Shown here one piece after another: positions 1 to 64,000 of a stretch of 64,000 nucleotides of DNA. The position numbers and the translations under genes were made by a program. The notes beneath the pieces are model-generated. The model saw only the letters and a list, made by a program, of their open reading frames with translations, made no database searches and was not told the origin of the DNA. How positions within the stretch are numbered: position 1 is the stretch's first letter; each line of letters starts with the position of its first letter. The stretch is from the NCBI GenBank assembly GCA_964569045.1, contig CAZMSR010000002.1, positions 43,272-107,271 of the forward strand, read 5' to 3'. The stretch is from an uncultured Gammaproteobacteria bacterium. GTDB lineage: Bacteria > Patescibacteriota > Patescibacteriia > Patescibacteriales > BS150m-G62.

Positions 1-1
1 C

Positions 2-1114
2 ATTACTAAAAAAATATATAAATTAAGTAAAGAGCCATTCAATATTAATTCACCAAAACAACTCAAGGTTATTCTCTTTGAACGATTAGGATTATCCACA
101 CACCAAATTGGAAAAACTAAAACAGGTCTTTCTACTGCTGCTTCTGAACTTGAAAAACTCAGAGACTCTCATCCAATAATACCGCTAATCGAAGAGCACA
201 GAGAATTATCCAAACTACTTAGCACATACACTAAAGCACTACCAACTTTAATAAGTCCAAAAACTAACAGAATCCACACTAATCTAAATCAGACAATCAC
301 GGCTACCGGAAGACTCTCGAGTCAAAACCCTAACCTACAAAACATACCGACTAGAACCGAATTAGGGCAATTAATTAGAAAAGCCTTTATAGCTAAATCG
401 GGCTTTGAGTTGCTTAGTCTTGATTACTCTCAAATAGAACTGAGACTAGCTGCTCATCTTTCAGAAGACGAAAAAATGATAAAAGCATTTAAAGATGGAG
501 CTGATATTCATACCATGACAGCGGCTCAGATTAATAACATTAATATATCCAAAGTCACTAAAAATATGCGACGCGAAGCTAAAGCTATAAACTTTGGTAT
601 TCTTTATGGTCAAGGTCCTAGAGGCTTAAGTCAAACTACAGGCATGACACATATAAAAGCTCAAGAGTTTATTGATAATTATTTTAAAGTCTTTAAAAAT
701 ATAAAAGAATATATTGATGAATCCATTGAAAAAGCTCGAGAAAAAGGGTATGCTGAGACAATTTTTGGACGTATTAGGCATTTAAATGACATTAATTCTA
801 GTATAGGACAAATTCGAAAAAGCGCTGAAAGAATGGCAATAAATACTCCAATGCAAGGATCTGCAGCTGACTTAATAAAAATAGCAATGTTAGAAATTGA
901 TAAATTCTTAAATAATACAAATGAATGTGCTATGCTCTTGCAAATTCATGATGAATTAATATTTGAAGTTAAAAAAGAAAAAACCAAAGAATATGCTAAA
1001 AAAATCATTAATATCATGGAAAATGCAACAAATGACGTAAAACTTAAAGTACCGATTAAAGTTGATGCTGAAGTTGGAAATAACTGGGGAGAGACTAAAT
1101 TAATAGAAATCTAA
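2..1114 (+). CDS. polA: DNA polymerase I, C-terminal polymerase domain (5' end outside window)
   Basis: The frame of ORF 410..1114 stays open back to base 2 (my translation: ITKKIYKLSKEPFNINSPKQL...NPNLQNIPTRTELG...). Family-A polymerase motifs LDYSQIELR, RREAKAINFGILYG and QIHDELIFE are present. Confidence 0.95.
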   Translation: MTKKIYKLSKEPFNINSPKQLKVILFERLGLSTHQIGKTKTGLSTAASELEKLRDSHPIIPLIEEHRELSKLLSTYTKALPTLISPKTNRIHTNLNQTITATGRLSSQNPNLQNIPTRTELGQLIRKAFIAKSGFELLSLDYSQIELRLAAHLSEDEKMIKAFKDGADIHTMTAAQINNINISKVTKNMRREAKAINFGILYGQGPRGLSQTTGMTHIKAQEFIDNYFKVFKNIKEYIDESIEKAREKGYAETIFGRIRHLNDINSSIGQIRKSAERMAINTPMQGSAADLIKIAMLEIDKFLNNTNECAMLLQIHDELIFEVKKEKTKEYAKKIINIMENATNDVKLKVPIKVDAEVGNNWGETKLIEI

Positions 1115-1127
1115 GAATCATTCAAAT

Positions 1128-2099
1128 ATGATTATTTTTATTCATGGAGAAGATACATACCGCTCACGAGCGTATTTACACAAATTAAAAAATAAATACT
1201 TAAAAGAAATTGACAATACCGGATCAAACTTATCTCAAATAAACGGAGAAAAAACAAATATTGCCGAAATCAATAATGCAGTGTCCACAGCTTCATTATT
1301 AGTTAAAAAAAGAATGGTTATTATAGAAAATCTTTTTTGCATTAAAAATGACAAAAGCCTGGATGATATTTATTCTCTATTTAAACAAGATAAAATTCAA
1401 AATAGTGATAGCAATATTTTAATAATATGGGAAAGCATTGGGGAAAAAGAAAGATTAACTAAGCAAAAAAAAGAACTTAAAAAATTTTTAATAAGCACTA
1501 AATATTCTCCAAAACCTTTTAATCGATTAACACCACGCGAATTAGTAAACTGGATAATAAATTACACTATTTCAAAAAATAGCACCATAACAAATGAAGC
1601 TGCGAATTTACTTTGCTCATACACTCAAAATGATCTTTGGCTAATTAGCAATGAACTAGATAAATTGATTTATTATAAATTACCAAATGGCATTGATGCT
1701 AATGATGTAAAAAATATGGTTACTGCTTTAGTTAATGACAATATTTTTGCGCTTATAGATTCTATAGGTAATAGAAATAAAGGGGCAGCTTTAAATTTAT
1801 TAAAAAATCAACTAGAGTTTGGAGCTAATGAATTTCAAATTCTAAGCTTAATCTTACGACAATTTAAAATCCTAGCTAGAGTCAAATCTCAAAGCGAAAG
1901 CGGATTAACAAAAACTCAAATTGCCAACATTACAAAAATTCATCCATTTGTAGTTAAAAAAAGCTTAATTCAAGCTAAAAATTATACTTTTAAAACAATA
2001 ACAACTTTAATTAATAAACTAACAGAATATGATTTTATGGCAAAAACCGGTAAAATAAAAGCTAGTGAAATGCTAGAAATGTTTATTTTAACATTTTAA
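1128..2099 (+). CDS. holA: DNA polymerase III delta subunit (HolA-like)
   Basis: 323 aa. The N-terminus MIIFIHGEDTYRSRAYL and overall layout are typical of short HolA proteins. Position directly after polA fits. Confidence 0.7.
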   Translation: MIIFIHGEDTYRSRAYLHKLKNKYLKEIDNTGSNLSQINGEKTNIAEINNAVSTASLLVKKRMVIIENLFCIKNDKSLDDIYSLFKQDKIQNSDSNILIIWESIGEKERLTKQKKELKKFLISTKYSPKPFNRLTPRELVNWIINYTISKNSTITNEAANLLCSYTQNDLWLISNELDKLIYYKLPNGIDANDVKNMVTALVNDNIFALIDSIGNRNKGAALNLLKNQLEFGANEFQILSLILRQFKILARVKSQSESGLTKTQIANITKIHPFVVKKSLIQAKNYTFKTITTLINKLTEYDFMAKTGKIKASEMLEMFILTF

Positions 2100-2126
2100 A
2101 AAAGCGCTTCTAGCGCTTCTTTATTT
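2098..2126. terminator. Candidate bidirectional terminator hairpin between convergent holA and rpsT
   Basis: Perfect 7-bp stem aagcgct / agcgctt (2102-2108 / 2112-2118) with a 3-nt loop. T-rich on the + side (ctttattt); only a short T run on the - side. Confidence 0.45.
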
Positions 2127-2384
2127 ACTTATTTTATTTAGCTTTAGTTGAAGAGATTTCTTTTTTCGATTTTGAGCATTTTTTTTAATAATACCTTTTT
2201 GAGCGGCCTTATCAATGTCTTTTAATGTTTTTTTAACAACATCTTTTACTTTTTCATCTTTTGAAATTATAGCCTTTTGACTTACTTTAATTGATTTTTT
2301 TAAAGCTGCTTTAAGCTTTGAGTTAATAGCTGACTTTTTTTTACTCTTTCTGAGCTCTTTTTTAGCTGATTTAATATTTGGCAT
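2121..2384 (-). CDS. rpsT: 30S ribosomal protein S20
   Basis: 87 aa, very basic. MPNIKSAKKELRKSKKK... is a typical S20 N-terminus. Confidence 0.9.
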   Translation of the reverse strand: MPNIKSAKKELRKSKKKSAINSKLKAALKKSIKVSQKAIISKDEKVKDVVKKTLKDIDKAAQKGIIKKNAQNRKKKSLQLKLNKISK

Positions 2385-2494
2385 TTTTATTTCTGATAAT
2401 TAAGTTGTAAGCAAAATACTTGCACCAAGCAAATTATAAGCTTACATTATTTATTAATACTAAAACTTTAGCATAAGTTGCAAATTTTTTCAAG

Positions 2495-2656
2495 TATACT
2501 CAATTGCTAAACTAATTCAGAAAATAATTTTTTTTTAATTTCGAGCGAGACAAAGAGAAAAAATTTTGTTTATGCTATAGTATAGGCCAAATTTTTTCTC
2601 AAAGCCACAGCCGAAATTTAAGAAAATTATCGGAATTAGTTTAGCAATTGAGTATA
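2495..2656. repeat. 162-bp long imperfect palindrome (intergenic hairpin element, class E1)
   Basis: Perfect 24-bp terminal inverted repeat tatactcaattgctaaactaattc (2495-2518) / gaattagtttagcaattgagtata (2633-2656). The inner arms are also largely complementary (ttaatttcg.../...cgaaattta; agaaaaaatttt). Confidence 0.85.
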
Positions 2657-2778
2657 GCTGTATCAATCCACCTTATTTTGGACAAGAAATACATAATGAA
2701 TACTTATATATATTATATTGATAAATAACCAATACTAATATAAAATAAAATTACTAGTATATTAAAAATATACAAAAT

Positions 2779-4500
2779 ATGGGCATTATTACTCAAATTA
2801 AAAAATCTCTAGTTTCTGATTCAAATAATTGTTTGCATAAAAATATTATAAAGGTAAAAAATATAGTTTACCCACCAAATATTAATATGGGAGACCTAAG
2901 CTTACCATGTTTTGAATTAGCAAATATCCTACACATAAGACCGCACGAAGCAGCTTTGGAATTAAAAAAATTACTATCTAAGAAAAAAAATAAATATCTA
3001 AGTTCAATTCAAGTTACCGGCCCATATATAAATTTTATTATTAACAAAAAAATTCTTGCGAAAAACTTATTAAAGGAAATAAAAGAAAAACAAAATAAAT
3101 ACGGAAAACTTAAAGTAAGTGAAAAAAAGAAGATAATGATTGAATACTCAAATGCAAATACTCATAAGGAGTACCACATTGGTCATTTGCGCAATATTTG
3201 CATCGGGGATTCAATTAACAAAATATTAGAAACTAATGGGCATAATATTTTTCCTGTTTCATATATTAATGATTTTGGCATACATGTAGCTAAAACGCTA
3301 TGGTGCTTAAAAGAATACTATAAAGACAAAATTCCTCAAAAAAATAAAGGGGAATTCTTGGGTAAAATTTATGCTGATTCAACTAATAAAACAAAAGAAA
3401 ATCCTTTAGCTCAAGATTTAATTAGTTTTTTAATGAAAAGAATAGAATCGCGAGAAGGAGAAGATTACAAGCTTTGGCAAAAAACCAGAAACTGGAGCAT
3501 AAAACAATTTAACGAAATATATAAAGAACTAAATATTGAATTTAAAAACATATACTACGAAAGCGAACTTATCCAAAAAGGATTAAAAATAATAAAAGAA
3601 CTAAAAGAGAAAAAAATCTTAATAGAAAGCAACGGAGCTATTATTGCTGATTTAAATAAATATAACTTGGGTATACTAGTAATAATGCGCTCAGACGGAA
3701 CAGCTTTATACCCGGTTGCTGATATTTCACTTGCTATTCAAAAAATTACTAAGCACAAACTTGATAAATCAATTTATGTTGTTGATGTCCGTCAGAGTTT
3801 GTATTTTAAACAATTATTTAAACTTCTGGAATTAATGGGCTATAAACAAGATTTAGTGCATTTGAGTTATGAATTTGTAAAACTACCCGATGGAATGATG
3901 TCATCAAGAACAGGCAATATAATAACCTATAGTGACTTAAGGGAGAAATTAAAAACCAAGGCCAAAGAAGAAATACTTAAGCGACATAATAATTGGAGCT
4001 TAAGAAAAATAGAAAAAACCGCTACCACTCTGGCATTAGCTATTATGAAATTTGAAATGTTAAAAGTTGATACTAACCAGATTATAAATTTTAACTTTGA
4101 AAATGCTTTAAAATTTGAAGGATACACAGCAGGCTATCTGGAATATACTTATGTAAGAATTAATAGTATTTTAAAAATATTTTATAAAGAAAACATAGAC
4201 ACCATATTTAGTGAAATTAATCTTTCCATTTTAAATAATAAAAAAGAACACGAATTAATAATTAAAATGGCAAAATATCCGGAAATCATAAAAAAAGCCG
4301 GTAATAATTACAACCCAAGCGAAGTAGCTAAATATCTATTTGAATTGGCTCAAATTACTAACGATTATTATCATGCTACCCCAATACTAAAATCAGATGA
4401 GGAGTTGCGAAGCGCACGTATACTATTAATTGAATCTGTTAATCAGATTATTAAAAATGGCCTTGGATTGCTTGGAATTGAAGTTTTGAATGAAATGTAA
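2779..4500 (+). CDS. argS: Arginyl-tRNA synthetase
   Basis: 573 aa. Class I HIGH motif (HIGHLRN), MSSRTG in place of KMSKS, ArgRS-like N- and C-terminal domains. Confidence 0.93.
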   Translation: MGIITQIKKSLVSDSNNCLHKNIIKVKNIVYPPNINMGDLSLPCFELANILHIRPHEAALELKKLLSKKKNKYLSSIQVTGPYINFIINKKILAKNLLKEIKEKQNKYGKLKVSEKKKIMIEYSNANTHKEYHIGHLRNICIGDSINKILETNGHNIFPVSYINDFGIHVAKTLWCLKEYYKDKIPQKNKGEFLGKIYADSTNKTKENPLAQDLISFLMKRIESREGEDYKLWQKTRNWSIKQFNEIYKELNIEFKNIYYESELIQKGLKIIKELKEKKILIESNGAIIADLNKYNLGILVIMRSDGTALYPVADISLAIQKITKHKLDKSIYVVDVRQSLYFKQLFKLLELMGYKQDLVHLSYEFVKLPDGMMSSRTGNIITYSDLREKLKTKAKEEILKRHNNWSLRKIEKTATTLALAIMKFEMLKVDTNQIINFNFENALKFEGYTAGYLEYTYVRINSILKIFYKENIDTIFSEINLSILNNKKEHELIIKMAKYPEIIKKAGNNYNPSEVAKYLFELAQITNDYYHATPILKSDEELRSARILLIESVNQIIKNGLGLLGIEVLNEM

Positions 4501-4563
4501 TATCTCCCCACTATTTCATTACGCTAAACTATTTCAATAATTTTTAATAGTTTATTATTTAAT

Positions 4564-5865
4564 TTAGTATTTTTCATTAATGTAGCTTATAGCTTTATTT
4601 TTAATGTCCACTCCTTGTTTTTTGTAGTTTATTGCAGCTTGTGCTAATTGCCCGATCTTATTTCTACAATCTTTTGTTATAACGGGGATTTTTAAAGTTT
4701 CAATATCTTTAATTTTTAAGTGACGAATATTGGATCCGGCAATAAAAGAACTTATATTTTCTTGCCCTAAAAAAGAATTTATATAATTTGCAATATAATA
4801 TGGATTATAATCTTTGTTTTGAATAATTAAACGCACTATTCCTCCGGAAATTATACTATCTTCGTCATAATCGTATACCAAGGCAATCCCGGGGGTTCCA
4901 TCTTTTGTTAATAAGATATCACCTTTATTTGGTTTGTATCTAGATTTAAATTTATTATACACCTCTTTCCCAATATACTTCTGAGCTTTATTTATTAATC
5001 CATATTTAGTAATATTTCCTACTCTTAAAAACTTGATTCCTGATTTTTGATATGACTTTACCCCAACTTCAGCGCCACTTTTAATATGTGCTATTTTATT
5101 TAAATTTATACAATTAATTAATTCATTTTTAGGCAAATAACTAAAAACATCTAAATTGTTATTCTTTTTTACCTGACTTATTTTTATGCTAAATCCTTGT
5201 TTTGAATAATTTTTATTCTTTCTATACTCTATACTGCTTTGTAACAAACTATCTGCTTTTTTGTTAAACTCATAAAAATTACTTATATACTTTTCTGCAT
5301 TTTTATAGGTTTTAGTTATTTCTTCGTAGTTTTTTAATTTTTTAATCTTAACATCACTCAAATCTGACTTTGAAATACTCATTATTGACATACCGCTTTC
5401 TAACCTTTTAATTTGATCTTGGGCTAGAAGCGAGGCTAAATACGCAGCTAAGTAATATGGACTAATTACTTCTGGCTCTTTTACTCTTATGCGTATTATT
5501 TCAGAGCTAATAAAAATCTTTTTTTTACTTGAATCAACTAGCCAAACTTGTCCTACCTGACCTTTGCGCGTTATTATAATATCTTTATCTTGGACTTCTA
5601 CTCCAAGTAAATCATCAGGTACTCGCATAACATTACTAAAATCTATTCTATACTCTTTAAAATCTCCTGTTCTTAAATAGTACGCTCTACAATCTTTATT
5701 ATTAAAATTAATTAAACTTGTTCCCAGCTTAAGATTGGCAACATCTCCCAGGCTAAATGCGCCATTTAAACTCTCTTCTAGCTTAAGAAATTTTGGATTA
5801 TAAAATTCCGGATCCAAGCGTTTTAATTTATTTAGTTCTAATAATTGAACTCTGGAAATAATCAT
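4564..5865 (-). CDS. hsdS: Type I restriction-modification specificity subunit (HsdS-like, two target-recognition halves)
   Basis: 433 aa with two internally similar halves (...DPEFYNPKF... / ...GDILLTKDGTPG...), typical of HsdS. The start overlaps the stop of the upstream methylase gene (ATGA at 5862-5865). Confidence 0.8.
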   Translation of the reverse strand: MIISRVQLLELNKLKRLDPEFYNPKFLKLEESLNGAFSLGDVANLKLGTSLINFNNKDCRAYYLRTGDFKEYRIDFSNVMRVPDDLLGVEVQDKDIIITRKGQVGQVWLVDSSKKKIFISSEIIRIRVKEPEVISPYYLAAYLASLLAQDQIKRLESGMSIMSISKSDLSDVKIKKLKNYEEITKTYKNAEKYISNFYEFNKKADSLLQSSIEYRKNKNYSKQGFSIKISQVKKNNNLDVFSYLPKNELINCINLNKIAHIKSGAEVGVKSYQKSGIKFLRVGNITKYGLINKAQKYIGKEVYNKFKSRYKPNKGDILLTKDGTPGIALVYDYDEDSIISGGIVRLIIQNKDYNPYYIANYINSFLGQENISSFIAGSNIRHLKIKDIETLKIPVITKDCRNKIGQLAQAAINYKKQGVDIKNKAISYINEKY

Positions 5866-7076
5866 TTTTTTAAAAACTTTAAATATTCACTAGTAATGTC
5901 ATCTAAGTCATGATCAAGAATTAATTTTTCATTTTTATTTATTTTATAACTAGGTCTACCTAAATGATCTTTGCCAGACTTTTCAGATACTGCCATGAAT
6001 ATTGGGTAATCATATAATCTATTGTCACGTGCAAACCAACGCCTTAAAAAAACTATACTTGTTTTAGTATCAGTATATGGCCTAAAAATATTTCGATCTA
6101 AGCTAATTATAGCTAAAATTTGAGCGTTAGCTAGCAAATACTTACGCACATTTGCCATGTTTTTATTATTAAGGACTCCTTGCGGCAATATAATTGCAGC
6201 GCGTCCACCCGGCTTTAAGAGGTCAAATACTCTTTCTAAAAAAAGAATATGCCTATCCATTCTTGGTCGCAACCTATTGTTTTCATCCATTGATAACTCA
6301 TATTCTTTTAAAATTTCTTTATTAGTAATATCACCTGAAAAGGGAGGGTTTGTTAGAATGCAGTCAAAGGTATGTTTTTTTAAACCTAGCTTATTCCATA
6401 TGGGTATATTTATTGTATCTAACTTATTTAAATTGTATGCATATTTATCTCCGGCAATAATTTTAATAGCCTGCGCTATTTTTATTGACTTATCATCAGC
6501 ATCAATACCATAAATATTTTTAAGATTTATTTTGGAATCTACTTTATTTTTGTAAATATAATTTAAAGAATTAATTAAATAACCGCCTGAACCACAAGCC
6601 GGGTCTAGAATTAATTCAGTATTTCTCGGTTTTAAAACATCTACCATTAATTTTATTACATGCTCAGGAGTAAAATATTGACCACGCTTTTTTTTAGCTA
6701 CTTCTGGCAATATATATTCAAAAGCATCAGTAGCCTCACTAATACTACAATCAAGTATGCTTATTGGTGCTAATATATTTATACAAGCCTCTAAACATAA
6801 AGCGTTTAAATTAAATTTTTCTTGAGAGGCAAACACATTTGACCATTTAGACCTAGCTTTTTGAAATAATTTTTGAATATTTTTACTTCTTTCTTTTGAA
6901 TTAATAAACTTTGGCTTGTATTTATTATTTTTCACATCTAACTCATCCACTAACTTTACATAAATAAGCTTTAATACCTCAGAAAAAACATCAGCCCCGG
7001 ATTTAATTATAATAGCCTCTTCTAATTGACAGATTATATCTTTCAAATTTTTTTGCGAATCTAATTTATTATTCAT
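5862..7076 (-). CDS. hsdM: N6-adenine DNA methyltransferase (type I HsdM-like)
   Basis: SAM motif I DPACGSGGYL and catalytic motif IV TNPPF. Translationally coupled to hsdS. Confidence 0.85.
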   Translation of the reverse strand: MNNKLDSQKNLKDIICQLEEAIIIKSGADVFSEVLKLIYVKLVDELDVKNNKYKPKFINSKERSKNIQKLFQKARSKWSNVFASQEKFNLNALCLEACINILAPISILDCSISEATDAFEYILPEVAKKKRGQYFTPEHVIKLMVDVLKPRNTELILDPACGSGGYLINSLNYIYKNKVDSKINLKNIYGIDADDKSIKIAQAIKIIAGDKYAYNLNKLDTINIPIWNKLGLKKHTFDCILTNPPFSGDITNKEILKEYELSMDENNRLRPRMDRHILFLERVFDLLKPGGRAAIILPQGVLNNKNMANVRKYLLANAQILAIISLDRNIFRPYTDTKTSIVFLRRWFARDNRLYDYPIFMAVSEKSGKDHLGRPSYKINKNEKLILDHDLDDITSEYLKFLKK

Positions 7077-7187
7077 AATTTAATTGTACTATAAAAGAAA
7101 AACTAATGCATTATCCGTACTATTTAACATAATTGTAATATTATTTTTTGTTTAAATTTAAAAAAAAGTTTATAATAAACTCATAAG

Positions 7188-7757
7188 TTGAAAAATATAA
7201 GTATGAATCATCAAATTGGGGGAAACCTTTTATTGAATCAAAAATTAATTATTGAAAAAGCTTGTATTGGGGAAAATTCAAAAGTTGCTGACTTAGGATG
7301 TGGCATGCATGGATATTTTATATACCCGATTGCTAAAAAAATTGGCAAACATGGCTTTATTTATGCAGTTGATATATTAAAGGCAGCGTTAGAAAATGTT
7401 AAAAGATCTATGAGTCAAGAAAATATTACCAATGCAAAAACTATTTGGAGTAATTTAGAAATATTTAATGGGACCAATATTGCTTCAAACAGCCTTGACA
7501 CCGGTTTACTTATAAACATTCTTCATCAATCTAAAAAAAGAGTTAATATTATTCGTGAAACCACTAGACTACTAAAAAAAGATGGAATGCTTTTAATAGT
7601 TGACTGGAAAAATATTGCTTCGCCACTTGGCCCATCAAAAGAAAATAAAGTAAACCAAGAAAACTTAAAGCAAGCCCTACCCAAAATGGGACTTAAATTA
7701 GAAGAAGAATTTGAAGCTGGTAAATTTCATTATGGGTTGGTTTTCAGAAAGATGTAA
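7188..7757 (+). CDS. Class I SAM-dependent methyltransferase, substrate unknown
   Basis: Glycine-rich SAM loop VADLGCGMHGY and Rossmann-like alternation. The track start is TTG; an ATG at 7203 (MNHQIGG) is an alternative start. Confidence 0.55.
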   Translation: MKNISMNHQIGGNLLLNQKLIIEKACIGENSKVADLGCGMHGYFIYPIAKKIGKHGFIYAVDILKAALENVKRSMSQENITNAKTIWSNLEIFNGTNIASNSLDTGLLINILHQSKKRVNIIRETTRLLKKDGMLLIVDWKNIASPLGPSKENKVNQENLKQALPKMGLKLEEEFEAGKFHYGLVFRKM

Positions 7758-7827
7758 ACGATTAATGAACATAATTTGATAAATAAACAAAAGATGACTA
7801 TGATAAACAAATAAGTCATTTTTTAAT

Positions 7828-9927
7828 ATGGATAAAAAACAACAAATCTTGGAATTATTAAAATTGCACTATGGTTATAATAGCTTAAGGCAAGGTCAGG
7901 AACAGGCAATTAATAATATTATTAATAAAAAATCCACTCTAGTTATAATGCCGACCGGTGGAGGGAAGTCTTTATGCTATCAATTACCGGCTTTAGTTTT
8001 AGATGGAGTAACTTTAGTAGTATCGCCGCTTATTTCACTAATGAAAGACCAAGTTGACTCTTTAAATAAAATTGGCATACCGGCAACTTTTATAAATTCC
8101 TCTTTAAGTCAAGACCGGGTTGAGCTTGAATTAAACAAAGTTAGAGAAGGATATTATAAGCTAATATATGTTGCGCCTGAAAGGTTTTATTCCAGGGACT
8201 TTATTAACACCTTAAACTCAATCAAAGTAGAGCTCTTTGCAATTGATGAAGCGCATTGCATAAGCCAATGGGGTCACGACTTTAGGCCAAGCTACACTAA
8301 GCTAGCTAGCGCGATTGAACAAATTGGGAATCCTACTATAATCGCTTTAACAGCAACTGCCACGCCAGAAGTTAAAGAAGACATTATAAAACAACTTAAC
8401 CTTAAAAACCCGGAGTATATAATAACTGGATTTGCTAGACCAAACCTTCAATTCGGGGTAGTACAGGCTAATGATATCCAAAGATCTCAGTTAATTTTAG
8501 ATTTAATTTGGAAAACAAATGAAGGGTCTGGAATTATCTACGCCGGGACTCGTAAAAAGGTTGAAGATACATTATTATCTTTGCAAAGAGCCGGTATAGA
8601 AGCTATCGGCTACCATGGAGGCATGGAAGCAGAAGAAAGAAAGCGTGTTCAAGAAAATTTCATGAACAATAGAGCTAGGTTTGTAGTGGCGACCAATGCA
8701 TTTGGTATGGGCATTGATAAATCAGACATACGGTTTGTTATTCACTACAGCCTTCCCGGAACGCTTGAAGCTTACTATCAAGAGGTAGGTAGAGCCGGTA
8801 GAGATGGTAAGCATAGTTTTTGTGTTCTATTTTACCATCCAAAAGACAGGCGTTTGCATGAATTTTTTATTAAAGGCGATAACCCACCGGCAAGCACCAT
8901 TCGCGAACTGTACACTAGTTTAACAAATGAATCTAGCAATACTATTTTAGCTACTTATTCTAAGCTAAAAGAAGAGTTAAGTGATGATGTACCTGAAATG
9001 GCAATTGGAACGTCTTTAAAAATTTTAGAACGCGAAGGTTACATTCAAAGAGCTAATGAAAAAACCGGAAATGCGCACTTCCAGCTTTTAACAAATTTTG
9101 AAGACGCTGTAGCTAAACTAGGCTCGCGAGCCAAAAAAAGCCAAGATATTTTATTAAAACTTTACGAAAATTACGCCAGTGAGCTTAACCGAGGTCTTGA
9201 AGTAAATTTTGAAATAATTTCTAGTATGATTGGCGCGAATAAAGACTCAATCGTAAGAGTATTAAAAAAATTAGCAAACCTTGGAATCGCAGAATATTCA
9301 CCACCATTTCGCGGAACTGAGATAAACATATTAAAAAGAATTGATCCGGATGAACTGCAAATTGATTTTAGTTCACTTAAAAACAAGCTAACGCAAGCAT
9401 ATTCAAAATTAAATAAAATGGAAGATTTTATTTATCACTTGGACTGCAGGCAAAAATACATTTTAAATTATTTTGGTGATGATAATCCTTATACATGTGG
9501 TAAGTGTGATAACTGCTTAGCTGATTTAGGCTATAAACGAAAACATAAGGCGCCTGATAAAGAATATTTAACTAACACTATCAAAACCGCTAAACAAGAA
9601 TTCAAAGAAAAAAAAATGTTCAACACAAAATTGACTCAACTAGTTACTCTAGAACACTGGAAAAACGGATTAGACACAGATGAAATAGCTAAAGAAAGAG
9701 ATCTAAAAGAGCAAACAATCTCCAACCATGTAGTATATTTAATTGAAAAAGACTTAATTAAAAAAAATGAAATAGACAAAATTGTTACTACTAATAAACA
9801 AAAAAAGATTATTAAAGCTATTGAAAAAATAGGAGGTGATAAATTAAAACCAATAAAAGAAGATTTAGGAAAAGAATATAGTTATAATGATATAAAATTT
9901 ACCCGGGCAGTTTATAAGAAACACTAA
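7828..9927 (+). CDS. recQ: ATP-dependent DNA helicase RecQ
   Basis: Walker A PTGGGKS, DEAH box (AIDEAHCISQWGHDFRP), helicase C motifs, Zn-binding CGKCDNC, C-terminal HTH-like extension. Confidence 0.92.
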   Translation: MDKKQQILELLKLHYGYNSLRQGQEQAINNIINKKSTLVIMPTGGGKSLCYQLPALVLDGVTLVVSPLISLMKDQVDSLNKIGIPATFINSSLSQDRVELELNKVREGYYKLIYVAPERFYSRDFINTLNSIKVELFAIDEAHCISQWGHDFRPSYTKLASAIEQIGNPTIIALTATATPEVKEDIIKQLNLKNPEYIITGFARPNLQFGVVQANDIQRSQLILDLIWKTNEGSGIIYAGTRKKVEDTLLSLQRAGIEAIGYHGGMEAEERKRVQENFMNNRARFVVATNAFGMGIDKSDIRFVIHYSLPGTLEAYYQEVGRAGRDGKHSFCVLFYHPKDRRLHEFFIKGDNPPASTIRELYTSLTNESSNTILATYSKLKEELSDDVPEMAIGTSLKILEREGYIQRANEKTGNAHFQLLTNFEDAVAKLGSRAKKSQDILLKLYENYASELNRGLEVNFEIISSMIGANKDSIVRVLKKLANLGIAEYSPPFRGTEINILKRIDPDELQIDFSSLKNKLTQAYSKLNKMEDFIYHLDCRQKYILNYFGDDNPYTCGKCDNCLADLGYKRKHKAPDKEYLTNTIKTAKQEFKEKKMFNTKLTQLVTLEHWKNGLDTDEIAKERDLKEQTISNHVVYLIEKDLIKKNEIDKIVTTNKQKKIIKAIEKIGGDKLKPIKEDLGKEYSYNDIKFTRAVYKKH

Positions 9928-9945
9928 TATGCTATAATTTACAAT

Positions 9946-10497
9946 ATGGTTAATGAACATATTGTATTAGTAAATGAACAAAATAATGTAATAGGGACTG
10001 CTCTTAAAAATAAAGTACATGGAGCAAATACTCCTTTACATAGAGCTTTTTCTGTTTTTATTTTTAGAAAAAGTGATAAAATGTTTTTGTTACAGCAACG
10101 AAGCTTAAGCAAAATTACTTGGCCCGGTGTTTGGTCAAATAGTTGTTGCGGACATCCGATGTTAAATGAATCCACGATTAATGCAGCTAGACGAAGAGTT
10201 AAGCAAGAGCTAGGAATTAACTTAAACCTACTTGAAGAAGCAGCGCCTTATCGGTATACTTTTATTAAAGATGGAATAATGGAGAATGAAATATGCCCAA
10301 TTTTGATAGGTTTAACCAAAACTGAACCAATTATTAACAAAGATGAAGTGGAGTCAATAAAATGGATTAACTGGGATGAATTTTTAAATAATACAAAAAA
10401 TAATCCTGAAAATTGGTCACCATGGTGTTGTGAAGAAAGTTTAATCTTAAGTAAAAATAAACGATTCAATCAAATAATAAACATTAATAAAATATAA
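9946..10497 (+). CDS. idi: Isopentenyl-diphosphate delta-isomerase, type 1 (Nudix fold)
   Basis: LHRAFSVFIF...WPGVWSNSCCGHP...ENE pattern characteristic of IDI-1. Confidence 0.85.
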   Translation: MVNEHIVLVNEQNNVIGTALKNKVHGANTPLHRAFSVFIFRKSDKMFLLQQRSLSKITWPGVWSNSCCGHPMLNESTINAARRRVKQELGINLNLLEEAAPYRYTFIKDGIMENEICPILIGLTKTEPIINKDEVESIKWINWDEFLNNTKNNPENWSPWCCEESLILSKNKRFNQIININKI

Positions 10498-10499
10498 AA

Positions 10500-13079
10500 G
10501 TGTTTAAAAAAAAGAGAAAATATAATAGAAAAAAAAATAAAGACATTTTAGAAGATAACTTGGATGAAAGCATAGGCCTTGACTCTGACATTAAGAGAGG
10601 AATTATTATCGTATTTATTATCACCTTTGGAGCGATAAGTTTTTTGTCTTTGTTTAATATTGCCGGTGCCTTGGGTGGATTTTTATCAAAAGGATTAACT
10701 GCTTCTTTAGGTTGGGGGCGCTGGCTGTTTCCTTTTTTAATGTTTTTTTTAGGTTATTTTTTATACAACGAAGGAAAATATTTTGTTAAAAAAATGACTT
10801 ATTTTGGAATATTCTTATTATTTATTTCTATTCAAGCAATACTCCATTTATTTACTCCGGTAGAAGAATGGAAAGAAGCAATTAGCTATGGAGCCGGAGG
10901 AGGATATTTTGGATATTTTATTGCTCTTTGTTTTTATAAAATTATGGGCATTATTGCTACTTGGCTTGCTCTTGTTGCTATATTTATAACATCTTTAATG
11001 TTAACATTTAATGCATCACTAAAAAAAATTATTGGCGGTGAAAGTCCGCTTAATTTTCTCTTTTCTCCTTTTAAACTCGCTTATACTAAACTATTCAATA
11101 ATAAAATAGATGATGAATATTATGATGAAAATGAAGAGGAAAATAATGAAGAATCATTAAATACACTCAAACATAACGAAGAAGAATTAAGCAAATATGA
11201 CAATGATTCGCTTGATGAAAAATTTTCTAAAAAAACTATTGGTGAATCAAATACTAATAAAAATAATGAAGCACAAGAAAAGACAAAAACAGAAAAAACG
11301 CCTGATATTTCTTTAAATTCAGCAAAAGTAAAAATAGATTTACCTATTAACCTATTAAAAGCAGCAGCTGGCAAACCAACATCGGGAGATATTAAATCTA
11401 ATATTGATATCATTACTAAAACGCTAGAAAATTTTGGCATAAACATTGAAATGGGCGATGTAACTGTTGGACCAACAGTTACTCAATATGCCTTCAAACC
11501 TGCTGACGGTGTTAAGCTGTCAAGAATCACAGCTTTAAGAAGCGACTTATCACTAGCACTTGCCGCTCATCCACTTAGAATCGAAGCTCCGATTCCCGGG
11601 AAAGCGCTTGTTGGCCTTGAAATGCCCAATCAAAAGAAAGCGCTTGTTAGTTTAAAAGAAATATTAACCGATGTATCATTTAAAAAAAACGACAATGCTC
11701 TAGCTCTTGGCCTTGGAAAAGATGTAGCCGGCAAAGTATGGGTAGATAATTTAGCAAAAATGCCTCATGTAATTGTAGCCGGTGCAACAAATTCCGGTAA
11801 GTCAGTATGCTTAAACACAATAATTGTAAGCTTACTCTACAGAAACAATCCTGACGAACTTAGGTTTATTATGGTTGATCCAAAAAGAGTTGAATTGACA
11901 GTGTATAATGACATCCCTCACTTACTCACTCCTGTTATTACAGATGTTAATAAAACAGTAAATGCGCTAAAATGGTGCTTAAATGAAATGGATAGACGAT
12001 TTGATGTTCTTAGCAAAAAAGGCAAAAGAAATATACAATCATATAACGAAACCTTAAAACCTAGTGACGAAAAAATGCCTTATATTATTTTCGTTATTGA
12101 TGAACTAGCGGATTTAATGGTATCTGCCAAGAGAGATGTAGAAGCAGCTATTATAAGGCTAGCTCAAATGGCTAGAGCGGTAGGCATTCACTTAATTCTT
12201 GCGACTCAAAGACCTTCAACTGATGTAATTACAGGGCTAATCAAGGCAAATACACCTGCTAGAATCGCTTTTGCCGTAGCTTCCGGCATTGATTCTCGCA
12301 CTATTTTAGACTCAACCGGGGCAGAAGATCTTTTGGGTCAGGGAGATTTGCTAATGTCTACACCGGCGATTGCTCAACCTAAACGCTTGCAAGGAGCGTA
12401 TTTATCTGATATTGAAATAAAAAGAATTGTAAGATACATAAAAGAGCAAGTAGACGGTGAGACATTTTACATAAATGATATTGTTGAAAATCAACAAGTA
12501 AAGGGCGTAGCTTCTATGGGCATAGATCCGGGAGGAACAGCAGACAGTGAAGGAGGAGATCAACTTTTTAATGAAGCTAAAGAATTAGTTATTAATAGCG
12601 GAAAAGCATCAGCATCTTTACTTCAACGTCGTCTTAGTGTAGGATATGCTAGAGCTGCTAGAATTATGGATTTACTTGAAGAAGCTGGAATTATAGGCGG
12701 AGCTAACGGATCAAAACCTCGTGAAATCCTAATATCAAAGGAGCAATTAGAAGAATCGCTTAATACTCCAACAAGTTTTACACCGATTCACAATCCTGAC
12801 GAATTTGAACCCAAAGATAATTACCTGACTGAAGCCCCGGACCATCTTAATGAAGAAGTACCTGAAAATCCTGTAATTCTAAAAAAAGAAAATAGCTACA
12901 CAACCCCGGAGAATAGCAATAAAGACAATTTTTCAGAATATGAGGAAGAGGATGTTGAAAAAAAATCTCAAAACAAAAAAGAATTAAGCACAGACGATGT
13001 TTACGAAGGAGATAGTGAGGATAATAAAAAAGAAAAAAATAACGATCTTGAAGATGAAGGGAAATTTTTTTCAAAATAA
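10500..13079 (+). CDS. ftsK: DNA translocase FtsK/SpoIIIE
   Basis: N-terminal multi-TM region, acidic low-complexity linker, motor domain with Walker A GATNSGKS and VIDELADL, C-terminal gamma winged-helix (LLQRRLSVGYARAARIMDLLE). GTG start. Confidence 0.92.
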   Translation: MFKKKRKYNRKKNKDILEDNLDESIGLDSDIKRGIIIVFIITFGAISFLSLFNIAGALGGFLSKGLTASLGWGRWLFPFLMFFLGYFLYNEGKYFVKKMTYFGIFLLFISIQAILHLFTPVEEWKEAISYGAGGGYFGYFIALCFYKIMGIIATWLALVAIFITSLMLTFNASLKKIIGGESPLNFLFSPFKLAYTKLFNNKIDDEYYDENEEENNEESLNTLKHNEEELSKYDNDSLDEKFSKKTIGESNTNKNNEAQEKTKTEKTPDISLNSAKVKIDLPINLLKAAAGKPTSGDIKSNIDIITKTLENFGINIEMGDVTVGPTVTQYAFKPADGVKLSRITALRSDLSLALAAHPLRIEAPIPGKALVGLEMPNQKKALVSLKEILTDVSFKKNDNALALGLGKDVAGKVWVDNLAKMPHVIVAGATNSGKSVCLNTIIVSLLYRNNPDELRFIMVDPKRVELTVYNDIPHLLTPVITDVNKTVNALKWCLNEMDRRFDVLSKKGKRNIQSYNETLKPSDEKMPYIIFVIDELADLMVSAKRDVEAAIIRLAQMARAVGIHLILATQRPSTDVITGLIKANTPARIAFAVASGIDSRTILDSTGAEDLLGQGDLLMSTPAIAQPKRLQGAYLSDIEIKRIVRYIKEQVDGETFYINDIVENQQVKGVASMGIDPGGTADSEGGDQLFNEAKELVINSGKASASLLQRRLSVGYARAARIMDLLEEAGIIGGANGSKPREILISKEQLEESLNTPTSFTPIHNPDEFEPKDNYLTEAPDHLNEEVPENPVILKKENSYTTPENSNKDNFSEYEEEDVEKKSQNKKELSTDDVYEGDSEDNKKEKNNDLEDEGKFFSK

Positions 13080-13104
13080 AATTTTTTAAACAATTATTAA
13101 ATTT

Positions 13105-13731
13105 ATGATTATTACATACAACGGCTTGTCATGTTTTAAATTACTGTCTAAACCTACAGAAGGAACATCTGTAATTATTAATCCATTCCACGAAGACACC
13201 GGCTTAAAACCAAATAAAAATCAATCTAATCTAGTTATAATCGGATCTTTAAGTAAATACATAAATAAAAAATCGCAAAATAAAGAAAGTTTTTTAATAA
13301 ACACGGCCGGAGAATTTGATGTTAAAAATATCGGCGTTAAGGGTATTGAAATAAAAGGAAATAAAATTAATACAATAATTTTTAGAATCACTATTAATAA
13401 TATTAGTTTTATTCATTTAAGTGATTTAGATCGAACTTTAAGCACAGAAGAACTTGAAGAAATCAACGGTACAGACATACTTGCAATACCGGTTGGAGGT
13501 AATAGCGTACTCAACAGCTCAAAAGCAAAAGAAGTTGTTAATCAAATTGAACCAAGAATAGTAATTCCTATGTTATATAAACTACCAAACCTAATTATAG
13601 ACCTAGATGATCTAGAAAAATTCAAAAAAGAAATTGGAATTGAAGCCACATTTGAAGACAAGCTTCGTATAACAAAAAAAGACCTCCCGCAAGAGGACAT
13701 GGAATTTGTAATTTTGAATGCAAGACAATAG
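13105..13731 (+). CDS. Putative MBL-fold metal-dependent hydrolase (UPF0173-like)
   Basis: 208 aa. The MIITYNGLSCFKL start and length resemble short beta-lactamase-fold hydrolases. The classic HxHxDH motif is not obvious. Confidence 0.45.
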   Translation: MIITYNGLSCFKLLSKPTEGTSVIINPFHEDTGLKPNKNQSNLVIIGSLSKYINKKSQNKESFLINTAGEFDVKNIGVKGIEIKGNKINTIIFRITINNISFIHLSDLDRTLSTEELEEINGTDILAIPVGGNSVLNSSKAKEVVNQIEPRIVIPMLYKLPNLIIDLDDLEKFKKEIGIEATFEDKLRITKKDLPQEDMEFVILNARQ

Positions 13732-13798
13732 TATGCTAAATTTATAATCTGATTTTGATTTATATTCATAAACTTAGCGTATTTTATAATATAAACAA

Positions 13799-14836
13799 TT
13801 ATTCAACCTCTCTAGCACTAATTTCTTCTAATATTTTTTTACGTACTTCATTCATTAATTTATTATCTGCTTTTAAAAATCTTTTAGCGTTTTCTCTTCC
13901 AACGCCAAATTTAATATCCCCAAAACTATAAGAATTGCCATTTTTTCGAACAACTTCTAAAGCAACACCGGAATCAAGCAAGTCGCCGGCTACTGAAATT
14001 CCTTCATTATACATAATATCAAATTCACATGTTCTAAAAGGTGCTGCTACTTTATTTTTTACAATCTTACACTTAACTCTATTGCCAACTATTTTGTCAG
14101 CCTGTTTGATTTGAGCACTTCTTCTAATCTCAATTCTTACTGACGAATAAAATTTTAATGCATTGCCGCCGGTAGTAGTTTCCGGATTACCAAACATTAC
14201 TCCGATTTTCATTCTAATCTGATTAATAAATATAATAATTGTATTTGTTTTAGCTACAATTCCGGTTAATTTACGAAGTGCCTGACTCATTAATCTAGCC
14301 TGTAAGCCCATATTTGAATCTCCCATATCCCCTTCTATTTCTTTTTTTGGTACTAGTGCTGCAACACTATCAACAACTATAACATCAACTGCATTAGATC
14401 TAACCAAAGTCTCTAAAATCTCGAGTGATTGCTCACCGGTATCGGGCTGAGATATTAACATATCTTTTACATTAACACCAATCTTAGTAGCATAATCAGG
14501 ATCAAGCGCATGTTCAGCATCAATAAACGCAGCAATTCCACCGGTTTTTTGCACTTCCGAGACTATATGCTGAGCAAGCGTAGTTTTACCTGATGACTCC
14601 GGTCCAAAAACCTCTATTATTCTTCCTCTTGGAACACCGCCAATTCCAAGTGCAACATCAAGCGACAAACAACCGGTAGAAACAGCATCAACATTAACAT
14701 GCTTAAACTCACCAAACTTCATTATTGACCCCTCTCCAAACCTATCTTTTATTTGCTCCATTGCAGCAATAGCTGCTGCCATTTTCTCATTACTCCGGTC
14801 ATTTTTATTTTTTTTACTAGCTTTATCAGTAGTCAT
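13799..14836 (-). CDS. recA: Recombinase RecA
   Basis: Walker [20 protein letters not shown]1/L2 loop regions. The track ORF runs to 14860, but the ATG at 14836 (MTTDKASKK...) is the more plausible start. Confidence 0.96.
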
Positions 14837-14940
14837 ATTACAAAGAATGCAAAAAATCAAAATAAAATTAAAAAATATTCTGATTAATTATTTAAAAATA
14901 ACTTTTCTTAATTTTTAATATTAACTTACTTAAATATTTT

Positions 14941-15621
14941 TTACAAATCTTTTTTTAATAAAATTTTACGCTGAAGAAAAGCTTCGTTGCCAAACTTTCG
15001 CCTAGCTGAAATATTAATTATATTAATTCCTTCTCTTAAATAAACACCCTTTTTAAACACTCCGCCGGTATTAGCAATTAACTCACCATTTATTACAACC
15101 TGAGCTTGCTCGTCAGCACTTCCATTAATTTGAATATGAGTTTTACTTGTTACTAAATTATCTTCCGGATTAAAAATCTTAAGTGCCGGAGGCGAAAATA
15201 TTCCAAAAATAGCATTACTTAAATAATAAAAACAAATAACTATGCTAAACGCAATTAATATATTTTTAAATATATTTGGAATATAGATGATAAGGGTCTG
15301 TAGATTTTTTAATTTTGAAAAATAATCATTTTCTTTAACCTCCAAACCTAAAACGTTTCGTTCTTTTTCAAAATCGACTAATAGTTGCTTGTAATTTAAC
15401 TCTAAAAAAGAAGCATACTCTCGCAAATAATTTTTGCCATACAACCCCTTTGGCAAAATCTCATAATTAGCACTTTCTAAAGAACGAAGATATTTAATAT
15501 TAATATCTAAAAAACGAGCAATTTGACTTAATTTTAAACCTTTTTTAATTCTAGCCAAATAAAGCTGCTCTGAAACAGAAGCAGCTTCTAAATTAATTTT
15601 ATTAATTTCAAATTCTGACAT
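14941..15621 (-). CDS. HTH (XRE-type) membrane protein, RodZ-like
   Basis: N-terminal HTH (LARIKKGLKLSQIARFLDINIKYLRSLE), one central TM helix (ILIAFSIVICFYYL), C-terminal beta-rich domain. Confidence 0.55.
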   Translation of the reverse strand: MSEFEINKINLEAASVSEQLYLARIKKGLKLSQIARFLDINIKYLRSLESANYEILPKGLYGKNYLREYASFLELNYKQLLVDFEKERNVLGLEVKENDYFSKLKNLQTLIIYIPNIFKNILIAFSIVICFYYLSNAIFGIFSPPALKIFNPEDNLVTSKTHIQINGSADEQAQVVINGELIANTGGVFKKGVYLREGINIINISARRKFGNEAFLQRKILLKKDL

Positions 15622-15705
15622 ATACTTTCACATAATTAGACTGCTACCAAATTATTCCAACACAACTAATTTGCTATCATTTAATTTAAAGTAGTTTAAG
15701 TTACC

Positions 15706-16293
15706 CTATGGTGGCGGTCCTAACACCTCCTCTGTTACCGGGACTCTTCTAAGTGGCTCTGCCACTTGTTCATAATTATTACTACTAGTTGTTTTTTTTA
15801 AAACTTCCAACCCTTTAACAGGAGGCTCTCCTTTTAAAGCAGTAATAGTGAACTGAATAATAAGATATGAACAAAAAATAATAGCTAATCCAATTACTGA
15901 ATTTAAAAGTATACCCTTGCCTTGAGTTACTCTTTCAGAACTACCGGCAGAAGTCAAGAGAACAACTCCACCGTATATAAAAAACAACAAAGTTACTGAT
16001 CCGGAAATTCCTAAAATAAAATTTGCTACTTTAATTATAAGCCTTTCAAAATCAACTAATGTACAACCACCATCACTTCCTGTGCAATTAACTAATCCTT
16101 TTTCATTATTCGCAGATACCTTAGAAACATTAATCCTCACTCCTCGGCAATCATCAATCTCTCCACCAGCCTCAAGACACTCTTCATTCATGTAAAAAAG
16201 AAACTCATTCCCAACAGTAAAACTCAACGGAATAAAGAATAATACTATTCCAATAATAAATTTAAATGGCGTTAAAAACAACTTTTTATGCAT
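15706..16293 (-). CDS. VirB2/TrbC-like small membrane pilin-family protein (divergent eighth member), Cys-containing ectodomain
   Basis: C-terminal module ...ILGISGSVTLLFFIYGGVVLLTSAGSSERVTQGKGILLNSVIGLAIIFCSYLI has the same two-helix layout as the 36-40 kb array. The ATG at 16293 (MHKKLF...) avoids the 32-nt overlap implied by the track start at 16329. Confidence 0.55.
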   Translation of the reverse strand: MHKKLFLTPFKFIIGIVLFFIPLSFTVGNEFLFYMNEECLEAGGEIDDCRGVRINVSKVSANNEKGLVNCTGSDGGCTLVDFERLIIKVANFILGISGSVTLLFFIYGGVVLLTSAGSSERVTQGKGILLNSVIGLAIIFCSYLIIQFTITALKGEPPVKGLEVLKKTTSSNNYEQVAEPLRRVPVTEEVLGPPP

Positions 16294-16297
16294 TTTT

Positions 16298-17665
16298 TTA
16301 ATATATTGTCTGCTGAACCTTTTGCGCACCTAAGTTAATTACGTTTTGCAATTTAGATCCATCAGCTCCGGCATTATTTATCATTTCATGAATTATGTTT
16401 TCCGCAGCATCATAATTTTTACCTCTATACCAACTTTTGGAAGTTAGTACTTGCCCGGCAAAAACACCAATATTTTCATCATTTATTTGCTGAGTTGCCA
16501 CAACTCTTAAAGCTGATGGTTTTTTTGTTTTTCTTAAGTAAGATTTAACATTTTCAGCTTTTGCGGCAAATTGAATAAAATCCCAAGCCTCATTTGAGTG
16601 TCTACTCTTTTTTGAAACTGTCTCAACCCAATAATTAGCAAAATTCATACTTCTACTTGCTCCTTCTATTTGCGGCACCGGAGCTATGCCAAAATTCAAC
16701 TGTGGTGCGCGAGCCTTTATAGTTGACTGATGATATGAATATCCAAGCATCATAGCCAAACTCCCTCTAATAAACATTTCAAGAGAATTATTAAGATTAT
16801 TATTCCAAGTATATACCTCTTTGGTTGAGTTAGAAAAATCTGTATAAAACCTTAGCGCCTCAAGGCCGGGGTTATACTTTTGTGCTTTGTAAGCAGCAGG
16901 GATTGCATGAAAAGCCACTGTACCACCGCTTGTCATTTGAGCTCCATTTTGCATCATTAGTAATGATAATATATCAAATGAACGCTCTACATTTCTTGCC
17001 CCGCCCAAAGCTATTCCAGATTGAATTATTTTACCTCGAACATCAATTTTTGTAAGCCTTTTAACGTATTGTTGAAGCTCTTTATTCCAATATGCCGGTG
17101 GCTCTGCTATACCGGAATTGTTAAATAAATCACGATTATAGTACAAAGCCATAGTATCTACCGACAAAGGAAGGCCATACACCTTACCGCCAATAATGAC
17201 ATCATTAAAAACAGTATCAGCAAAATTATTTTTAATTTGAGTTAGAGTTATGCTTTTTACTGTTCTGAGTTCAGGAATTACTTCTTTTTTTAAACTACCC
17301 TTTACTATCGGATAAGCCATTGTTATACTAGCCGGCATTACTCTTATTTTATTCTTGTATTTATTAATCCACGTATTATGAATACTAAACATATCCGGAC
17401 CTCTATCCTCGGCTAAAGCGTCCACTATAGCGTCTTCATATTCTTGGTAACGCAATTTTCTATAATTAATATTAACAAACGGATGAATTGCTTTGTAAGC
17501 CGCTATAATATCTGAAAAAGAATCCTCACCATCAAAAACCCTCCAATACTTAAGCGTTACCGGCTTCATAGCACTTTCTGTTTCTTTTGTTGCTATCTTA
17601 CATCCAAAGCCGGAAGTTAATATAAAAACAAATATTAAAAATAATGTTGTTAGCTTAGAAGTCAT
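16298..17665 (-). CDS. ABC-type extracellular solute-binding lipoprotein (sugar-type SBP family 1)
   Basis: Lipobox LTSGFGC after a signal peptide. 455 aa with SBP_bac_1-like features. No permease or ATPase gene adjacent. Confidence 0.75.
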   Translation of the reverse strand: MTSKLTTLFLIFVFILTSGFGCKIATKETESAMKPVTLKYWRVFDGEDSFSDIIAAYKAIHPFVNINYRKLRYQEYEDAIVDALAEDRGPDMFSIHNTWINKYKNKIRVMPASITMAYPIVKGSLKKEVIPELRTVKSITLTQIKNNFADTVFNDVIIGGKVYGLPLSVDTMALYYNRDLFNNSGIAEPPAYWNKELQQYVKRLTKIDVRGKIIQSGIALGGARNVERSFDILSLLMMQNGAQMTSGGTVAFHAIPAAYKAQKYNPGLEALRFYTDFSNSTKEVYTWNNNLNNSLEMFIRGSLAMMLGYSYHQSTIKARAPQLNFGIAPVPQIEGASRSMNFANYWVETVSKKSRHSNEAWDFIQFAAKAENVKSYLRKTKKPSALRVVATQQINDENIGVFAGQVLTSKSWYRGKNYDAAENIIHEMINNAGADGSKLQNVINLGAQKVQQTIY

Positions 17666-18027
17666 AATTAATAAATTTTTTTATATTCAATTTAATTTTT
17701 TAGTTTACCATTCTATTTGTAGCATAACACTTTTTCATCTCTACATACATAATATCAAAAAAATTAAGGTAAAAAAAGAGCCCTGCAAGAGTATGGATTT
17801 ATCCACACCCAAGGCAATTGCAAGAACCTACTTTAAATGAAATTTAATGATTTAAATGTTCAAATGCAGGTCATTCTTTTTAAAAAGTTTTACAGGGATT
17901 AATTTTTTGTCTTGTCCATATCCGGAAGGACGACAATCGATTCTAACATTTTTCAATCACAAATTAGGCGACAGCCATCCGTAAACGACTGTTCACTAGC
18001 CTAATCTACTTATATTATACATTAAAG

Positions 18028-18066
18028 TAAAAAAAAGAGGGGTTATCCATACCTGTGGATAACCCC
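18028..18066 (-). terminator. Rho-independent terminator of the high-GC gene
   Basis: Perfect 11-bp stem ggggttatcca / tggataacccc (18039-18049 / 18056-18066), 6-nt loop, followed on the minus strand by tcttttttttac. A second GC hairpin ccgccc-tgcg-gggcgg lies at 18078-18093. Confidence 0.75.
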
Positions 18067-18148
18067 GGTTGTAGCGACCGCCCTGCGGGGCGGAAGTCAA
18101 GACTCAAGAGCCAATATTCAAAAGGCTCAAGGGTTCAATGTTCAATGG

Positions 18149-18985
18149 TCAATTACTGCGGACCAAGAACACCGAGGCCGACCCATAGCGCGAGTAGAAG
18201 TAGTCGACCCGGTTAGCGCCAAAGCCCAGGCGACCGTCGTCGAAGTCGAAGAGAGGCGCGAACGAGAAATCGCCACCGACGTCAGGTGCGTACTTATCCC
18301 CTGGGCAGTCGATGAACAAGTTCTCATGGGCCACGAGACGCTCGGGATGAGTTGCGAGCATGGAAACGATAACAAATGCTCCTAGACCGTATTCTTCGAC
18401 GGGAAACTCATCGCACACCTTGCGCACGCTCTTTCCGCGATGGAGGAAGCCGAATTGCGCCCAGATAACCCAGTAATCACCCGTCTGGGTTTTCCCGAGT
18501 TCATCGTAGAGCTCACGGGTCCTCTGACTCTCCCGCAAATACTTTGGTCCGAGGTTGTCTCCCCGATAGTTGTGGAAGTTGCGCTGGCCCGCGATAATGG
18601 CGAATATGGCCTTGAGAGCCGTGCCGTACTCGTCGGCCATGCGTTTCCACTTCGGGATGATGAAAAGAGCCTCTGCTCCCTTGGGGCGTTCTTTCGCTAA
18701 CTCCTCGGCCAATTCAAGCACGCCGTCGGTGGAGAGCCTGGGAAGCGTCTCACTCCAAAAGGCGAGCTGGTCGGCAGGGGATTTGGGCTCGTAACCCTTG
18801 GGGTAGCCGTAGTTGGACTCGGTTACCTCGTTGGCGTAACGACCGCGTGGTTTCTGCTCCTCCTCTTTTTCGTGTTTCAAAAAACTGGTCAAACGCTCCC
18901 TTGTGATGTGCCCCTCCTTGACTTGGCGCCAAAACTCTTGCATTTGACCAGGGGTTACATCACTTCCGTGCAGTGTGTCAATCAT
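18149..18985 (-). CDS. Hypothetical protein encoded on a ~58% G+C island (no family recognised)
   Basis: 278-aa ORF with a strong SD (taggaggatgttaccATG), its own promoter and its own terminator. The other ORFs overlapping it are stop-poor artefacts of high GC. Confidence 0.7.
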   Translation of the reverse strand: MIDTLHGSDVTPGQMQEFWRQVKEGHITRERLTSFLKHEKEEEQKPRGRYANEVTESNYGYPKGYEPKSPADQLAFWSETLPRLSTDGVLELAEELAKERPKGAEALFIIPKWKRMADEYGTALKAIFAIIAGQRNFHNYRGDNLGPKYLRESQRTRELYDELGKTQTGDYWVIWAQFGFLHRGKSVRKVCDEFPVEEYGLGAFVIVSMLATHPERLVAHENLFIDCPGDKYAPDVGGDFSFAPLFDFDDGRLGFGANRVDYFYSRYGSASVFLVRSN

Positions 18986-19057
18986 GGTAACATCCTCCTA
19001 TAGATGTTGGATAACCCGCGTTATGCGAGTCTTGGTTGGACATAAAAACCTATCAAC

Positions 19058-19086
19058 AGTATAGCATAAATACAAACTAAAGTCAA
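19058..19086 (-). promoter_or_regulatory. Near-consensus sigma70-type promoter for the high-GC gene
   Basis: Minus strand reads TTGACT - 17 nt - TATACT (-35 at 19086-19081, -10 at 19063-19058), about 70 nt upstream of the ATG at 18985. Confidence 0.5.
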
Positions 19087-19239
19087 GCAGAGAGCCTTAT
19101 GGAATGTAAAGTTATCCACATATACACAAGGCAAGACTCAATGGTTCAAGTGCTCAAGCATCATCACTCAAACAAATCACCCCTTAATTACTTAAAAGGT
19201 AACTACTTCAAAAAATCCAAATACCGTCTAATTAGTAAC

Positions 19240-20766
19240 TCATTCCATTTTTGGCCTATACTGTAGGGCTTCGGCTATGTGAGTTATTTTGATTTTTAGT
19301 TCATTATCTAGATCTGCTATTGTTCTTGCTAGCTTGAGTATTCTAAAGTATGATCGAGCTGAAAGATGTAATTGATTAACAGCATTTTTCATAATAGCTT
19401 GGCAAGATGTATTAAGCTCACAACAATCTTTTACTGCCTGCGAATTCATTTCTGAATTAGTTATGAATGGCATACTTGCAAATCTTTTTAATTGAACTTG
19501 TCTAGACTTAGTAACTCTATTTTTAATAGATTCTGATTTTTCACTAGTTGAATTACTTTTAGAAAGTTCTTCAAAATCAACCCTTGGCACTTCTACATGA
19601 ATGTCTATTCTATCTATAATTGGACCGGATATTCTCTTTGCATAATTAATTGCCTGAACAGGAGTGCATATGCATTCTTTTTTTGTATCATTTTTAAAAC
19701 CACAAGGACATGGGTTCATTGCAGCAACCAAAATAAACTTAGCCGGAAAGCTTAAATTCCCTGCTGCTCGACTGACGCTTATTACTCCGTCTTCAAGGGG
19801 TTGTCTTAAATTTTCTAGCACAGGTTTTGGAAATTCGGCAAATTCATCTAAAAACAATACCCCTCTATGAGCTAGCGAAATCTCACCCGGTCTTGGCCAA
19901 ACACCGCCGCCAATTAATGCTGCTCCGCTAGCAGTGTGATGAGGAGAGCGAAAAGGACGCGCTGTAATTAACGCCTGATCACGCTGCATTTTACCGGCAA
20001 CTGAATAAATTTTAGTAACTTCTAAGGCTTCTTCTAATATTAAATCCGGTAAGATAGATGGCATTGTACGCGCAAGTATTGTTTTACCAGAACCCGGGGG
20101 GCCACTTAGGGCAATATTGTGCGCTCCGGCTGCGGCTATTTCGAGTGCCCTTTTAACATGCTCTTGCCCGCGAACATGAGACATATCTTCTAATAACCGA
20201 GTATTTGTAAAACTAAAATTAGATTTATCTATTGGTAATAATTTAGTTGTATTTTCTAAATAATCAACAACTTCTTTAAGTGATTTAACTGGAATAACTT
20301 CTAAATTTTCTACTAATTTTGCTTCGCGTGCATTAGCGCTTGGTACAAAAATCTTTTCTAAACCCTTTCTTTGAGCTTCTAACGCAATCGGCAATATACC
20401 ATTAACTTCCCTTAACTTACCGGATAAAGCTAACTCACCTACAAACAATAGTTTATTAAAATCAATATTAGTACACTCTGCAGTACCTGAAGCTACTAAT
20501 ACGCTTATAGCTATTGGCAAATCATAACTAGGGCCTTGCTTACGAATATCTGCCGGAGCTAAATTTACCCCAACCTTTAATTTAGGGAACTGCAATCCTG
20601 AATTTTTAATAGCATACCTAACCCGTTCACGTGATTCAGATACAGCAGTGTCTGGCAAACCAACAATAGAAAATGACCCCATTTCACCACCACCCGTATC
20701 GGCTTCTACCTCTATTAACTCAGCATCAAGTCCAATAACAGCTGCTGAAAATATTTTAGAAGACAT
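19240..20766 (-). CDS. comM: Mg-chelatase-like AAA+ protein YifB/ComM
   Basis: 508 aa. N-terminal Lon-protease-like domain, Walker A GPPGSGKT, FLDEFAEF, C-terminal Mg-chelatase subunit ChlI-like region. Confidence 0.9.
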   Translation of the reverse strand: MSSKIFSAAVIGLDAELIEVEADTGGGEMGSFSIVGLPDTAVSESRERVRYAIKNSGLQFPKLKVGVNLAPADIRKQGPSYDLPIAISVLVASGTAECTNIDFNKLLFVGELALSGKLREVNGILPIALEAQRKGLEKIFVPSANAREAKLVENLEVIPVKSLKEVVDYLENTTKLLPIDKSNFSFTNTRLLEDMSHVRGQEHVKRALEIAAAGAHNIALSGPPGSGKTILARTMPSILPDLILEEALEVTKIYSVAGKMQRDQALITARPFRSPHHTASGAALIGGGVWPRPGEISLAHRGVLFLDEFAEFPKPVLENLRQPLEDGVISVSRAAGNLSFPAKFILVAAMNPCPCGFKNDTKKECICTPVQAINYAKRISGPIIDRIDIHVEVPRVDFEELSKSNSTSEKSESIKNRVTKSRQVQLKRFASMPFITNSEMNSQAVKDCCELNTSCQAIMKNAVNQLHLSARSYFRILKLARTIADLDNELKIKITHIAEALQYRPKME

Positions 20767-20850
20767 AAAATAAATTTAAATTACTTGCTTATTGTATCAA
20801 AAAACACCTTTCTATAAAAGATGCTTTAAATAATTTACAATCAATAAATA

Positions 20851-21240
20851 TTAAGTCTTTATTATCTCTTTTTCTAATACTGCAATTCTAGAATTATGGC
20901 TTACCAGTTCTGTATCAATTCTTTCATGAGAACCTACATGCGCAATTTGTTCATCACGTCTAACACTTAATTCAGTGCTTAGTGGTTCCAAAATATCCAT
21001 AACCTCTCTTTTGTATCCTTCAATTCTCTCTTCCATTCTATCAAACCGATCTTCATGATCTAGAAGTTTAATTATTATTTTTTCTTGAGTTTGCTTTATT
21101 GGTTCTAATTTTTGTTCTAATTTTTGTTCTAACTTTTGTTCTAATTTTTGTTCTAACTTTTGTTCTAATTTTTGTTCTAATTTTTGTTCTAATTTTTTAT
21201 CAAGCAATTCAGAAATTTGTTGTAAATCTTCTTTTTTCAT
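20851..21240 (-). CDS. Coiled-coil protein with (LEQK)n tandem repeat
   Basis: 129 aa. The N-terminal third is KLEQKLEQKLEQ..., encoded by a 12-bp tandem repeat. Confidence 0.5.
   Translation of the reverse strand: MKKEDLQQISELLDKKLEQKLEQKLEQKLEQKLEQKLEQKLEQKLEPIKQTQEKIIIKLLDHEDRFDRMEERIEGYKREVMDILEPLSTELSVRRDEQIAHVGSHERIDTELVSHNSRIAVLEKEIIKT
21103..21198. repeat. 12-bp tandem repeat, 8 units (ttctaatttttg / ttctaacttttg)
   Basis: Read directly. The units sit in frame inside CDS 20851..21240 (4 aa per unit). Confidence 0.95.
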
Positions 21241-21253
21241 TTTTTATATTTAT

Positions 21254-21413
21254 GGGACTGTCGCCAAACTCGCTTCACCCATAAATTGTTAATTTTGGCT
21301 AAATTTTTTTTAAATTTTTTTGGCTTACCTTAGGGTAGGCCTCAAAAATTATTCAAAAAATTTATCTTAAAATTTCCAAATTTATGAATTAAAACGAGTT
21401 TGGCGACAGTCCC
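21254..21413. repeat. 160-bp long-palindrome element, class E2, copy a
   Basis: 19-bp perfect terminal inverted repeat gggactgtcgccaaactcg / cgagtttggcgacagtccc. The arms are complementary over most of their length, with centre ggcttaccttagggtaggcc. Nearly identical copy at 46260-46419. Confidence 0.9.
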
Positions 21414-21548
21414 TTTATTATTAATTAATTTTATCATAATCATAACAAAATAAGCAAACGCAACAAAAGTAAATATTCACCAATCAAAAAAACAAAAAAT
21501 ACCCTGCTTGTTTGGGCATTTTTTGTATATTGCTTTTTATTTTACTGT

Positions 21549-21833
21549 TTACTCATCTCCTTTTAAGGCATCTCGCAAAGTTTTGCCGGTTTTAAATTTA
21601 GCCACCCTTACCTCTGGGATGGTAATTCTTTCACTTGGATTTTGTGGATTAACGCCACCTCTAGCATGCCTTACGCGAGACAAAAAAGTACCAAAACCAC
21701 TTATTTTAACTTCATTACCTTGCTTTAATTCATCAATAGTTATCTCTATCATTGACTCTATGACATCAATTACTTGTTTTTTACTTAATCCCGTATCTAA
21801 AGAAATTTTTTCGATTAATGTATTTTTGTTCAT
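21549..21833 (-). CDS. hup: DNA-binding protein HU
   Basis: 94 aa. ...GFGTF..R..ARGGVNPQNPSERITIPEVRVAKFKTGK... is the canonical HU arm. Confidence 0.92.
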   Translation of the reverse strand: MNKNTLIEKISLDTGLSKKQVIDVIESMIEITIDELKQGNEVKISGFGTFLSRVRHARGGVNPQNPSERITIPEVRVAKFKTGKTLRDALKGDE

Positions 21834-21904
21834 ATTATACTAAGATAAAATTTAAAAAAATTATTTTCAAAATTAATTTAGGAGTTGAGTATATTTTAAA
21901 TTAT

Positions 21905-23419
21905 TTACCTGGCAAATTCAATAATTCTCATTTCTCTTATTACATTAACTTTAATTTCTCCAGGATATTGCAATTCTTCTTCTATTCTTTGCGCTATTTT
22001 TTTAGCTAATTCACGAGCTTTAAAGTCATCGATTTCTTCCGGGGTTACAAATACCCTTACTTCTCTTCCGGCTTGAATAGCATATGTTTTTTCTACTCCC
22101 TCAAAAGTCCCGGCAACCTTTTCTAAATCACCTAGTCTATTTAAATATTTTTCAAAACTATCGTTTCTGGCACCAGGCCTACCTCCCGATATTGCATCAG
22201 CTACTTTTACTATAACTGAAAATATGTCTTTTGGCTTGTCATCGTGATGAGTTTCTATTGGAGCTATTACTTCTTCTGGGAGATTATATTTACGTGCTAT
22301 TTTCCCGCCAATCTCCGGATGAGTACCGGTTATTTCTTGATCTACTGTTTTACCTATGTCATGAAGCAATCCACCCTTTTTTGCAAGTGTTGTATCAACA
22401 CCTAACTCATCAGCTAAAAATCCGGAAATTCTACCAACCTGAATTGAGTGCAAGAGACCATTTTGACCATAACTTGTTCTGTATTTAAGCCTACCGATTA
22501 TTTGAACTAACTTTGGGTCTAAGCCGGTTATTCCTAATTCATACAAAGCTGTTTCACCGGCTTTTTTCATATCTAAAGCCAATTCTTTCTTAGCAGTATC
22601 TATTGCCTCTTCTATTTTTGCTGGCTGAATTCGACCATCTAGTATTAAATTCTCTAAAGCTTTTTTAGCAATATGCCGACGAATCAAAGAAAAACCAGAT
22701 ATGGTTATAACATTTGGAGTATCATCTACTAATATTTCTACTCCTGTTAATTTTTCAATAGTACGTATATTTCTACCTTCCTTACCAATTATTCTGCCTT
22801 TCATTTCATCATTTGGCAAATCCACTGACGTGCTAGTAAACTCAGAAGTCACAGACTGAGTCACCCTCTGGCAAGTATTCATTATTAAATGTCTTGCTTT
22901 GTCTTCTAATATTTCTTGTGACTCTTGTTCAAATTTAGTCAAGCGACTCATTAAAGCCTCTGAATTCTCTTCTTTAACTTTTTCTAGTATTATTTCGCTG
23001 GCTTTATCTTTTGACAATTTGCTGATTTCTTCTAGTCTTACTAGCTGATCTTGCTTGATTTGATTTATTTTGTCTTTTGCTTTTTCTACTTTTTCTATTT
23101 TTTCGTATATTATTTGTTGTTTTTCTTGCAATTCTAATAATTTTTGAGAAAAAAGACTTTCTCGTTTTTCTAACCTAGTTTGTAAAGCATTTATTTCGTT
23201 TCTACGTTTTTCTTCATCTTTTTTTGCTCCATCAATAATTTTTAACGATCCTTCTTTGGCTTTAAGTAAAATTTCTGCTTTTTCTTTCTTAGCCTCGCTT
23301 AATACTTTTTCTGCTTTTTCTTTAAGCCTAATTGTTCCGGTTTTAGCCTGGTTCTTCTGCCACCATATTCCAGCACTACCGCCAACAGCCAAACTAATAA
23401 TTCCCACTAAATATTCCAT
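21905..23419 (-). CDS. rny: Ribonuclease Y
   Basis: N-terminal TM helix, long coiled coil, KH domain (GRIIGKEGRNIR), HD domain (LLHDIGK). The ATG at 23419 (MEYLVGII) is more likely than the track start at 23440. Confidence 0.92.
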   Translation of the reverse strand: MEYLVGIISLAVGGSAGIWWQKNQAKTGTIRLKEKAEKVLSEAKKEKAEILLKAKEGSLKIIDGAKKDEEKRRNEINALQTRLEKRESLFSQKLLELQEKQQIIYEKIEKVEKAKDKINQIKQDQLVRLEEISKLSKDKASEIILEKVKEENSEALMSRLTKFEQESQEILEDKARHLIMNTCQRVTQSVTSEFTSTSVDLPNDEMKGRIIGKEGRNIRTIEKLTGVEILVDDTPNVITISGFSLIRRHIAKKALENLILDGRIQPAKIEEAIDTAKKELALDMKKAGETALYELGITGLDPKLVQIIGRLKYRTSYGQNGLLHSIQVGRISGFLADELGVDTTLAKKGGLLHDIGKTVDQEITGTHPEIGGKIARKYNLPEEVIAPIETHHDDKPKDIFSVIVKVADAISGGRPGARNDSFEKYLNRLGDLEKVAGTFEGVEKTYAIQAGREVRVFVTPEEIDDFKARELAKKIAQRIEEELQYPGEIKVNVIREMRIIEFAR

Positions 23420-23575
23420 AAATATAGCATCGCAAAACAAAAAGCTATACTTCTTTAAATCTGTATTTAATTGTAATATATTTTCAATTAATCACTAATC
23501 TTAACATTTAAAAAAAATTAAATTTTTTAATTCCAAGTCTTCTTTTTTTGCTCTAATTTTATACAAATCTTTATT

Positions 23576-23733
23576 ATACCATTCCCAATTAACACTTCGG
23601 AATAAAAACATTTCTTAATTTTAAGCGAAAAACAAGCCGGAGCGTGAAGCATAATGAATTATGTTGAACGCGAAGCGAATTTTTGTAGCCGAAATTGAAG
23701 AATATTTTCCAAATGTTTAATTGGGAATGGTAT
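23576..23733. repeat. 158-bp long imperfect palindrome (class E3)
   Basis: 17-bp perfect terminal inverted repeat ataccattcccaattaa (23576-23592) / ttaattgggaatggtat (23717-23733). The inner arms are partly complementary. Confidence 0.8.
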
Positions 23734-23889
23734 TACTATACTTTTTTGCTTACGAATGGATTAATAATTGTTTTTCAGATCTATAATATCATAATTATAG
23801 CTTATTTACAATAGTTTGACGAGTACCCAAAAAAGAACGATAATAACTAATAATAACTTTAAAAACATCTAGACAAAAATAGTATAAAA

Positions 23890-24852
23890 ATGCAAACAAT
23901 TTTTAAAAATATTTTACAAAAAATAATTAATACTAATAACATCTTACTAGTTGCTCATGAAAAACCCGATATTGATACATCTTCTTCAGTATGTGCATTA
24001 AAAGAACTTTTAAACTCTTTGCACAAAAATACTACGATTTACTGCTTAGATAAAATCCCGCATCAATTCAATTTCTTGCCTCATATAAATTTAGTAATTA
24101 ATAAAATTTTAAATATTAATGACTTTGACCTAATAATAACTTGTGATTGCGGGAATTTTCAAAAAACCGGTTTAAAACAATTAATTACAAATTTGCCAAC
24201 ACAGCCATATATTATTAATTTTGACCATCATCCTAAAACAGACAATTATGCTGATATTGAAATAAAGGACACTGAAGCAGTTGCAACTACTGAGATTATT
24301 TATAACTTTTTTAAAGCTAATAATATTTTCATAAATAAAAACATGGCAGAATGCATATTAGCGGGAATTATCACTGACACAAAAAACTTTTTATATACAG
24401 GCCCAAATACAAATGCCTTAAAAATTGCCGCTAAGATGCTTAGAGCCGGTGCCGACTGGTCTAAAATTATGCAAAATATATATTTTAATAAAAACTCATA
24501 TGCATTGAAATTATGGGGGGAGACAATGAAAAAAATTGAATTAAACAAAAAATATCAAATTACCTCAACCAACATTAATTTTAATAAATTAAACAAAATA
24601 GACGAAGAGCATTATGAGGGATTACCCGGGTTACTTAGCACGATTCGTAATATTAAAGGCGCTATTTTTTTAAGAGAACAAACTAATGGACGCATAAGAG
24701 GATCACTAAGGTCCTTTGACAAAAGCATAAATATGTCACTACTGGCCAGTTCCTTAGGGGGGGGTGGGCATGTAAAAGCTGCAGGTTTTAATACAAAAGG
24801 TCAACTTATTAAACTAGAAAAAAAGTGGGCTATAATTGACAATAATGTCTAA
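23890..24852 (+). CDS. DHH/DHHA1 phosphoesterase (NrnA-like oligoribonuclease / pAp phosphatase)
   Basis: DHH motif (NFDHHPKTDN), DIDT, and the DHHA1 GGGGH motif near the C-terminus. Confidence 0.78.
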   Translation: MQTIFKNILQKIINTNNILLVAHEKPDIDTSSSVCALKELLNSLHKNTTIYCLDKIPHQFNFLPHINLVINKILNINDFDLIITCDCGNFQKTGLKQLITNLPTQPYIINFDHHPKTDNYADIEIKDTEAVATTEIIYNFFKANNIFINKNMAECILAGIITDTKNFLYTGPNTNALKIAAKMLRAGADWSKIMQNIYFNKNSYALKLWGETMKKIELNKKYQITSTNINFNKLNKIDEEHYEGLPGLLSTIRNIKGAIFLREQTNGRIRGSLRSFDKSINMSLLASSLGGGGHVKAAGFNTKGQLIKLEKKWAIIDNNV

Positions 24853-24940
24853 AAAAGATAGATTAAATAGGTAACATAATAATTTTTATTTATAAACTAG
24901 CTTTTTGCTACGTCAAAGATAGCCTAAAGCCATAAGTCAT

Positions 24941-25519
24941 ATGTCATTAATTCCTACAGTAATTGAAAAATCTTCTTATGGAGAGCGAGCTTATGATATT
25001 TATTCTAGATTATTAAAAGATCGAATAATTTTTCTAGGTGAAGCAATTGATTCTCATGTTGCCAATATTGTTATTGCTCAATTATTATTTTTAGACGCAG
25101 AGAACAAAGACAAAGATATTAAATTTTACATTAACTCTCCGGGCGGATCTGTAACTGCCGGGCTAGCTATATACGACACCATGCAATACATTAAAAGCGA
25201 TGTTTCAACAATTTGTATTGGCATGGCAGCCAGTATGGGCGCAACATTACTATCATCAGGAGCTAAAGGAAAACGATTTGCCCTACCAAACAGTGAAGTT
25301 ATGATTCATCAAGTAATGGGCGGAGCCGAGGGTCAAGCAAGTGATATAAAAATACAGGCTGAACATATTTTAAAAATAAAAGAAAGACTAAACCACATAT
25401 TAGCGAGTCATACAGGTCAAAAAATTACCGAAGTTGAAAAAGACTCTGATAGAGATTATTTTATGTCGGCGGAAGAAGCTAAAAACTACGGAATTGTTGA
25501 TAAAATAATTAAAAAATAA
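24941..25519 (+). CDS. clpP: ATP-dependent Clp protease proteolytic subunit
   Basis: [19 protein letters not shown]..., catalytic GMAASMG, MIHQ. Confidence 0.97.
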
Positions 25520-25562
25520 TATAACAGCATAGACAAGTTGATTTTTTAAAAAAATACAACAA

Positions 25563-26045
25563 ATGATTATTATTGGGATTGATCCCGGTATTGCTGATAC
25601 CGGATATGGTGTAATAAATAAAAAAAATAACAATTCTTTAGCCTGTTTAGATTACGGATCTATTAAAACAAAATCCACTTTAGATCTTGGCGCTAGATTA
25701 AATATTCTACATTCTGAACTTGATAAAATTATTAAAAAATATAAACCAAGGAAAATAGCCGTTGAACAGCTTTTTTTTTGTAATAATGCAAAAACAGCAT
25801 TAATTGTTGGGCATGCCAGAGGAGTAATATTGCTAACAATAAAACAAAATAAAATTCCATTAACCGAATTAACGCCATTGCAAATTAAGCAATCTGTATC
25901 AACCTATGGAAAAGCAACAAAAACTCAAGTTCAAAAAATGATAAAACTAATTTTAAATTTAAAAGAAATACCAAAACCGGATGATGCTGCTGATGCGCTT
26001 GCAGCAGCAATTTGTGCTACAAACATAAGCTTAAACTATGAATAA
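25563..26045 (+). CDS. ruvC: Holliday junction resolvase RuvC
   Basis: IIGIDPG...GYGVI start, internal E, and C-terminal DAADALAAAIC acidic motif. Confidence 0.9.
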   Translation: MIIIGIDPGIADTGYGVINKKNNNSLACLDYGSIKTKSTLDLGARLNILHSELDKIIKKYKPRKIAVEQLFFCNNAKTALIVGHARGVILLTIKQNKIPLTELTPLQIKQSVSTYGKATKTQVQKMIKLILNLKEIPKPDDAADALAAAICATNISLNYE

Positions 26046-27498
26046 ACCTTTAAATATAATTTCAATATCTTCGGAAGTTGCACCTTTTTCAAAAAGCGGC
26101 GGACTAGCCGATGTCTCTAGAAGCTTACCAAAGGCAATAAAAAGACTTGAACACAACATAATTGTTATAACACCTTTTTATGGAGGAATAATAAAAAAAG
26201 AAAAATACAATCTAAAACTAATTGCAGAAAATATTAAAATCACAATTGACAAAGAAAATAATATAAAAGTCAATTTCTGGAAAGGCTACTTAATGAACGA
26301 TTTACCGGTTTATTTTATAGAAAACAAAAAATATTTTTCTAAACGCAAAGTACTATACGGCTCTAAACAAGAAAATACTCGCTTTTTAATATTTGACAGG
26401 GCTTCTATTAAACTAATAGAACACTTAAAATTAAACCCGGACATTATTCATTGCCACGATTGGCAAACAGGTTTAATACCTTATTTTATAAAAAAAGAAA
26501 AAGAAAAAAAATTAAAATTTTTAAGCAATACTAAAATAATTTTTACTATTCATAATCTAGTATTTCAATTTGGACAAAATTGGTGGGAAATTCCTGCTAT
26601 TAAAAAAGATTATGGTAAACGCCCTATTCCACTAATGACTGATCCTGACATTGAATTTATTAATTTTGCTAAAAGAGCAATTATGTCGGCAGATATTGTT
26701 AATACAGTTTCAGAGCAATACAGAGAAGAGATCATGACTAAACACTTTGGTCAAGATTTACACACAATCTTACGCAATAGAGAAGATAGGCTATTTGGAA
26801 TTGTAAATGGAATTGACTATAGAGCATACAACCCAACAAGAGATCCGGGCTTAGTGGCAAAATATTCATATAATAAAATTCACAGAAAAAAATTAAACAA
26901 AATATCCTTGCAAAAAAAATTAGGACTTACTCAAGATGACAAAATTCCAATAATAACAATGACCTCGCGAGTAACTTATCAAAAAGGCTTTGAACTTCTT
27001 TGTAATACTTTTGACCATTTAATAAGACAAAATGCACAATTTATTATTATGGGTGATGGAGATAAGCATTATATTAAAAAACTTAAAAAATACCATAAAA
27101 AACATCCGGAAAAAATAATCTGGCTTCCTTTTAAACAAAAAGATGAAACCAAAATGTATGCCGGTTCTGATTTTTTTCTTCTTCCTTCACATCACGAGCC
27201 TTGCGGCATTAATCAATTAATAGCCATGCGCTATGGATGCATACCCATAGTTAGAAAAGTCGGAGGATTAAACGATACGGTTGAAAACTATAATCCCAGC
27301 ACGAATATAGGCACAGGATTTACTTTTACCGGGTTTAATGAATTCTCATTATTTGGAGCAGTTATTAGAGCGCTAGAAACGTTTAAATATAAATATATAT
27401 GGAGAAACATCATGGTAAACGCCATGAAACAGTCTTCAAGTTGGACAATTCCGGCAAAAAAGTATATAAACTTATATCATAAAGCATTAAAAAACTAA
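26038..27498 (+). CDS. glgA: Glycogen/starch synthase (GT5), paralog 1
   Basis: SSEVAPFSKSGGLADV N-terminal motif, HCHDWQTGL, C-terminal PSHHEPCGINQLIAMRYG. Confidence 0.85.
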   Translation: MNKPLNIISISSEVAPFSKSGGLADVSRSLPKAIKRLEHNIIVITPFYGGIIKKEKYNLKLIAENIKITIDKENNIKVNFWKGYLMNDLPVYFIENKKYFSKRKVLYGSKQENTRFLIFDRASIKLIEHLKLNPDIIHCHDWQTGLIPYFIKKEKEKKLKFLSNTKIIFTIHNLVFQFGQNWWEIPAIKKDYGKRPIPLMTDPDIEFINFAKRAIMSADIVNTVSEQYREEIMTKHFGQDLHTILRNREDRLFGIVNGIDYRAYNPTRDPGLVAKYSYNKIHRKKLNKISLQKKLGLTQDDKIPIITMTSRVTYQKGFELLCNTFDHLIRQNAQFIIMGDGDKHYIKKLKKYHKKHPEKIIWLPFKQKDETKMYAGSDFFLLPSHHEPCGINQLIAMRYGCIPIVRKVGGLNDTVENYNPSTNIGTGFTFTGFNEFSLFGAVIRALETFKYKYIWRNIMVNAMKQSSSWTIPAKKYINLYHKALKN

Positions 27499-27502
27499 AA
27501 AA

Positions 27503-28663
27503 ATGCTCTGGATAAATTTTTTACATTTTTACCAACCGGCTAATGTTGATAAGAAAAAAGTCATTGAAGCAACTACTCTGAGCTATGAACGCATAATACG
27601 CGGATTAGAGGAAAATTCTCATATTAAATTTACTTTAAATATTACAGGATGTCTTTTGCTTAGATGGGACGAAGAATTAAAACGCATAGATTTAATACGA
27701 AGAATTAAGCGTTTAGTGCTTAAAAAGCAAATAGAACTAGTTAGTTCAGCAGCTTACCACCCGCTACTACCACTTATTGATGAAAAACAAGTAATTGAAC
27801 AAATAAAAGAAAATGAAATTATTCTAAGAAAATACTTTGGTGAAAAAATACCTTTAAAAGGATTTTTTTTACCGGAAATGGCCTATTCTTTAAAAACAGC
27901 AAAAATTATTAAAAGCCTTGGGTATGAATGGATAATACTTGATGAAATTTCTAGCGGTAAAAAATTAGGCACTTTAGATTGTTCACGTATATATACCGAT
28001 AATAATTCCAAACTTGATGTTATTTTTAGAGAACATGCCTTGTCTCAGACATATATCCCGGAAACCATAATTAATGGTAAAATAAATAAAAGCACAATTA
28101 TAACGGGAACTGATGCTGAACTTTATGGATTACGTCATATAGACGAACCGGCTAACTTTGAAAAAGTACTTAGCAAGGCCGATGCAATAAATATAAAAAC
28201 AGAACTGATTTCTAATTATATTAACTTATCTAAAGAAAAAATAGCAATAAATATAGTTGACTCGTCCTGGGAATCCACACCTTTAGAATTAAAAAAAAAC
28301 AAACCTTTTGAACTATGGGTTAGCTTTGAAAACAAAGTACAACTAAGGCTTTGGGACTTAGCGATTTTTGCTCAAAATCTATATTATAAATATCAAAATG
28401 ATTCTAATATTTGGTGGTCACGGTGGCACTTAGTTAGAGGTTTAGCTAGCTGTACTTTTTGGTGGGCATCCGGCAGGGATTTACGAAAAGTTTTTGGGCC
28501 AATTGCCTGGAACCCGGATCAAATAGAACTGGGTGCTCAAGAGTTAGTACGATCTATCCGAGACTTGGAAAAATCTACAACCTTAAAAGAAAAGATAGAA
28601 GCAGAAGATAGGTTTATAGAAATATTAAACATGATATGGAAAAAACATTGGAAAAATTATTAA
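27503..28663 (+). CDS. GH57-family alpha-glucan-active enzyme (amylase / branching / glucanotransferase type)
   Basis: GH57-like conserved regions in order: HFYQP, IELVSSAAYHPLLPL, FFLPEMAY (candidate nucleophile Glu), GTDAELYG (candidate acid/base Asp). Confidence 0.6.
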   Translation: MLWINFLHFYQPANVDKKKVIEATTLSYERIIRGLEENSHIKFTLNITGCLLLRWDEELKRIDLIRRIKRLVLKKQIELVSSAAYHPLLPLIDEKQVIEQIKENEIILRKYFGEKIPLKGFFLPEMAYSLKTAKIIKSLGYEWIILDEISSGKKLGTLDCSRIYTDNNSKLDVIFREHALSQTYIPETIINGKINKSTIITGTDAELYGLRHIDEPANFEKVLSKADAINIKTELISNYINLSKEKIAINIVDSSWESTPLELKKNKPFELWVSFENKVQLRLWDLAIFAQNLYYKYQNDSNIWWSRWHLVRGLASCTFWWASGRDLRKVFGPIAWNPDQIELGAQELVRSIRDLEKSTTLKEKIEAEDRFIEILNMIWKKHWKNY

Positions 28664-28686
28664 GAACTATTTATTAACAAACTTAA

Positions 28687-29715
28687 ATGAATTTAATTAA
28701 TCAACTTTTAGATAAAAATTATATTTTAGCTTTTTTAACTAAAAAATTATCACCACATTACCCTAATTTTAAAATAACTTCCATTAAAATACTTCCTCAC
28801 AAAAAATACATTTGGTCTGATACATATCATGTTGTGTTTGAATTTAATACAAAGCTTCAAAATAAAAATAAAACAATAAATATTCCCATTTTTGTTACTG
28901 CTCATTCATCAGAATCTAGAAGACATGTATGCAAGTCTCTTAACTTTTTATGGGATAGTAATTTTAGCGATCCAACGCTCACTATTCCAAAACCGCTTTT
29001 TTATTCACAAAAATTTAATGGATGTTTTTATGTTGGGGTTGAAGGTATTAATTTATACCAACTAATACGCAAAAAAGACATAAAAACAGTAAAAAAAATA
29101 ATCCCAAAAGTAGCACTTTGGTTTAGTAAGCTTCATTCTACTCCGCTTCCTAAAAATAATTTTAAATTAAAAAAGTCAACTATTGCGCGAGTTCTTCCGG
29201 GCAGAAAACATATTCTTAACACCATTAAAACAAACTATCCAAAACATTTAGATGATTATGAAAAAATCTACAAAATTTTAATAAAAAATGAAAATAATCA
29301 TTTAAAACTTTTAAAAAAATTATATGTTGTTCACGGGGATGCTCACCCGGAAAACATAATACACATTAGTGAGTCTAAGCTTGGAGTTATTGATTTTACA
29401 GATTTGTGCTTAAGTGATTATGCTAGAGATTTAGGAACTTTTATACAACAACTTGAATACATGAGCAATCGCAAACTAGAGGACCCAAAACTAAGCCAAG
29501 AACTTACAGACAATTTTTTGAAGCACTATATTAAATATGCTAAAATAAAAAAAGATAGTTTTTTAGAAGAACGTATTAATAATTACTATAATTGGACCTC
29601 TATTCGTACTGCGACTTACTTTTTGACTCAAGCTAAACTAATGACTCAAAAAGAATTCAGAAACAAAGCTTCTGTACTTATAAGCGTAACAAAACAAAGA
29701 ATGGGGATTAATTAA
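28687..29715 (+). CDS. Protein-kinase-like-fold phosphotransferase (APH / sugar-kinase type)
   Basis: Catalytic loop HGDAHPENII and metal-binding IDFTD. Its position inside the glucan cluster suggests a sugar kinase (inference). Confidence 0.55.
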   Translation: MNLINQLLDKNYILAFLTKKLSPHYPNFKITSIKILPHKKYIWSDTYHVVFEFNTKLQNKNKTINIPIFVTAHSSESRRHVCKSLNFLWDSNFSDPTLTIPKPLFYSQKFNGCFYVGVEGINLYQLIRKKDIKTVKKIIPKVALWFSKLHSTPLPKNNFKLKKSTIARVLPGRKHILNTIKTNYPKHLDDYEKIYKILIKNENNHLKLLKKLYVVHGDAHPENIIHISESKLGVIDFTDLCLSDYARDLGTFIQQLEYMSNRKLEDPKLSQELTDNFLKHYIKYAKIKKDSFLEERINNYYNWTSIRTATYFLTQAKLMTQKEFRNKASVLISVTKQRMGIN

Positions 29716-29717
29716 TC

Positions 29718-30611
29718 ATGAAAATTGATTTACAACTTCATTCAAATTATTCAGATGGATATATGACACCAACTGAATTAGTTGAATTTGTTAAAGAAAA
29801 AGGTGTTAAAGTAGCAGCACTCACCGACCACAACACAGTGCGTGGACAACAAGAATTTAAGCATGCTTGCCGTAAACATAAAATAAAATACATAACCGGC
29901 ATTGAGCTTTATGTTAAGCTTGGAACAAAAAAACTAAATATACTTTGGTTTAATTTTGATGCTTCTGACCCTGAGTTACATAAAATGTTGCGTGCAACGC
30001 AATTCAGAAGAAGAGCCAAAGTCAGAAAACACTTAGAACTTTTAGTAAAAAAACTCAAGTTTAAAATAGACATTAATAAAATTCTTGATAAGTATAATCA
30101 CTATGTCTCTATAAATCATATAGTAGATGATATATGGGTTATTCCAAAAAATAGACCTATTATTAAACGAATTTTAGAAAATACTGATCCGCGCGAAGGT
30201 GAGATTATTAAAAAAATATTTTATAACAAAGACTTTGGGCATATTATGCATCAAAGCTATATAAACATAAATAGAATAATTGCATTACGTAAAAAAATAG
30301 GCGGACAAATTATTCTAAACCATCCCGGGAAGCATCATCAACTTAAAAAAGACTTACTTGAAAAACTTAAAAAAATCGGGATTGACGGAATAGAAGTTCT
30401 TTCACCGCACCACTCAATCGGAGCAACCATGTACGCGCAATATATTGCTAAAAAACTTGGCTTTATTATGAGCGGCGGGTCTGATTTCCACAGACTAGAA
30501 GGTGATAAATTTTTAATTCAAAGCGCTATGGATTATTTTTCTATAGACTGTTGTCAATTAAGGGGGATTAATAAGATTATTGGGGTGACCGGAAAGGAGT
30601 GTGATCGATAA
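29718..30611 (+). CDS. PHP-domain phosphoesterase
   Basis: IDLQLHSNYSDG...ALTDHNTVRG N-terminal PHP motifs and a later GGSDFH. Confidence 0.75.
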   Translation: MKIDLQLHSNYSDGYMTPTELVEFVKEKGVKVAALTDHNTVRGQQEFKHACRKHKIKYITGIELYVKLGTKKLNILWFNFDASDPELHKMLRATQFRRRAKVRKHLELLVKKLKFKIDINKILDKYNHYVSINHIVDDIWVIPKNRPIIKRILENTDPREGEIIKKIFYNKDFGHIMHQSYININRIIALRKKIGGQIILNHPGKHHQLKKDLLEKLKKIGIDGIEVLSPHHSIGATMYAQYIAKKLGFIMSGGSDFHRLEGDKFLIQSAMDYFSIDCCQLRGINKIIGVTGKECDR

Positions 30612-30614
30612 AAA

Positions 30615-31181
30615 ATGCACAAATTAATATTTGAAGGTGCTGAGCTAGCCGGTAAAAGCTGGTTAATGAGCCAAATATATAATTATTTAGAGCCAAAATA
30701 TAATAAAAGTGGCTTTGTTTTAGATGGTTGTCATTGGTTTAATACTGATGTGGGAATATTTGGCACAGCTAATGGCAAATCTATTATTAATAATTTTATT
30801 AATATCTTTCAAGATTTAGATAATAGCAACATACTTGTTGAAAAATTCTATTTATCAGATCAAATATATAATAAGCTTCATAGAAAAAAGATAATAATTT
30901 ACCCTCAAATAGAGAAAAAACTTTTAGAGCTTAATTTTAAAATTATTTTAGTTACTTTTCCTGAAGATAAAAAAATAATAAGAAATAGAATCAAAGATAG
31001 ACTAAACCTTTATCCACATTACAAAAATATTCTTAACAACGAAGAGTGGTATATACAACAACAAAAAGAATATATTAAAGCTATAAAAAATTCAAAATTA
31101 CCTTTTTTAATTATTAAAACAGATAAACTACCGGATAATTTGCTTACTAAAAAAATATTAAAATGGATTAAGGAGGGGTAA
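30615..31181 (+). CDS. Putative P-loop kinase-like protein
   Basis: The Walker A-like GAELAGKS near the N-terminus and the 188-aa size resemble dNMP/dN kinases. No other motif recognised. Confidence 0.35.
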   Translation: MHKLIFEGAELAGKSWLMSQIYNYLEPKYNKSGFVLDGCHWFNTDVGIFGTANGKSIINNFINIFQDLDNSNILVEKFYLSDQIYNKLHRKKIIIYPQIEKKLLELNFKIILVTFPEDKKIIRNRIKDRLNLYPHYKNILNNEEWYIQQQKEYIKAIKNSKLPFLIIKTDKLPDNLLTKKILKWIKEG

Positions 31182-31231
31182 GTGAATAGCTGCGAATACA
31201 ATATATGGCACGTAATTGTAAAATATAGTAT

Positions 31232-31262
31232 AATAAAAAAAGAAGCATGATTCTCATGCTTA
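31232..31262 (-). terminator. Rho-independent terminator for CDS 31294..31608
   Basis: 8-bp stem aagcatga / tcatgctt (31243-31250 / 31254-31261), followed on the minus strand by cttttttt. Confidence 0.55.
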
Positions 31263-31293
31263 TGTTATAATTTTGATATTTTTATAGCTTTGC

Positions 31294-31608
31294 TCATTTT
31301 ACTCTCCTAACTAACAAGGTGTTTTGAGGTTCTTTGAAACTTTTTAAATGAACAGGAGTTCCGTAAAAAAACGGTGAATTTCTTTTGTTATCAATATTAA
31401 CTAAAATCATTTCTATTAAACCAATGGCACCGAATTCTTTGAGCTGCATTTTAATAACACTTGCTGTAGTTTGACAATAAAAATTTCTTGGTCTAAAAAA
31501 CACAAATTGAACATTAGGATAAACAACTTTCACAGGTTCTAAACCAATTATACGCCTTTGGTGATTAACTTTTTCTAAACAATAAACTGACAAAACAATT
31601 TCGGTCAT
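31294..31608 (-). CDS. Hypothetical protein (104 aa)
   Basis: Strong SD taggaggttgacATG and its own terminator. It is the only minus-strand gene inside the plus-strand glucan cluster. No family recognised. Confidence 0.5.
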   Translation of the reverse strand: MTEIVLSVYCLEKVNHQRRIIGLEPVKVVYPNVQFVFFRPRNFYCQTTASVIKMQLKEFGAIGLIEMILVNIDNKRNSPFFYGTPVHLKSFKEPQNTLLVRRVK

Positions 31609-31673
31609 GTCAACCTCCTAAAAAGATCAATTATACATATTTGTAATTTACATTATAAACTAAATAAATAAAA

Positions 31674-33185
31674 ATGTCAATAAAAACAAACAAAAAAATT
31701 CTTTTTCTTTCAGCCGAAGTTGCCCCTATTGCTAAAGTAGGCGGACTAGCCGATGTTGCCGGAGCCTTGCCAAAAGAGCTAATTAAGCTTGGTGTAGATA
31801 TTCGAGTATGCTTGCCTTTTTATGGATTTATAGACAAAAAACTTTTTAAACCTAAAAAAATAATAAGCAATATTAAAGTACCTTTTGGTAAAACAAAAGA
31901 AACAATTTCTGTTTGGCAAACTAAACTACCGGGCTCCACAGTTAAGGTTTATTTAATTCAGCATAAATATTTTAATGCTAAAAAAGTTTATGTCGGCTCT
32001 CGAATTATGCGCGGCAAAAAATACTCAAGAGGGCAAATCGATACTGAACGTTTTAGCTTTTTTACTCGATCTAGCTTGCGTGCAGCTAGAGCTCTTGACT
32101 TTAAGCCAAATATTATTCACGCCCAAGATTGGCACACAGCTTTAATAGGAGACTATTTAAAAACGCTCACTAATCCAAAAGGAAAAATAACTCGTGAAGA
32201 ATCTGAAATTGCTCTATTCTTTAAAAAAGCAAAAACTCTTTATACAATCCACAACCTAGCTAATCAAGGTATATCTGATCCAAAAATTATTGGCATGTCT
32301 AAAATTAATCCAAACTTAGAGATTATTAAAGCAGATGCTAAAAACGGGGATATTAATTTTATGGTTCAAGGTATATTAGGGTCTGACTTAATCAACACTG
32401 TTAGCCAAAAATATTCGCGCGAAATATTGCACCACTACCTAGGCGCCGGACTTGATAATATTTTGCAAAAACGTAAAAAAGACTTATATGGAATTTTAAA
32501 CGGAATTGACACTGAATTTTTTAACCCAGAAAAAGACAAATATATTTTTAAAAAGTATAATGGCAAAAGCATTAACAACAAAATAGTAAACAAAACCAAA
32601 CTTCAAAAAGAACTCAAACTAGAGGCAAACAAAGATACGCCATTACTTGGGTTGGTATCGCGACTTGTTTGGCAAAAGGGCATTGAGCTATTTGAAGATA
32701 AATTTGCTAAACTAGACTGTCAATTTGTATTTTTAGGAACCGGTCAACCAAAATACGAAGATCATTTAAAAAGGCTAGCTAAAAAATATCCAAATAAAAT
32801 TAAGGCTCTTATTAAATTTGACGTTAAATTAGCGCAACAGATTTATGCTGCCTCTGACTTTTTTTTAATGCCCTCCAGATTTGAGCCTTGCGGATTAGGG
32901 CAAATGATTGCTATGCGATATGGGAGCGTGCCTATTACTCGCTCTACCGGTGGGTTAGCTGACACTGTTTTTTCACCCAGATTATTTAGACTAAAAAAGG
33001 CTAATGGTTTTACTTTTAAAAAGTATTCAAGCGAAAGTTTTTACAGGGCACTTACAAGAGCGTTAAATACATATCACAAACAACCTAAAAAATATCAAAA
33101 ACTTCAACTAAATGGTATGCAAGGGGATTATTCATGGGGAAAATCAGCCAAAGAATATTTAAAACTCTATAATAAGCTAAGCTAA
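31674..33185 (+). CDS. glgA: Glycogen/starch synthase (GT5), paralog 2
   Basis: SAEVAPIAKVGGLADV, HAQDWHTAL, PSRFEPCGLGQMIAMRYG. Confidence 0.87.
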   Translation: MSIKTNKKILFLSAEVAPIAKVGGLADVAGALPKELIKLGVDIRVCLPFYGFIDKKLFKPKKIISNIKVPFGKTKETISVWQTKLPGSTVKVYLIQHKYFNAKKVYVGSRIMRGKKYSRGQIDTERFSFFTRSSLRAARALDFKPNIIHAQDWHTALIGDYLKTLTNPKGKITREESEIALFFKKAKTLYTIHNLANQGISDPKIIGMSKINPNLEIIKADAKNGDINFMVQGILGSDLINTVSQKYSREILHHYLGAGLDNILQKRKKDLYGILNGIDTEFFNPEKDKYIFKKYNGKSINNKIVNKTKLQKELKLEANKDTPLLGLVSRLVWQKGIELFEDKFAKLDCQFVFLGTGQPKYEDHLKRLAKKYPNKIKALIKFDVKLAQQIYAASDFFLMPSRFEPCGLGQMIAMRYGSVPITRSTGGLADTVFSPRLFRLKKANGFTFKKYSSESFYRALTRALNTYHKQPKKYQKLQLNGMQGDYSWGKSAKEYLKLYNKLS

Positions 33186-33218
33186 AAACAAAAAAACGTC
33201 CTTAGTAATTAGGCGATT

Positions 33219-34154
33219 TTAACTATCTTTTATAGATTTTGCATAGTCTTTAACCGCTTTTTTTGAAGAATACCAATTCCTTCCTTTTTTAACAGCTTCT
33301 AATTTATTATTTATTGCTAATTTTTTTAAATAAGCAGGTGTATAGTCACAATACTCAGATAACTTAGCTAATGTTAATAATTGCTCTTCTTTTTTTCTTG
33401 AGGGTTTTAGTATATCTAGATAAATATTCAAGCTTTTGATTACACATTGTGCTAAAAATTCGCATAAATTTTTATAATCGCCTTTATCTGCTTCAGATAA
33501 AACTCTATAATATCTTTTTCTGTCATTTTTTAGAATTATTGCCATTGGGTATCCCGCGTTCATAATTAAAACATTCATTATTACTCTAGAAGCTCTGCCA
33601 TTACCATCCCAAAATGGGTGTATTGCGGCTAATTTATGATGAAGTATGGCTGATAATTCAACTAAATGGTGATTATTTTTTTCTTTTTTTATCCATTTTA
33701 TTAATTTACTCATTTCTGCCTGCACTTCGAATCCTAAAGGAGGCTTATGATCACTTCCGGAAATAAATACATCTCCATTTCTATACACTCCTGCAATTTC
33801 ACTATCAGCTTCTTTTACAATCAAAGAATGAATTTGCTTTATTAAGTGTTCTGAAATAGTGCATTTTTTATTTGCATCAATTAATTCATATAAAAAATCC
33901 AATGCTTCTTTATGATTTTTTGCCTCTAAGTGCTCTTTTAATGGTTTTCCTTTTATAGTCAAACCTTCGCTTACAACCCAAAAAGTTTCTTTTTTGGTTA
34001 ACGTGTTTCCTTCAATCGCATTGGAATTATAAGTCATTTCAATTTGAAAATTTTCTCTTATTTTCATTAAAAGAGTTTTATTGATTGGCCTTAATTTATT
34101 TAATTTATCTAACTTTTCTTTTAATAAATTTTTAGTTTTTTGTGATAAATACAT
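33219..34154 (-). CDS. Fic-family protein (class II type) with C-terminal DNA-binding-like tail
   Basis: Fic motif HPFWDGNGRASR. N-terminal inhibitory-helix motif SNAIEG ([ST]xxxE[GN]). The C-terminal LTLAKLSEYCDYTPAYLKKLAINNKLEAVKKGRNWY looks like a small HTH. Confidence 0.85.
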   Translation of the reverse strand: MYLSQKTKNLLKEKLDKLNKLRPINKTLLMKIRENFQIEMTYNSNAIEGNTLTKKETFWVVSEGLTIKGKPLKEHLEAKNHKEALDFLYELIDANKKCTISEHLIKQIHSLIVKEADSEIAGVYRNGDVFISGSDHKPPLGFEVQAEMSKLIKWIKKEKNNHHLVELSAILHHKLAAIHPFWDGNGRASRVIMNVLIMNAGYPMAIILKNDRKRYYRVLSEADKGDYKNLCEFLAQCVIKSLNIYLDILKPSRKKEEQLLTLAKLSEYCDYTPAYLKKLAINNKLEAVKKGRNWYSSKKAVKDYAKSIKDS

Positions 34155-34166
34155 AAATTTAATTTA

Positions 34167-34215
34167 GGTACGATAATTATATTATTACTATATCGTACCC
34201 TACAATTTTTATCAA
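34167..34215 (-). promoter_or_regulatory. Candidate promoter plus palindromic operator of Fic gene 33219..34154
   Basis: Minus strand reads TTGATA - 17 nt - TATAGT (-35 at 34215-34210, -10 at 34192-34187). Inverted repeat GGTACGATA-N15-TATCGTACC (34167-34175 / 34191-34199) overlaps the -10. Confidence 0.45.
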
Positions 34216-34554
34216 GACCTTCGCATTATGGGACTGTCGTTACCAATTAATGGCACGGCTCTTTTTTTTAGATTTTCAAGCATATACATATATATAATTG
34301 ACTATGCCTTTTGTATTGGTTAAAATTAAATAATCATACTATTCAGGTGTTAATGTGATAAATAAAATTTTATATTGTCAAGCCCTCTGCCTTATTTTTT
34401 TGATGTTTTGGATTATAAAACTTTAAAAAATAAAGAATTAAAAGAAGAGATAAATAAAGAAGGAAAAGTATTTTATAAGAAATAATAGTTTAATACATTA
34501 AAAATTATTTAGGATTTGATCTTTTAATTCAAGACTTTATAAAATTTTGCATAA

Positions 34555-34583
34555 TTGACAAACTTTATAAAGTTTTATATAAT
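34555..34583 (+). promoter_or_regulatory. Consensus-like promoter with embedded palindrome for HTH-Fic gene (probably leaderless mRNA)
   Basis: TTGACA (34555-34560) - 17 nt - TATAAT (34578-34583). The spacer starts with the perfect 14-bp palindrome AACTTTATAAAGTT (34561-34574). The ATG at 34592 is only 8 nt after the -10. Confidence 0.55.
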
Positions 34584-34591
34584 AATGGTAT

Positions 34592-35512
34592 ATGACCATA
34601 TCAGTAAAATTAAAATTAATAAAACAAATAGCAGGTTTAACTCAAGAAAGTTTAGCTAGTAAAATCGGAGTTTCTTTTGTTACTTTAAATAGCTGGATAA
34701 ATAATAAATCAACACCGCATAAAGACAAGCAAACAATTATTGATAATTTATATAAAAAATATACTGGTCAAAAAATTATTCCTTTACAAGAGTTGCAAGG
34801 GAAAAAGGAATTTATTTTAAGCAAAAGTAAAAAATATAAAAATATAATAAACACTATAGCCAAAAGAAAAGATCTTTATGATCAATTTATTTTATCTTTA
34901 ACCTATAATTCAAACAATATTGAAGGAAGTACTCTTACCGAACATGAAACAGCAGATGTTATTTTTCGAAATTTAAATATAAAAAATAAGAGTTTAATAG
35001 AAAATTTAGAGGCAAAGAATCATCAAGCTGCATTAGAATATTTATTTAAAACAGTTAATAGAAATTTTGTAATTTCTAAAGATTTTATTTTAAAATTGCA
35101 CAGTAAACTTATGAACGGCATTAGAGATGATGCCGGCCTATACAGAAGGCATGGGGTTAGAATTGTAGGTGCAAATGTTCCTACAGCTAATTATTTGAAA
35201 ATATCAAAATCAATGGATAAAGTAATTGATGAAATAAACAGTAAAAACAAAGATATTATAGGACATACATCTTTGATTCATTCTAAGTTTGAAAAAATTC
35301 ATCCATTCTCAGATGGAAATGGTAGAATTGGTCGTTTAATTATAGTTGCTATGCTTATTCAAAAAAACTTACCACCGGCAATAATTAAACAAGAGGATAA
35401 AAATTTGTATTATAAGTATTTACAAATCTCTCAAACATCTAACGATTCTAGCTTGCTTGAAAGTTTTATTTGCGATTGTATTTTTTCTGGGTTTAAAATC
35501 ATTGAACAGTAA
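34592..35512 (+). CDS. XRE-HTH / Fic fusion protein (class II type Fic)
   Basis: N-terminal HTH (IAGLTQESLASKIGVSFVTLNSWIN), inhibitory motif SNNIEG, Fic motif HPFSDGNGRIGR. Confidence 0.87.
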   Translation: MTISVKLKLIKQIAGLTQESLASKIGVSFVTLNSWINNKSTPHKDKQTIIDNLYKKYTGQKIIPLQELQGKKEFILSKSKKYKNIINTIAKRKDLYDQFILSLTYNSNNIEGSTLTEHETADVIFRNLNIKNKSLIENLEAKNHQAALEYLFKTVNRNFVISKDFILKLHSKLMNGIRDDAGLYRRHGVRIVGANVPTANYLKISKSMDKVIDEINSKNKDIIGHTSLIHSKFEKIHPFSDGNGRIGRLIIVAMLIQKNLPPAIIKQEDKNLYYKYLQISQTSNDSSLLESFICDCIFSGFKIIEQ

Positions 35513-35619
35513 GAAAAAAATACAAGCTTTATAATTCATTAAGCTAGTTGTTCTGATATTTTCTATTAAATTATTTAAAATAAAAAGCCAACTTAACTTT
35601 GTTGGCATTGTTTGTAGTA

Positions 35620-36012
35620 TTACTTGCAAATATTTTTTGGGATAATTATTGTCAATATTGTAGCGTGAGGTGTGTCCTCTACAGAGACTTGAGGGATAAT
35701 ATTTGTAGAATTTTCATTATGAGTGTTTGGAGGTTTGGTATGATTAGAATATTTATCTATAAACTTATCATGCTCTAAGCGTGTAAGATCGATTGGATTG
35801 ACTTTTAATACCATTGATATTTCTATAGCAAACCTACATGTTTCAACTCTCCCTGTTTCCAGATTATTTAATACTTGTCTATTAAAAGTTGTCTTACCTT
35901 TATTTAAAACTTCATTTATTTGATCAATAAGCTTCTGCTGTGTAAAGCCAAGCTTAGTTCTTAAAAACCTAACATTTAACCCCAAAGTCGAAACTTTACG
36001 AGTAGCTTTCAT
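35620..36012 (-). CDS. XRE-family HTH transcriptional regulator
   Basis: HTH_3-like N-terminus (FLRTKLGFTQQKLIDQINE...LNNLETGR). 130 aa. Confidence 0.7.
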   Translation of the reverse strand: MKATRKVSTLGLNVRFLRTKLGFTQQKLIDQINEVLNKGKTTFNRQVLNNLETGRVETCRFAIEISMVLKVNPIDLTRLEHDKFIDKYSNHTKPPNTHNENSTNIIPQVSVEDTPHATILTIIIPKNICK

Positions 36013-36155
36013 TCAAAATCCCCTGGCCCAAAAAATAAATACACTAGGTACGCGAAACTCAATTTCCTAATAATGCTAGCATACTTATAGGAAAATGTCA
36101 ACTTATTCACTTTTAAAAAAGTCCATTAGCGCTATGGTAATATAAATCCTACTTT

Positions 36156-36542
36156 TTAAGAAGCTACGCTAGTTACTATGCTGTTGGTTATAAAGGTTGT
36201 TATTGCCCAAGAGCTTAATACTATTAGTAATCCGATAATGGCTCGGCGTATGGTTGCTAGGGCTGTTTTTATTTTTTCTTCGTCACCTTGGGCTGTTAGG
36301 TAATTGTAACCGGCATATATCATTAAAATTACAAAAATAATTCCTAAAAACCCTAAAAATATTTTTATTACACCGGCGATTATTAAGCGTGGGTCTTGCT
36401 CGTTAAAGCCTGCATTGCCTCCTACGCTTTTTAATCTTTCTAATGCTTTTGAGTCGGCAAATACAAAATAAGGTACTATTAAAAATCCAACTAAAGTAAA
36501 TGTGCTAAAAAATAATTTTATTTTTTTTTTGAAATTTTTCAT
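36156..36542 (-). CDS. VirB2/TrbC-like mini-pilin paralog 7 of 7
   Basis: Signal-like N-terminus, then conserved module IKIFLGFLGIIFVILMIYAGYNYLTAQGDEEKIKTALATIRRAIIGLLIVLSSWAI. ATGA overlap with the upstream paralog. Confidence 0.7.
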   Translation of the reverse strand: MKNFKKKIKLFFSTFTLVGFLIVPYFVFADSKALERLKSVGGNAGFNEQDPRLIIAGVIKIFLGFLGIIFVILMIYAGYNYLTAQGDEEKIKTALATIRRAIIGLLIVLSSWAITTFITNSIVTSVAS

Positions 36543-36922
36543 ACAAATTGCTCTATAATAAACACACTAATAGCATACGCACTCATTACGATTAATAGTC
36601 CGATTATTGCTTTTTGAATTGTGCCGACAGCATTTTTTATTTCTTCTTCATTACCCCGTGCCATCATATACTTATAACCGCCATATATTATTAAAATTAC
36701 AAAAATAATTCCAAAAAAACCGAGCACTACCTTAATAACCTGCGAAATTATACTTTCCGGCTCGGTAACACCGGTATCATACCCGGCACCGCCTGTTCCG
36801 GCAACAGTTTCTAAAGTGTTACCAAAAGCATCTTTAAGACCGGCGGCAAATATTGGAACAGCAGCAAAAGACAAGCTAAAAACAACAGCAAAACCAATAT
36901 ATATTAAAAATCTTTTTAGCAT
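36539..36922 (-). CDS. VirB2/TrbC-like mini-pilin paralog 6 of 7
   Basis: Signal peptide ...SFAAVPIFAAG. Module IKVVLGFFGIIFVILIIYGGYKYMMARGNEEEIKNAVGTIQKAIIGLLIVMSAYAI. Confidence 0.7.
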   Translation of the reverse strand: MLKRFLIYIGFAVVFSLSFAAVPIFAAGLKDAFGNTLETVAGTGGAGYDTGVTEPESIISQVIKVVLGFFGIIFVILIIYGGYKYMMARGNEEEIKNAVGTIQKAIIGLLIVMSAYAISVFIIEQFV

Positions 36923-36976
36923 TTTATTTGTATAATTTATTGCGAAATAAGGTCCATATTTATATCAAGCTCCTCC

Positions 36977-37429
36977 TCAGTCAACGCCCCCCCCCGAAGG
37001 GTCAATGCCGGTTGGAGTATCAGCAAAACCGCCAATATTACTTATAACAAAAAGACTAATAGCATAAGCTAAAACTACAACAATAAGCCCAATAATTGCA
37101 TTGCGGATTATTGTTATTGCTTTTTCTACTTCTTGTTCATTACCCCGCGCCATCATATATATATACCCACCGTAGATCATTAAACCAAAAAACACAATCC
37201 CTAAAAAACCCAAAACTATTTGTATAATTATTGTTATGATTGTAAAAGGTGAGCCTGCCTTCAAAGTCGGTACAGCTCCGTATGCGGCCTCTCCGGCATC
37301 AACAAGCCCGCTTTCTTCTTCAAAACTTGCTCTAGAAACATCAGCAACAATAAAAAACCCAATAAAAAATATAAAAATCAAAAAAAACTTTAAATAACAC
37401 TTATACATATTTCTACAACCTAAAAACAA
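36977..37429 (-). CDS. VirB2/TrbC-like mini-pilin paralog 5 of 7 (with extra C-terminal tail)
   Basis: Module IQIVLGFLGIVFFGLMIYGGYIYMMARGNEQEVEKAITIIRNAIIGLIVVVLAYAI plus the tail GGFADTPTGIDPSGGGVD. Alternative start at 37408 (MYKCYL). Confidence 0.7.
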   Translation of the reverse strand: MFLGCRNMYKCYLKFFLIFIFFIGFFIVADVSRASFEEESGLVDAGEAAYGAVPTLKAGSPFTIITIIIQIVLGFLGIVFFGLMIYGGYIYMMARGNEQEVEKAITIIRNAIIGLIVVVLAYAISLFVISNIGGFADTPTGIDPSGGGVD

Positions 37430-37433
37430 TGCA

Positions 37434-37832
37434 TTATATTTCTCCTGTTAATGCTCCACCAACAAACGCTGTTATAGCGTAAGCACTCATAACTATTACA
37501 ATCCCAATAATTGCTGCAATTATTAAATCTTTAGCCTTAGTTATTTGCTGTTCATTCCCTCGAGCAGTCATCCAAAGCAAACCTCCATAAATCATTAAAA
37601 TCAAAAACAACACTCCAACAAAACTTAAAACAACCCCAATAACACTACCCAAAATAGTTAACACAGGAGTCTCCGGCAATTTAACAATATCTTGAGTATT
37701 ACTTAATCCACTCCTTACAGCTTCGGCACCGGAAGGCGAATCTACGGCCAAAGCTAATTGTGGGGTAAATACAAAAAAAAGCGCCATTGCAAAAATCGGC
37801 AAACTACTTAACTTATTAATTACACAAAACAT
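37434..37832 (-). CDS. VirB2/TrbC-like mini-pilin paralog 4 of 7
   Basis: Signal ...TPQLALAV. Module IGVVLSFVGVLFLILMIYGGLLWMTARGNEQQITKAKDLIIAAIIGIVIVMSAYAI. Confidence 0.7.
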   Translation of the reverse strand: MFCVINKLSSLPIFAMALFFVFTPQLALAVDSPSGAEAVRSGLSNTQDIVKLPETPVLTILGSVIGVVLSFVGVLFLILMIYGGLLWMTARGNEQQITKAKDLIIAAIIGIVIVMSAYAITAFVGGALTGEI

Positions 37833-37868
37833 TTAAACATTTACAAATTCTAGTCTTATACGCATCTA

Positions 37869-38102
37869 TTTAAAACTTTTTACAAAAAAGTTCTTAATAT
37901 TTCAAAAACATAAGGTATTTTTTAAAATTTTATAGCGAGCAAAGCTCTTCGGCCATAAAATTTGTAAAAAATGATCTGCTTTTGGTTTAAAACTTTTTAC
38001 AAAAAAGTTCTTAATATTTCAAAAACATAAGGTATTTTTTAAAATTTTATAGCGAGCAAAGCTCTTCGGCCATAAAATTTGTAAAAAATATTTTTCTTTT
38101 GC
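37869..38102. repeat. Tandem 117-bp repeat, 2 copies (37869-37985, 37986-~38102)
   Basis: The copies are identical for roughly the first 100 bp. Each holds the palindrome AACTTTTT-ACA-AAAAAGTT and the hairpin attttat-agcgagcaaagctcttcgg-ccataaaat. The block is flanked by the inverted repeat tctagtcttatacgcat (37848-37864) / atacgcataagactaga (38116-38132). Confidence 0.9.
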
Positions 38103-38160
38103 TTTAAAATCATAAATACGCATAAGACTAGAGCAATCTAGGGATTAATCACGAGTAACC

Positions 38161-38203
38161 TTTAAAACTTTTTACAAAAAAGTTCTTAATATTTCAAAAA
38201 CAT
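38161..38203. repeat. Partial (43-bp) third copy of the 117-bp repeat
   Basis: tttaaaactttttacaaaaaagttcttaatatttcaaaaacat is identical to the first 43 bp of the unit. Confidence 0.9.
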
Positions 38204-38246
38204 ACTACTCACTCACTCGCAATCAATTTAAGATTGCCCGTAATCT

Positions 38247-38765
38247 TTATGTTGTTGCTGCTAGTGTTGAAATAACATACTGCGCAATTCCAAAAGCAGA
38301 CATTATGATCACTAAGCCGATAACTCCGGCTATAATTAGGTTCCTAGCTTCTTCTACTTTATCCTCGTTGCCCTGCGCCGTCATCCACTTAAACCCGCCA
38401 AGCAATATGATAATAACCGCGATTATGCCAAGAAAACCAAGAATCACGTTAATAACGCCGGTGATGATAGTCATAGGTCCTTCTGTACCGAGATTTAATT
38501 GTCCCGCACCTCCACCACCACCACCTGAAACACCACCCCAGAAGCCGCCTGTGGGGGTTACACCGTTAGAATCTCCATTAGATTGATCAACTTCGCAGGT
38601 GCCTGCATCAGCATCATCATCAGTTGCTGCAGTAACTACGCAAATCTCATCAGTATTACAGTCATTATTTACCACACTACACACCGCCTTCACCTCCAAA
38701 GGAACTAAGACTAGTGCGAAAATAAAGGAAAAGCAGAAAAATATATTTAGTATTTTTTTTGTCAT
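38247..38765 (-). CDS. VirB2/TrbC-like mini-pilin paralog 3 of 7 (Cys-, Asp- and Gly-rich ectodomain)
   Basis: SD aggaggtg. Signal ...LVPLEVKAV. Variable region with 5 Cys and GGGGGG. The C-terminal 54 aa are identical to paralog 2. Confidence 0.75.
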   Translation of the reverse strand: MTKKILNIFFCFSFIFALVLVPLEVKAVCSVVNNDCNTDEICVVTAATDDDADAGTCEVDQSNGDSNGVTPTGGFWGGVSGGGGGGAGQLNLGTEGPMTIITGVINVILGFLGIIAVIIILLGGFKWMTAQGNEDKVEEARNLIIAGVIGLVIIMSAFGIAQYVISTLAATT

Positions 38766-38933
38766 AATTCACCTCCTTTCATAATTTTAAGTAATTATGG
38801 GTATTTATTTTTAAATTTGGTTAAAAATAAAGCCCAAAATATTTATTTTTTTATAATTAATAATATTTTAACCTAAATTAGTTACCAGTCTTAATAATAA
38901 AGCAATTCTAAACGCAATGGTAAACTATTATCC

Positions 38934-39356
38934 TTATAATCCTGTTGTTGTTTTCATTTGACCAATCACAAACTGCGCGATTCCAAAGGCGGACATTATG
39001 ATCACTAAACCGATAACTCCGGCTATAATTAGGTTCCTGGCTTCTTCTACTTTATCCTCGTTACCCTGCGCCGTCATCCACTTAAACCCGCCAAGCAATA
39101 TGATAATAACCGCGATTATGCCAAGAAAACCAAGCACAACGTTTATAACGCCAACAATAACCTCTATTGGTGTTTTTGTGCCAAGGCCGACAGCAACTGC
39201 AACGTTCGCTGAAGTTCCTTCCCCTCCCGTCTTCCAAAAAGCAGCATCAGCATCAGTATCAGTATTAGCATTTACCGGCGCAGCAAAAAGAACAAAGACA
39301 AAGACGGCTGCGAGGGCTGTTATTTGTTTTAGGTATTTAGTTATTTTTTGTTTCAT
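38934..39356 (-). CDS. VirB2/TrbC-like mini-pilin paralog 2 of 7
   Basis: SD aagggggtg. Signal ...LFAAPVNAN. Module LGFLGIIAVIIILLGGFKWMTAQGNEDKVEEARNLIIAGVIGLVIIMSAFGIAQ. Confidence 0.75.
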   Translation of the reverse strand: MKQKITKYLKQITALAAVFVFVLFAAPVNANTDTDADAAFWKTGGEGTSANVAVAVGLGTKTPIEVIVGVINVVLGFLGIIAVIIILLGGFKWMTAQGNEDKVEEARNLIIAGVIGLVIIMSAFGIAQFVIGQMKTTTGL

Positions 39357-39407
39357 ATAACACCCCCTTTCGTTTGTTTTTTAATCATTAGCTTGTGTTT
39401 AAAACTT

Positions 39408-39548
39408 TTTATAAAAAAGTTCTTAATATTTCAAAAACATAAGGTATTTTTTAAAATTTTATAGCGAGCAAAGCTCTACGGCCATAAAATTTGTAAAAAA
39501 TGATCTGCTTTTGGTTTAAAACTTTTTATAAAAAAGTTAACTAACTAG
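39408..39548. repeat. 117-bp repeat, 1.2 copies (fourth locus)
   Basis: Differs from the 37869 copy at 2 positions that I can see (tacaaaa->tataaaa, cttcgg->ctacgg). A 24-bp restart at 39525 runs into the stop of paralog 1. Confidence 0.9.
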
Positions 39549-39942
39549 TAATTCCAATCAATTCGCTAGTAACAAAAGTCGCTATTGCAAAGGCGGAAAG
39601 TATTATGGCTAAACCTATTACAGCTTGAGTTAAAAGTGTTTTAGCTTCGGTTACTTGATCCTCGTTACCCTGCGCTGTCATCCATTTAAAACCGGCAAGG
39701 AGAATTAAAATAACAGCAATTATACCAAGAAACCCAAGGATTATCTTAATTACGTTAGCAATAATAACTCTGGGGTCTTTTTTCTCGTCTAAGCCGGTAG
39801 CGCCTGCTAAATTAGCTCTAGTAGCACCACTAACATTATCACCCCAAACATCAACACCGGCACTTACCGGGGTTGCTATAAAAATAAAGGCAAAGGCAAA
39901 TGAGAATAAGCTTAGGAATGTTTTAATTAATTTTTGCTTCAT
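39541..39942 (-). CDS. VirB2/TrbC-like mini-pilin paralog 1 of 7
   Basis: Signal ...IATPVSAGV. Module IKIILGFLGIIAVILILLAGFKWMTAQGNEDQVTEAKTLLTQAVIGLAIILSAFAI. Confidence 0.72.
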   Translation of the reverse strand: MKQKLIKTFLSLFSFAFAFIFIATPVSAGVDVWGDNVSGATRANLAGATGLDEKKDPRVIIANVIKIILGFLGIIAVILILLAGFKWMTAQGNEDQVTEAKTLLTQAVIGLAIILSAFAIATFVTSELIGITS

Positions 39943-40055
39943 AGTTTGGTATATTTAAGTTAAAAATAAATAATAGTTATTAACATATAGTTAATATAAT
40001 AATAGCATAATTATATAATGTGGGAAATATAAAAAAAGCAAAAACTCAGCTATAT

Positions 40056-40111
40056 GGGACTGTCGCCAAACTCGCTTTAATTCATAAATTTGGAAATTTT
40101 AAGATAAATTT
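40056..40111. repeat. Half copy of the E2 palindromic element (one arm, inverted relative to 21254 copy's right arm)
   Basis: gggactgtcgccaaactcgctttaattcataaatttggaaattttaagataaattt matches the reverse complement of 21358-21413 with one mismatch, then diverges. Confidence 0.85.
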
Positions 40112-40182
40112 CTTTGACAAAATTTAATAATAGGCTAAGATAGAATTATAGGGAATAATGTAATAAATTTTAAAAATACTAT

Positions 40183-40398
40183 ATGGAATCAATTACTTTT
40201 GAAATACTAGAGTTAGTAAAAAAGAAAATGCGCGAGCAAGGGGCATATGATAGAAATGCCTTTAAAGAATATGTAGAGGAAACAATTGAATACTTTAAAG
40301 AAAAGGGCAAGTTAACTGATGATGATAATGATAAATTTATTGAAGACAAAATTATGGAAAGCTGGAGTGAAGTCGAAAATGAACTGGCAAATGAATAA
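40183..40398 (+). CDS. Small acidic hypothetical protein (71 aa)
   Basis: ORF only. A possible promoter TTGACA-16-TAAGAT lies at 40114-40141. No SD and no family recognised. Confidence 0.35.
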   Translation: MESITFEILELVKKKMREQGAYDRNAFKEYVEETIEYFKEKGKLTDDDNDKFIEDKIMESWSEVENELANE

Positions 40399-40414
40399 CA
40401 ATATCTCGCAAATA

Positions 40415-40446
40415 CAAAAAAACTCTTACAAAAAGAGTTTTTTTAA
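40415..40446. terminator. Candidate bidirectional terminator between 40183..40398 (+) and rnj (-)
   Basis: Stem aactctt / aagagtt (40421-40427 / 40433-40439), flanked by an A run upstream and a T run downstream. Confidence 0.5.
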
Positions 40447-40466
40447 TGCTTACTAAAAGTAATTTC

Positions 40467-42371
40467 TTAAACCTTAATAACAACCGGCAAGACCATTGGT
40501 CTACGTTTTGTGCGTGAGAATAAAAACTGACCAACATCGTTTCTGATTTTATTTTTTATATGATCATCATCCGCGGGAGTGCGGGCGTCGTTGTCTTCAA
40601 CAATTTTTTTAACACGCATTCTAGTATTTTCTATTAGATCTTTGTTTTCTTTCATATAAACAAAACCACGAGAAATAATATCCGGATTGCCGATTATATT
40701 GCCGGTTCTGTTGTCGATTGTAGCAATAACCACTATCATACCGTCTTCAGACATCATGCGCCTATCACGAAGAACAATATTAGAAATATCCCCTACACCC
40801 AAACCATCAACCATAACATATTCAGAAGGAATGCGGCTTTGCGTTATTTCTCCCACAGCTTTGGTAATACCGGCTACCTTTTTAGGTTCAAATTCAATAA
40901 TCTGACCATTATCTCCTACAAAAATATTTTGCGAATTTATACCGACAGCTTCAGCAAGATCAGCATGCGCCCTTAACATAAAATGATTACCTTCTATTGG
41001 CATAAGATATTCAGGTTTAATCAAACGCATCATTAGTTTTAAATCTTCTTGTTTAGCATGTCCGCCGGCATGAACATCCATCATTCGATAATTAATAGCG
41101 CGAGATCCTTGACGGACTATCATGTCCATTAAAGTCTGAATACTTCTTTCGTTTCCCGGAATAACAGAAGAAGAAAATATAACAGTATCACCTTTTTTTA
41201 AGTAAATACTTCTGTGTTCACCGTTTACCACTCTTCTTAAAAAAGCATTGCTTTCACCTTGTGCGCCTGTTCCAACAACAATAGTCTTTTCGTCCGGAAC
41301 TTGGCGAAGCATGTTGTCTTCTACCAAAATCTTAGGATTAAACTTAAGATAACCTATTTGGTGAGCTATTTCTACGTTATTGTTCATTGAACGACCTTGA
41401 AGACTAACTCTTCTGCCATGTTTTGCCGCTAAATCTAAAATCTTTTGAACACGAGAAATCTGCGAAGCAAAAGTTCCAATAATAATTCTACCGGTTGCTT
41501 TTTCAAACATCTTATCCATTTCATCTCCAATAGCACTTTCCGAAACCTGGTAACCCGGGTGAGTAGCGTCTGTTGAATCAGACATAAGCATTAACACACC
41601 TTTACCGCCAATTTGCGCTATTCTATTTAAATCTGCCGGCTTATCATTAACCGGTGAATAATCAATTTTAAAATCTCCCGTATGGATAACAGTGCCAAGC
41701 GGAGTATTAATTATTACAGCAAAGGAATCCGGAATAGAATGATTAACGCGAAGAAATTCAACATTAAAATTTTTACCAATTTGCTCTTTGCTTGTATCGT
41801 CTATTAGCTTAATTGCTAATTCCGGGCACTTTCTGTGTTCTTCTACTCTTTTGCGCACTAGTCCGGCAGTTAATTTACCGGTGTACATCGGAGGATTTCC
41901 TATCTCACCCATAATATGCGGAATACCGCCAATATGATCCATGTGCCCATGAGTTATAATAACACCTTTTATCCAATCTTCTTTACCTCTTAAGTAGCTA
42001 ATATTTGGAATAATATAGTCAATTCCAAGCATGTCTTCTTCCGGAAATTGTAAGCCCATGTCAATAATAATAATTTCTTTGTTGTATTCTATTATTGTCA
42101 TGTTTCGACCTACTTCTTCTAAGCCACCAACAACCATAACTCTTAATTTTCCGGGAAGTGCAGGATCTAAAGTTTCTTTTATAGTTCCTTTTAAATGAGG
42201 AGTTCTGTTTCTAGCACCATGAGCCTGTCTTGAAGCAACTCTTGGTTTTTTTGTATAAGTTTTTGTTTGAGTTTGCGCAACTCTTTTAGTTGCGTCTTTG
42301 ATATTTTTAGATGAATCATTAACTGTTTCGCTAATATTCATCTTTTTCTTTGATTTATATTTTGTAATCAT
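40467..42371 (-). CDS. rnj: Ribonuclease J (beta-CASP metallo-beta-lactamase RNase)
   Basis: HGHMDHIGG motif, beta-CASP region, C-terminal domain. Basic N-terminal extension. Confidence 0.9.
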   Translation of the reverse strand: MITKYKSKKKMNISETVNDSSKNIKDATKRVAQTQTKTYTKKPRVASRQAHGARNRTPHLKGTIKETLDPALPGKLRVMVVGGLEEVGRNMTIIEYNKEIIIIDMGLQFPEEDMLGIDYIIPNISYLRGKEDWIKGVIITHGHMDHIGGIPHIMGEIGNPPMYTGKLTAGLVRKRVEEHRKCPELAIKLIDDTSKEQIGKNFNVEFLRVNHSIPDSFAVIINTPLGTVIHTGDFKIDYSPVNDKPADLNRIAQIGGKGVLMLMSDSTDATHPGYQVSESAIGDEMDKMFEKATGRIIIGTFASQISRVQKILDLAAKHGRRVSLQGRSMNNNVEIAHQIGYLKFNPKILVEDNMLRQVPDEKTIVVGTGAQGESNAFLRRVVNGEHRSIYLKKGDTVIFSSSVIPGNERSIQTLMDMIVRQGSRAINYRMMDVHAGGHAKQEDLKLMMRLIKPEYLMPIEGNHFMLRAHADLAEAVGINSQNIFVGDNGQIIEFEPKKVAGITKAVGEITQSRIPSEYVMVDGLGVGDISNIVLRDRRMMSEDGMIVVIATIDNRTGNIIGNPDIISRGFVYMKENKDLIENTRMRVKKIVEDNDARTPADDDHIKNKIRNDVGQFLFSRTKRRPMVLPVVIKV

Positions 42372-42404
42372 TTTTTTAATAATTTAAACAGTACTTGCGT
42401 ACTT

Positions 42405-44348
42405 TTAAAAAGTAAATTTGCGTTTGGTTAAAATATACCAATCGCTTAAATTAGAGAATCTATTAGAAGGTTTTAATATTTGCTTAACATCAAAACCTTT
42501 TATTTTTTTATTTTGAACATAAGTATAAGTAGGTGAGTACAGATAGGCTGCCGGTAGGTCTTCAACTATTAGAGTTTGCACTTTTTTATATTTATTAATT
42601 CGTGCTTTTTTGTCTAAAGCTCCACGAGCTTCTTCTAATAACTTATCTACTTCTTCGTTTTTATAGCCTGCAATATTTAAGCCATTTTTCCCAATCTGAG
42701 AAGAATGCCAATAAGCATAAATATCCGGATCAGCTAGTAATTCCTGACCGTAAAAAAGAGCTTCAAAATTGCGTGCTTTAATTAACTCAGATAATACTAA
42801 ATTAGTTGGCAGAGTTTTTATTACTGTTTTTACTCCTATTTTTTCCCAATCTTCTTTTATTAATGTGGCTACTAAAACATTTTCAGGTGTATCAACTGTT
42901 GTTAATGTTATTATTAAGAATTCTTCTTTGTCATCTATTTTTTTACTAAGCCAAGCTCCTTCACCCAAAATAGCTTTTATATTAGATTCCTCTTCTTGCT
43001 CAATATCTTCATTATTAGCTAAATCAACTTTACCGATTTCTGCTTGATTTGAATCTGTGCTTTTAGCTTTATTTAAAACTTCTTCTTTGTTGCTTTCCGG
43101 TTCGGTGTTTTCTTCTTCAAGTGAAAGCAAGTGCTCTTCTTCGCCTATTTCAACGAGCTGCCAACCACTTATTTCAAATAGATCGGCTGCTTTTTTTGCA
43201 TCAAACTGGTATTTTCTTATTTCGTTATTATAGGCAAAATTACTTGATAGTATTGGGCCGTCTGCCTTTTTATATCCTCCTCCTAAAACACTGATTATTT
43301 TTTCTTTGTTTATTGCATGAGCTAGAGCAACTCTGGTGTTTTTTTCTTTAAGGAATGCGTTTTTTTCTTGATTAAAAAATACCGCTGTTAAAAGAGAAAG
43401 ATCTAGGTCATAAAAATGCCATGGCTCTCTGACTAATATATCTTCTTTAGCGCTTGTAGGGAGATAGCTTACTCCATCAATAGAATTAGAGCCAAGCGCG
43501 GCAATAGCTTCTTCGAAATTTGGAAATAGTTTAAAACTAATATCTTTTAGGTATGGCTTTTCTCCATAATAATCTTCATTTTGGGTAAGATTATATAACT
43601 TTATTATGCCTTGCTTGTCTTTTGCTAAAGATTTAAATTTAAACGGACCTGATCCGATTGGTTTTATATTTAACTCAGCCAATCTAAAAGAATTAGCCGG
43701 CACTTGGTACCACAAATCTTGAGGCAGTACTCCAAAATCAAGTAAATCTAAAAAAGCAGAATATTGATAACTTAAACTAAATTTAATAGTGCCATTGTCA
43801 ACTCTTTCAATATCAACTCCGGAAAACGTCGGTCTAAGCGGGGATTCATAGCTAGCATCCTTAATTAAATTAAAGGTAAATATTATATCATCAACTGTTA
43901 ACTTTTCGCCATTATGCCATTTAATATTATTTTTAATTGTTATGGTATAGACTAAACCGTCTTCGCTAACACCATAATCTTCTACTAAATCTTTTATTAA
44001 TTCACCATTTGCATTGCGTTTAAAAAGAGAAGAGAATACAAGTGAACTAATATCACTATCAACATCACTTAAAGATGAGTAAATTGGATTAATTAGATTT
44101 GGTGAACCAACTAATCCCTCTGTATACTCACCTCCAAAATCAGGTTTTTTTTCAATATTATTGGCTAAAAATACAAAAGATAAAAAAAAGAACGATCCTA
44201 TTAAACTTACAATACTTATTCGTAAAGCTATTAATTCTTTTGGTGTAATTACTTTTTTTATGTATTTTAATTGTTTGAAGCTTGGTATTCTTGATTTTGA
44301 AAGTGAATATACAACTTTTTTGTCTAAATCATCTTTATTTTGACTCAT
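42405..44348 (-). CDS. ABC-type solute-binding protein, family 5 (peptide/nickel type), membrane-anchored
   Basis: N-terminal TM anchor, SBP_bac_5-like core, acidic insertion (EEEHLLSLEEENTEPESNKEE). No transporter partner adjacent. Confidence 0.72.
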   Translation of the reverse strand: MSQNKDDLDKKVVYSLSKSRIPSFKQLKYIKKVITPKELIALRISIVSLIGSFFFLSFVFLANNIEKKPDFGGEYTEGLVGSPNLINPIYSSLSDVDSDISSLVFSSLFKRNANGELIKDLVEDYGVSEDGLVYTITIKNNIKWHNGEKLTVDDIIFTFNLIKDASYESPLRPTFSGVDIERVDNGTIKFSLSYQYSAFLDLLDFGVLPQDLWYQVPANSFRLAELNIKPIGSGPFKFKSLAKDKQGIIKLYNLTQNEDYYGEKPYLKDISFKLFPNFEEAIAALGSNSIDGVSYLPTSAKEDILVREPWHFYDLDLSLLTAVFFNQEKNAFLKEKNTRVALAHAINKEKIISVLGGGYKKADGPILSSNFAYNNEIRKYQFDAKKAADLFEISGWQLVEIGEEEHLLSLEEENTEPESNKEEVLNKAKSTDSNQAEIGKVDLANNEDIEQEEESNIKAILGEGAWLSKKIDDKEEFLIITLTTVDTPENVLVATLIKEDWEKIGVKTVIKTLPTNLVLSELIKARNFEALFYGQELLADPDIYAYWHSSQIGKNGLNIAGYKNEEVDKLLEEARGALDKKARINKYKKVQTLIVEDLPAAYLYSPTYTYVQNKKIKGFDVKQILKPSNRFSNLSDWYILTKRKFTF

Positions 44349-44444
44349 TATAAAGACTAAAAAATATTAAATATTACTAAAAAACAATGTTTTTTTATAG
44401 TTTCTAATATGTAAACTAAATTATATTTTGAAGAATATTGCTAA

Positions 44445-44660
44445 TTACTGAACAAATAAACTAACGATCGCAATGCCAAAAAATAAAACAGATAGCACAA
44501 TAGTTGCTTTAAAAAGCATTTTTTCTGCACCTCTTTTTACACTAAAGACATCACCTCCGCCACCAAAAACCCCTCCAAGACCGGCGCCTCTATTTTGAAG
44601 CAAAATTGTTACTACTAATAATATGGCAATAACAACTTGAATAACTTGTAATATTTTCAT
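44445..44660 (-). CDS. secG: Preprotein translocase subunit SecG
   Basis: 71 aa, two TM helices, LLQ..G.GLGG.FGGG motif. Confidence 0.82.
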   Translation of the reverse strand: MKILQVIQVVIAILLVVTILLQNRGAGLGGVFGGGGDVFSVKRGAEKMLFKATIVLSVLFFGIAIVSLFVQ

Positions 44661-45007
44661 TACTCTTTTATTTTCTTTATTAAAGAAGAGAAAATTTCTT
44701 TATTATTTTCTGCTAAATCAGCTAAAACTTTTCTATCTAGTTCTATATTTGCTTTTTTTAATTTTGATATTAGCTTTGAGTAGGTTAAATCATTTTCACG
44801 TGCTCCGGCATTAATTTTGATATTGGCTAATGCACGCATTGTTCGTTTCTTTTTTCTTCTATCAACATAAGCATGTGCTCCGGCTTTAATACTGGCTGTT
44901 TTGGCCAACCTGATTAAATTTTTTCTACCCCATTTAAAGCCCTTAACACGAGCTAATAATTTTCGTCTTTTTTTAGTATGTTGTGTTCCTCTTTTAACTC
45001 TTGGCAT
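44660..45007 (-). CDS. rplT: 50S ribosomal protein L20
   Basis: MPRVKRGTQHTKKRRKLL... canonical sequence. Confidence 0.96.
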   Translation of the reverse strand: MPRVKRGTQHTKKRRKLLARVKGFKWGRKNLIRLAKTASIKAGAHAYVDRRKKKRTMRALANIKINAGARENDLTYSKLISKLKKANIELDRKVLADLAENNKEIFSSLIKKIKE

Positions 45008-45053
45008 ATTAATGAATAAAAAGTTTTTTATTACTCTATCTTTGTACTCTTAT

Positions 45054-45251
45054 CTAATTATAAGGCATTAATGACTTTAATGTTTTGGTTAACTTTTTCC
45101 CTACCTGAATATCGCGCCTCTTGTTTCTTTTTGTTTTTCCGTTTTCTCTTGCATTAAAATGATCTTGCCCTGCTTTTCTTTGCTTTAACTTACCTTTTTT
45201 TGTTACCATTATTCTTTTTGATGTTGCTTTATTGGTTTTTATTTTCGACAT
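45054..45251 (-). CDS. rpmI: 50S ribosomal protein L35
   Basis: MSKIKTNKATSKRI...H sequence, 65 aa, in the infC-rpmI-rplT gene order. Confidence 0.92.
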   Translation of the reverse strand: MSKIKTNKATSKRIMVTKKGKLKQRKAGQDHFNARENGKTKRNKRRDIQVGKKLTKTLKSLMPYN

Positions 45252-45266
45252 AAGTTTAAACTTTAG

Positions 45267-45821
45267 CTACTTTTTATTAGCAAGTACTATTGTAAATCTT
45301 CCACCTTGCCTTGTCAAATCTTGCTCTCTAATTAGACTTAAATTTTCACTATCTTCAAGTTTTTTTAAAAAACCGTTTATTGTTTCAAGAGCTTTTTGAG
45401 GGTGTTGTCTTTCTCTACCTTTTAATGTTAACTCGATTTTCAATTTGCTTCCTTTTTCCAAAAATTTTCTAGCTTGATTTAATCTAAACTCAAAGTCATG
45501 AGTGCTAATTCTTACTGATAATCTAATTGCTTTTGTTTCTACTTTTTTATGCTGCTGCTTTTGTTTGTGCTTTAACTTATCTCTTTCATACTTAAACTGC
45601 CCATAGTCTAAAATTTTAGCAATTGGCGGATTAGCTTTTGGATTTACTTCAACTAAATCAAGCTCAACTGCTTTAGCCGCTTTTAAAGCTTCAAAAGTGC
45701 TTGTGGCACCAACCTGTGTTCCGTTTTCATCAATCAAAAAGACTTCATGAGCTTTTATTTGCTCGTTTAATTTAAAAGTTTTATCTTCTTTTTTTTGCGC
45801 TCTTCGCCAAACTCTTCTCAT
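45267..45821 (-). CDS. infC: Translation initiation factor IF-3
   Basis: INEQIKAHEVFLIDENG..., DLVEV...NPPIAKILDYGQFKYE, C-terminal domain. Confidence 0.92.
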   Translation of the reverse strand: MRRVWRRAQKKEDKTFKLNEQIKAHEVFLIDENGTQVGATSTFEALKAAKAVELDLVEVNPKANPPIAKILDYGQFKYERDKLKHKQKQQHKKVETKAIRLSVRISTHDFEFRLNQARKFLEKGSKLKIELTLKGRERQHPQKALETINGFLKKLEDSENLSLIREQDLTRQGGRFTIVLANKK

Positions 45822-46259
45822 ATGTTATCAGACTACAGCAAAATATAGCATGCGTCAATTAAATTTATTGCATCTACTTTTTGTATTGTACAATTAATAA
45901 CGAAGCTGTCGCCAAATTTGCTTTAATTCTAAATTAAAAAATTTTAGCTAATTCTTGCCACACAGCACACAATCAAAAACATTTTTCAAAAATAGAGTAA
46001 AATAAATTAGCTTTTTACAAGAGATTGAAGTGTAGTATAATACTAGCAAATAATTTTTATTTTGTCAATAAAAATGCTATGTAATGACTACAATTTTGAT
46101 GAAATCATTTAGCTTACCTCTAAATTTTGATTTTGCTCAGCATTAGTATTTCTTTAAAATAAGTCTTCGGTAACAATAGCTTCAAGTAGTGTTGTACCAT
46201 ATCCTACTGACTTCCATCTAGCAGCATGATGCACATCTCATGACATATTCCACCATATT

Positions 46260-46419
46260 GGGACTGTCGCCAAACTCGCCTCACCCATAAATTGTTAATT
46301 TTGGCTAAATTTTTTTCAAATTTTTTTGGCTTACCTTAGGGTAGGCCTCAAAAATTATTCAAAAAATTTATCTTAAAATTTCCAAATTTATGAATTAAAG
46401 TGAGTTTGGCGACAGTCCC
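46260..46419. repeat. 160-bp long-palindrome element, class E2, copy b
   Basis: Same length and termini as 21254-21413. I see only a handful of substitutions (e.g. cgcttc->cgcctc, aaaacgag->aaagtgag). Confidence 0.9.
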
Positions 46420-46446
46420 ATTACCAATAGAAACTTAATGTTTAGC

Positions 46447-46488
46447 GCAAAAAAATGCTGCAGTCCTTAGTGTTAAAAACTGCAGCGC
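46447..46488 (-). terminator. Rho-independent terminator downstream of the RCC1-repeat gene
   Basis: Stem gctgcagt / actgcagc (46457-46464 / 46479-46486), followed on the minus strand by a T7 run. Confidence 0.65.
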
Positions 46489-46506
46489 GTATTTAAATTT
46501 ACATTA

Positions 46507-47457
46507 TTACTCGTTTGAAATTTCTGTAACTTTTCTAGGTGATCTTACTAATCCACTTTTTCCATTTCCGAGTTGACCATAAGTATTTAACCCCCATGTA
46601 TAAACATTATTTTCTTGAGTTAAAGCTACGCTGTGGCTGTAGCTACCATCAACTTCGATGACATTTTCAATTCCCTTAACTTGAGTGACAATATTGATAT
46701 TATTAAAGTGCTCTAATCCAAGTTCTCCGCTATGATTTCTCCCCCATGCCCAAAGGCCATAATTTTGATCAATAGCGAAAGAATGGTAATCTCCACTTGA
46801 AATAAAAATTATATCACTTAATGCGACGCTATTAACAGGAGTGATAACCCAATCAGTAAATCCGCCTGTCCCCACTTGACCAAAAATATTATTACCCCAA
46901 ATGTGTGCAAGACCATCTTTATTAAGGGACATGCTGTGACTATGACCAGCATTAACAATAGTAATATTTTCCAACATTCCAGCTCTTACAGGTATTATAG
47001 AATCTTTCATAAAACCATCACTACCATTTCCTAATTCCCCCAAGTGATTGCGACCACAGCCATAAACTTCACCTTCTGCATTAACATATAAAGCGTGATG
47101 ATTTCCAATGGAAACTGTTGAGATATTTTTTAATCTCTCAATTTTTACAGGTGATGATGAATATTCAAATTCATTATTGCAAAACAAGCCTTCGTGGTTA
47201 TCTCCCCATCCAAAAATCTCTCCTTGATCAGTTAACGCAATTACTGATTGATTACCGGCAGAAATGAAAACAACGTTATATAAGTCAGCAATTTGAATTG
47301 GTTCAGCGGATTGGGTGCTTGTAAAATTAGCACCAAGTTGACCATATTCATTATTGCCCCAAGCCCAAACCGTCCCATCATTTTTTAATGCATATGTAGT
47401 ATAAGAACCGGTTGTGATCTGAACCACATCACTAATACTAGCAGCAACTGGATTCAT
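46507..47457 (-). CDS. RCC1-repeat (beta-propeller) protein, probably 5'-truncated
   Basis: Repeated blades ...DGTVWAWGNNEYGQLG..., ...GEIFGWGDNHEGL..., ...VYGCGRNHLGELG.... The frame stays open upstream to 47565 and encodes another blade, but there is no start codon there and a TAG at 47566-47568. Confidence 0.7.
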   Translation of the reverse strand: MNPVAASISDVVQITTGSYTTYALKNDGTVWAWGNNEYGQLGANFTSTQSAEPIQIADLYNVVFISAGNQSVIALTDQGEIFGWGDNHEGLFCNNEFEYSSSPVKIERLKNISTVSIGNHHALYVNAEGEVYGCGRNHLGELGNGSDGFMKDSIIPVRAGMLENITIVNAGHSHSMSLNKDGLAHIWGNNIFGQVGTGGFTDWVITPVNSVALSDIIFISSGDYHSFAIDQNYGLWAWGRNHSGELGLEHFNNINIVTQVKGIENVIEVDGSYSHSVALTQENNVYTWGLNTYGQLGNGKSGLVRSPRKVTEISNE

Positions 47458-47766
47458 ACTTATTATCTTATTAGCGATTCCAAGTTGACCATATTCATTA
47501 TTGCCCCAAGCCCAAACCGTCCCATCATTTTTAAGTACAGCAGTAATGAGGTGGACTGATACACTCTATTGCTCTTTTTTTGTTAATATGATAAGTTGTT
47601 TTTAACAATTAAAACCTTTCCCATACTCTCCCTTTGCGGGAGTCTATCTGTTGGTTAAATCGCGGCAGAAAAGGTATTCTTCTTATTAGAATCTCAACAT
47701 AAATCGAAGAATGCTTGGGATTTTTTGTTGTATTACTTGAAAAAAATAATTTATTTTTAATAAAAT

Positions 47767-48405
47767 ATGTCCAAAACAAAACAAGGCAATATAGGTAAAT
47801 TTGAATTACTTTATATTGTATCTAATAAATTTTCTGAAGATGAAGTTAATGAAATTAAGCCTAAAATTGATGAAATAATTACAAAAAACACAGGAAAAAT
47901 TATTAAAACTCAAGATTGGGGCAAAAGAAGACTTGCTTACCCAATTAAAAAATTTAGCTTTGGGTATTATATACTTGTTATTTTTGAAGTTGACAGAAAA
48001 AAAATTGCAAGCATTAACACTTTAATGAATCAGATGCGAGAAATTTTAAGATTTAGCATTGTTAAATACATAAAACCATACGAAATAAAAGTAGGCTTAC
48101 CGGAACCGCCTAATACAAATGCAAAAAAAGAATTCAGAAGACCGGACAATTCACAAGAAGTGGAGATAAAAAGAAAATCTGAAAACGCAGCAGAAATTAA
48201 AATCGCAACTGAAAGTAAAACAAAAACAGAAGAAGACTCTCAAAAAAACAAAAAAGCGGAACCTAAAAAAATTAAATCTACAGAAAATAAAGAAAAAGAA
48301 TTAAAAGAAGAAAAAACTAAAAAAGACAAAGAAACTACAAAAAAAGAAGACGACAACCTTGATGAAAAATTAGATAATATTTTAGAGGCAAAAGATTTAT
48401 TTTAA
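47767..48405 (+). CDS. rpsF: 30S ribosomal protein S6 with ~100-aa K/E-rich C-terminal extension
   Basis: YELLYIV...WGKRRLAYPI core. Gene order rpsF-ssb-rpsR. Confidence 0.85.
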   Translation: MSKTKQGNIGKFELLYIVSNKFSEDEVNEIKPKIDEIITKNTGKIIKTQDWGKRRLAYPIKKFSFGYYILVIFEVDRKKIASINTLMNQMREILRFSIVKYIKPYEIKVGLPEPPNTNAKKEFRRPDNSQEVEIKRKSENAAEIKIATESKTKTEEDSQKNKKAEPKKIKSTENKEKELKEEKTKKDKETTKKEDDNLDEKLDNILEAKDLF

Positions 48406-48435
48406 AAAACTAATTAACTATTTATTTTAAATAAT

Positions 48436-48981
48436 ATGGACTTAAACAAAACCATGCTTATTGGCAGAATAACTCAAGACCCGGAATTAAAAACAACACC
48501 TACCGGTCAATCTGTAGCATCATTTAGCTTAGCCACAAATTGGACTGATCAAACCGGACAAAAACAAGAAAGAGTTGAATTCCACAACATAGTTGCCTGG
48601 AGAAGGTTAGGGGAAATTTGTGGTCAATACTTACGTAAAGGATCAAAAGTGTATATAGAAGGTCATCTTGAAACAAGAAATTGGACAGCGCAAGATGGTA
48701 CAAAAAGATACAGAACAGAAATTATTGCAAATAACATGATTATGCTTGATAGCAAAGGTGGAGGCGCTGCACCAATGCCCGGAAACACCCCGGGATTTAC
48801 TTCTAGCGCGCAAGGGCAGGCTCCGACACAAAACTTTTCGCCAACAGCTCCAAGGCAAGCTGCTCCGCAAATCAACAATGAACCACCAACTATTAGCCAA
48901 GAAGATCCGGTTAAAGAACCAATGAGTGGCGAAGCGAATCCACAAGAAGATGATATTAAAGTTGAAGATATACCATTCTAA
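48436..48981 (+). CDS. ssb: Single-stranded DNA-binding protein
   Basis: OB fold (NKTMLIGRITQDPELKTTPTGQSVASFSLA...), Gly/Pro/Gln-rich linker, acidic tail ending DDIKVEDIPF. Confidence 0.95.
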   Translation: MDLNKTMLIGRITQDPELKTTPTGQSVASFSLATNWTDQTGQKQERVEFHNIVAWRRLGEICGQYLRKGSKVYIEGHLETRNWTAQDGTKRYRTEIIANNMIMLDSKGGGAAPMPGNTPGFTSSAQGQAPTQNFSPTAPRQAAPQINNEPPTISQEDPVKEPMSGEANPQEDDIKVEDIPF

Positions 48982-49020
48982 TCTAGAAAATTATTAAATT
49001 ATTCAATATAACCTAAAAAA

Positions 49021-49245
49021 ATGGCAAACAATAAAACAACAATTAGTGATGCTTGTTTTTACTGCATAAATAATGTTGATGAAATTGACTACAAAAATGT
49101 AAGATCATTATACCCTTTTATTAGCGGGTATAAAAAAATACTACCTCGTAAAAAAACAGAATTATGTGCTAAACACCAACGCAAATTTATGAAATCTGTA
49201 AAACTAGCCAGAGTAATGGCACTACTTCCATTTACTAATAGATAA
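49021..49245 (+). CDS. rpsR: 30S ribosomal protein S18
   Basis: C.YC....IDYKN...L..FIS...KILPR..T..C.KHQR conserved pattern. Confidence 0.9.
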   Translation: MANNKTTISDACFYCINNVDEIDYKNVRSLYPFISGYKKILPRKKTELCAKHQRKFMKSVKLARVMALLPFTNR

Positions 49246-49281
49246 ATAAGTAAAATCATATTACTTTTTAAAATTTAACTA

Positions 49282-49839
49282 ATGCTTGCAATAAATCAAA
49301 TTAAAGTTGGCAAAATTATTAAAATTAGTAATGAGCCATACATTGTAACAAAAACAGATCACCATAAAATGGGAAGAGGCGGAGCCGTTTTAAAAACAAA
49401 ATTAAAAAACTTAATAAACGGATCTGTGCTTGAGAGAACTTTCCAAGGCAACGACAAGGCGGAACCGGCTGAAACTGAAAAAAAATCAGCTAATTTTCTT
49501 TACAAAGATGGAGATAATGCTCATTTTATGGATAACACTAATTATGAACAATTTTCATTACCAATTAGCACAATCGGAGAAAATCATAAATTTTTAAAAG
49601 AAGGTATGAAAGTTTTAGTGTTACATTATGATAATAATCCTGTAGCGGTTGAATTACCGATTAAAATTGAACTAAAGGTAACAAGCGCTCCTCCGGGAGT
49701 AAAAGGAAATACTGCCGGAAACACAAATAAAACAATAGAACTTGAAACAGGCGCAGAAATCGGAGCACCTTTATTTATAAATAAAGGTGACACTATTCGC
49801 ATAAACACTGAAACCGGAGAGTATGTTGAAAGGGTTTAA
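49282..49839 (+). CDS. efp: Elongation factor P
   Basis: 185 aa. ...HHKMGRGGAVLKTKLKNL..G... KOW/OB architecture. Confidence 0.94.
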   Translation: MLAINQIKVGKIIKISNEPYIVTKTDHHKMGRGGAVLKTKLKNLINGSVLERTFQGNDKAEPAETEKKSANFLYKDGDNAHFMDNTNYEQFSLPISTIGENHKFLKEGMKVLVLHYDNNPVAVELPIKIELKVTSAPPGVKGNTAGNTNKTIELETGAEIGAPLFINKGDTIRINTETGEYVERV

Positions 49840-50909
49840 CTTAAATTCTCTTTAAACCAATCCACCCAAGGGTTAGGGATTGGATTTTCTTCATTTAACA
49901 TGGCTAAGTAATATGTTGTGTATGAGGCAAATTGGAGCATTTCCATGGATTGCTCTATTTTTGTTTTACCTTGAAGTTTGTGGCTTAGCACTTTTATTCC
50001 ATTTTTTTCAATAACTTTTTTAGTTAAATCTGCTCTTTCTTGAATACGCGAAGTATACAAATCTGAATCAAAAAATAAAAAAACTAAATTATTTTTATTA
50101 TTATCCGGATGCGATAATCCTTCCATTGCAAAATGATTTAAATCCGGCAATACTAAATAGCCGGCAAAATTTTTAGCTGTTTCGCAAAATTGATTGCGCA
50201 TTATAAATGCATTGCCTTCTAAAAATTCAGCGCTCGCTATAACTATGTTTTTACCCTTTAATTTTACAGCCGACTTTTTTGCTAAATTAACTTCACTCCC
50301 TGCCTCTGGGCGTAGCTTTCTATCTTGCACTTCCATTATATTAATAACTCTTTCAATGGCTGCGACATCTAAATTAAGTGCACCGGATTTAGCTAAAATA
50401 ACAGCTAAACCAAATACTGCATAACCGACCGCTAATCTTGGAGAATTGGCCGGGTTAAACTTTGGATCAAAAACATAACCGGGAATATTATTTTCTATCA
50501 TTATCTTTTCTAAAGCTTTACCGCTTTTTGAAGTAATAGCAAGAAGCTTAGCACCTCTTTTTTTAGCTTCAGGATAAACACTTAAAACTTCCTCTGTTGT
50601 GCCTGAATAACTAGAAAGGACAAAAAGAGTTGTTTTATCAACATAACCGGGAACCTCATATCCGGCTAAAATATCAAGCGGAACTTTTAAATCTTGGGAA
50701 AACAACACCTTAGCAATGCGCGCACCTAAGTTTGACCCGCCCATTCCGGCCACTACAATATTTTTTATCTCACTATATTCTTTAGGAATTTTTATTAAAA
50801 GAGAATCATTTATTACTTGCCTTATTTGATCCGGCAAAAGTTCAAGCGATTTATAGCCGGCGCTTTTGTCTATTTTATTTATATAATTTATATTGTCTAA
50901 AATATTCAT
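49836..50909 (-). CDS. pgi: SIS-domain bifunctional phosphoglucose/phosphomannose isomerase
   Basis: Two SIS-like halves (VVAGMGGSNLGA..., SYSGTTEE). The ATG at 50909 (MNILDNINY) is preferred, because the track start at 50963 would overlap the upstream gene. Confidence 0.62.
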   Translation of the reverse strand: MNILDNINYINKIDKSAGYKSLELLPDQIRQVINDSLLIKIPKEYSEIKNIVVAGMGGSNLGARIAKVLFSQDLKVPLDILAGYEVPGYVDKTTLFVLSSYSGTTEEVLSVYPEAKKRGAKLLAITSKSGKALEKIMIENNIPGYVFDPKFNPANSPRLAVGYAVFGLAVILAKSGALNLDVAAIERVINIMEVQDRKLRPEAGSEVNLAKKSAVKLKGKNIVIASAEFLEGNAFIMRNQFCETAKNFAGYLVLPDLNHFAMEGLSHPDNNKNNLVFLFFDSDLYTSRIQERADLTKKVIEKNGIKVLSHKLQGKTKIEQSMEMLQFASYTTYYLAMLNEENPIPNPWVDWFKENLS

Positions 50910-50937
50910 AATTACGTAAAATAATTTTAAAATATAA

Positions 50938-51294
50938 TCACAAAGGAGGCTTATCTGACCCAAGAAACTTAAATCTTTCTACAAAAGCATTATATTCTGA
51001 TAAATCATCCTGAAACGTTTTTTGTGGAGATGGGATATCTCTTCCCATAATTCCTTCTGAAATATCGTGTATTAAAAGAGCTGACAACACCAAGGCCTGA
51101 TCTATTCCGGCAGAATAATCATGAGCAAGATCAAAATACATCATACCAAGCAAAGAAATCCCAAGAGTATGCTCTGCATTATTCTGAATCCTAACACCAC
51201 TGTAATGAAAAAGCTTCCACCTTTTAACTTGCGACATCTCTACTTGAGATTGCCTCCAAATAGTCATAACTTCCAACCATTCATTCAGATTCAT
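50938..51294 (-). CDS. Small HD-domain protein (possible truncated YfbR-like phosphohydrolase)
   Basis: NAEHTL ... LLIHDISEG gives an H...HD pattern. At 118 aa it is short for the family. Confidence 0.45.
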   Translation of the reverse strand: MNLNEWLEVMTIWRQSQVEMSQVKRWKLFHYSGVRIQNNAEHTLGISLLGMMYFDLAHDYSAGIDQALVLSALLIHDISEGIMGRDIPSPQKTFQDDLSEYNAFVERFKFLGSDKPPL

Positions 51295-51479
51295 AGCAAG
51301 CCTCCTCTACATTTGGAAATCAAGCTTCCAGTAAAAACTTCCTAATAGTAACCTATACTCAGAAACCAGGTTAAAATGAACAAATTCCAAAACTATTAAT
51401 GCGCTCTATATATCATAAAAAATAAATAAAACAAACGACTACTTAATAGCCACCTAGATAAAGTATAAATTATAATATT

Positions 51480-52328
51480 CTATTTAGTCAATCTATTCCA
51501 ATCAGATGCAAATTTTTCAAGACCTTTTTTTGTTAAATCATGCTCTATGTTAAAATTTTGCCAATTTTTATTTAAATCTAAATCTTTATACAAAATACAA
51601 GCCCTGCCTTGATGACTATGACTATATTTTTCTTTTGACATTGACTTATCTGTTTGTGCCCAATCCTTTAATACTGTAATTGGAATTGTTACTATGTCCG
51701 GCTTTAATTTAAATGCATCTATTAAATGTTCTGAATTTCTAATGCTTGCTACCAAAACTTTAACATGCCCATCGCCAACCTTATACATTTTCATAATATT
51801 TTCAACTAAGTCAAGCCCTTCTAAGCCAATATCATCTAAACGACCATCAAAAGGGGAGATAAATACTTGCCCCGGCTTTGCTCCTTTGGTAGCACCGTAT
51901 ACTGCTGCCGCCTGCTCTTGCGAAAAACAAAGAGTCATATTTAAACGCATGCCGTTTTGTGATAAAACTTGCGCTGCTTCCAGACCATTTTTTGTAATCG
52001 GAATTTTTATATAAGCATTATCGCACCAATTGTACATAGCATTTGCTTCTTTTATTATTTGATCTTTGGTTGTATTTGCATCAACGTAAACTTCTATTGA
52101 AATTGCTCCTCCGGGAATAAGCGCAGCAATTTCAGTTATTACTTTTTTATAAAAAATATTTAACTCATCTTTACTAAATTTTTCGCCTTCTAGAATACGC
52201 TTTTTTGCGCTTGGGTTCTTTGCTATTAAACTTGGATTAGTTGTTTGCCCGGCTAAACCTCCAAATAAAGTTAAAGCTTCACGAGTATCTTCCGGACTAC
52301 CGGAGTCTAAAAATATTTTGGTTTGCAT
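51480..52328 (-). CDS. tal: Transaldolase-family protein
   Basis: FLDSG...GQTTNPSL, active-site region AYIKIPIT, SPFDGRLDD. Confidence 0.85.
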   Translation of the reverse strand: MQTKIFLDSGSPEDTREALTLFGGLAGQTTNPSLIAKNPSAKKRILEGEKFSKDELNIFYKKVITEIAALIPGGAISIEVYVDANTTKDQIIKEANAMYNWCDNAYIKIPITKNGLEAAQVLSQNGMRLNMTLCFSQEQAAAVYGATKGAKPGQVFISPFDGRLDDIGLEGLDLVENIMKMYKVGDGHVKVLVASIRNSEHLIDAFKLKPDIVTIPITVLKDWAQTDKSMSKEKYSHSHQGRACILYKDLDLNKNWQNFNIEHDLTKKGLEKFASDWNRLTK

Positions 52329-52329
52329 A

Positions 52330-53055
52330 TTATTTATTTTTTATTATTTTCTTAATTAACATAACTGCTTGGTCTGCAGTATCAACTAAATAGTAAAGCT
52401 TTAAATCTTTTTTTGAAATTGCTTTGTTTTCTTTGTAAAGCGTATTTTCTATCCAATCAAGAAGGGGAGACCAGTATTCTTTTCCGACTAAGATTATTGG
52501 AATTTGTTTTAACTTTTTAGTCTGAATTAAAGTAATTAACTCAAAAAATTCATCAAGCGTTCCAAAACCGCCGGGAAAATACACATAAACTTGCGAAACA
52601 AAAGAAAGCATAACTTTGCGTACAAAAAAGTAATCAAAGGTCATTGCTTCAGCAACATACCGATTACGGACTTCTGTTGGCCCCCCATTACCAAGCTTAA
52701 TATTTAAACCGGCAGATTTCCCGCCAGCATCTGCCGCTCCTTTGTTGGCAGCTTCCATGATTCCCGGTCCTCCGCCGGTTACAACTGCAAAACCCATATT
52801 AGCAAGCTTAGCACCTAAACTTTCAGCTTCTCTATATGGCTCATCTTTAAGTGTGCACCTAGCTGAACCAAATATGCTCACTGCTGCTGAATATTTATTT
52901 ATAAACTCAAATCCGGAAACAAATTCTGCCATTATTTTAAATATTCTCCAAGATTCAATTTCACCATCATGCAGCTTAATAACTTCGAGTGGCTTGTCTC
53001 GAGTTAAACGAAATGTTTTATGAATTGGCTCAATTTTTACTGATGTTTTTTTCAT
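52330..53055 (-). CDS. LOG-family (TIGR00730) nucleotide phosphoribohydrolase-like protein
   Basis: GGGPGIMEAANKGA and PGGFGTLDEFFE signature motifs. Confidence 0.82.
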   Translation of the reverse strand: MKKTSVKIEPIHKTFRLTRDKPLEVIKLHDGEIESWRIFKIMAEFVSGFEFINKYSAAVSIFGSARCTLKDEPYREAESLGAKLANMGFAVVTGGGPGIMEAANKGAADAGGKSAGLNIKLGNGGPTEVRNRYVAEAMTFDYFFVRKVMLSFVSQVYVYFPGGFGTLDEFFELITLIQTKKLKQIPIILVGKEYWSPLLDWIENTLYKENKAISKKDLKLYYLVDTADQAVMLIKKIIKNK

Positions 53056-53061
53056 TTTAAA

Positions 53062-55101
53062 TTATTTTTTATAATATTTATTTATTTTTGCTAAAATATT
53101 TTTTTCGCTAAAACCAAATTTTTCCATATTAATTGCGCCGGGTGCTGAAGCACCATATTTTTCTATACTAATAATTAACCCAAACTCCCCTACGTACTTT
53201 TCCCACCCCTGGGCTACGCCAGCTTCTATTGAAACACGTTTTTTAATTTTAAGTGGCAGCACGTTTTCTTTGTATTTTTGACTTTGAAGTTCAAATAGCT
53301 CAAAAGAAGGCATACTTACCACCCTTGCTTTAATGCTTTTTTGATTTAATTTTAATGCTACTTTTAAGGCCAGGCTTACTTCTGAGCCTGTAGCTATTAA
53401 AATCAAATCAGGGTTATTAACTTCAGGATTTAATACATAAGCGCCACGCTTTAAATTATTCGCATTTGCAAAAGACTCTTGATTGATTAATGGCAATCTT
53501 TGCCTGGTTAATATTAATGCTGTGGGGCCCTTTTTATTATTAACCGCAGCCTCCCATGCCACCACCACTTCATTAGCATCTGCCGGTCTAATTAGAGTTA
53601 AATTTGGCATAGCACGTAAGCTTGCTAAATGCTCTATTGGTTCGTGAGTTGGCCCATCTTCTCCAAGTGCTATAGAGTCATGAGTTAAAACGTATATAAC
53701 TCGATGTTTTGAGAGTGCAGCAAGGCGCATAGCCGGTCGCATATAGTCTGAAAAAACTAAAAAAGTTCCGCCAAACGGTTTAATGCCGGGAGTTAAAGCT
53801 AAGCCGTTTAAGCAAGCAGCCATGGCATGCTCTCTTATGCCAAAATGAATATTACGAGCAGACTTATCACTAAAAAGACAAGCAGTTTCACCTTTTTCAT
53901 TAATCCAAGTTTTAGTAGAAGGTGCTAAGTCGGCTGAACCTCCTAAAAAAAGCGGATAATTTTGTGCAATTGCATTTATTACTGCTCCAGAGACTTCCCT
54001 AGTAGAATAATCCTTGCATTTAACTTGCATTGCACAATTATAGTTATTCTTAAAGCTTTTTGAAGTTATTGTTTTATTCCAATTACTTGGCAATTTTCCT
54101 TTTATTGCACTTTCTAACTCTAGAGCTAATTGCGGACATTTCTTTTTATAATCGCTAAATTTTTTATTCCAGGCATTTTCTAATTCCTTGCCCTGACTCA
54201 CTTTAAATCTAAATTTATTTAAAGCTTTACTTGGAATATAGAATTCTTTATGAGGCCAATTTAAATTATTGCGTAATAATTTTACTTCGTCTTGCCCAAG
54301 AGGCTCACCATGAGCCTTGGCTGTCCCCTGTTTATTTGGTGCCCCATAGCCAATTTTATTTTTTACAATAATTAAACTTGGCTTTTTATACTTTTTAGCA
54401 TGAGCTATTGCGTTTTTAATGTCTTGTAAATTATTGCCATTATTTATTAATAAAACATGCCAACCCAAGGCTTTATATTTTTTTTCTACATCTTCGCAAT
54501 AGGTTAAACTAGTATTACCTTCAATTGAAATATTATTTGAATCGTATAAATAAACAATATTATCTAGCTTAAGACTACCGGCTAATGAAGCGGCTTCGTT
54601 AGTTAAGCCTTCCATCAAATCTCCATCACTAACAATACCGTATATATTATAATCTATTATGCTTTGACCGCGCTTATTAAAATAGCCTTTTAAAATTTTC
54701 TCGCCAATAGCAAACCCAACACCGGTAGCAAAACCCTGACCAAGTGGTCCGGTTGTGCATTCTACTCCCGGAGTTAAACCATGTTCCGGATGACCGGGAG
54801 TTATACTCCCCCACTGTCTAAAACTTTTAATATCATTCAAGCTTACCTTATAGCCCGTTAAATGAAGCAAACTATATAGCAAAGCCGAACCATGCCCGGC
54901 TGACAAAATAAACCTATCGCGATTAATCCAAGATGGATTAGAGGGATTAAAACGCAAAAATTGACTCCATAAAACATACGCCATTGGTGCAGCTCCTAAA
55001 GGTAACCCGGGGTGTCCTGATTTAGCCTTTTCAATCATATCTACACTTAACATCCTTAGTGTATTTACGCACAAATTGTCTAAATTATTATTTTTATTCA
55101 T
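53062..55101 (-). CDS. tkt: Transketolase
   Basis: SGHPG..LGAAPMAY, GDGDLMEG-like SDGDLMEG, THDSIALGEDGPTHEPIE. Confidence 0.96.
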   Translation of the reverse strand: MNKNNNLDNLCVNTLRMLSVDMIEKAKSGHPGLPLGAAPMAYVLWSQFLRFNPSNPSWINRDRFILSAGHGSALLYSLLHLTGYKVSLNDIKSFRQWGSITPGHPEHGLTPGVECTTGPLGQGFATGVGFAIGEKILKGYFNKRGQSIIDYNIYGIVSDGDLMEGLTNEAASLAGSLKLDNIVYLYDSNNISIEGNTSLTYCEDVEKKYKALGWHVLLINNGNNLQDIKNAIAHAKKYKKPSLIIVKNKIGYGAPNKQGTAKAHGEPLGQDEVKLLRNNLNWPHKEFYIPSKALNKFRFKVSQGKELENAWNKKFSDYKKKCPQLALELESAIKGKLPSNWNKTITSKSFKNNYNCAMQVKCKDYSTREVSGAVINAIAQNYPLFLGGSADLAPSTKTWINEKGETACLFSDKSARNIHFGIREHAMAACLNGLALTPGIKPFGGTFLVFSDYMRPAMRLAALSKHRVIYVLTHDSIALGEDGPTHEPIEHLASLRAMPNLTLIRPADANEVVVAWEAAVNNKKGPTALILTRQRLPLINQESFANANNLKRGAYVLNPEVNNPDLILIATGSEVSLALKVALKLNQKSIKARVVSMPSFELFELQSQKYKENVLPLKIKKRVSIEAGVAQGWEKYVGEFGLIISIEKYGASAPGAINMEKFGFSEKNILAKINKYYKK

Positions 55102-55177
55102 TTTTTCTTTTTATCAAAACCATATACAAATAATAACATAAAATTGACTCGCACGCACATCAAGCTATAATACAAAG

Positions 55178-56242
55178 ATGAAAGATACGAATAGTAAAAA
55201 TAATAGTCAACATACTTGCGAAAAAATTATTGTAGATGGGCAAAAAATTAAAAAAGATGAATTAAAAGATATTTTTTCTAAAAAAAGAAAAAAATTTGAA
55301 GAACTTGGAGTTAGTGTAAAGGAATACTTAATTCGCCATTTAGATAATAAAGATATTAGCTTTTCTGATATTAATTTTAGGGTTAAAGACTTTAATTCTT
55401 TTTGGGGAAAAATTGTTAGAAAGCAGTACTATAAAGAGCCGTTTCAAAAAATCGATGACATATGCGGATTGCGGATAATTTACTATTATCCATCTGATTG
55501 CGCACAAATTATTAAATTAGTTAAAGATGAATTACATATTGTTGAGACAATAAATAAAAATCAAGAATTAGAATTTAATCAATTTGGTTATCGATCTAAT
55601 CATTTTGTAATAATGCCTCCAAGCAGAGTTAACTTAGACCCGCTTTTGCGAGGACTTGAGCAATTTAGAGCTGAAATTCAAATTAGAACGGTTTTAATGC
55701 ATGCCTGGGCAGAAATTGAACATAAATTAGCCTATAAAAGCAAAGACCAAATTCCGGATCGACTAAGAAGAAAATTTTCTCAACTATCGGCTTTATTTGA
55801 AATAGCCGACGAACGGTTTGAAGAAATAAGAGCAGAGAGAATTGAATTTATTGATAAACTAAAAGAACATACTTTATCTACCGGATGTTTTAATAAGAAT
55901 CTTGACTTGAATTTAGATACTTTTCAAGCTTTTTTAGATTATTATTTACCTAATCAAGAAAAAAACATTAAAAAATCAAGAGCCTTTTTAAATGAAATAT
56001 TACCTATGGGTCTAACTATAAAAAAACTAGTTGAAAGCTATGAAAACGCAGGATATTTAGTTAATGATCTAAAAAAAGAACTTAATATTAAAGAAAAATG
56101 GTCTCAAGTAGAAACCATTAGAGCTGTACTAGATTTAACTGATGATGTTTATTGGAACTCTAGAAAATTTAATATTTTAACCCTAGGTTATGTGCCATTT
56201 TGTGAAAAATACAGAAAAATCATAAAGTCAAAAATTTACTAA
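55178..56242 (+). CDS. RelA/SpoT-domain nucleotide pyrophosphokinase (stand-alone small alarmone synthetase type) with ~140-aa C-terminal extension
   Basis: Synthetase motifs RVKDFNSFWGKI, DICGLRII, FGYRSNHFVI, EIQIRTVLMHAWAEIEHKLAYK. No HD hydrolase domain and no TGS/ACT domains. Confidence 0.82.
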   Translation: MKDTNSKNNSQHTCEKIIVDGQKIKKDELKDIFSKKRKKFEELGVSVKEYLIRHLDNKDISFSDINFRVKDFNSFWGKIVRKQYYKEPFQKIDDICGLRIIYYYPSDCAQIIKLVKDELHIVETINKNQELEFNQFGYRSNHFVIMPPSRVNLDPLLRGLEQFRAEIQIRTVLMHAWAEIEHKLAYKSKDQIPDRLRRKFSQLSALFEIADERFEEIRAERIEFIDKLKEHTLSTGCFNKNLDLNLDTFQAFLDYYLPNQEKNIKKSRAFLNEILPMGLTIKKLVESYENAGYLVNDLKKELNIKEKWSQVETIRAVLDLTDDVYWNSRKFNILTLGYVPFCEKYRKIIKSKIY

Positions 56243-56355
56243 ACTAAATGTCAACCGACTCTTTATACATTTTCACTGAATACAATTTTTTTAAATATTT
56301 GACATATACTATTAATCATGATAACATAAATAAAATTTAAAAAAGGAGAGTACAA

Positions 56356-56631
56356 ATGAATGCTGAGTTTATCAAAAGTCAGGAAGCAAAACTATTAACT
56401 CGCCAAAAAAAGTATAAAAAATTGATAAATTCAAATAAACCTCCGATGCATGCTCATTTAAAAATAACTACATCTTTAAAATATATAAAAATCGCTTTAA
56501 ACCACATAAGGAAAGGAATTTATGGAACATGCATAGATTGTGAAGGTCAAATTCTACAAAAAAGACTCGAATCTGTTCCCGGGGCAATAAGATGTATAAC
56601 TTGCCAAACTCAAGAAGAACAGAAAGGCTAA
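56356..56631 (+). CDS. DksA/TraR-family C4 zinc-finger protein
   Basis: CIDCEGQI...(17 aa)...CITCQ four-Cys finger at the C-terminus. SD aaggag. Candidate promoter TTGACA-17-TAACAT at 56299-56327. Confidence 0.75.
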   Translation: MNAEFIKSQEAKLLTRQKKYKKLINSNKPPMHAHLKITTSLKYIKIALNHIRKGIYGTCIDCEGQILQKRLESVPGAIRCITCQTQEEQKG

Positions 56632-56634
56632 AAA

Positions 56635-56931
56635 ATGCCGAATCGCGCAAATCTTGTAAAAATTTTTACTAATGCACTTGAAAAAGCAAGTATAGCCGCA
56701 TCTCTAGCAAATACAAAAAATACAGAAAAAATACTATTTCAATATTGGAAAAATGCTATTCACTGCATGCTTATTAAAAATAGAGTCTGCCCTTGTCAAA
56801 AAAATAACCCGGATGAGTGCTTTTTAACTTTTTCACAAAATGAACAAATTGGACTACTAAATGGCAAAGATATTAGTTTTCAAAATTTTGTAAATTATTT
56901 TACTCAAGCAAAAAAAATATTTATAAATTAA
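56635..56931 (+). CDS. Hypothetical protein (98 aa)
   Basis: ORF starting 4 nt after the DksA-like stop. Contains CPCQ...DEC. No family recognised. Confidence 0.35.
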   Translation: MPNRANLVKIFTNALEKASIAASLANTKNTEKILFQYWKNAIHCMLIKNRVCPCQKNNPDECFLTFSQNEQIGLLNGKDISFQNFVNYFTQAKKIFIN

Positions 56932-56940
56932 AAAAATAAT

Positions 56941-56966
56941 GTGCGTAAAAAATGCACTTTTTTTTA
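56941..56966 (+). terminator. Candidate Rho-independent terminator
   Basis: gtgcg-taaaaaa-tgcac short stem (one G-U pair) followed by a T8 run. Confidence 0.4.
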
Positions 56967-57016
56967 TTTTATAAAGTTGTGCTCAAATTAGCTTCACCTG
57001 CAAGTACCACTATTTT

Positions 57017-57697
57017 CTATTCATTAAAAACAAAACCGCGAAATACATGCATTGATTTTTTACTTGTACCGTTACTTGTATCATGCACCCTATCATGCTC
57101 TTTATCGGTTAATGCTTCTTCCGGAAAAAATTTAACAGGCAATTGCATAACAACAAAACGAATATCTTCCGGATGCACTTCTCCGCTAGCACTTCTTATA
57201 GTATCGCGACGTATATTCCCCACCTCTTTAAACTTAGGATTTAAATCATTCACCTTTAAATCTTGCCCTTTACGAAAACCAACACAAACAGCTATACCAT
57301 CATTACTTCTTTCAAATCCTTCTAAAAAAGCTGTTCTAATTGCCCGATCATAAGCATAAGGATCCCACTGTGTACAATTTGGGTATTCTTGTTTTGTATT
57401 GTTATGAAATTTAATTTCTAGATCTTGTTGTTCAAGTATCGCATTACTTAATCTTTCTAAATTTTCTCTTCTAATTATTAGATCATCATTTCTGAATTTT
57501 TCATAAATACCGTTAACATCCTCATAATGTTCACCACCTGCTTTTTCAAAAGCCTTTTTAATACCAAGATAAGCGCTATAAACTGCCTGCTCCTTTTCCT
57601 TGTCAGACAAATTATGCGGCAAACTATCCAAGGCTAAAGCTATATTGCTTTTTTTCTCCTTAATCATTTCTTTTTTAAAAAAATTTGCTTCATTCAT
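57017..57697 (-). CDS. Hypothetical protein (226 aa)
   Basis: Longest ORF at this locus, with normal amino-acid composition, unlike the overlapping + strand ORF 56952..57353. No family recognised. Confidence 0.45.
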   Translation of the reverse strand: MNEANFFKKEMIKEKKSNIALALDSLPHNLSDKEKEQAVYSAYLGIKKAFEKAGGEHYEDVNGIYEKFRNDDLIIRRENLERLSNAILEQQDLEIKFHNNTKQEYPNCTQWDPYAYDRAIRTAFLEGFERSNDGIAVCVGFRKGQDLKVNDLNPKFKEVGNIRRDTIRSASGEVHPEDIRFVVMQLPVKFFPEEALTDKEHDRVHDTSNGTSKKSMHVFRGFVFNE

Positions 57698-57705
57698 ATA
57701 AATTT

Positions 57706-58599
57706 TTAATTTTTTACTTCATGTTTGCCAAACCGGTTTCTAAGAGCTGAAAGCACCCGACCGGTATAACTAGGATTATCCTGAGACTGCTCTCTGAATT
57801 TTAATGCGCTTTTAATTACAGGAACAGGAATATTTAATTCCCTTGCTGCATTAACAGTCCAAAGACCTTCGCCGGAATGCGAGACTTTACCTGATATACC
57901 AACTAAATCTTCTCCGTATTTGGCGTATGCCTTATTGAGCCAAGAAATCAAGCGAGATTCTATTACACTTTTATGCTCATAAACCTTAGCAACCTCACTC
58001 AAATCAAGATTAAATTTTGACTTTTTCATTAACGCAAAACCTTCAGCTATTGCCTGCATCATGCCATATTCTATACCATTGTGTATCATTTTAACAAAAT
58101 GACCGGCACCGGAATCTCCCATATAGGCATAACCATTTTTTATACTTAAATCACAGAACAATTGTTTATATTTAGCAAACACTTCTTTTTTGCCGCCAAT
58201 CATTATTGAAGCTCCGTTTCGAGCTCCGCTAGGACCACCGCTTACTCCTACATCTAAAAAATTAATGCCTTTTTGCGCTAATTCTTGTGCACGCCTTATT
58301 GACTCTTTATAGGGCGAATTGCCTCCATCAATTACAATATCCCCGGATTCAAGTTCAGGTAAAATTCTTGCAATTACACCATCAACAACCTTCCAAGGAA
58401 CCATAACCCAAATTAATCGAGGAGAATCTAATTTTTTTATAACATCGGCATTATCTTGAGCAATAATTGCGCCTAAATTTTCTACTTTTTTTAAAATGCT
58501 TTTATTACGAGTAGAAGCAACCACGACATAGCCTTTTTCAAGCAAACGCTCGACCATGTTTTGCCCCATCTTACCTAAGCCGATATAGCCAATTTTCAT
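57706..58599 (-). CDS. gnd: 6-phosphogluconate dehydrogenase, short (YqeC/Gnd-like) form
   Basis: MKIGYIGLGKMGQNM Rossmann start, GGNS, GAGHFVKMIHNGIEYG. Confidence 0.85.
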   Translation of the reverse strand: MKIGYIGLGKMGQNMVERLLEKGYVVVASTRNKSILKKVENLGAIIAQDNADVIKKLDSPRLIWVMVPWKVVDGVIARILPELESGDIVIDGGNSPYKESIRRAQELAQKGINFLDVGVSGGPSGARNGASIMIGGKKEVFAKYKQLFCDLSIKNGYAYMGDSGAGHFVKMIHNGIEYGMMQAIAEGFALMKKSKFNLDLSEVAKVYEHKSVIESRLISWLNKAYAKYGEDLVGISGKVSHSGEGLWTVNAARELNIPVPVIKSALKFREQSQDNPSYTGRVLSALRNRFGKHEVKN

Positions 58600-58627
58600 A
58601 CTAACATTTTTAAATAATAATTTTCTA

Positions 58628-60043
58628 CTAAATTTTTAAAGCACCCTTTTTATATTCGATCAATTTAACATCCTTCCAAGCCTTTACAACCGAATCAATA
58701 AACTTCCAAGCATTCATAACCTCTCCGGATGCTACGAATAAAGTCTGATCGCCGATTATACAATCATATAATACTTTTTCATAAGCATCTAATTCTTTTT
58801 TAATGTTTTCTTTGTAATTAAAAGATAAATCACGAGGAGCAATTTTAAAATCCATCCCCGGCTCTTTAGCCCAAAAACGAACAGTTATTAATTCTTCTGG
58901 TTGAATATTAAATATTACTTGATTTTTGTGATTATGCGTGAGCCCTGCTTTTTTTGAATTTGGTTCACAAAAACATGGCATAGCAGCTTTAAATTCAACA
59001 CTTATATCAACTTTGTTTTTACTTAAAGCTTTGCCGCTTTCTAGAATAATTGGCACACCTTTCCATCTTTGATTATTAACAAATGTTTTTAAACTAAAGT
59101 ATGTCTCGGTTTGTGTTTTAACAGAAACTCCTTTTTCTTTTTTATAGCCTTTGTACTGAGCTCTGATAAAAACATTTTTTATTTCTTTTTTAAGTGGTAA
59201 AATTAGACACGAAAATATTTTTTCGCGATTAGCTCTTATTGTTTTTGCGCTAATTTCGCCGGGATTTTCCATTGTTATTAGGGCGAGCATTTGAAGCAAA
59301 TGATTTTGCCCAACATCTCGCAGAGCCCCTATTCCGTCGTAAAAATTAGCACGCGCTTTTAAATCACTTTTTTCAAGTAATCTAATTTTTATACTTTCAA
59401 TATATTTATTATTCCAAATCGGCTCAAATATGCTATTAGAAAATCTAAAACTTAAAATATTCTGCAAAGTCTCCTTGGCTAGGTAATGATCTATTCTAAA
59501 AATCTGCTCTTCACGAAAAAGCTTTGTTAAAAGCTTGTCTAATTTTTGAGCTGTTGTATTATTTTTACCAAAAGGCTTTTCTACAAGAACACGAGTCCAG
59601 CCCAAAGAACTAGAACAAGGCTTTGTTAAGCCTGATTTTGACAAATTTTTTAAAATAACTTCGTAATAATTTGGAGGAACTGCTAAATAAAAAAGTTTAT
59701 TAGAACACTGCCCGATTTGCAAATCTATTCCTTTTAAAATTGCAGACAATTCTTTGTAGTATTTTTGATCTGTAAAGTCACCTTGCTTATAAAGAATATT
59801 TTCTAAAAATCCATCTATCACCCTTTGGTCATGTTTATGCTTTTTTTGTTTTATTGAACTTCTGGCAAATTTTTTATATTCAATATCATTCCATTTACGT
59901 CTAGAAAATCCAACAACTCGTAATATGTCCGGAAGTAAGTTTTTAGCGCTTAAATCCATTAAGGCGGGAATCAGTTTAGTCTGAGACAAATCACCGGTTG
60001 CACCAAAAACCACCACAATTGTTGGAGTTTTAATTTTATTCAT
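58628..60043 (-). CDS. zwf: Glucose-6-phosphate 1-dehydrogenase
   Basis: FGATGDL, RIDHYLAKE, EKP motifs. Confidence 0.92.
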   Translation of the reverse strand: MNKIKTPTIVVVFGATGDLSQTKLIPALMDLSAKNLLPDILRVVGFSRRKWNDIEYKKFARSSIKQKKHKHDQRVIDGFLENILYKQGDFTDQKYYKELSAILKGIDLQIGQCSNKLFYLAVPPNYYEVILKNLSKSGLTKPCSSSLGWTRVLVEKPFGKNNTTAQKLDKLLTKLFREEQIFRIDHYLAKETLQNILSFRFSNSIFEPIWNNKYIESIKIRLLEKSDLKARANFYDGIGALRDVGQNHLLQMLALITMENPGEISAKTIRANREKIFSCLILPLKKEIKNVFIRAQYKGYKKEKGVSVKTQTETYFSLKTFVNNQRWKGVPIILESGKALSKNKVDISVEFKAAMPCFCEPNSKKAGLTHNHKNQVIFNIQPEELITVRFWAKEPGMDFKIAPRDLSFNYKENIKKELDAYEKVLYDCIIGDQTLFVASGEVMNAWKFIDSVVKAWKDVKLIEYKKGALKI

Positions 60044-60051
60044 TATATTAA

Positions 60052-60687
60052 TTATAATTTTAGTCTTTCGAGTAAACGATTATAATTTTCTTCTACATTA
60101 TCTGCATCAAACAAAGTACTGCCAATAACAAAAATATTAACACCGGCTTTATTAGCATCTTGAATTGAATCATGATTAACACCACCATCAATAGCTATTT
60201 TGACTTCACTGTTAAGTGTTTTAATCTCCTTTACTTTATTTAAAACATTAATTAAAAACTTTTGTCCGGAAAACCCAGGTTCAACTGATAACAACAAAAC
60301 TAAATCAATTTTATTAATAAAAGATTGAATTAAACTAACCGGAGTTTTTGGATTAATCGCAATACCAAATTCAAAATCATACTGACTTGCCTTATGCAAA
60401 ACATATTCAATATCATCTACAGCTTCTATGTGAACTATAACTCTTTTGGCACCAATGTTTTTGCAATCATTAAATAAATCGGTTGGATTTTTTGTCATTA
60501 AATGAATTTCCAAATTTATTTCCTTATTTAATCCTTTTAGCTCTTTAACTTCTATGGTAAGACTTGGCACAAACTTATTATCACAAACATCTATTTGCAC
60601 CCAATCTGTTAACTCTTTTACTAAATTTATTTTCTTTTTTACTTCATTTAAATTTTTACTTAGAATTGCCGGTATTATTTTTTTCAT
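60052..60687 (-). CDS. rpe: Ribulose-phosphate 3-epimerase
   Basis: IIPAILS..., H.M, VEPGFSGQKF, IDGG. Confidence 0.9.
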   Translation of the reverse strand: MKKIIPAILSKNLNEVKKKINLVKELTDWVQIDVCDNKFVPSLTIEVKELKGLNKEINLEIHLMTKNPTDLFNDCKNIGAKRVIVHIEAVDDIEYVLHKASQYDFEFGIAINPKTPVSLIQSFINKIDLVLLLSVEPGFSGQKFLINVLNKVKEIKTLNSEVKIAIDGGVNHDSIQDANKAGVNIFVIGSTLFDADNVEENYNRLLERLKL

Positions 60688-61132
60688 ATTTACTTATTTT
60701 AATAACCCTCCGTTTATGCTTTTTTAAATTACTAAATGATGTATTTAACCAGACTCTAATCATTCTTTTAGCTAATGCTGAATTAATATTTTTTGCTCCA
60801 AGGCAAAGAATATTAGTATTGTTATGCGCCTTAGCTAAACGAGACAAAGTTATACTCGCTGCGTTAAATGCTCTTGCTCCTTTTACCTTATTAGCCGCTA
60901 TACACATTCCAATTCCGGAACCACATATTAAAATTCCAATGGAATTTGCTTTTGCTACCTTGCTTGCTGCAAGTATAGCATAATCCGCATAATCATCGAT
61001 CGGGTCATGTTTAGTATTTCCAACATCAACACAATTGTATTTAAGCTTTGTTAAAAAAATAATTAATTCATTTTTAAGCTTAAACCCACAATGATCACTA
61101 GCTAAATAAATAGTCTTTTTACTTTTTAACAT
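60656..61132 (-). CDS. rpiB: Ribose-5-phosphate isomerase B
   Basis: IYLASDHCGFKLK..., GILICGSGIGMCIAANK, RLAKAHNNTNILCLGA. Confidence 0.9.
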   Translation of the reverse strand: MLKSKKTIYLASDHCGFKLKNELIIFLTKLKYNCVDVGNTKHDPIDDYADYAILAASKVAKANSIGILICGSGIGMCIAANKVKGARAFNAASITLSRLAKAHNNTNILCLGAKNINSALAKRMIRVWLNTSFSNLKKHKRRVIKISKYEKNNTGNSK

Positions 61133-61229
61133 GCTTTGATTATAGCATTTTTTTATTAATAAAAAAAGATTACTACAACATTATATATTTTATGCTATTA
61201 TTATAATAATTAATTCTTTACTCTTACTC

Positions 61230-61439
61230 ATGCGTAAAAAAATAATTAACACTCAAGCAAAAAAACTAAAATCTTGCACTCCAAAAAAGGCTCTAGAAAA
61301 GCTAAAAACTATTAAACAAGACTTTATAAAAAAAGCATCGGCAATTGAGACAGAACGAGATCGCAAACTAGCCCGCCTAGCAACAAAAATAGACAAACGC
61401 AAAATAAAGCAAATAGAAGCCAGCTTAAAACAAAAATAA
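61230..61439 (+). CDS. Small basic hypothetical protein (69 aa)
   Basis: ORF only. Lys-rich and helical-looking. Could be non-coding. Confidence 0.3.
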   Translation: MRKKIINTQAKKLKSCTPKKALEKLKTIKQDFIKKASAIETERDRKLARLATKIDKRKIKQIEASLKQK

Positions 61440-61471
61440 TTATAATACTTTAATATTTTTAATACAAAAAT

Positions 61472-64000
61472 ATGGTAAGAAGAAATCCATTTGATAAAAG
61501 ACAACCAAAAAGAAAAAAAATAAAAAGAATAACAAAATCTATTCCTCGCACCAAAAGAAGTAAATATCGGCCAATTACAAGCCTAAGACGAATAAAAAAA
61601 ATCAAAACAATAAATGATGCGCCTCAAATAGAAACCACTTCTGAAGTAACGGTAAGTGAATCAATTCCAGAAAAAGAAGTGCTATATAATGATGTCTACA
61701 AAGAGTCCGTATTTTTACTTGAATCATTTGCCGACATTCAAAAACAAGTAGAAAGAAAAAATGAATCGGCAATAGAACGAATTAATAATATAGGTGCTAG
61801 CGGAAGCGAAAATAAAAAAGTTACAAAAATATGCGACTTAACAAATAAAGAAATAATTGAATTAATTCGAGAAAAAGAAAAAAAAGTAAATGAATTATTG
61901 TCTTTAGTAGAGATACAGGAAGCCAGCAAAACAAACAACAATGGCTCAGAAGTCATCATGCATACCTCTTCTGAAGATACGCAACCACAAACTCCGCTAC
62001 AAATCACAGATCAAAGAGAAGAACGTCTTTTAATTGAAGACAAAAGCACAAAAGAGCATCCTGCAACGCCTCCTAAAATAATTCATGCACCAAATATACC
62101 TGAAGTAATCCATCAAGATCAAAAAAAAGCAACCGATCAAATAACATACTACCAAAATTTAGAAAAAAAGTCAGGAAATAAAGAAAAAGAAGAAAATAAT
62201 AAACTTGTCAAAGAAAGAGATGCTCAGATAGAAAAAGCTGTAGCAGACAAGAATATGGATGTTAATGTTATAGAGAAAGGAACTCATTATCCGGCGACGA
62301 AAGAAGTAGAAATACAAGAATCATCCACAGAAGAGCAAGAAGAGGGAGCGGAAAATAATAAAGCAGAAAACATGGAGACACAAGAACCATTCATAGAAGA
62401 GAAAGAAGAGGAAAAGAATAAAGAATCGTACAAGAATAAAATTACTAGACTTAAAAAAGAACTAGAAGAAGCTAAAAAAAATAATGAAACTGATAGAGCT
62501 AATAGAATAGTTGGAATAATAAGAATAGCTAAAGAGGAAAAAAAACAAAAAAAACTTAAAGAAAAAGAAAATGCTAAAATAGCGCCTGAAAAGCCACTTC
62601 TTAGTCGAGAATATGCAAAAGGAGATATTGTTGATTTTCCAAGTAATGAGAATACTATTAGAGAAGGAGGAGAAATAATAAGAATAGACACTAATAGTAA
62701 TACCGGAGAACAAATGGCAACAATTATTTGGGTAAAAGATAGCAAAGCTAAACACAGTGATGTTAGTTTAAAAAAATTAGATGCTGTTCAGAAAAAAAGT
62801 ATTAAAGAAAATCTACTTAGGCAGTACAAAGACGAATTAAAACTAACAAAACAACATAAAGACACTAAAAAAGTACACGAAATTGCAAAAAAAATACATG
62901 ACCTAAAAGAAGATAAAGTATTGCCATTAGATACAGCAAGAGATAACTTTTTTAAAGAATATAAAAAATACATGGGGGGCAGGATTGAAAAAGAAATGAT
63001 TAGGGAAATTATGCAAATTCATAAATCAGAAGAAAAGTGGCCACCTCACCTTAAAAAAGCAAAAGAAGAATACACAAAAGCACGACACGGACAATTTAAT
63101 ACTCTAAAAGAAGGTAAAAGCATTCCACAAGATCAGCTTTTTGAGGAACTATACGAAGAAGAAGATAAAAACATGAAAAGAATGCGACAGGAATTTTTAA
63201 GTGAAAATCAGAATAATTTGGTAAGCAAATCTTTAAATTTAATAAAAAATAACAAAACCGGAATAAAAACTGCCGGTTGGGTTGTTGCTGGTTTAGCCGG
63301 TCCTGCAGGACTTTTAAGAAAAGCTTTAATAACAGGAATTGGTGCTTTTACAACTCTTGAATTAACTAAATCAAAAGAAAAATACATAAAAAAACTAAAA
63401 GAAAAAAAACTAATTGAACATGAAGAATTTAACGAATTAACATTACCTGAAATAGAAAAAAGATACAAAGAGCGCGAAAAACAAATCAAAAACACAAGAA
63501 AACTTTTTTTAGCAGCTCAAGGTGCTGCAGCATTAGTTACTTTTTATGGAATATCAAGCTTAGATATGCTTGATAAATTTGACTCATCACTTAAAGATGA
63601 TGTTCAAATTACCACTAAACCAAAATTAAATTCATCAACCAACTTAAAAACACCCGAAGTCTCCACAGAAGCACCGGCAGAGCAACCGACATCTCACCAA
63701 AAAATATCATCACAGTCTAGCGGAGAAGTGACTATAACCGATACTAATAAAAACAGCCTTGTTTTAAAATCTTTAGAACAACATTCAAACGATCTTAAAG
63801 GTTACTATATCGGACCAAATGGCGAAAGATTATTTCAAGAGCTAGAGAATGGAAATTTTATAGAAATTGATACAAGTACAATCCAAAATAATACACTAAA
63901 AACCTCTATTGAAACAGGAATTAAAGCTCGCTTTCCATCATCAGAAGACTCAACAATACTTAAGGATCAAGCATCAATACCAGTACCTACTCCAAAGCCA
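61472..64000 (+). CDS. Large K/E-rich hypothetical protein with two central hydrophobic segments (3' end outside window)
   Basis: Not in the supplied ORF track. I checked every sequence line from the ATG at 61472 and the frame stays open for 843 codons to the window edge. Begins MVRRNPFDKRQPKRKKIKR.... Hydrophobic stretches TAGWVVAGLAGPAGLL...ITGIGAFTTL (~63270-63360) and LFLAAQGAAALVTFYGISSL (~63505-63560). Confidence 0.7.
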   Translation, partial: MVRRNPFDKRQPKRKKIKRITKSIPRTKRSKYRPITSLRRIKKIKTINDAPQIETTSEVTVSESIPEKEVLYNDVYKESVFLLESFADIQKQVERKNESAIERINNIGASGSENKKVTKICDLTNKEIIELIREKEKKVNELLSLVEIQEASKTNNNGSEVIMHTSSEDTQPQTPLQITDQREERLLIEDKSTKEHPATPPKIIHAPNIPEVIHQDQKKATDQITYYQNLEKKSGNKEKEENNKLVKERDAQIEKAVADKNMDVNVIEKGTHYPATKEVEIQESSTEEQEEGAENNKAENMETQEPFIEEKEEEKNKESYKNKITRLKKELEEAKKNNETDRANRIVGIIRIAKEEKKQKKLKEKENAKIAPEKPLLSREYAKGDIVDFPSNENTIREGGEIIRIDTNSNTGEQMATIIWVKDSKAKHSDVSLKKLDAVQKKSIKENLLRQYKDELKLTKQHKDTKKVHEIAKKIHDLKEDKVLPLDTARDNFFKEYKKYMGGRIEKEMIREIMQIHKSEEKWPPHLKKAKEEYTKARHGQFNTLKEGKSIPQDQLFEELYEEEDKNMKRMRQEFLSENQNNLVSKSLNLIKNNKTGIKTAGWVVAGLAGPAGLLRKALITGIGAFTTLELTKSKEKYIKKLKEKKLIEHEEFNELTLPEIEKRYKEREKQIKNTRKLFLAAQGAAALVTFYGISSLDMLDKFDSSLKDDVQITTKPKLNSSTNLKTPEVSTEAPAEQPTSHQKISSQSSGEVTITDTNKNSLVLKSLEQHSNDLKGYYIGPNGERLFQELENGNFIEIDTSTIQNNTLKTSIETGIKARFPSSEDSTILKDQASIPVPTPKP

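Follow-up and report, generated by a model that had tools for sequence, protein, structure and literature searches.

The window, by which we mean the whole stretch of 64,000 nucleotides analysed here, carries on its plus strand a gene for a 354-aa protein of the RelA/SpoT family, followed by genes for a 91-aa zinc-finger protein and a 98-aa protein (ORF98). A first-pass annotation of the same DNA had placed these three ORFs and quoted hallmark strings of a synthetase domain; the positions were confirmed and all quoted strings were found. The features of the locus are as follows.

55144..55171, plus strand: sigma-70-like promoter of the synthetase gene, TTGACT-16-TATAAT, predicted from an 11/12 consensus match only
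55178..56242, plus strand: RelA/SpoT-family pyrophosphokinase gene (354 aa) with small alarmone synthetase (SAS) core, linker helix and C-terminal domain (CTD)
55355..55753, plus strand: synthetase (SYNTH) core, residues about 60-192, from Pfam, RelP/RelQ alignments, Foldseek and family invariants
55757..55882, plus strand: long helix of 42 residues (194-235), from AF2 secondary structure and a RelQ alignment reaching residue 221
55886..56239, plus strand: family-specific six-helix CTD, residues about 237-354, from the structure model and family alignment
56299..56327, plus strand: promoter-like site of the DksA/TraR-ORF98 bicistron, TTGACA-17-TAACAT with TG, outside the synthetase module
56356..56631, plus strand: DksA/TraR-type C4 zinc-finger protein (91 aa), outside the synthetase module
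56635..56931, plus strand: orphan ORF98 (98 aa), no family found, outside the synthetase module
56941..56957, plus strand: terminator-like hairpin and T-run closing the DksA-ORF98 unit, from the sequence
57017..57697, minus strand: orphan ORF (226 aa) at the end of the minus-strand 6PGD operon, outside the synthetase module

The -10 box of the synthetase promoter ends 6 nt before the ATG, so that the mRNA is predicted to be leaderless or nearly so. The -35 sequence TTGACTC is kept upstream of the synthetase orthologues in two related genomes (L001 and L002). Between the end of the synthetase gene and the start of the zinc-finger gene lie 113 nt, in which no terminator was detected; the promoter-like site in this interval is followed by a Shine-Dalgarno sequence (AAGGAG). 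The tight coupling of ORF98 to the zinc-finger gene, described before with a gap of 4 nt, holds as adjacency, the gap being 3 nt (TAA aaa ATG).

Synthetase core, linker helix and C-terminal domain

The Pfam family RelA_SpoT (PF04607) matched residues 68-190 of the 354-aa protein with E=1.2e-24 (87.2 bits, cut-off 27) and was the sole significant Pfam match. No HD, TGS or ACT/RRM domain was found in the protein, in agreement with the first-pass annotation, and the long-RSH model TIGR00691 reached 37 bits (cut-off 499). The catalytic strings of the ORF are RVKDFNSF, DICGLRII, GYRSNHFVI and EIQIRTVLMHAWAEIEHKLAYK. An alignment of 61 homologues contains 33 invariant columns, the catalytic set among them, and the family-invariant core residues are R68, K70, K78, D94, G97, R99, Y138, R139, H142, E166, Q168 and R170. 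Eight residues invariant in the 61 homologues (R68, K70, K78, D94, R99, Y138, E166 and Q168) also align to both RelP and RelQ, in a residue-level alignment that takes in RVK, DDICGLRII, GYRS.H and EIQIRT.

The AF2 model of the protein (pLDDT 90.9, pTM 0.78) was matched by Foldseek to RelQ/RelP chains with E-values of about 1e-10 and TM values of 0.73-0.82. Compared with the PDB, the family profile yielded E-values of 8e-29 for RelQ, 5e-28 for RelP and 1.7e-4 for CapRel; among long RSH enzymes the best value was 0.0093 (9s6k, one 346-aa 'GTP pyrophosphokinase' chain), all others being above 0.09. With no catalytic residue missing, residues about 60-221 were shown to adopt the fold of a RelQ/RelP-like small alarmone synthetase. 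Judged from its sequence, the ORF is genuine and intact and encodes a small alarmone synthetase of the RelQ/RelP type joined to a helical domain that is uncharacterised. The product, regulation and toxicity proposed below for family members are inferred.

Immediately before the G-loop tyrosine the alignments give N/D-x-F-G-Y for the family, compared with K-P-N-G-Y in RelP and K-E-S-G-Y in RelQ. F136, two residues before the tyrosine, is invariant in the family, and position -4 is occupied by N or D. The net charge of the SYNTH domain is about 0, and the family consensus contains no conserved basic N-terminal patch.

The helix of residues 194-235 prolongs the helix that is aligned with the C-terminal helix of RelQ/RelP and runs into the CTD. 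With 91% identity it is the most conserved segment inside the Patescibacteria clade. The C-terminal extension had been described as helical, about 140 aa long and free of recognisable motifs; it proved to be helical, uncharacterised and conserved. Beyond the RelQ-like fold it measures about 130 aa, made up of the distal stretch of the 42-residue helix and a domain at residues about 240-354. A structure prediction, which had been proposed for this part, yielded a compact domain of six helices without a sheet (pLDDT 92.6). No structural match to it was found in the PDB (best E=1.0; none to 7ZTB or 9ERV) or in BFVD (best E=0.46), and a sequence search of the PDB gave no match either. N245 and D247 of a LNLDxxQAFLD-type motif are invariant, and Q250 of the same motif and Q310 are nearly invariant in the family. 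These invariant polar residues suggest a ligand or interface site. A search of 1.84 billion (1.84e9) protein representatives with the CTD returned 416 matches, and those examined were proteins of the same architecture or fragments. By this measure of sequence the domain appears to occur almost only in proteins of the 354-aa type. The CTD of the window protein has a net charge of +4; values in the clade are +3 to +4, and the family median is -2. The YxxY motif occurs anywhere in the CTD of 7 of the 61 sequences and is absent from the family-conserved positions of the window protein.

Conservation of the locus and distribution of the family

In four related genomes (L001, L002, L003 and L010) the synthetase gene occupies the same site, between the transketolase gene and the rest of a pentose-phosphate cluster, and its orthologues there are 76-81% identical. 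The identities of the flanking enzymes TKT (72%), G6PD (73%), 6PGD (72%) and RPE (66%) are all below that of the RSH protein, which was 79-81% in this comparison; LOG (82%) is the one flanking gene product conserved to the same degree. pN was 0.08-0.10 in both SYNTH and CTD, with pS saturated in this clade comparison, and both domains were shown, at the level of their coding sequences, to be under strong purifying selection. Within the Patescibacteria clade, conservation of the CTD equals that of the core, unlike the situation in the fast-evolving sensor domain of CapRel; this speaks more for a physiological regulator than for a sensor in an arms race. Only in this clade does the gene have the pentose-phosphate position; in Peribacteria and all other members it is located elsewhere. 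The L010 orthologue appears to be frameshifted, and the same MAG also contains a split RPE gene. No second SYNTH-like ORF was found within the 64-kb window, so the earlier statement that the window lacks a long RSH holds. The HD ORF of the pentose-phosphate cluster is YfbR-like and truncated, and a SpoT-type hydrolase partner was not detected in the cluster.

The zinc-finger gene, ORF98 and the 226-aa ORF together form a segment of roughly 1.45 kb that is absent from the relatives; in L001 the 6PGD gene begins 15 nt after the RSH gene. At the syntenic loci of all four relatives (66-81% identity) neither the 91-aa zinc-finger gene nor ORF98 was found. The assignment of the 91-aa protein to the DksA/TraR-type C4 zinc fingers was confirmed by the match of zf-dksA_traR (PF01258) to residues 54-89 (E=1.7e-11, 44 bits, cut-off 24.9), the finger having the form CxxC-x17-CxxC (CIDC...CITC). 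However, seven NCBIfam DksA/TraR/YteA models all scored far below their cut-offs (e.g. DksA_like 39 versus 105, TraR 36 versus 59.7). The alignment to DksA/TraR chains is restricted to the zinc-finger part (residues 40-89), and since residues 1-60 contain no Asp, the acidic coiled-coil tip of DksA/TraR is not evident. No homologue of the protein was found beyond an identical one, and it is present only in contigs of this population; the sole database match of ORF98 is a 99%-identical copy. Thus the two proteins, absent from relatives and without detectable homologues, are unrelated neighbours of the synthetase and not its partners. The comparison of gene orders shows the bicistron and the 226-aa ORF as a species-specific insertion beside the synthetase gene.

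The family was detected in 416 of 185,579 species genomes (about 0.2%), scattered over bacterial phyla and archaea; it is rare, horizontally scattered and organised as a single gene. This includes taxa such as Flavobacterium, Paenibacillus and Pseudomonas, which already possess long RSH enzymes. No neighbour gene recurred across about 70 family loci, and among 83 small same-strand flanking ORFs from 49 loci no recurrent one was found (phmmer --max). The synthetase gene has a predicted promoter of its own, and in none of the lineages is a partner gene conserved beside it. Most of the immediate neighbours are ordinary housekeeping genes (96 neighbours, top 25 Pfam families listed), and a minority of members lie beside defence genes and integrases, counted as raw occurrences. 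Some islands contain genes for TIR, PDDEXK and AAA_15 proteins, a Paenibacillus island carries an integrase, Shedu and a second RSH, and further neighbours are AbiH, MrcB_N-HNH, a Pycsar-type TIR and an integrase; PADLOC matches occur among the family neighbours. A full-length member is encoded by the Vibrio inovirus (filamentous phage) PQ189320, its CTD being matched with an hhalign probability of 99.1%. The phage profile phrog_9640 matched the N-terminal part only of the 354-aa protein (E=1e-47, 164 bits).

Possible roles of the synthetase

We assume, with a probability of roughly 0.55, that the 354-aa ORF encodes a functional, self-contained, C-terminally gated two-domain pyrophosphokinase acting as a single-gene growth-arrest module. 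The CTD would hold the synthetase off or on via the linker helix, which continues the helix aligned with RelQ alpha5. A signal on the CTD would then cause pyrophosphate to be moved from ATP to the 3'-OH of GTP, GDP or GMP, and the (pp)pGpp produced, together with the drain on NTPs, would slow down or stop growth. Across the family such a protein might be a mobile single-gene module that arrests growth in the manner of a stress or abortive-infection system; the gene of this reduced genome is fixed and may have been co-opted as a physiological source of alarmone.

Alternatively, the enzyme might be the ordinary, perhaps the only, (p)ppGpp source of a reduced genome, with a CTD that senses a metabolite and with no role in conflict or defence; its position in a pentose-phosphate and nucleotide-salvage cluster with a LOG-family phosphoribohydrolase would reflect a regulatory link. 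We consider this explanation possible, although doubtful. The gene's fixed position in four related genomes and its conservation above most flanking core enzymes are consistent with it, as are the purifying selection on both domains, with a CTD that is not hypervariable, and the invariant polar CTD residues. The core is also closest to the non-toxic RelQ/RelP, no other SYNTH ORF lies in the window and many family members have housekeeping neighbours only. However, the pentose-phosphate position belongs to one clade, the family is found in some 0.2% of species, among them archaea and taxa with long RSH enzymes, and one member lies on an inovirus and others in defence islands; moreover, in the 64 kb of genome covered, the cluster offers no SpoT-type hydrolase partner but a truncated, YfbR-like HD ORF. 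The DksA of E. coli potentiates the action of ppGpp on RNA polymerase, and one of two readings in the first-pass annotation was a housekeeping alarmone synthetase together with a DksA-like RNAP cofactor. As a module, alarmone and zinc-finger protein, with ORF98, would act jointly on RNA polymerase. The adjacency of the genes on one strand, the zf-dksA_traR match above the Pfam cut-off and the lack of a detected terminator between them agree with this proposal, which we nevertheless regard as very unlikely: the zinc-finger gene has its own predicted promoter and Shine-Dalgarno sequence, is closed by its own terminator-like hairpin and is missing from every syntenic relative and from about 70 family loci, and its product has no detected homologue, aligns by its finger only and has no Asp in residues 1-60. 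Comparative data have largely refuted it.

A classical toxSAS toxin-antitoxin system, with the DksA/TraR protein, ORF98 or both as antitoxin, was another suggestion made earlier; toxSAS loci are bicistronic or tricistronic (PMC7229694), and small, tightly coupled ORFs do follow the synthetase gene. Nevertheless, we give it hardly any credit, as no adjacent gene is conserved across about 70 family loci even when small flanking ORFs are searched sensitively, the putative antitoxin lies 113 nt downstream behind a separate predicted promoter, and orthologues of 79-81% identity persist without DksA and ORF98, a loss that would be lethal if those were antitoxins. In a CapRel-like protein, also suggested, the CTD would serve as intramolecular antitoxin, blocking the ATP site and sensing a phage protein directly, and the enzyme, once set free, would pyrophosphorylate tRNA CCA ends. 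The similar size, the layout of N-terminal SYNTH and C-terminal regulatory domain, the single-gene organisation, the defence-island and phage contexts, a weak partial match to the PADLOC candidate PDC-S33 and a full-length Foldseek alignment to CapRel (E 6e-6) point in this direction, but that alignment has an rmsd of about 21 A and a TM of about 0.4, and in the sequence-profile comparison CapRel falls 24 orders of magnitude behind RelQ. Together with an all-helical CTD that lacks a three-stranded sheet and a PDB match and is not hypervariable in the clade, a YXXY motif in 7 of 61 sequences only, a SYNTH net charge of about 0 and the lack of a conserved basic N-terminal patch, this makes CapRel-type action unlikely, the core being far closer to RelQ/RelP. 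Finally, the acceptor could be adenosine, as in FaRel and Tas1, which are (pp)pApp synthetases, or something else than a guanosine nucleotide. The residues before the G-loop tyrosine (F136 and N/D at -4) differ from RelP/RelQ, and shifts of acceptor are known from toxSAS enzymes (bioRxiv 10.1101/2021.04.30.441581). On the other hand, RelQ/RelP, which make (p)ppGpp, are the most similar enzymes overall, and a NAP-linked, Pag1B-like protein also has F at -2, the characterised Pag1B homologues using GTP, GDP and GMP only; a different acceptor therefore seems improbable. Neither reading of the first-pass annotation fits as it was put, since the module, the toxSAS pair, CapRel and a clear RelP/RelQ orthology are all unsupported; its likeness to fused, C-terminally regulated toxSAS proteins is reasonable as a functional analogy.

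A more far-reaching version of the gated pyrophosphokinase can be offered as a tentative and rather improbable idea. The helical CTD would be a new ligand- or protein-sensing switch, and in this Patescibacteria lineage a once-mobile, defence-type module would have been domesticated as the main source of (p)ppGpp, wired into the pentose-phosphate and nucleotide-salvage cluster beside the LOG-family nucleotide phosphoribohydrolase. If so, an immune or toxin effector would have turned into a core growth regulator of an ultra-small genome. The gene is fixed and strongly conserved in a core metabolic cluster, and one may ask by what means bacteria that are ultra-small and depend on a host produce and employ (p)ppGpp. 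Small alarmone synthetases under the control of a C-terminal domain are coming to light as effectors of immunity; CapRel recognises capsid proteins, and a protein of the nucleoid turns Pag1B/GRel on. Learning what the CTD senses would reveal a further signal that feeds into growth arrest by alarmones, and a tempting linkage of SAS and DksA is removed as unsupported.

Comparison with known systems

RelQ (YjbM/SAS1) and RelP (YwaC/SAS2) of Bacillota are the best match in sequence and structure (residues about 25-221), with the ATP-binding, Mg-binding and catalytic residues and the Tyr and Arg of the G-loop all kept and with hydrolase, TGS and ACT domains likewise lacking. In RelQ, the C-terminal helix alpha5 orders the acceptor-binding G-loop (Steinchen et al. 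2018, PMC5794853). In contrast to these single-domain proteins of about 210 aa, the 354-aa protein has about 130 additional aa, an extended helix and a six-helix domain, and it differs in the residues ahead of the G-loop tyrosine. Moreover, RelQ/RelP are stable in one phylum, whereas the 354-aa family is sporadic and mobile. Clear orthology to housekeeping RelP/RelQ, a possibility named in the first-pass annotation, was not found: the equivalog model NF053588 (GTPPhKinYjbM, NCBIfam) scored 81 bits with a cut-off of 320, and the protein has the extra domain.

FaRel, FaRel2, PhRel and PhRel2 share the RelA/SpoT synthetase fold, and some of them are phage-borne. Toxin-antitoxin loci of the bicistronic or tricistronic toxSAS type have as their defining feature an antitoxin gene conserved next to the toxin gene (PMC7229694), which the 354-aa family does not have, and their enzymes are known for shifted acceptor specificity (bioRxiv 10.1101/2021.04.30.441581). 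CapRel (CapRel-SJ46, PDB 7ZTB) is likewise a single polypeptide of ~350-370 aa with an N-terminal synthetase fold and a C-terminal regulatory domain, organised as a single gene and found in phage and defence contexts. In CapRel the C-terminal part is a beta-sheet domain of the pseudo-zinc-finger type that carries a YXXY motif (PMC9712102) and is built of a three-stranded antiparallel sheet and a helix, whereas the CTD described here is all-helical and does not conserve YXXY; CapRel modifies tRNA, and the 354-aa family has no evident conserved basic patch. Membership in CapRel was rejected for the nature of the CTD, the missing YXXY conservation and the core profile (1.7e-4 versus 8e-29 for RelQ).

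PDC-S33 (349 positions) matched the 354-aa protein with 57 bits over profile positions 8-242 only, and other family members with 52-66 bits, reaching position 309 at most. PDC-S33 and phrog_9640 are profiles of about 350-365 positions that match the N-terminal 230-250 residues (SYNTH and linker); the matches are partial and modest and do not go past the beginning of the CTD. This points to a broader group of proteins with SYNTH, linker and variable CTD in defence and phage contexts. No function has been described for either profile, and for PDC-S33 no publication was found.

As far as we found, the RelQ-like core with a long helix and a six-helix domain without known structural relative represents a third, uncharacterised architecture. 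Its layout of SYNTH, alpha-helical linker and a CTD of about 100-130 aa is common to Pag1B/GRel of type I PANGU, which is switched on by way of its CTD and produces pppGpp, the characterised homologues using GTP, GDP and GMP as their only acceptors (bioRxiv 10.64898/2026.04.06.716658). A NAP-linked RelA/SpoT protein on a C. botulinum plasmid, which we assume to be Pag1B-like, shows 30% identity over SYNTH and the start of the linker (E 4e-19) and likewise has F two residues before the G-loop tyrosine. Between the two kinds of CTD there is no homology (hhalign probability 0.15% against the NAP-linked homologue); that of PANGU is an acidic DNA mimic (DMK), whereas in the 354-aa clade the charge is +3 to +4. 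A YejK-like NAP gene was not found at the window locus, and no NAP gene lies beside any of the family members examined, with none in ten candidate neighbours of ~330 aa or in the top 25 Pfam families of 96 neighbours. Controlled by way of its CTD and producing (pp)pGpp, Pag1B is the best functional precedent for the 354-aa protein.

Synthetase core and C-terminal domain

The three ORFs described in the first-pass annotation were all present in the window:
55178-56242 (+): 354-aa RelA/SpoT-family synthetase
56356-56631 (+): 91-aa DksA/TraR C4 zinc-finger protein (PF01258, E=1.7e-11)
56635-56931 (+): 98-aa ORF98, without a match in any library searched
The second and third were said to be tightly coupled with a 4-nt gap; both genes were confirmed, but the spacing is 3 nt.

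Every synthetase-domain motif quoted for the 354-aa protein was found, and the reported lack of hydrolase, TGS and ACT domains agrees with the Pfam search, in which no HD, TGS or ACT domain was detected. RelA_SpoT is the sole significant Pfam domain (residues 68-190, E=1.2e-24), and the long-RSH model TIGR00691 gave 37 bits compared to its cut-off of 499. Among proteins of solved structure, RelP and RelQ come closest in sequence (E ~1e-17, aligned over about residues 37-221), with the motifs RVK, DDICGLRII, GYRS.H and EIQIRT kept in the alignments. An alignment of 61 homologues (A1) contains 33 invariant columns, including R68, K70, K78, D94, G97, R99, Y138, R139, H142, E166, Q168 and R170. 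Judged by these residues, the active site is intact. The profile built from A1 and searched against PDB gave values of 8e-29 for RelQ, 5e-28 for RelP and 1.7e-4 for CapRel; among long RSH proteins the value was 0.0093 for a 346-aa chain named 'GTP pyrophosphokinase' (9s6k) and at least 0.09 for the others. In the AlphaFold2 model with A1 as input (pLDDT 90.9, pTM 0.78), the N-terminal 200 residues superpose on RelQ/RelP (Foldseek, E ~1e-10, TM 0.73-0.82), and CapRel was aligned only at an rmsd of ~21 A. The protein belongs to the RSH superfamily and there to the SAS class. Its closest homologues carry the labels Patescibacteria and Candidatus Falkowbacteria; the G+C content of the window is ~31%.

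In the model the core is followed by a 42-residue helix (194-235) and a compact six-helix domain (CTD), which also folds confidently alone (residues 232-354, pLDDT 92.6). A predicted rigid helix thereby joins the synthetase core to the conserved CTD. This region had been noted as a helical extension without a recognisable motif, and it indeed has no structural neighbour at a significant level in PDB (best E=1.0) or BFVD (best E=0.46) using Foldseek, nor did a profile-sequence search of PDB yield anything significant. The CTD is conserved throughout the family, N245 and D247 being invariant and F238, Q250, A251, L253, D254, E299, Q310, L318 and Y325 nearly so. Of 1.84 billion representatives, a profile of the CTD alone matched only 416. 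The proteins examined among these show the same architecture or are N-terminally truncated fragments of it, with four exceptions (P0152, P0179, P0198 and P0192): two have an unrelated N-terminal domain of ~290 aa in front of the CTD and no RelA_SpoT, one is a synthetase with two tandem CTD copies, and one is a synthetase extended C-terminally by a further 170 aa.

The locus in the Patescibacteria lineage

The following features surround the synthetase gene:
49836-61132 (-): compact pentose-phosphate cluster with PGI, HD fragment, transaldolase (TAL), LOG/TIGR00730-family nucleotide phosphoribohydrolase, transketolase (TKT), 6PGD-like protein, G6PD, RPE and RpiB
55144-55178 (+): strong promoter-like site of the synthetase gene, TTGACT-16-TATAAT, -10 end 6 nt before the ATG
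Zinc-finger gene: promoter-like site TTGACA-17-TGnTAACAT, then Shine-Dalgarno sequence AAGGAG
After ORF98: hairpin with T-run
57017-57697 (-): 226-aa orphan ORF, 8 nt downstream of 6PGD

Upstream of the synthetase gene, the -35 element is also conserved in two relatives. Since the -10 element ends 6 nt from the ATG and there is no Shine-Dalgarno sequence, the mRNA is predicted to be leaderless or nearly so. The minus-strand cluster is broken by the plus-strand synthetase locus and the 226-aa ORF. In the window and in related contigs, whose synthetases are 79%, 81% and 66% identical to the window protein, the gene occupies the same position within the minus-strand cluster, divergent from transketolase. 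This position is specific for the clade, because no other locus of the family shares these neighbours. The oxidative branch varies: the related contig L001 has 6PGD and G6PD, L002 and L010 have neither. The LOG gene suggests that nucleotide ribose feeds the pentose-phosphate pathway. An HD-domain ORF (50938-51294, -) has a length of only 118 aa. It aligns to the YfbR-like profile over positions 8-94 out of 182, as well as to HD_3, and is apparently truncated; in its long version with a TTG start, the PGI ORF overlaps it. The HD-domain ORF does not belong to the SpoT/Mesh1-type (HD_4) hydrolases.

With 79-81% identity to the relatives, the synthetase is better conserved than TKT (72%), G6PD (73%), 6PGD (72%), RPE (66%) and TAL (65%); only LOG (82%) matches it among the flanking proteins. 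As synonymous sites are saturated (pS ~0.8), we give pN and pS separately instead of dN/dS. The pN values were 0.08-0.10 for both core and CTD, and the linker helix had 0.04-0.05, the first 59 residues being the only fast-evolving part. At 79% identity within the clade, the CTD is therefore not hypervariable. In L010, a Candidatus Falkowbacteria MAG, the orthologue (3256-4304) appears frameshifted and consists of two ORFs of 218 aa and 51 aa, the latter with the C-terminal end; RPE is split there as well, so this could be a pseudogene or an assembly error.

A module of the synthetase with the DksA-like and small-ORF genes, as proposed initially, was not supported. In the relatives (L001, L002/L003, L010) the synthetase stop codon runs directly into 6PGD or RPE, so that the zinc-finger gene, ORF98 and the convergent 226-aa ORF form a species-specific segment of ~1.45 kb. 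In nearly identical form, 15 contigs obtained from several samples show this arrangement. The 226-aa ORF, without match in Pfam, NCBIfam, PADLOC, PHROGs and PDB, is present in all contigs of the window population and absent from related genomes. For ORF98 and the DksA-like protein only self-matches were obtained, by a word-index search of limited sensitivity for short proteins, and the SNP comparison of contigs L095-L100 was uninformative about selection on both genes, as the sequences are almost identical. The zinc-finger protein reaches the cut-off of none of the DksA, TraR and YteA models, aligns to DksA/TraR only across the zinc finger and contains no Asp in residues 1-60. The corresponding N-terminal region of DksA/TraR bears the functional acidic tip. 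From the separate promoter-like site, the absence in relatives, the orphan status and the missing DksA/TraR features we concluded that neither the zinc-finger gene nor ORF98 is a functional partner of the synthetase.

Elsewhere in the window, a 278-aa ORF (18149-18985, -) is the site of the only G+C spike (0.455 vs ~0.31) and may stem from a recent acquisition of foreign DNA. Across the window, this spike included, searches with Rfam and for tRNAs gave no matches.

Distribution and genomic contexts of the family

Scanning 185,579 genomes, one per species, we found relatives in 416 of them, spread over Bacteroidota, Bacillota, Pseudomonadota, Zixibacteria, Acidobacteriota, Peribacteria and several archaeal groups. 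ORFs were called in 75 family loci and three neighbours on each side clustered by BLASTP. Outside the close Patescibacteria clade and Paenibacillus strain duplicates no neighbour recurred, and the same result was obtained when all window cluster proteins were compared by BLASTP with all family neighbours. An all-vs-all phmmer --max comparison of 83 small same-strand flanking ORFs gave one marginal pair only. The synthetase gene is therefore solitary. It represents a single-gene autonomous unit with purifying selection on core, linker and CTD.

Most of the 96 immediate neighbours are ordinary genes, e.g. those for MetRS, RecA, GyrB, GcpE and CPSase. A minority gave matches to defence models (PDC-S32, IetS, TIR effector, RT-protease, AbiJ, LmuA). 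One locus is an island with TIR_2, PDDEXK, RNase and AAA_15/SMC genes, and a Paenibacillus polymyxa island (L007/L008, 3136-9730) contains an integrase, a Ser/Thr kinase, Shedu SduA_C and a second RelA_SpoT gene. Other islands carry AbiH, MrcB_N-HNH, a Pycsar-type TIR or tandem RelA_SpoT genes with an integrase. Two different RelA_SpoT genes lie close together beside an integrase in the P. polymyxa island and in a Photobacterium island (L066, 2865-6210). A full-length member is accessory cargo of the 8.1-kb Vibrio inovirus PQ189320 (L093, 6571-7581), located between a Zot-like morphogenesis gene and a regulator, which is the usual accessory-gene site in inoviruses; its CTD matches the family profile with a probability of 99.1%. 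Furthermore, phrog_9640 matches residues 27-253 of the window protein (E=1e-47).

Possible mechanism and comparison with known systems

Two precedents led us to infer that the CTD may gate catalysis. The acceptor-binding G-loop of RelQ is held in order by the C-terminal helix alpha5, via a salt bridge to a G-loop Arg (PMC5794853); this Arg is the invariant R139 in the window protein, and the linker helix continues the helix aligned with the RelQ C-terminal helix. The PANGU defence protein Pag1B/GRel, likewise built as SYNTH, helical linker and CTD, stays inactive without a partner bound to the CTD; upon binding it converts ATP and GTP/GDP/GMP to (pp)pGpp (bioRxiv 10.64898/2026.04.06.716658). 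We consider a gated alarmone synthetase somewhat favoured, with a probability of about 0.55. The acceptor would most likely be guanosine, in view of the closeness to RelQ/RelP and an F-x-Y G-loop context common to a Pag1B-like protein; adenosine or tRNA is a possible alternative.

Regarding its role, the sporadic distribution reaching archaea, the phage-borne member, the island contexts and the lack of a conserved partner point to a mobile growth-arrest or abortive-infection-type module for the family as a whole. Within this clade, the fixed locus, a conservation above that of most neighbouring enzymes and the non-variable CTD point to a gene absorbed into normal physiology. For this genome we give a defence or stress module roughly even odds, and hold a domesticated housekeeping enzyme to be a somewhat less likely alternative.

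The suggested bicistronic toxSAS pair with a small antitoxin gene nearby is rejected, as no neighbour recurs in the 75 loci beyond the close clade and strain duplicates, and the local small ORFs are species-specific. Likewise, the protein is not a CapRel-type sensor. CapRel has a pseudo-ZFD and a YXXY motif (PMC9712102); the all-helical CTD of the window protein has no pseudo-ZFD, a YXXY motif is not conserved in the family, and the profile value for CapRel was only 1.7e-4. As regards RelP/RelQ, the window protein has the RelA_SpoT domain of the class and is related to these enzymes in its core, yet is not an equivalog.

With PANGU Pag1B/GRel the protein shares the SYNTH/linker/CTD layout. On a C. 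botulinum plasmid, the gene for a nucleoid-associated protein (NAP) has a neighbour coding for a RelA/SpoT protein, which we regard as Pag1B-like. This RelA/SpoT protein and the window protein share 30% identity over SYNTH and the start of the linker, but their CTDs are unrelated. Identity with PANGU was dismissed, since none of the family members examined has a nucleoid-protein gene beside it; ten adjacent candidates of ~330 aa for a NAP partner were all other or unknown proteins (GcpE, MrcB_N-HNH, metallo-beta-lactamase, second RelA_SpoT, integrase, AbiH, ASD, PhoD, an unknown protein and a TIR protein). PADLOC PDC-S33, for which we found no paper, matches the window protein only partially, and none of the SAS subgroups in a 2011 table has the taxonomic spread of this family. 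Overall, the synthetase can best be seen as a new variation on the theme of C-terminally regulated SAS, within an existing uncharacterised family.
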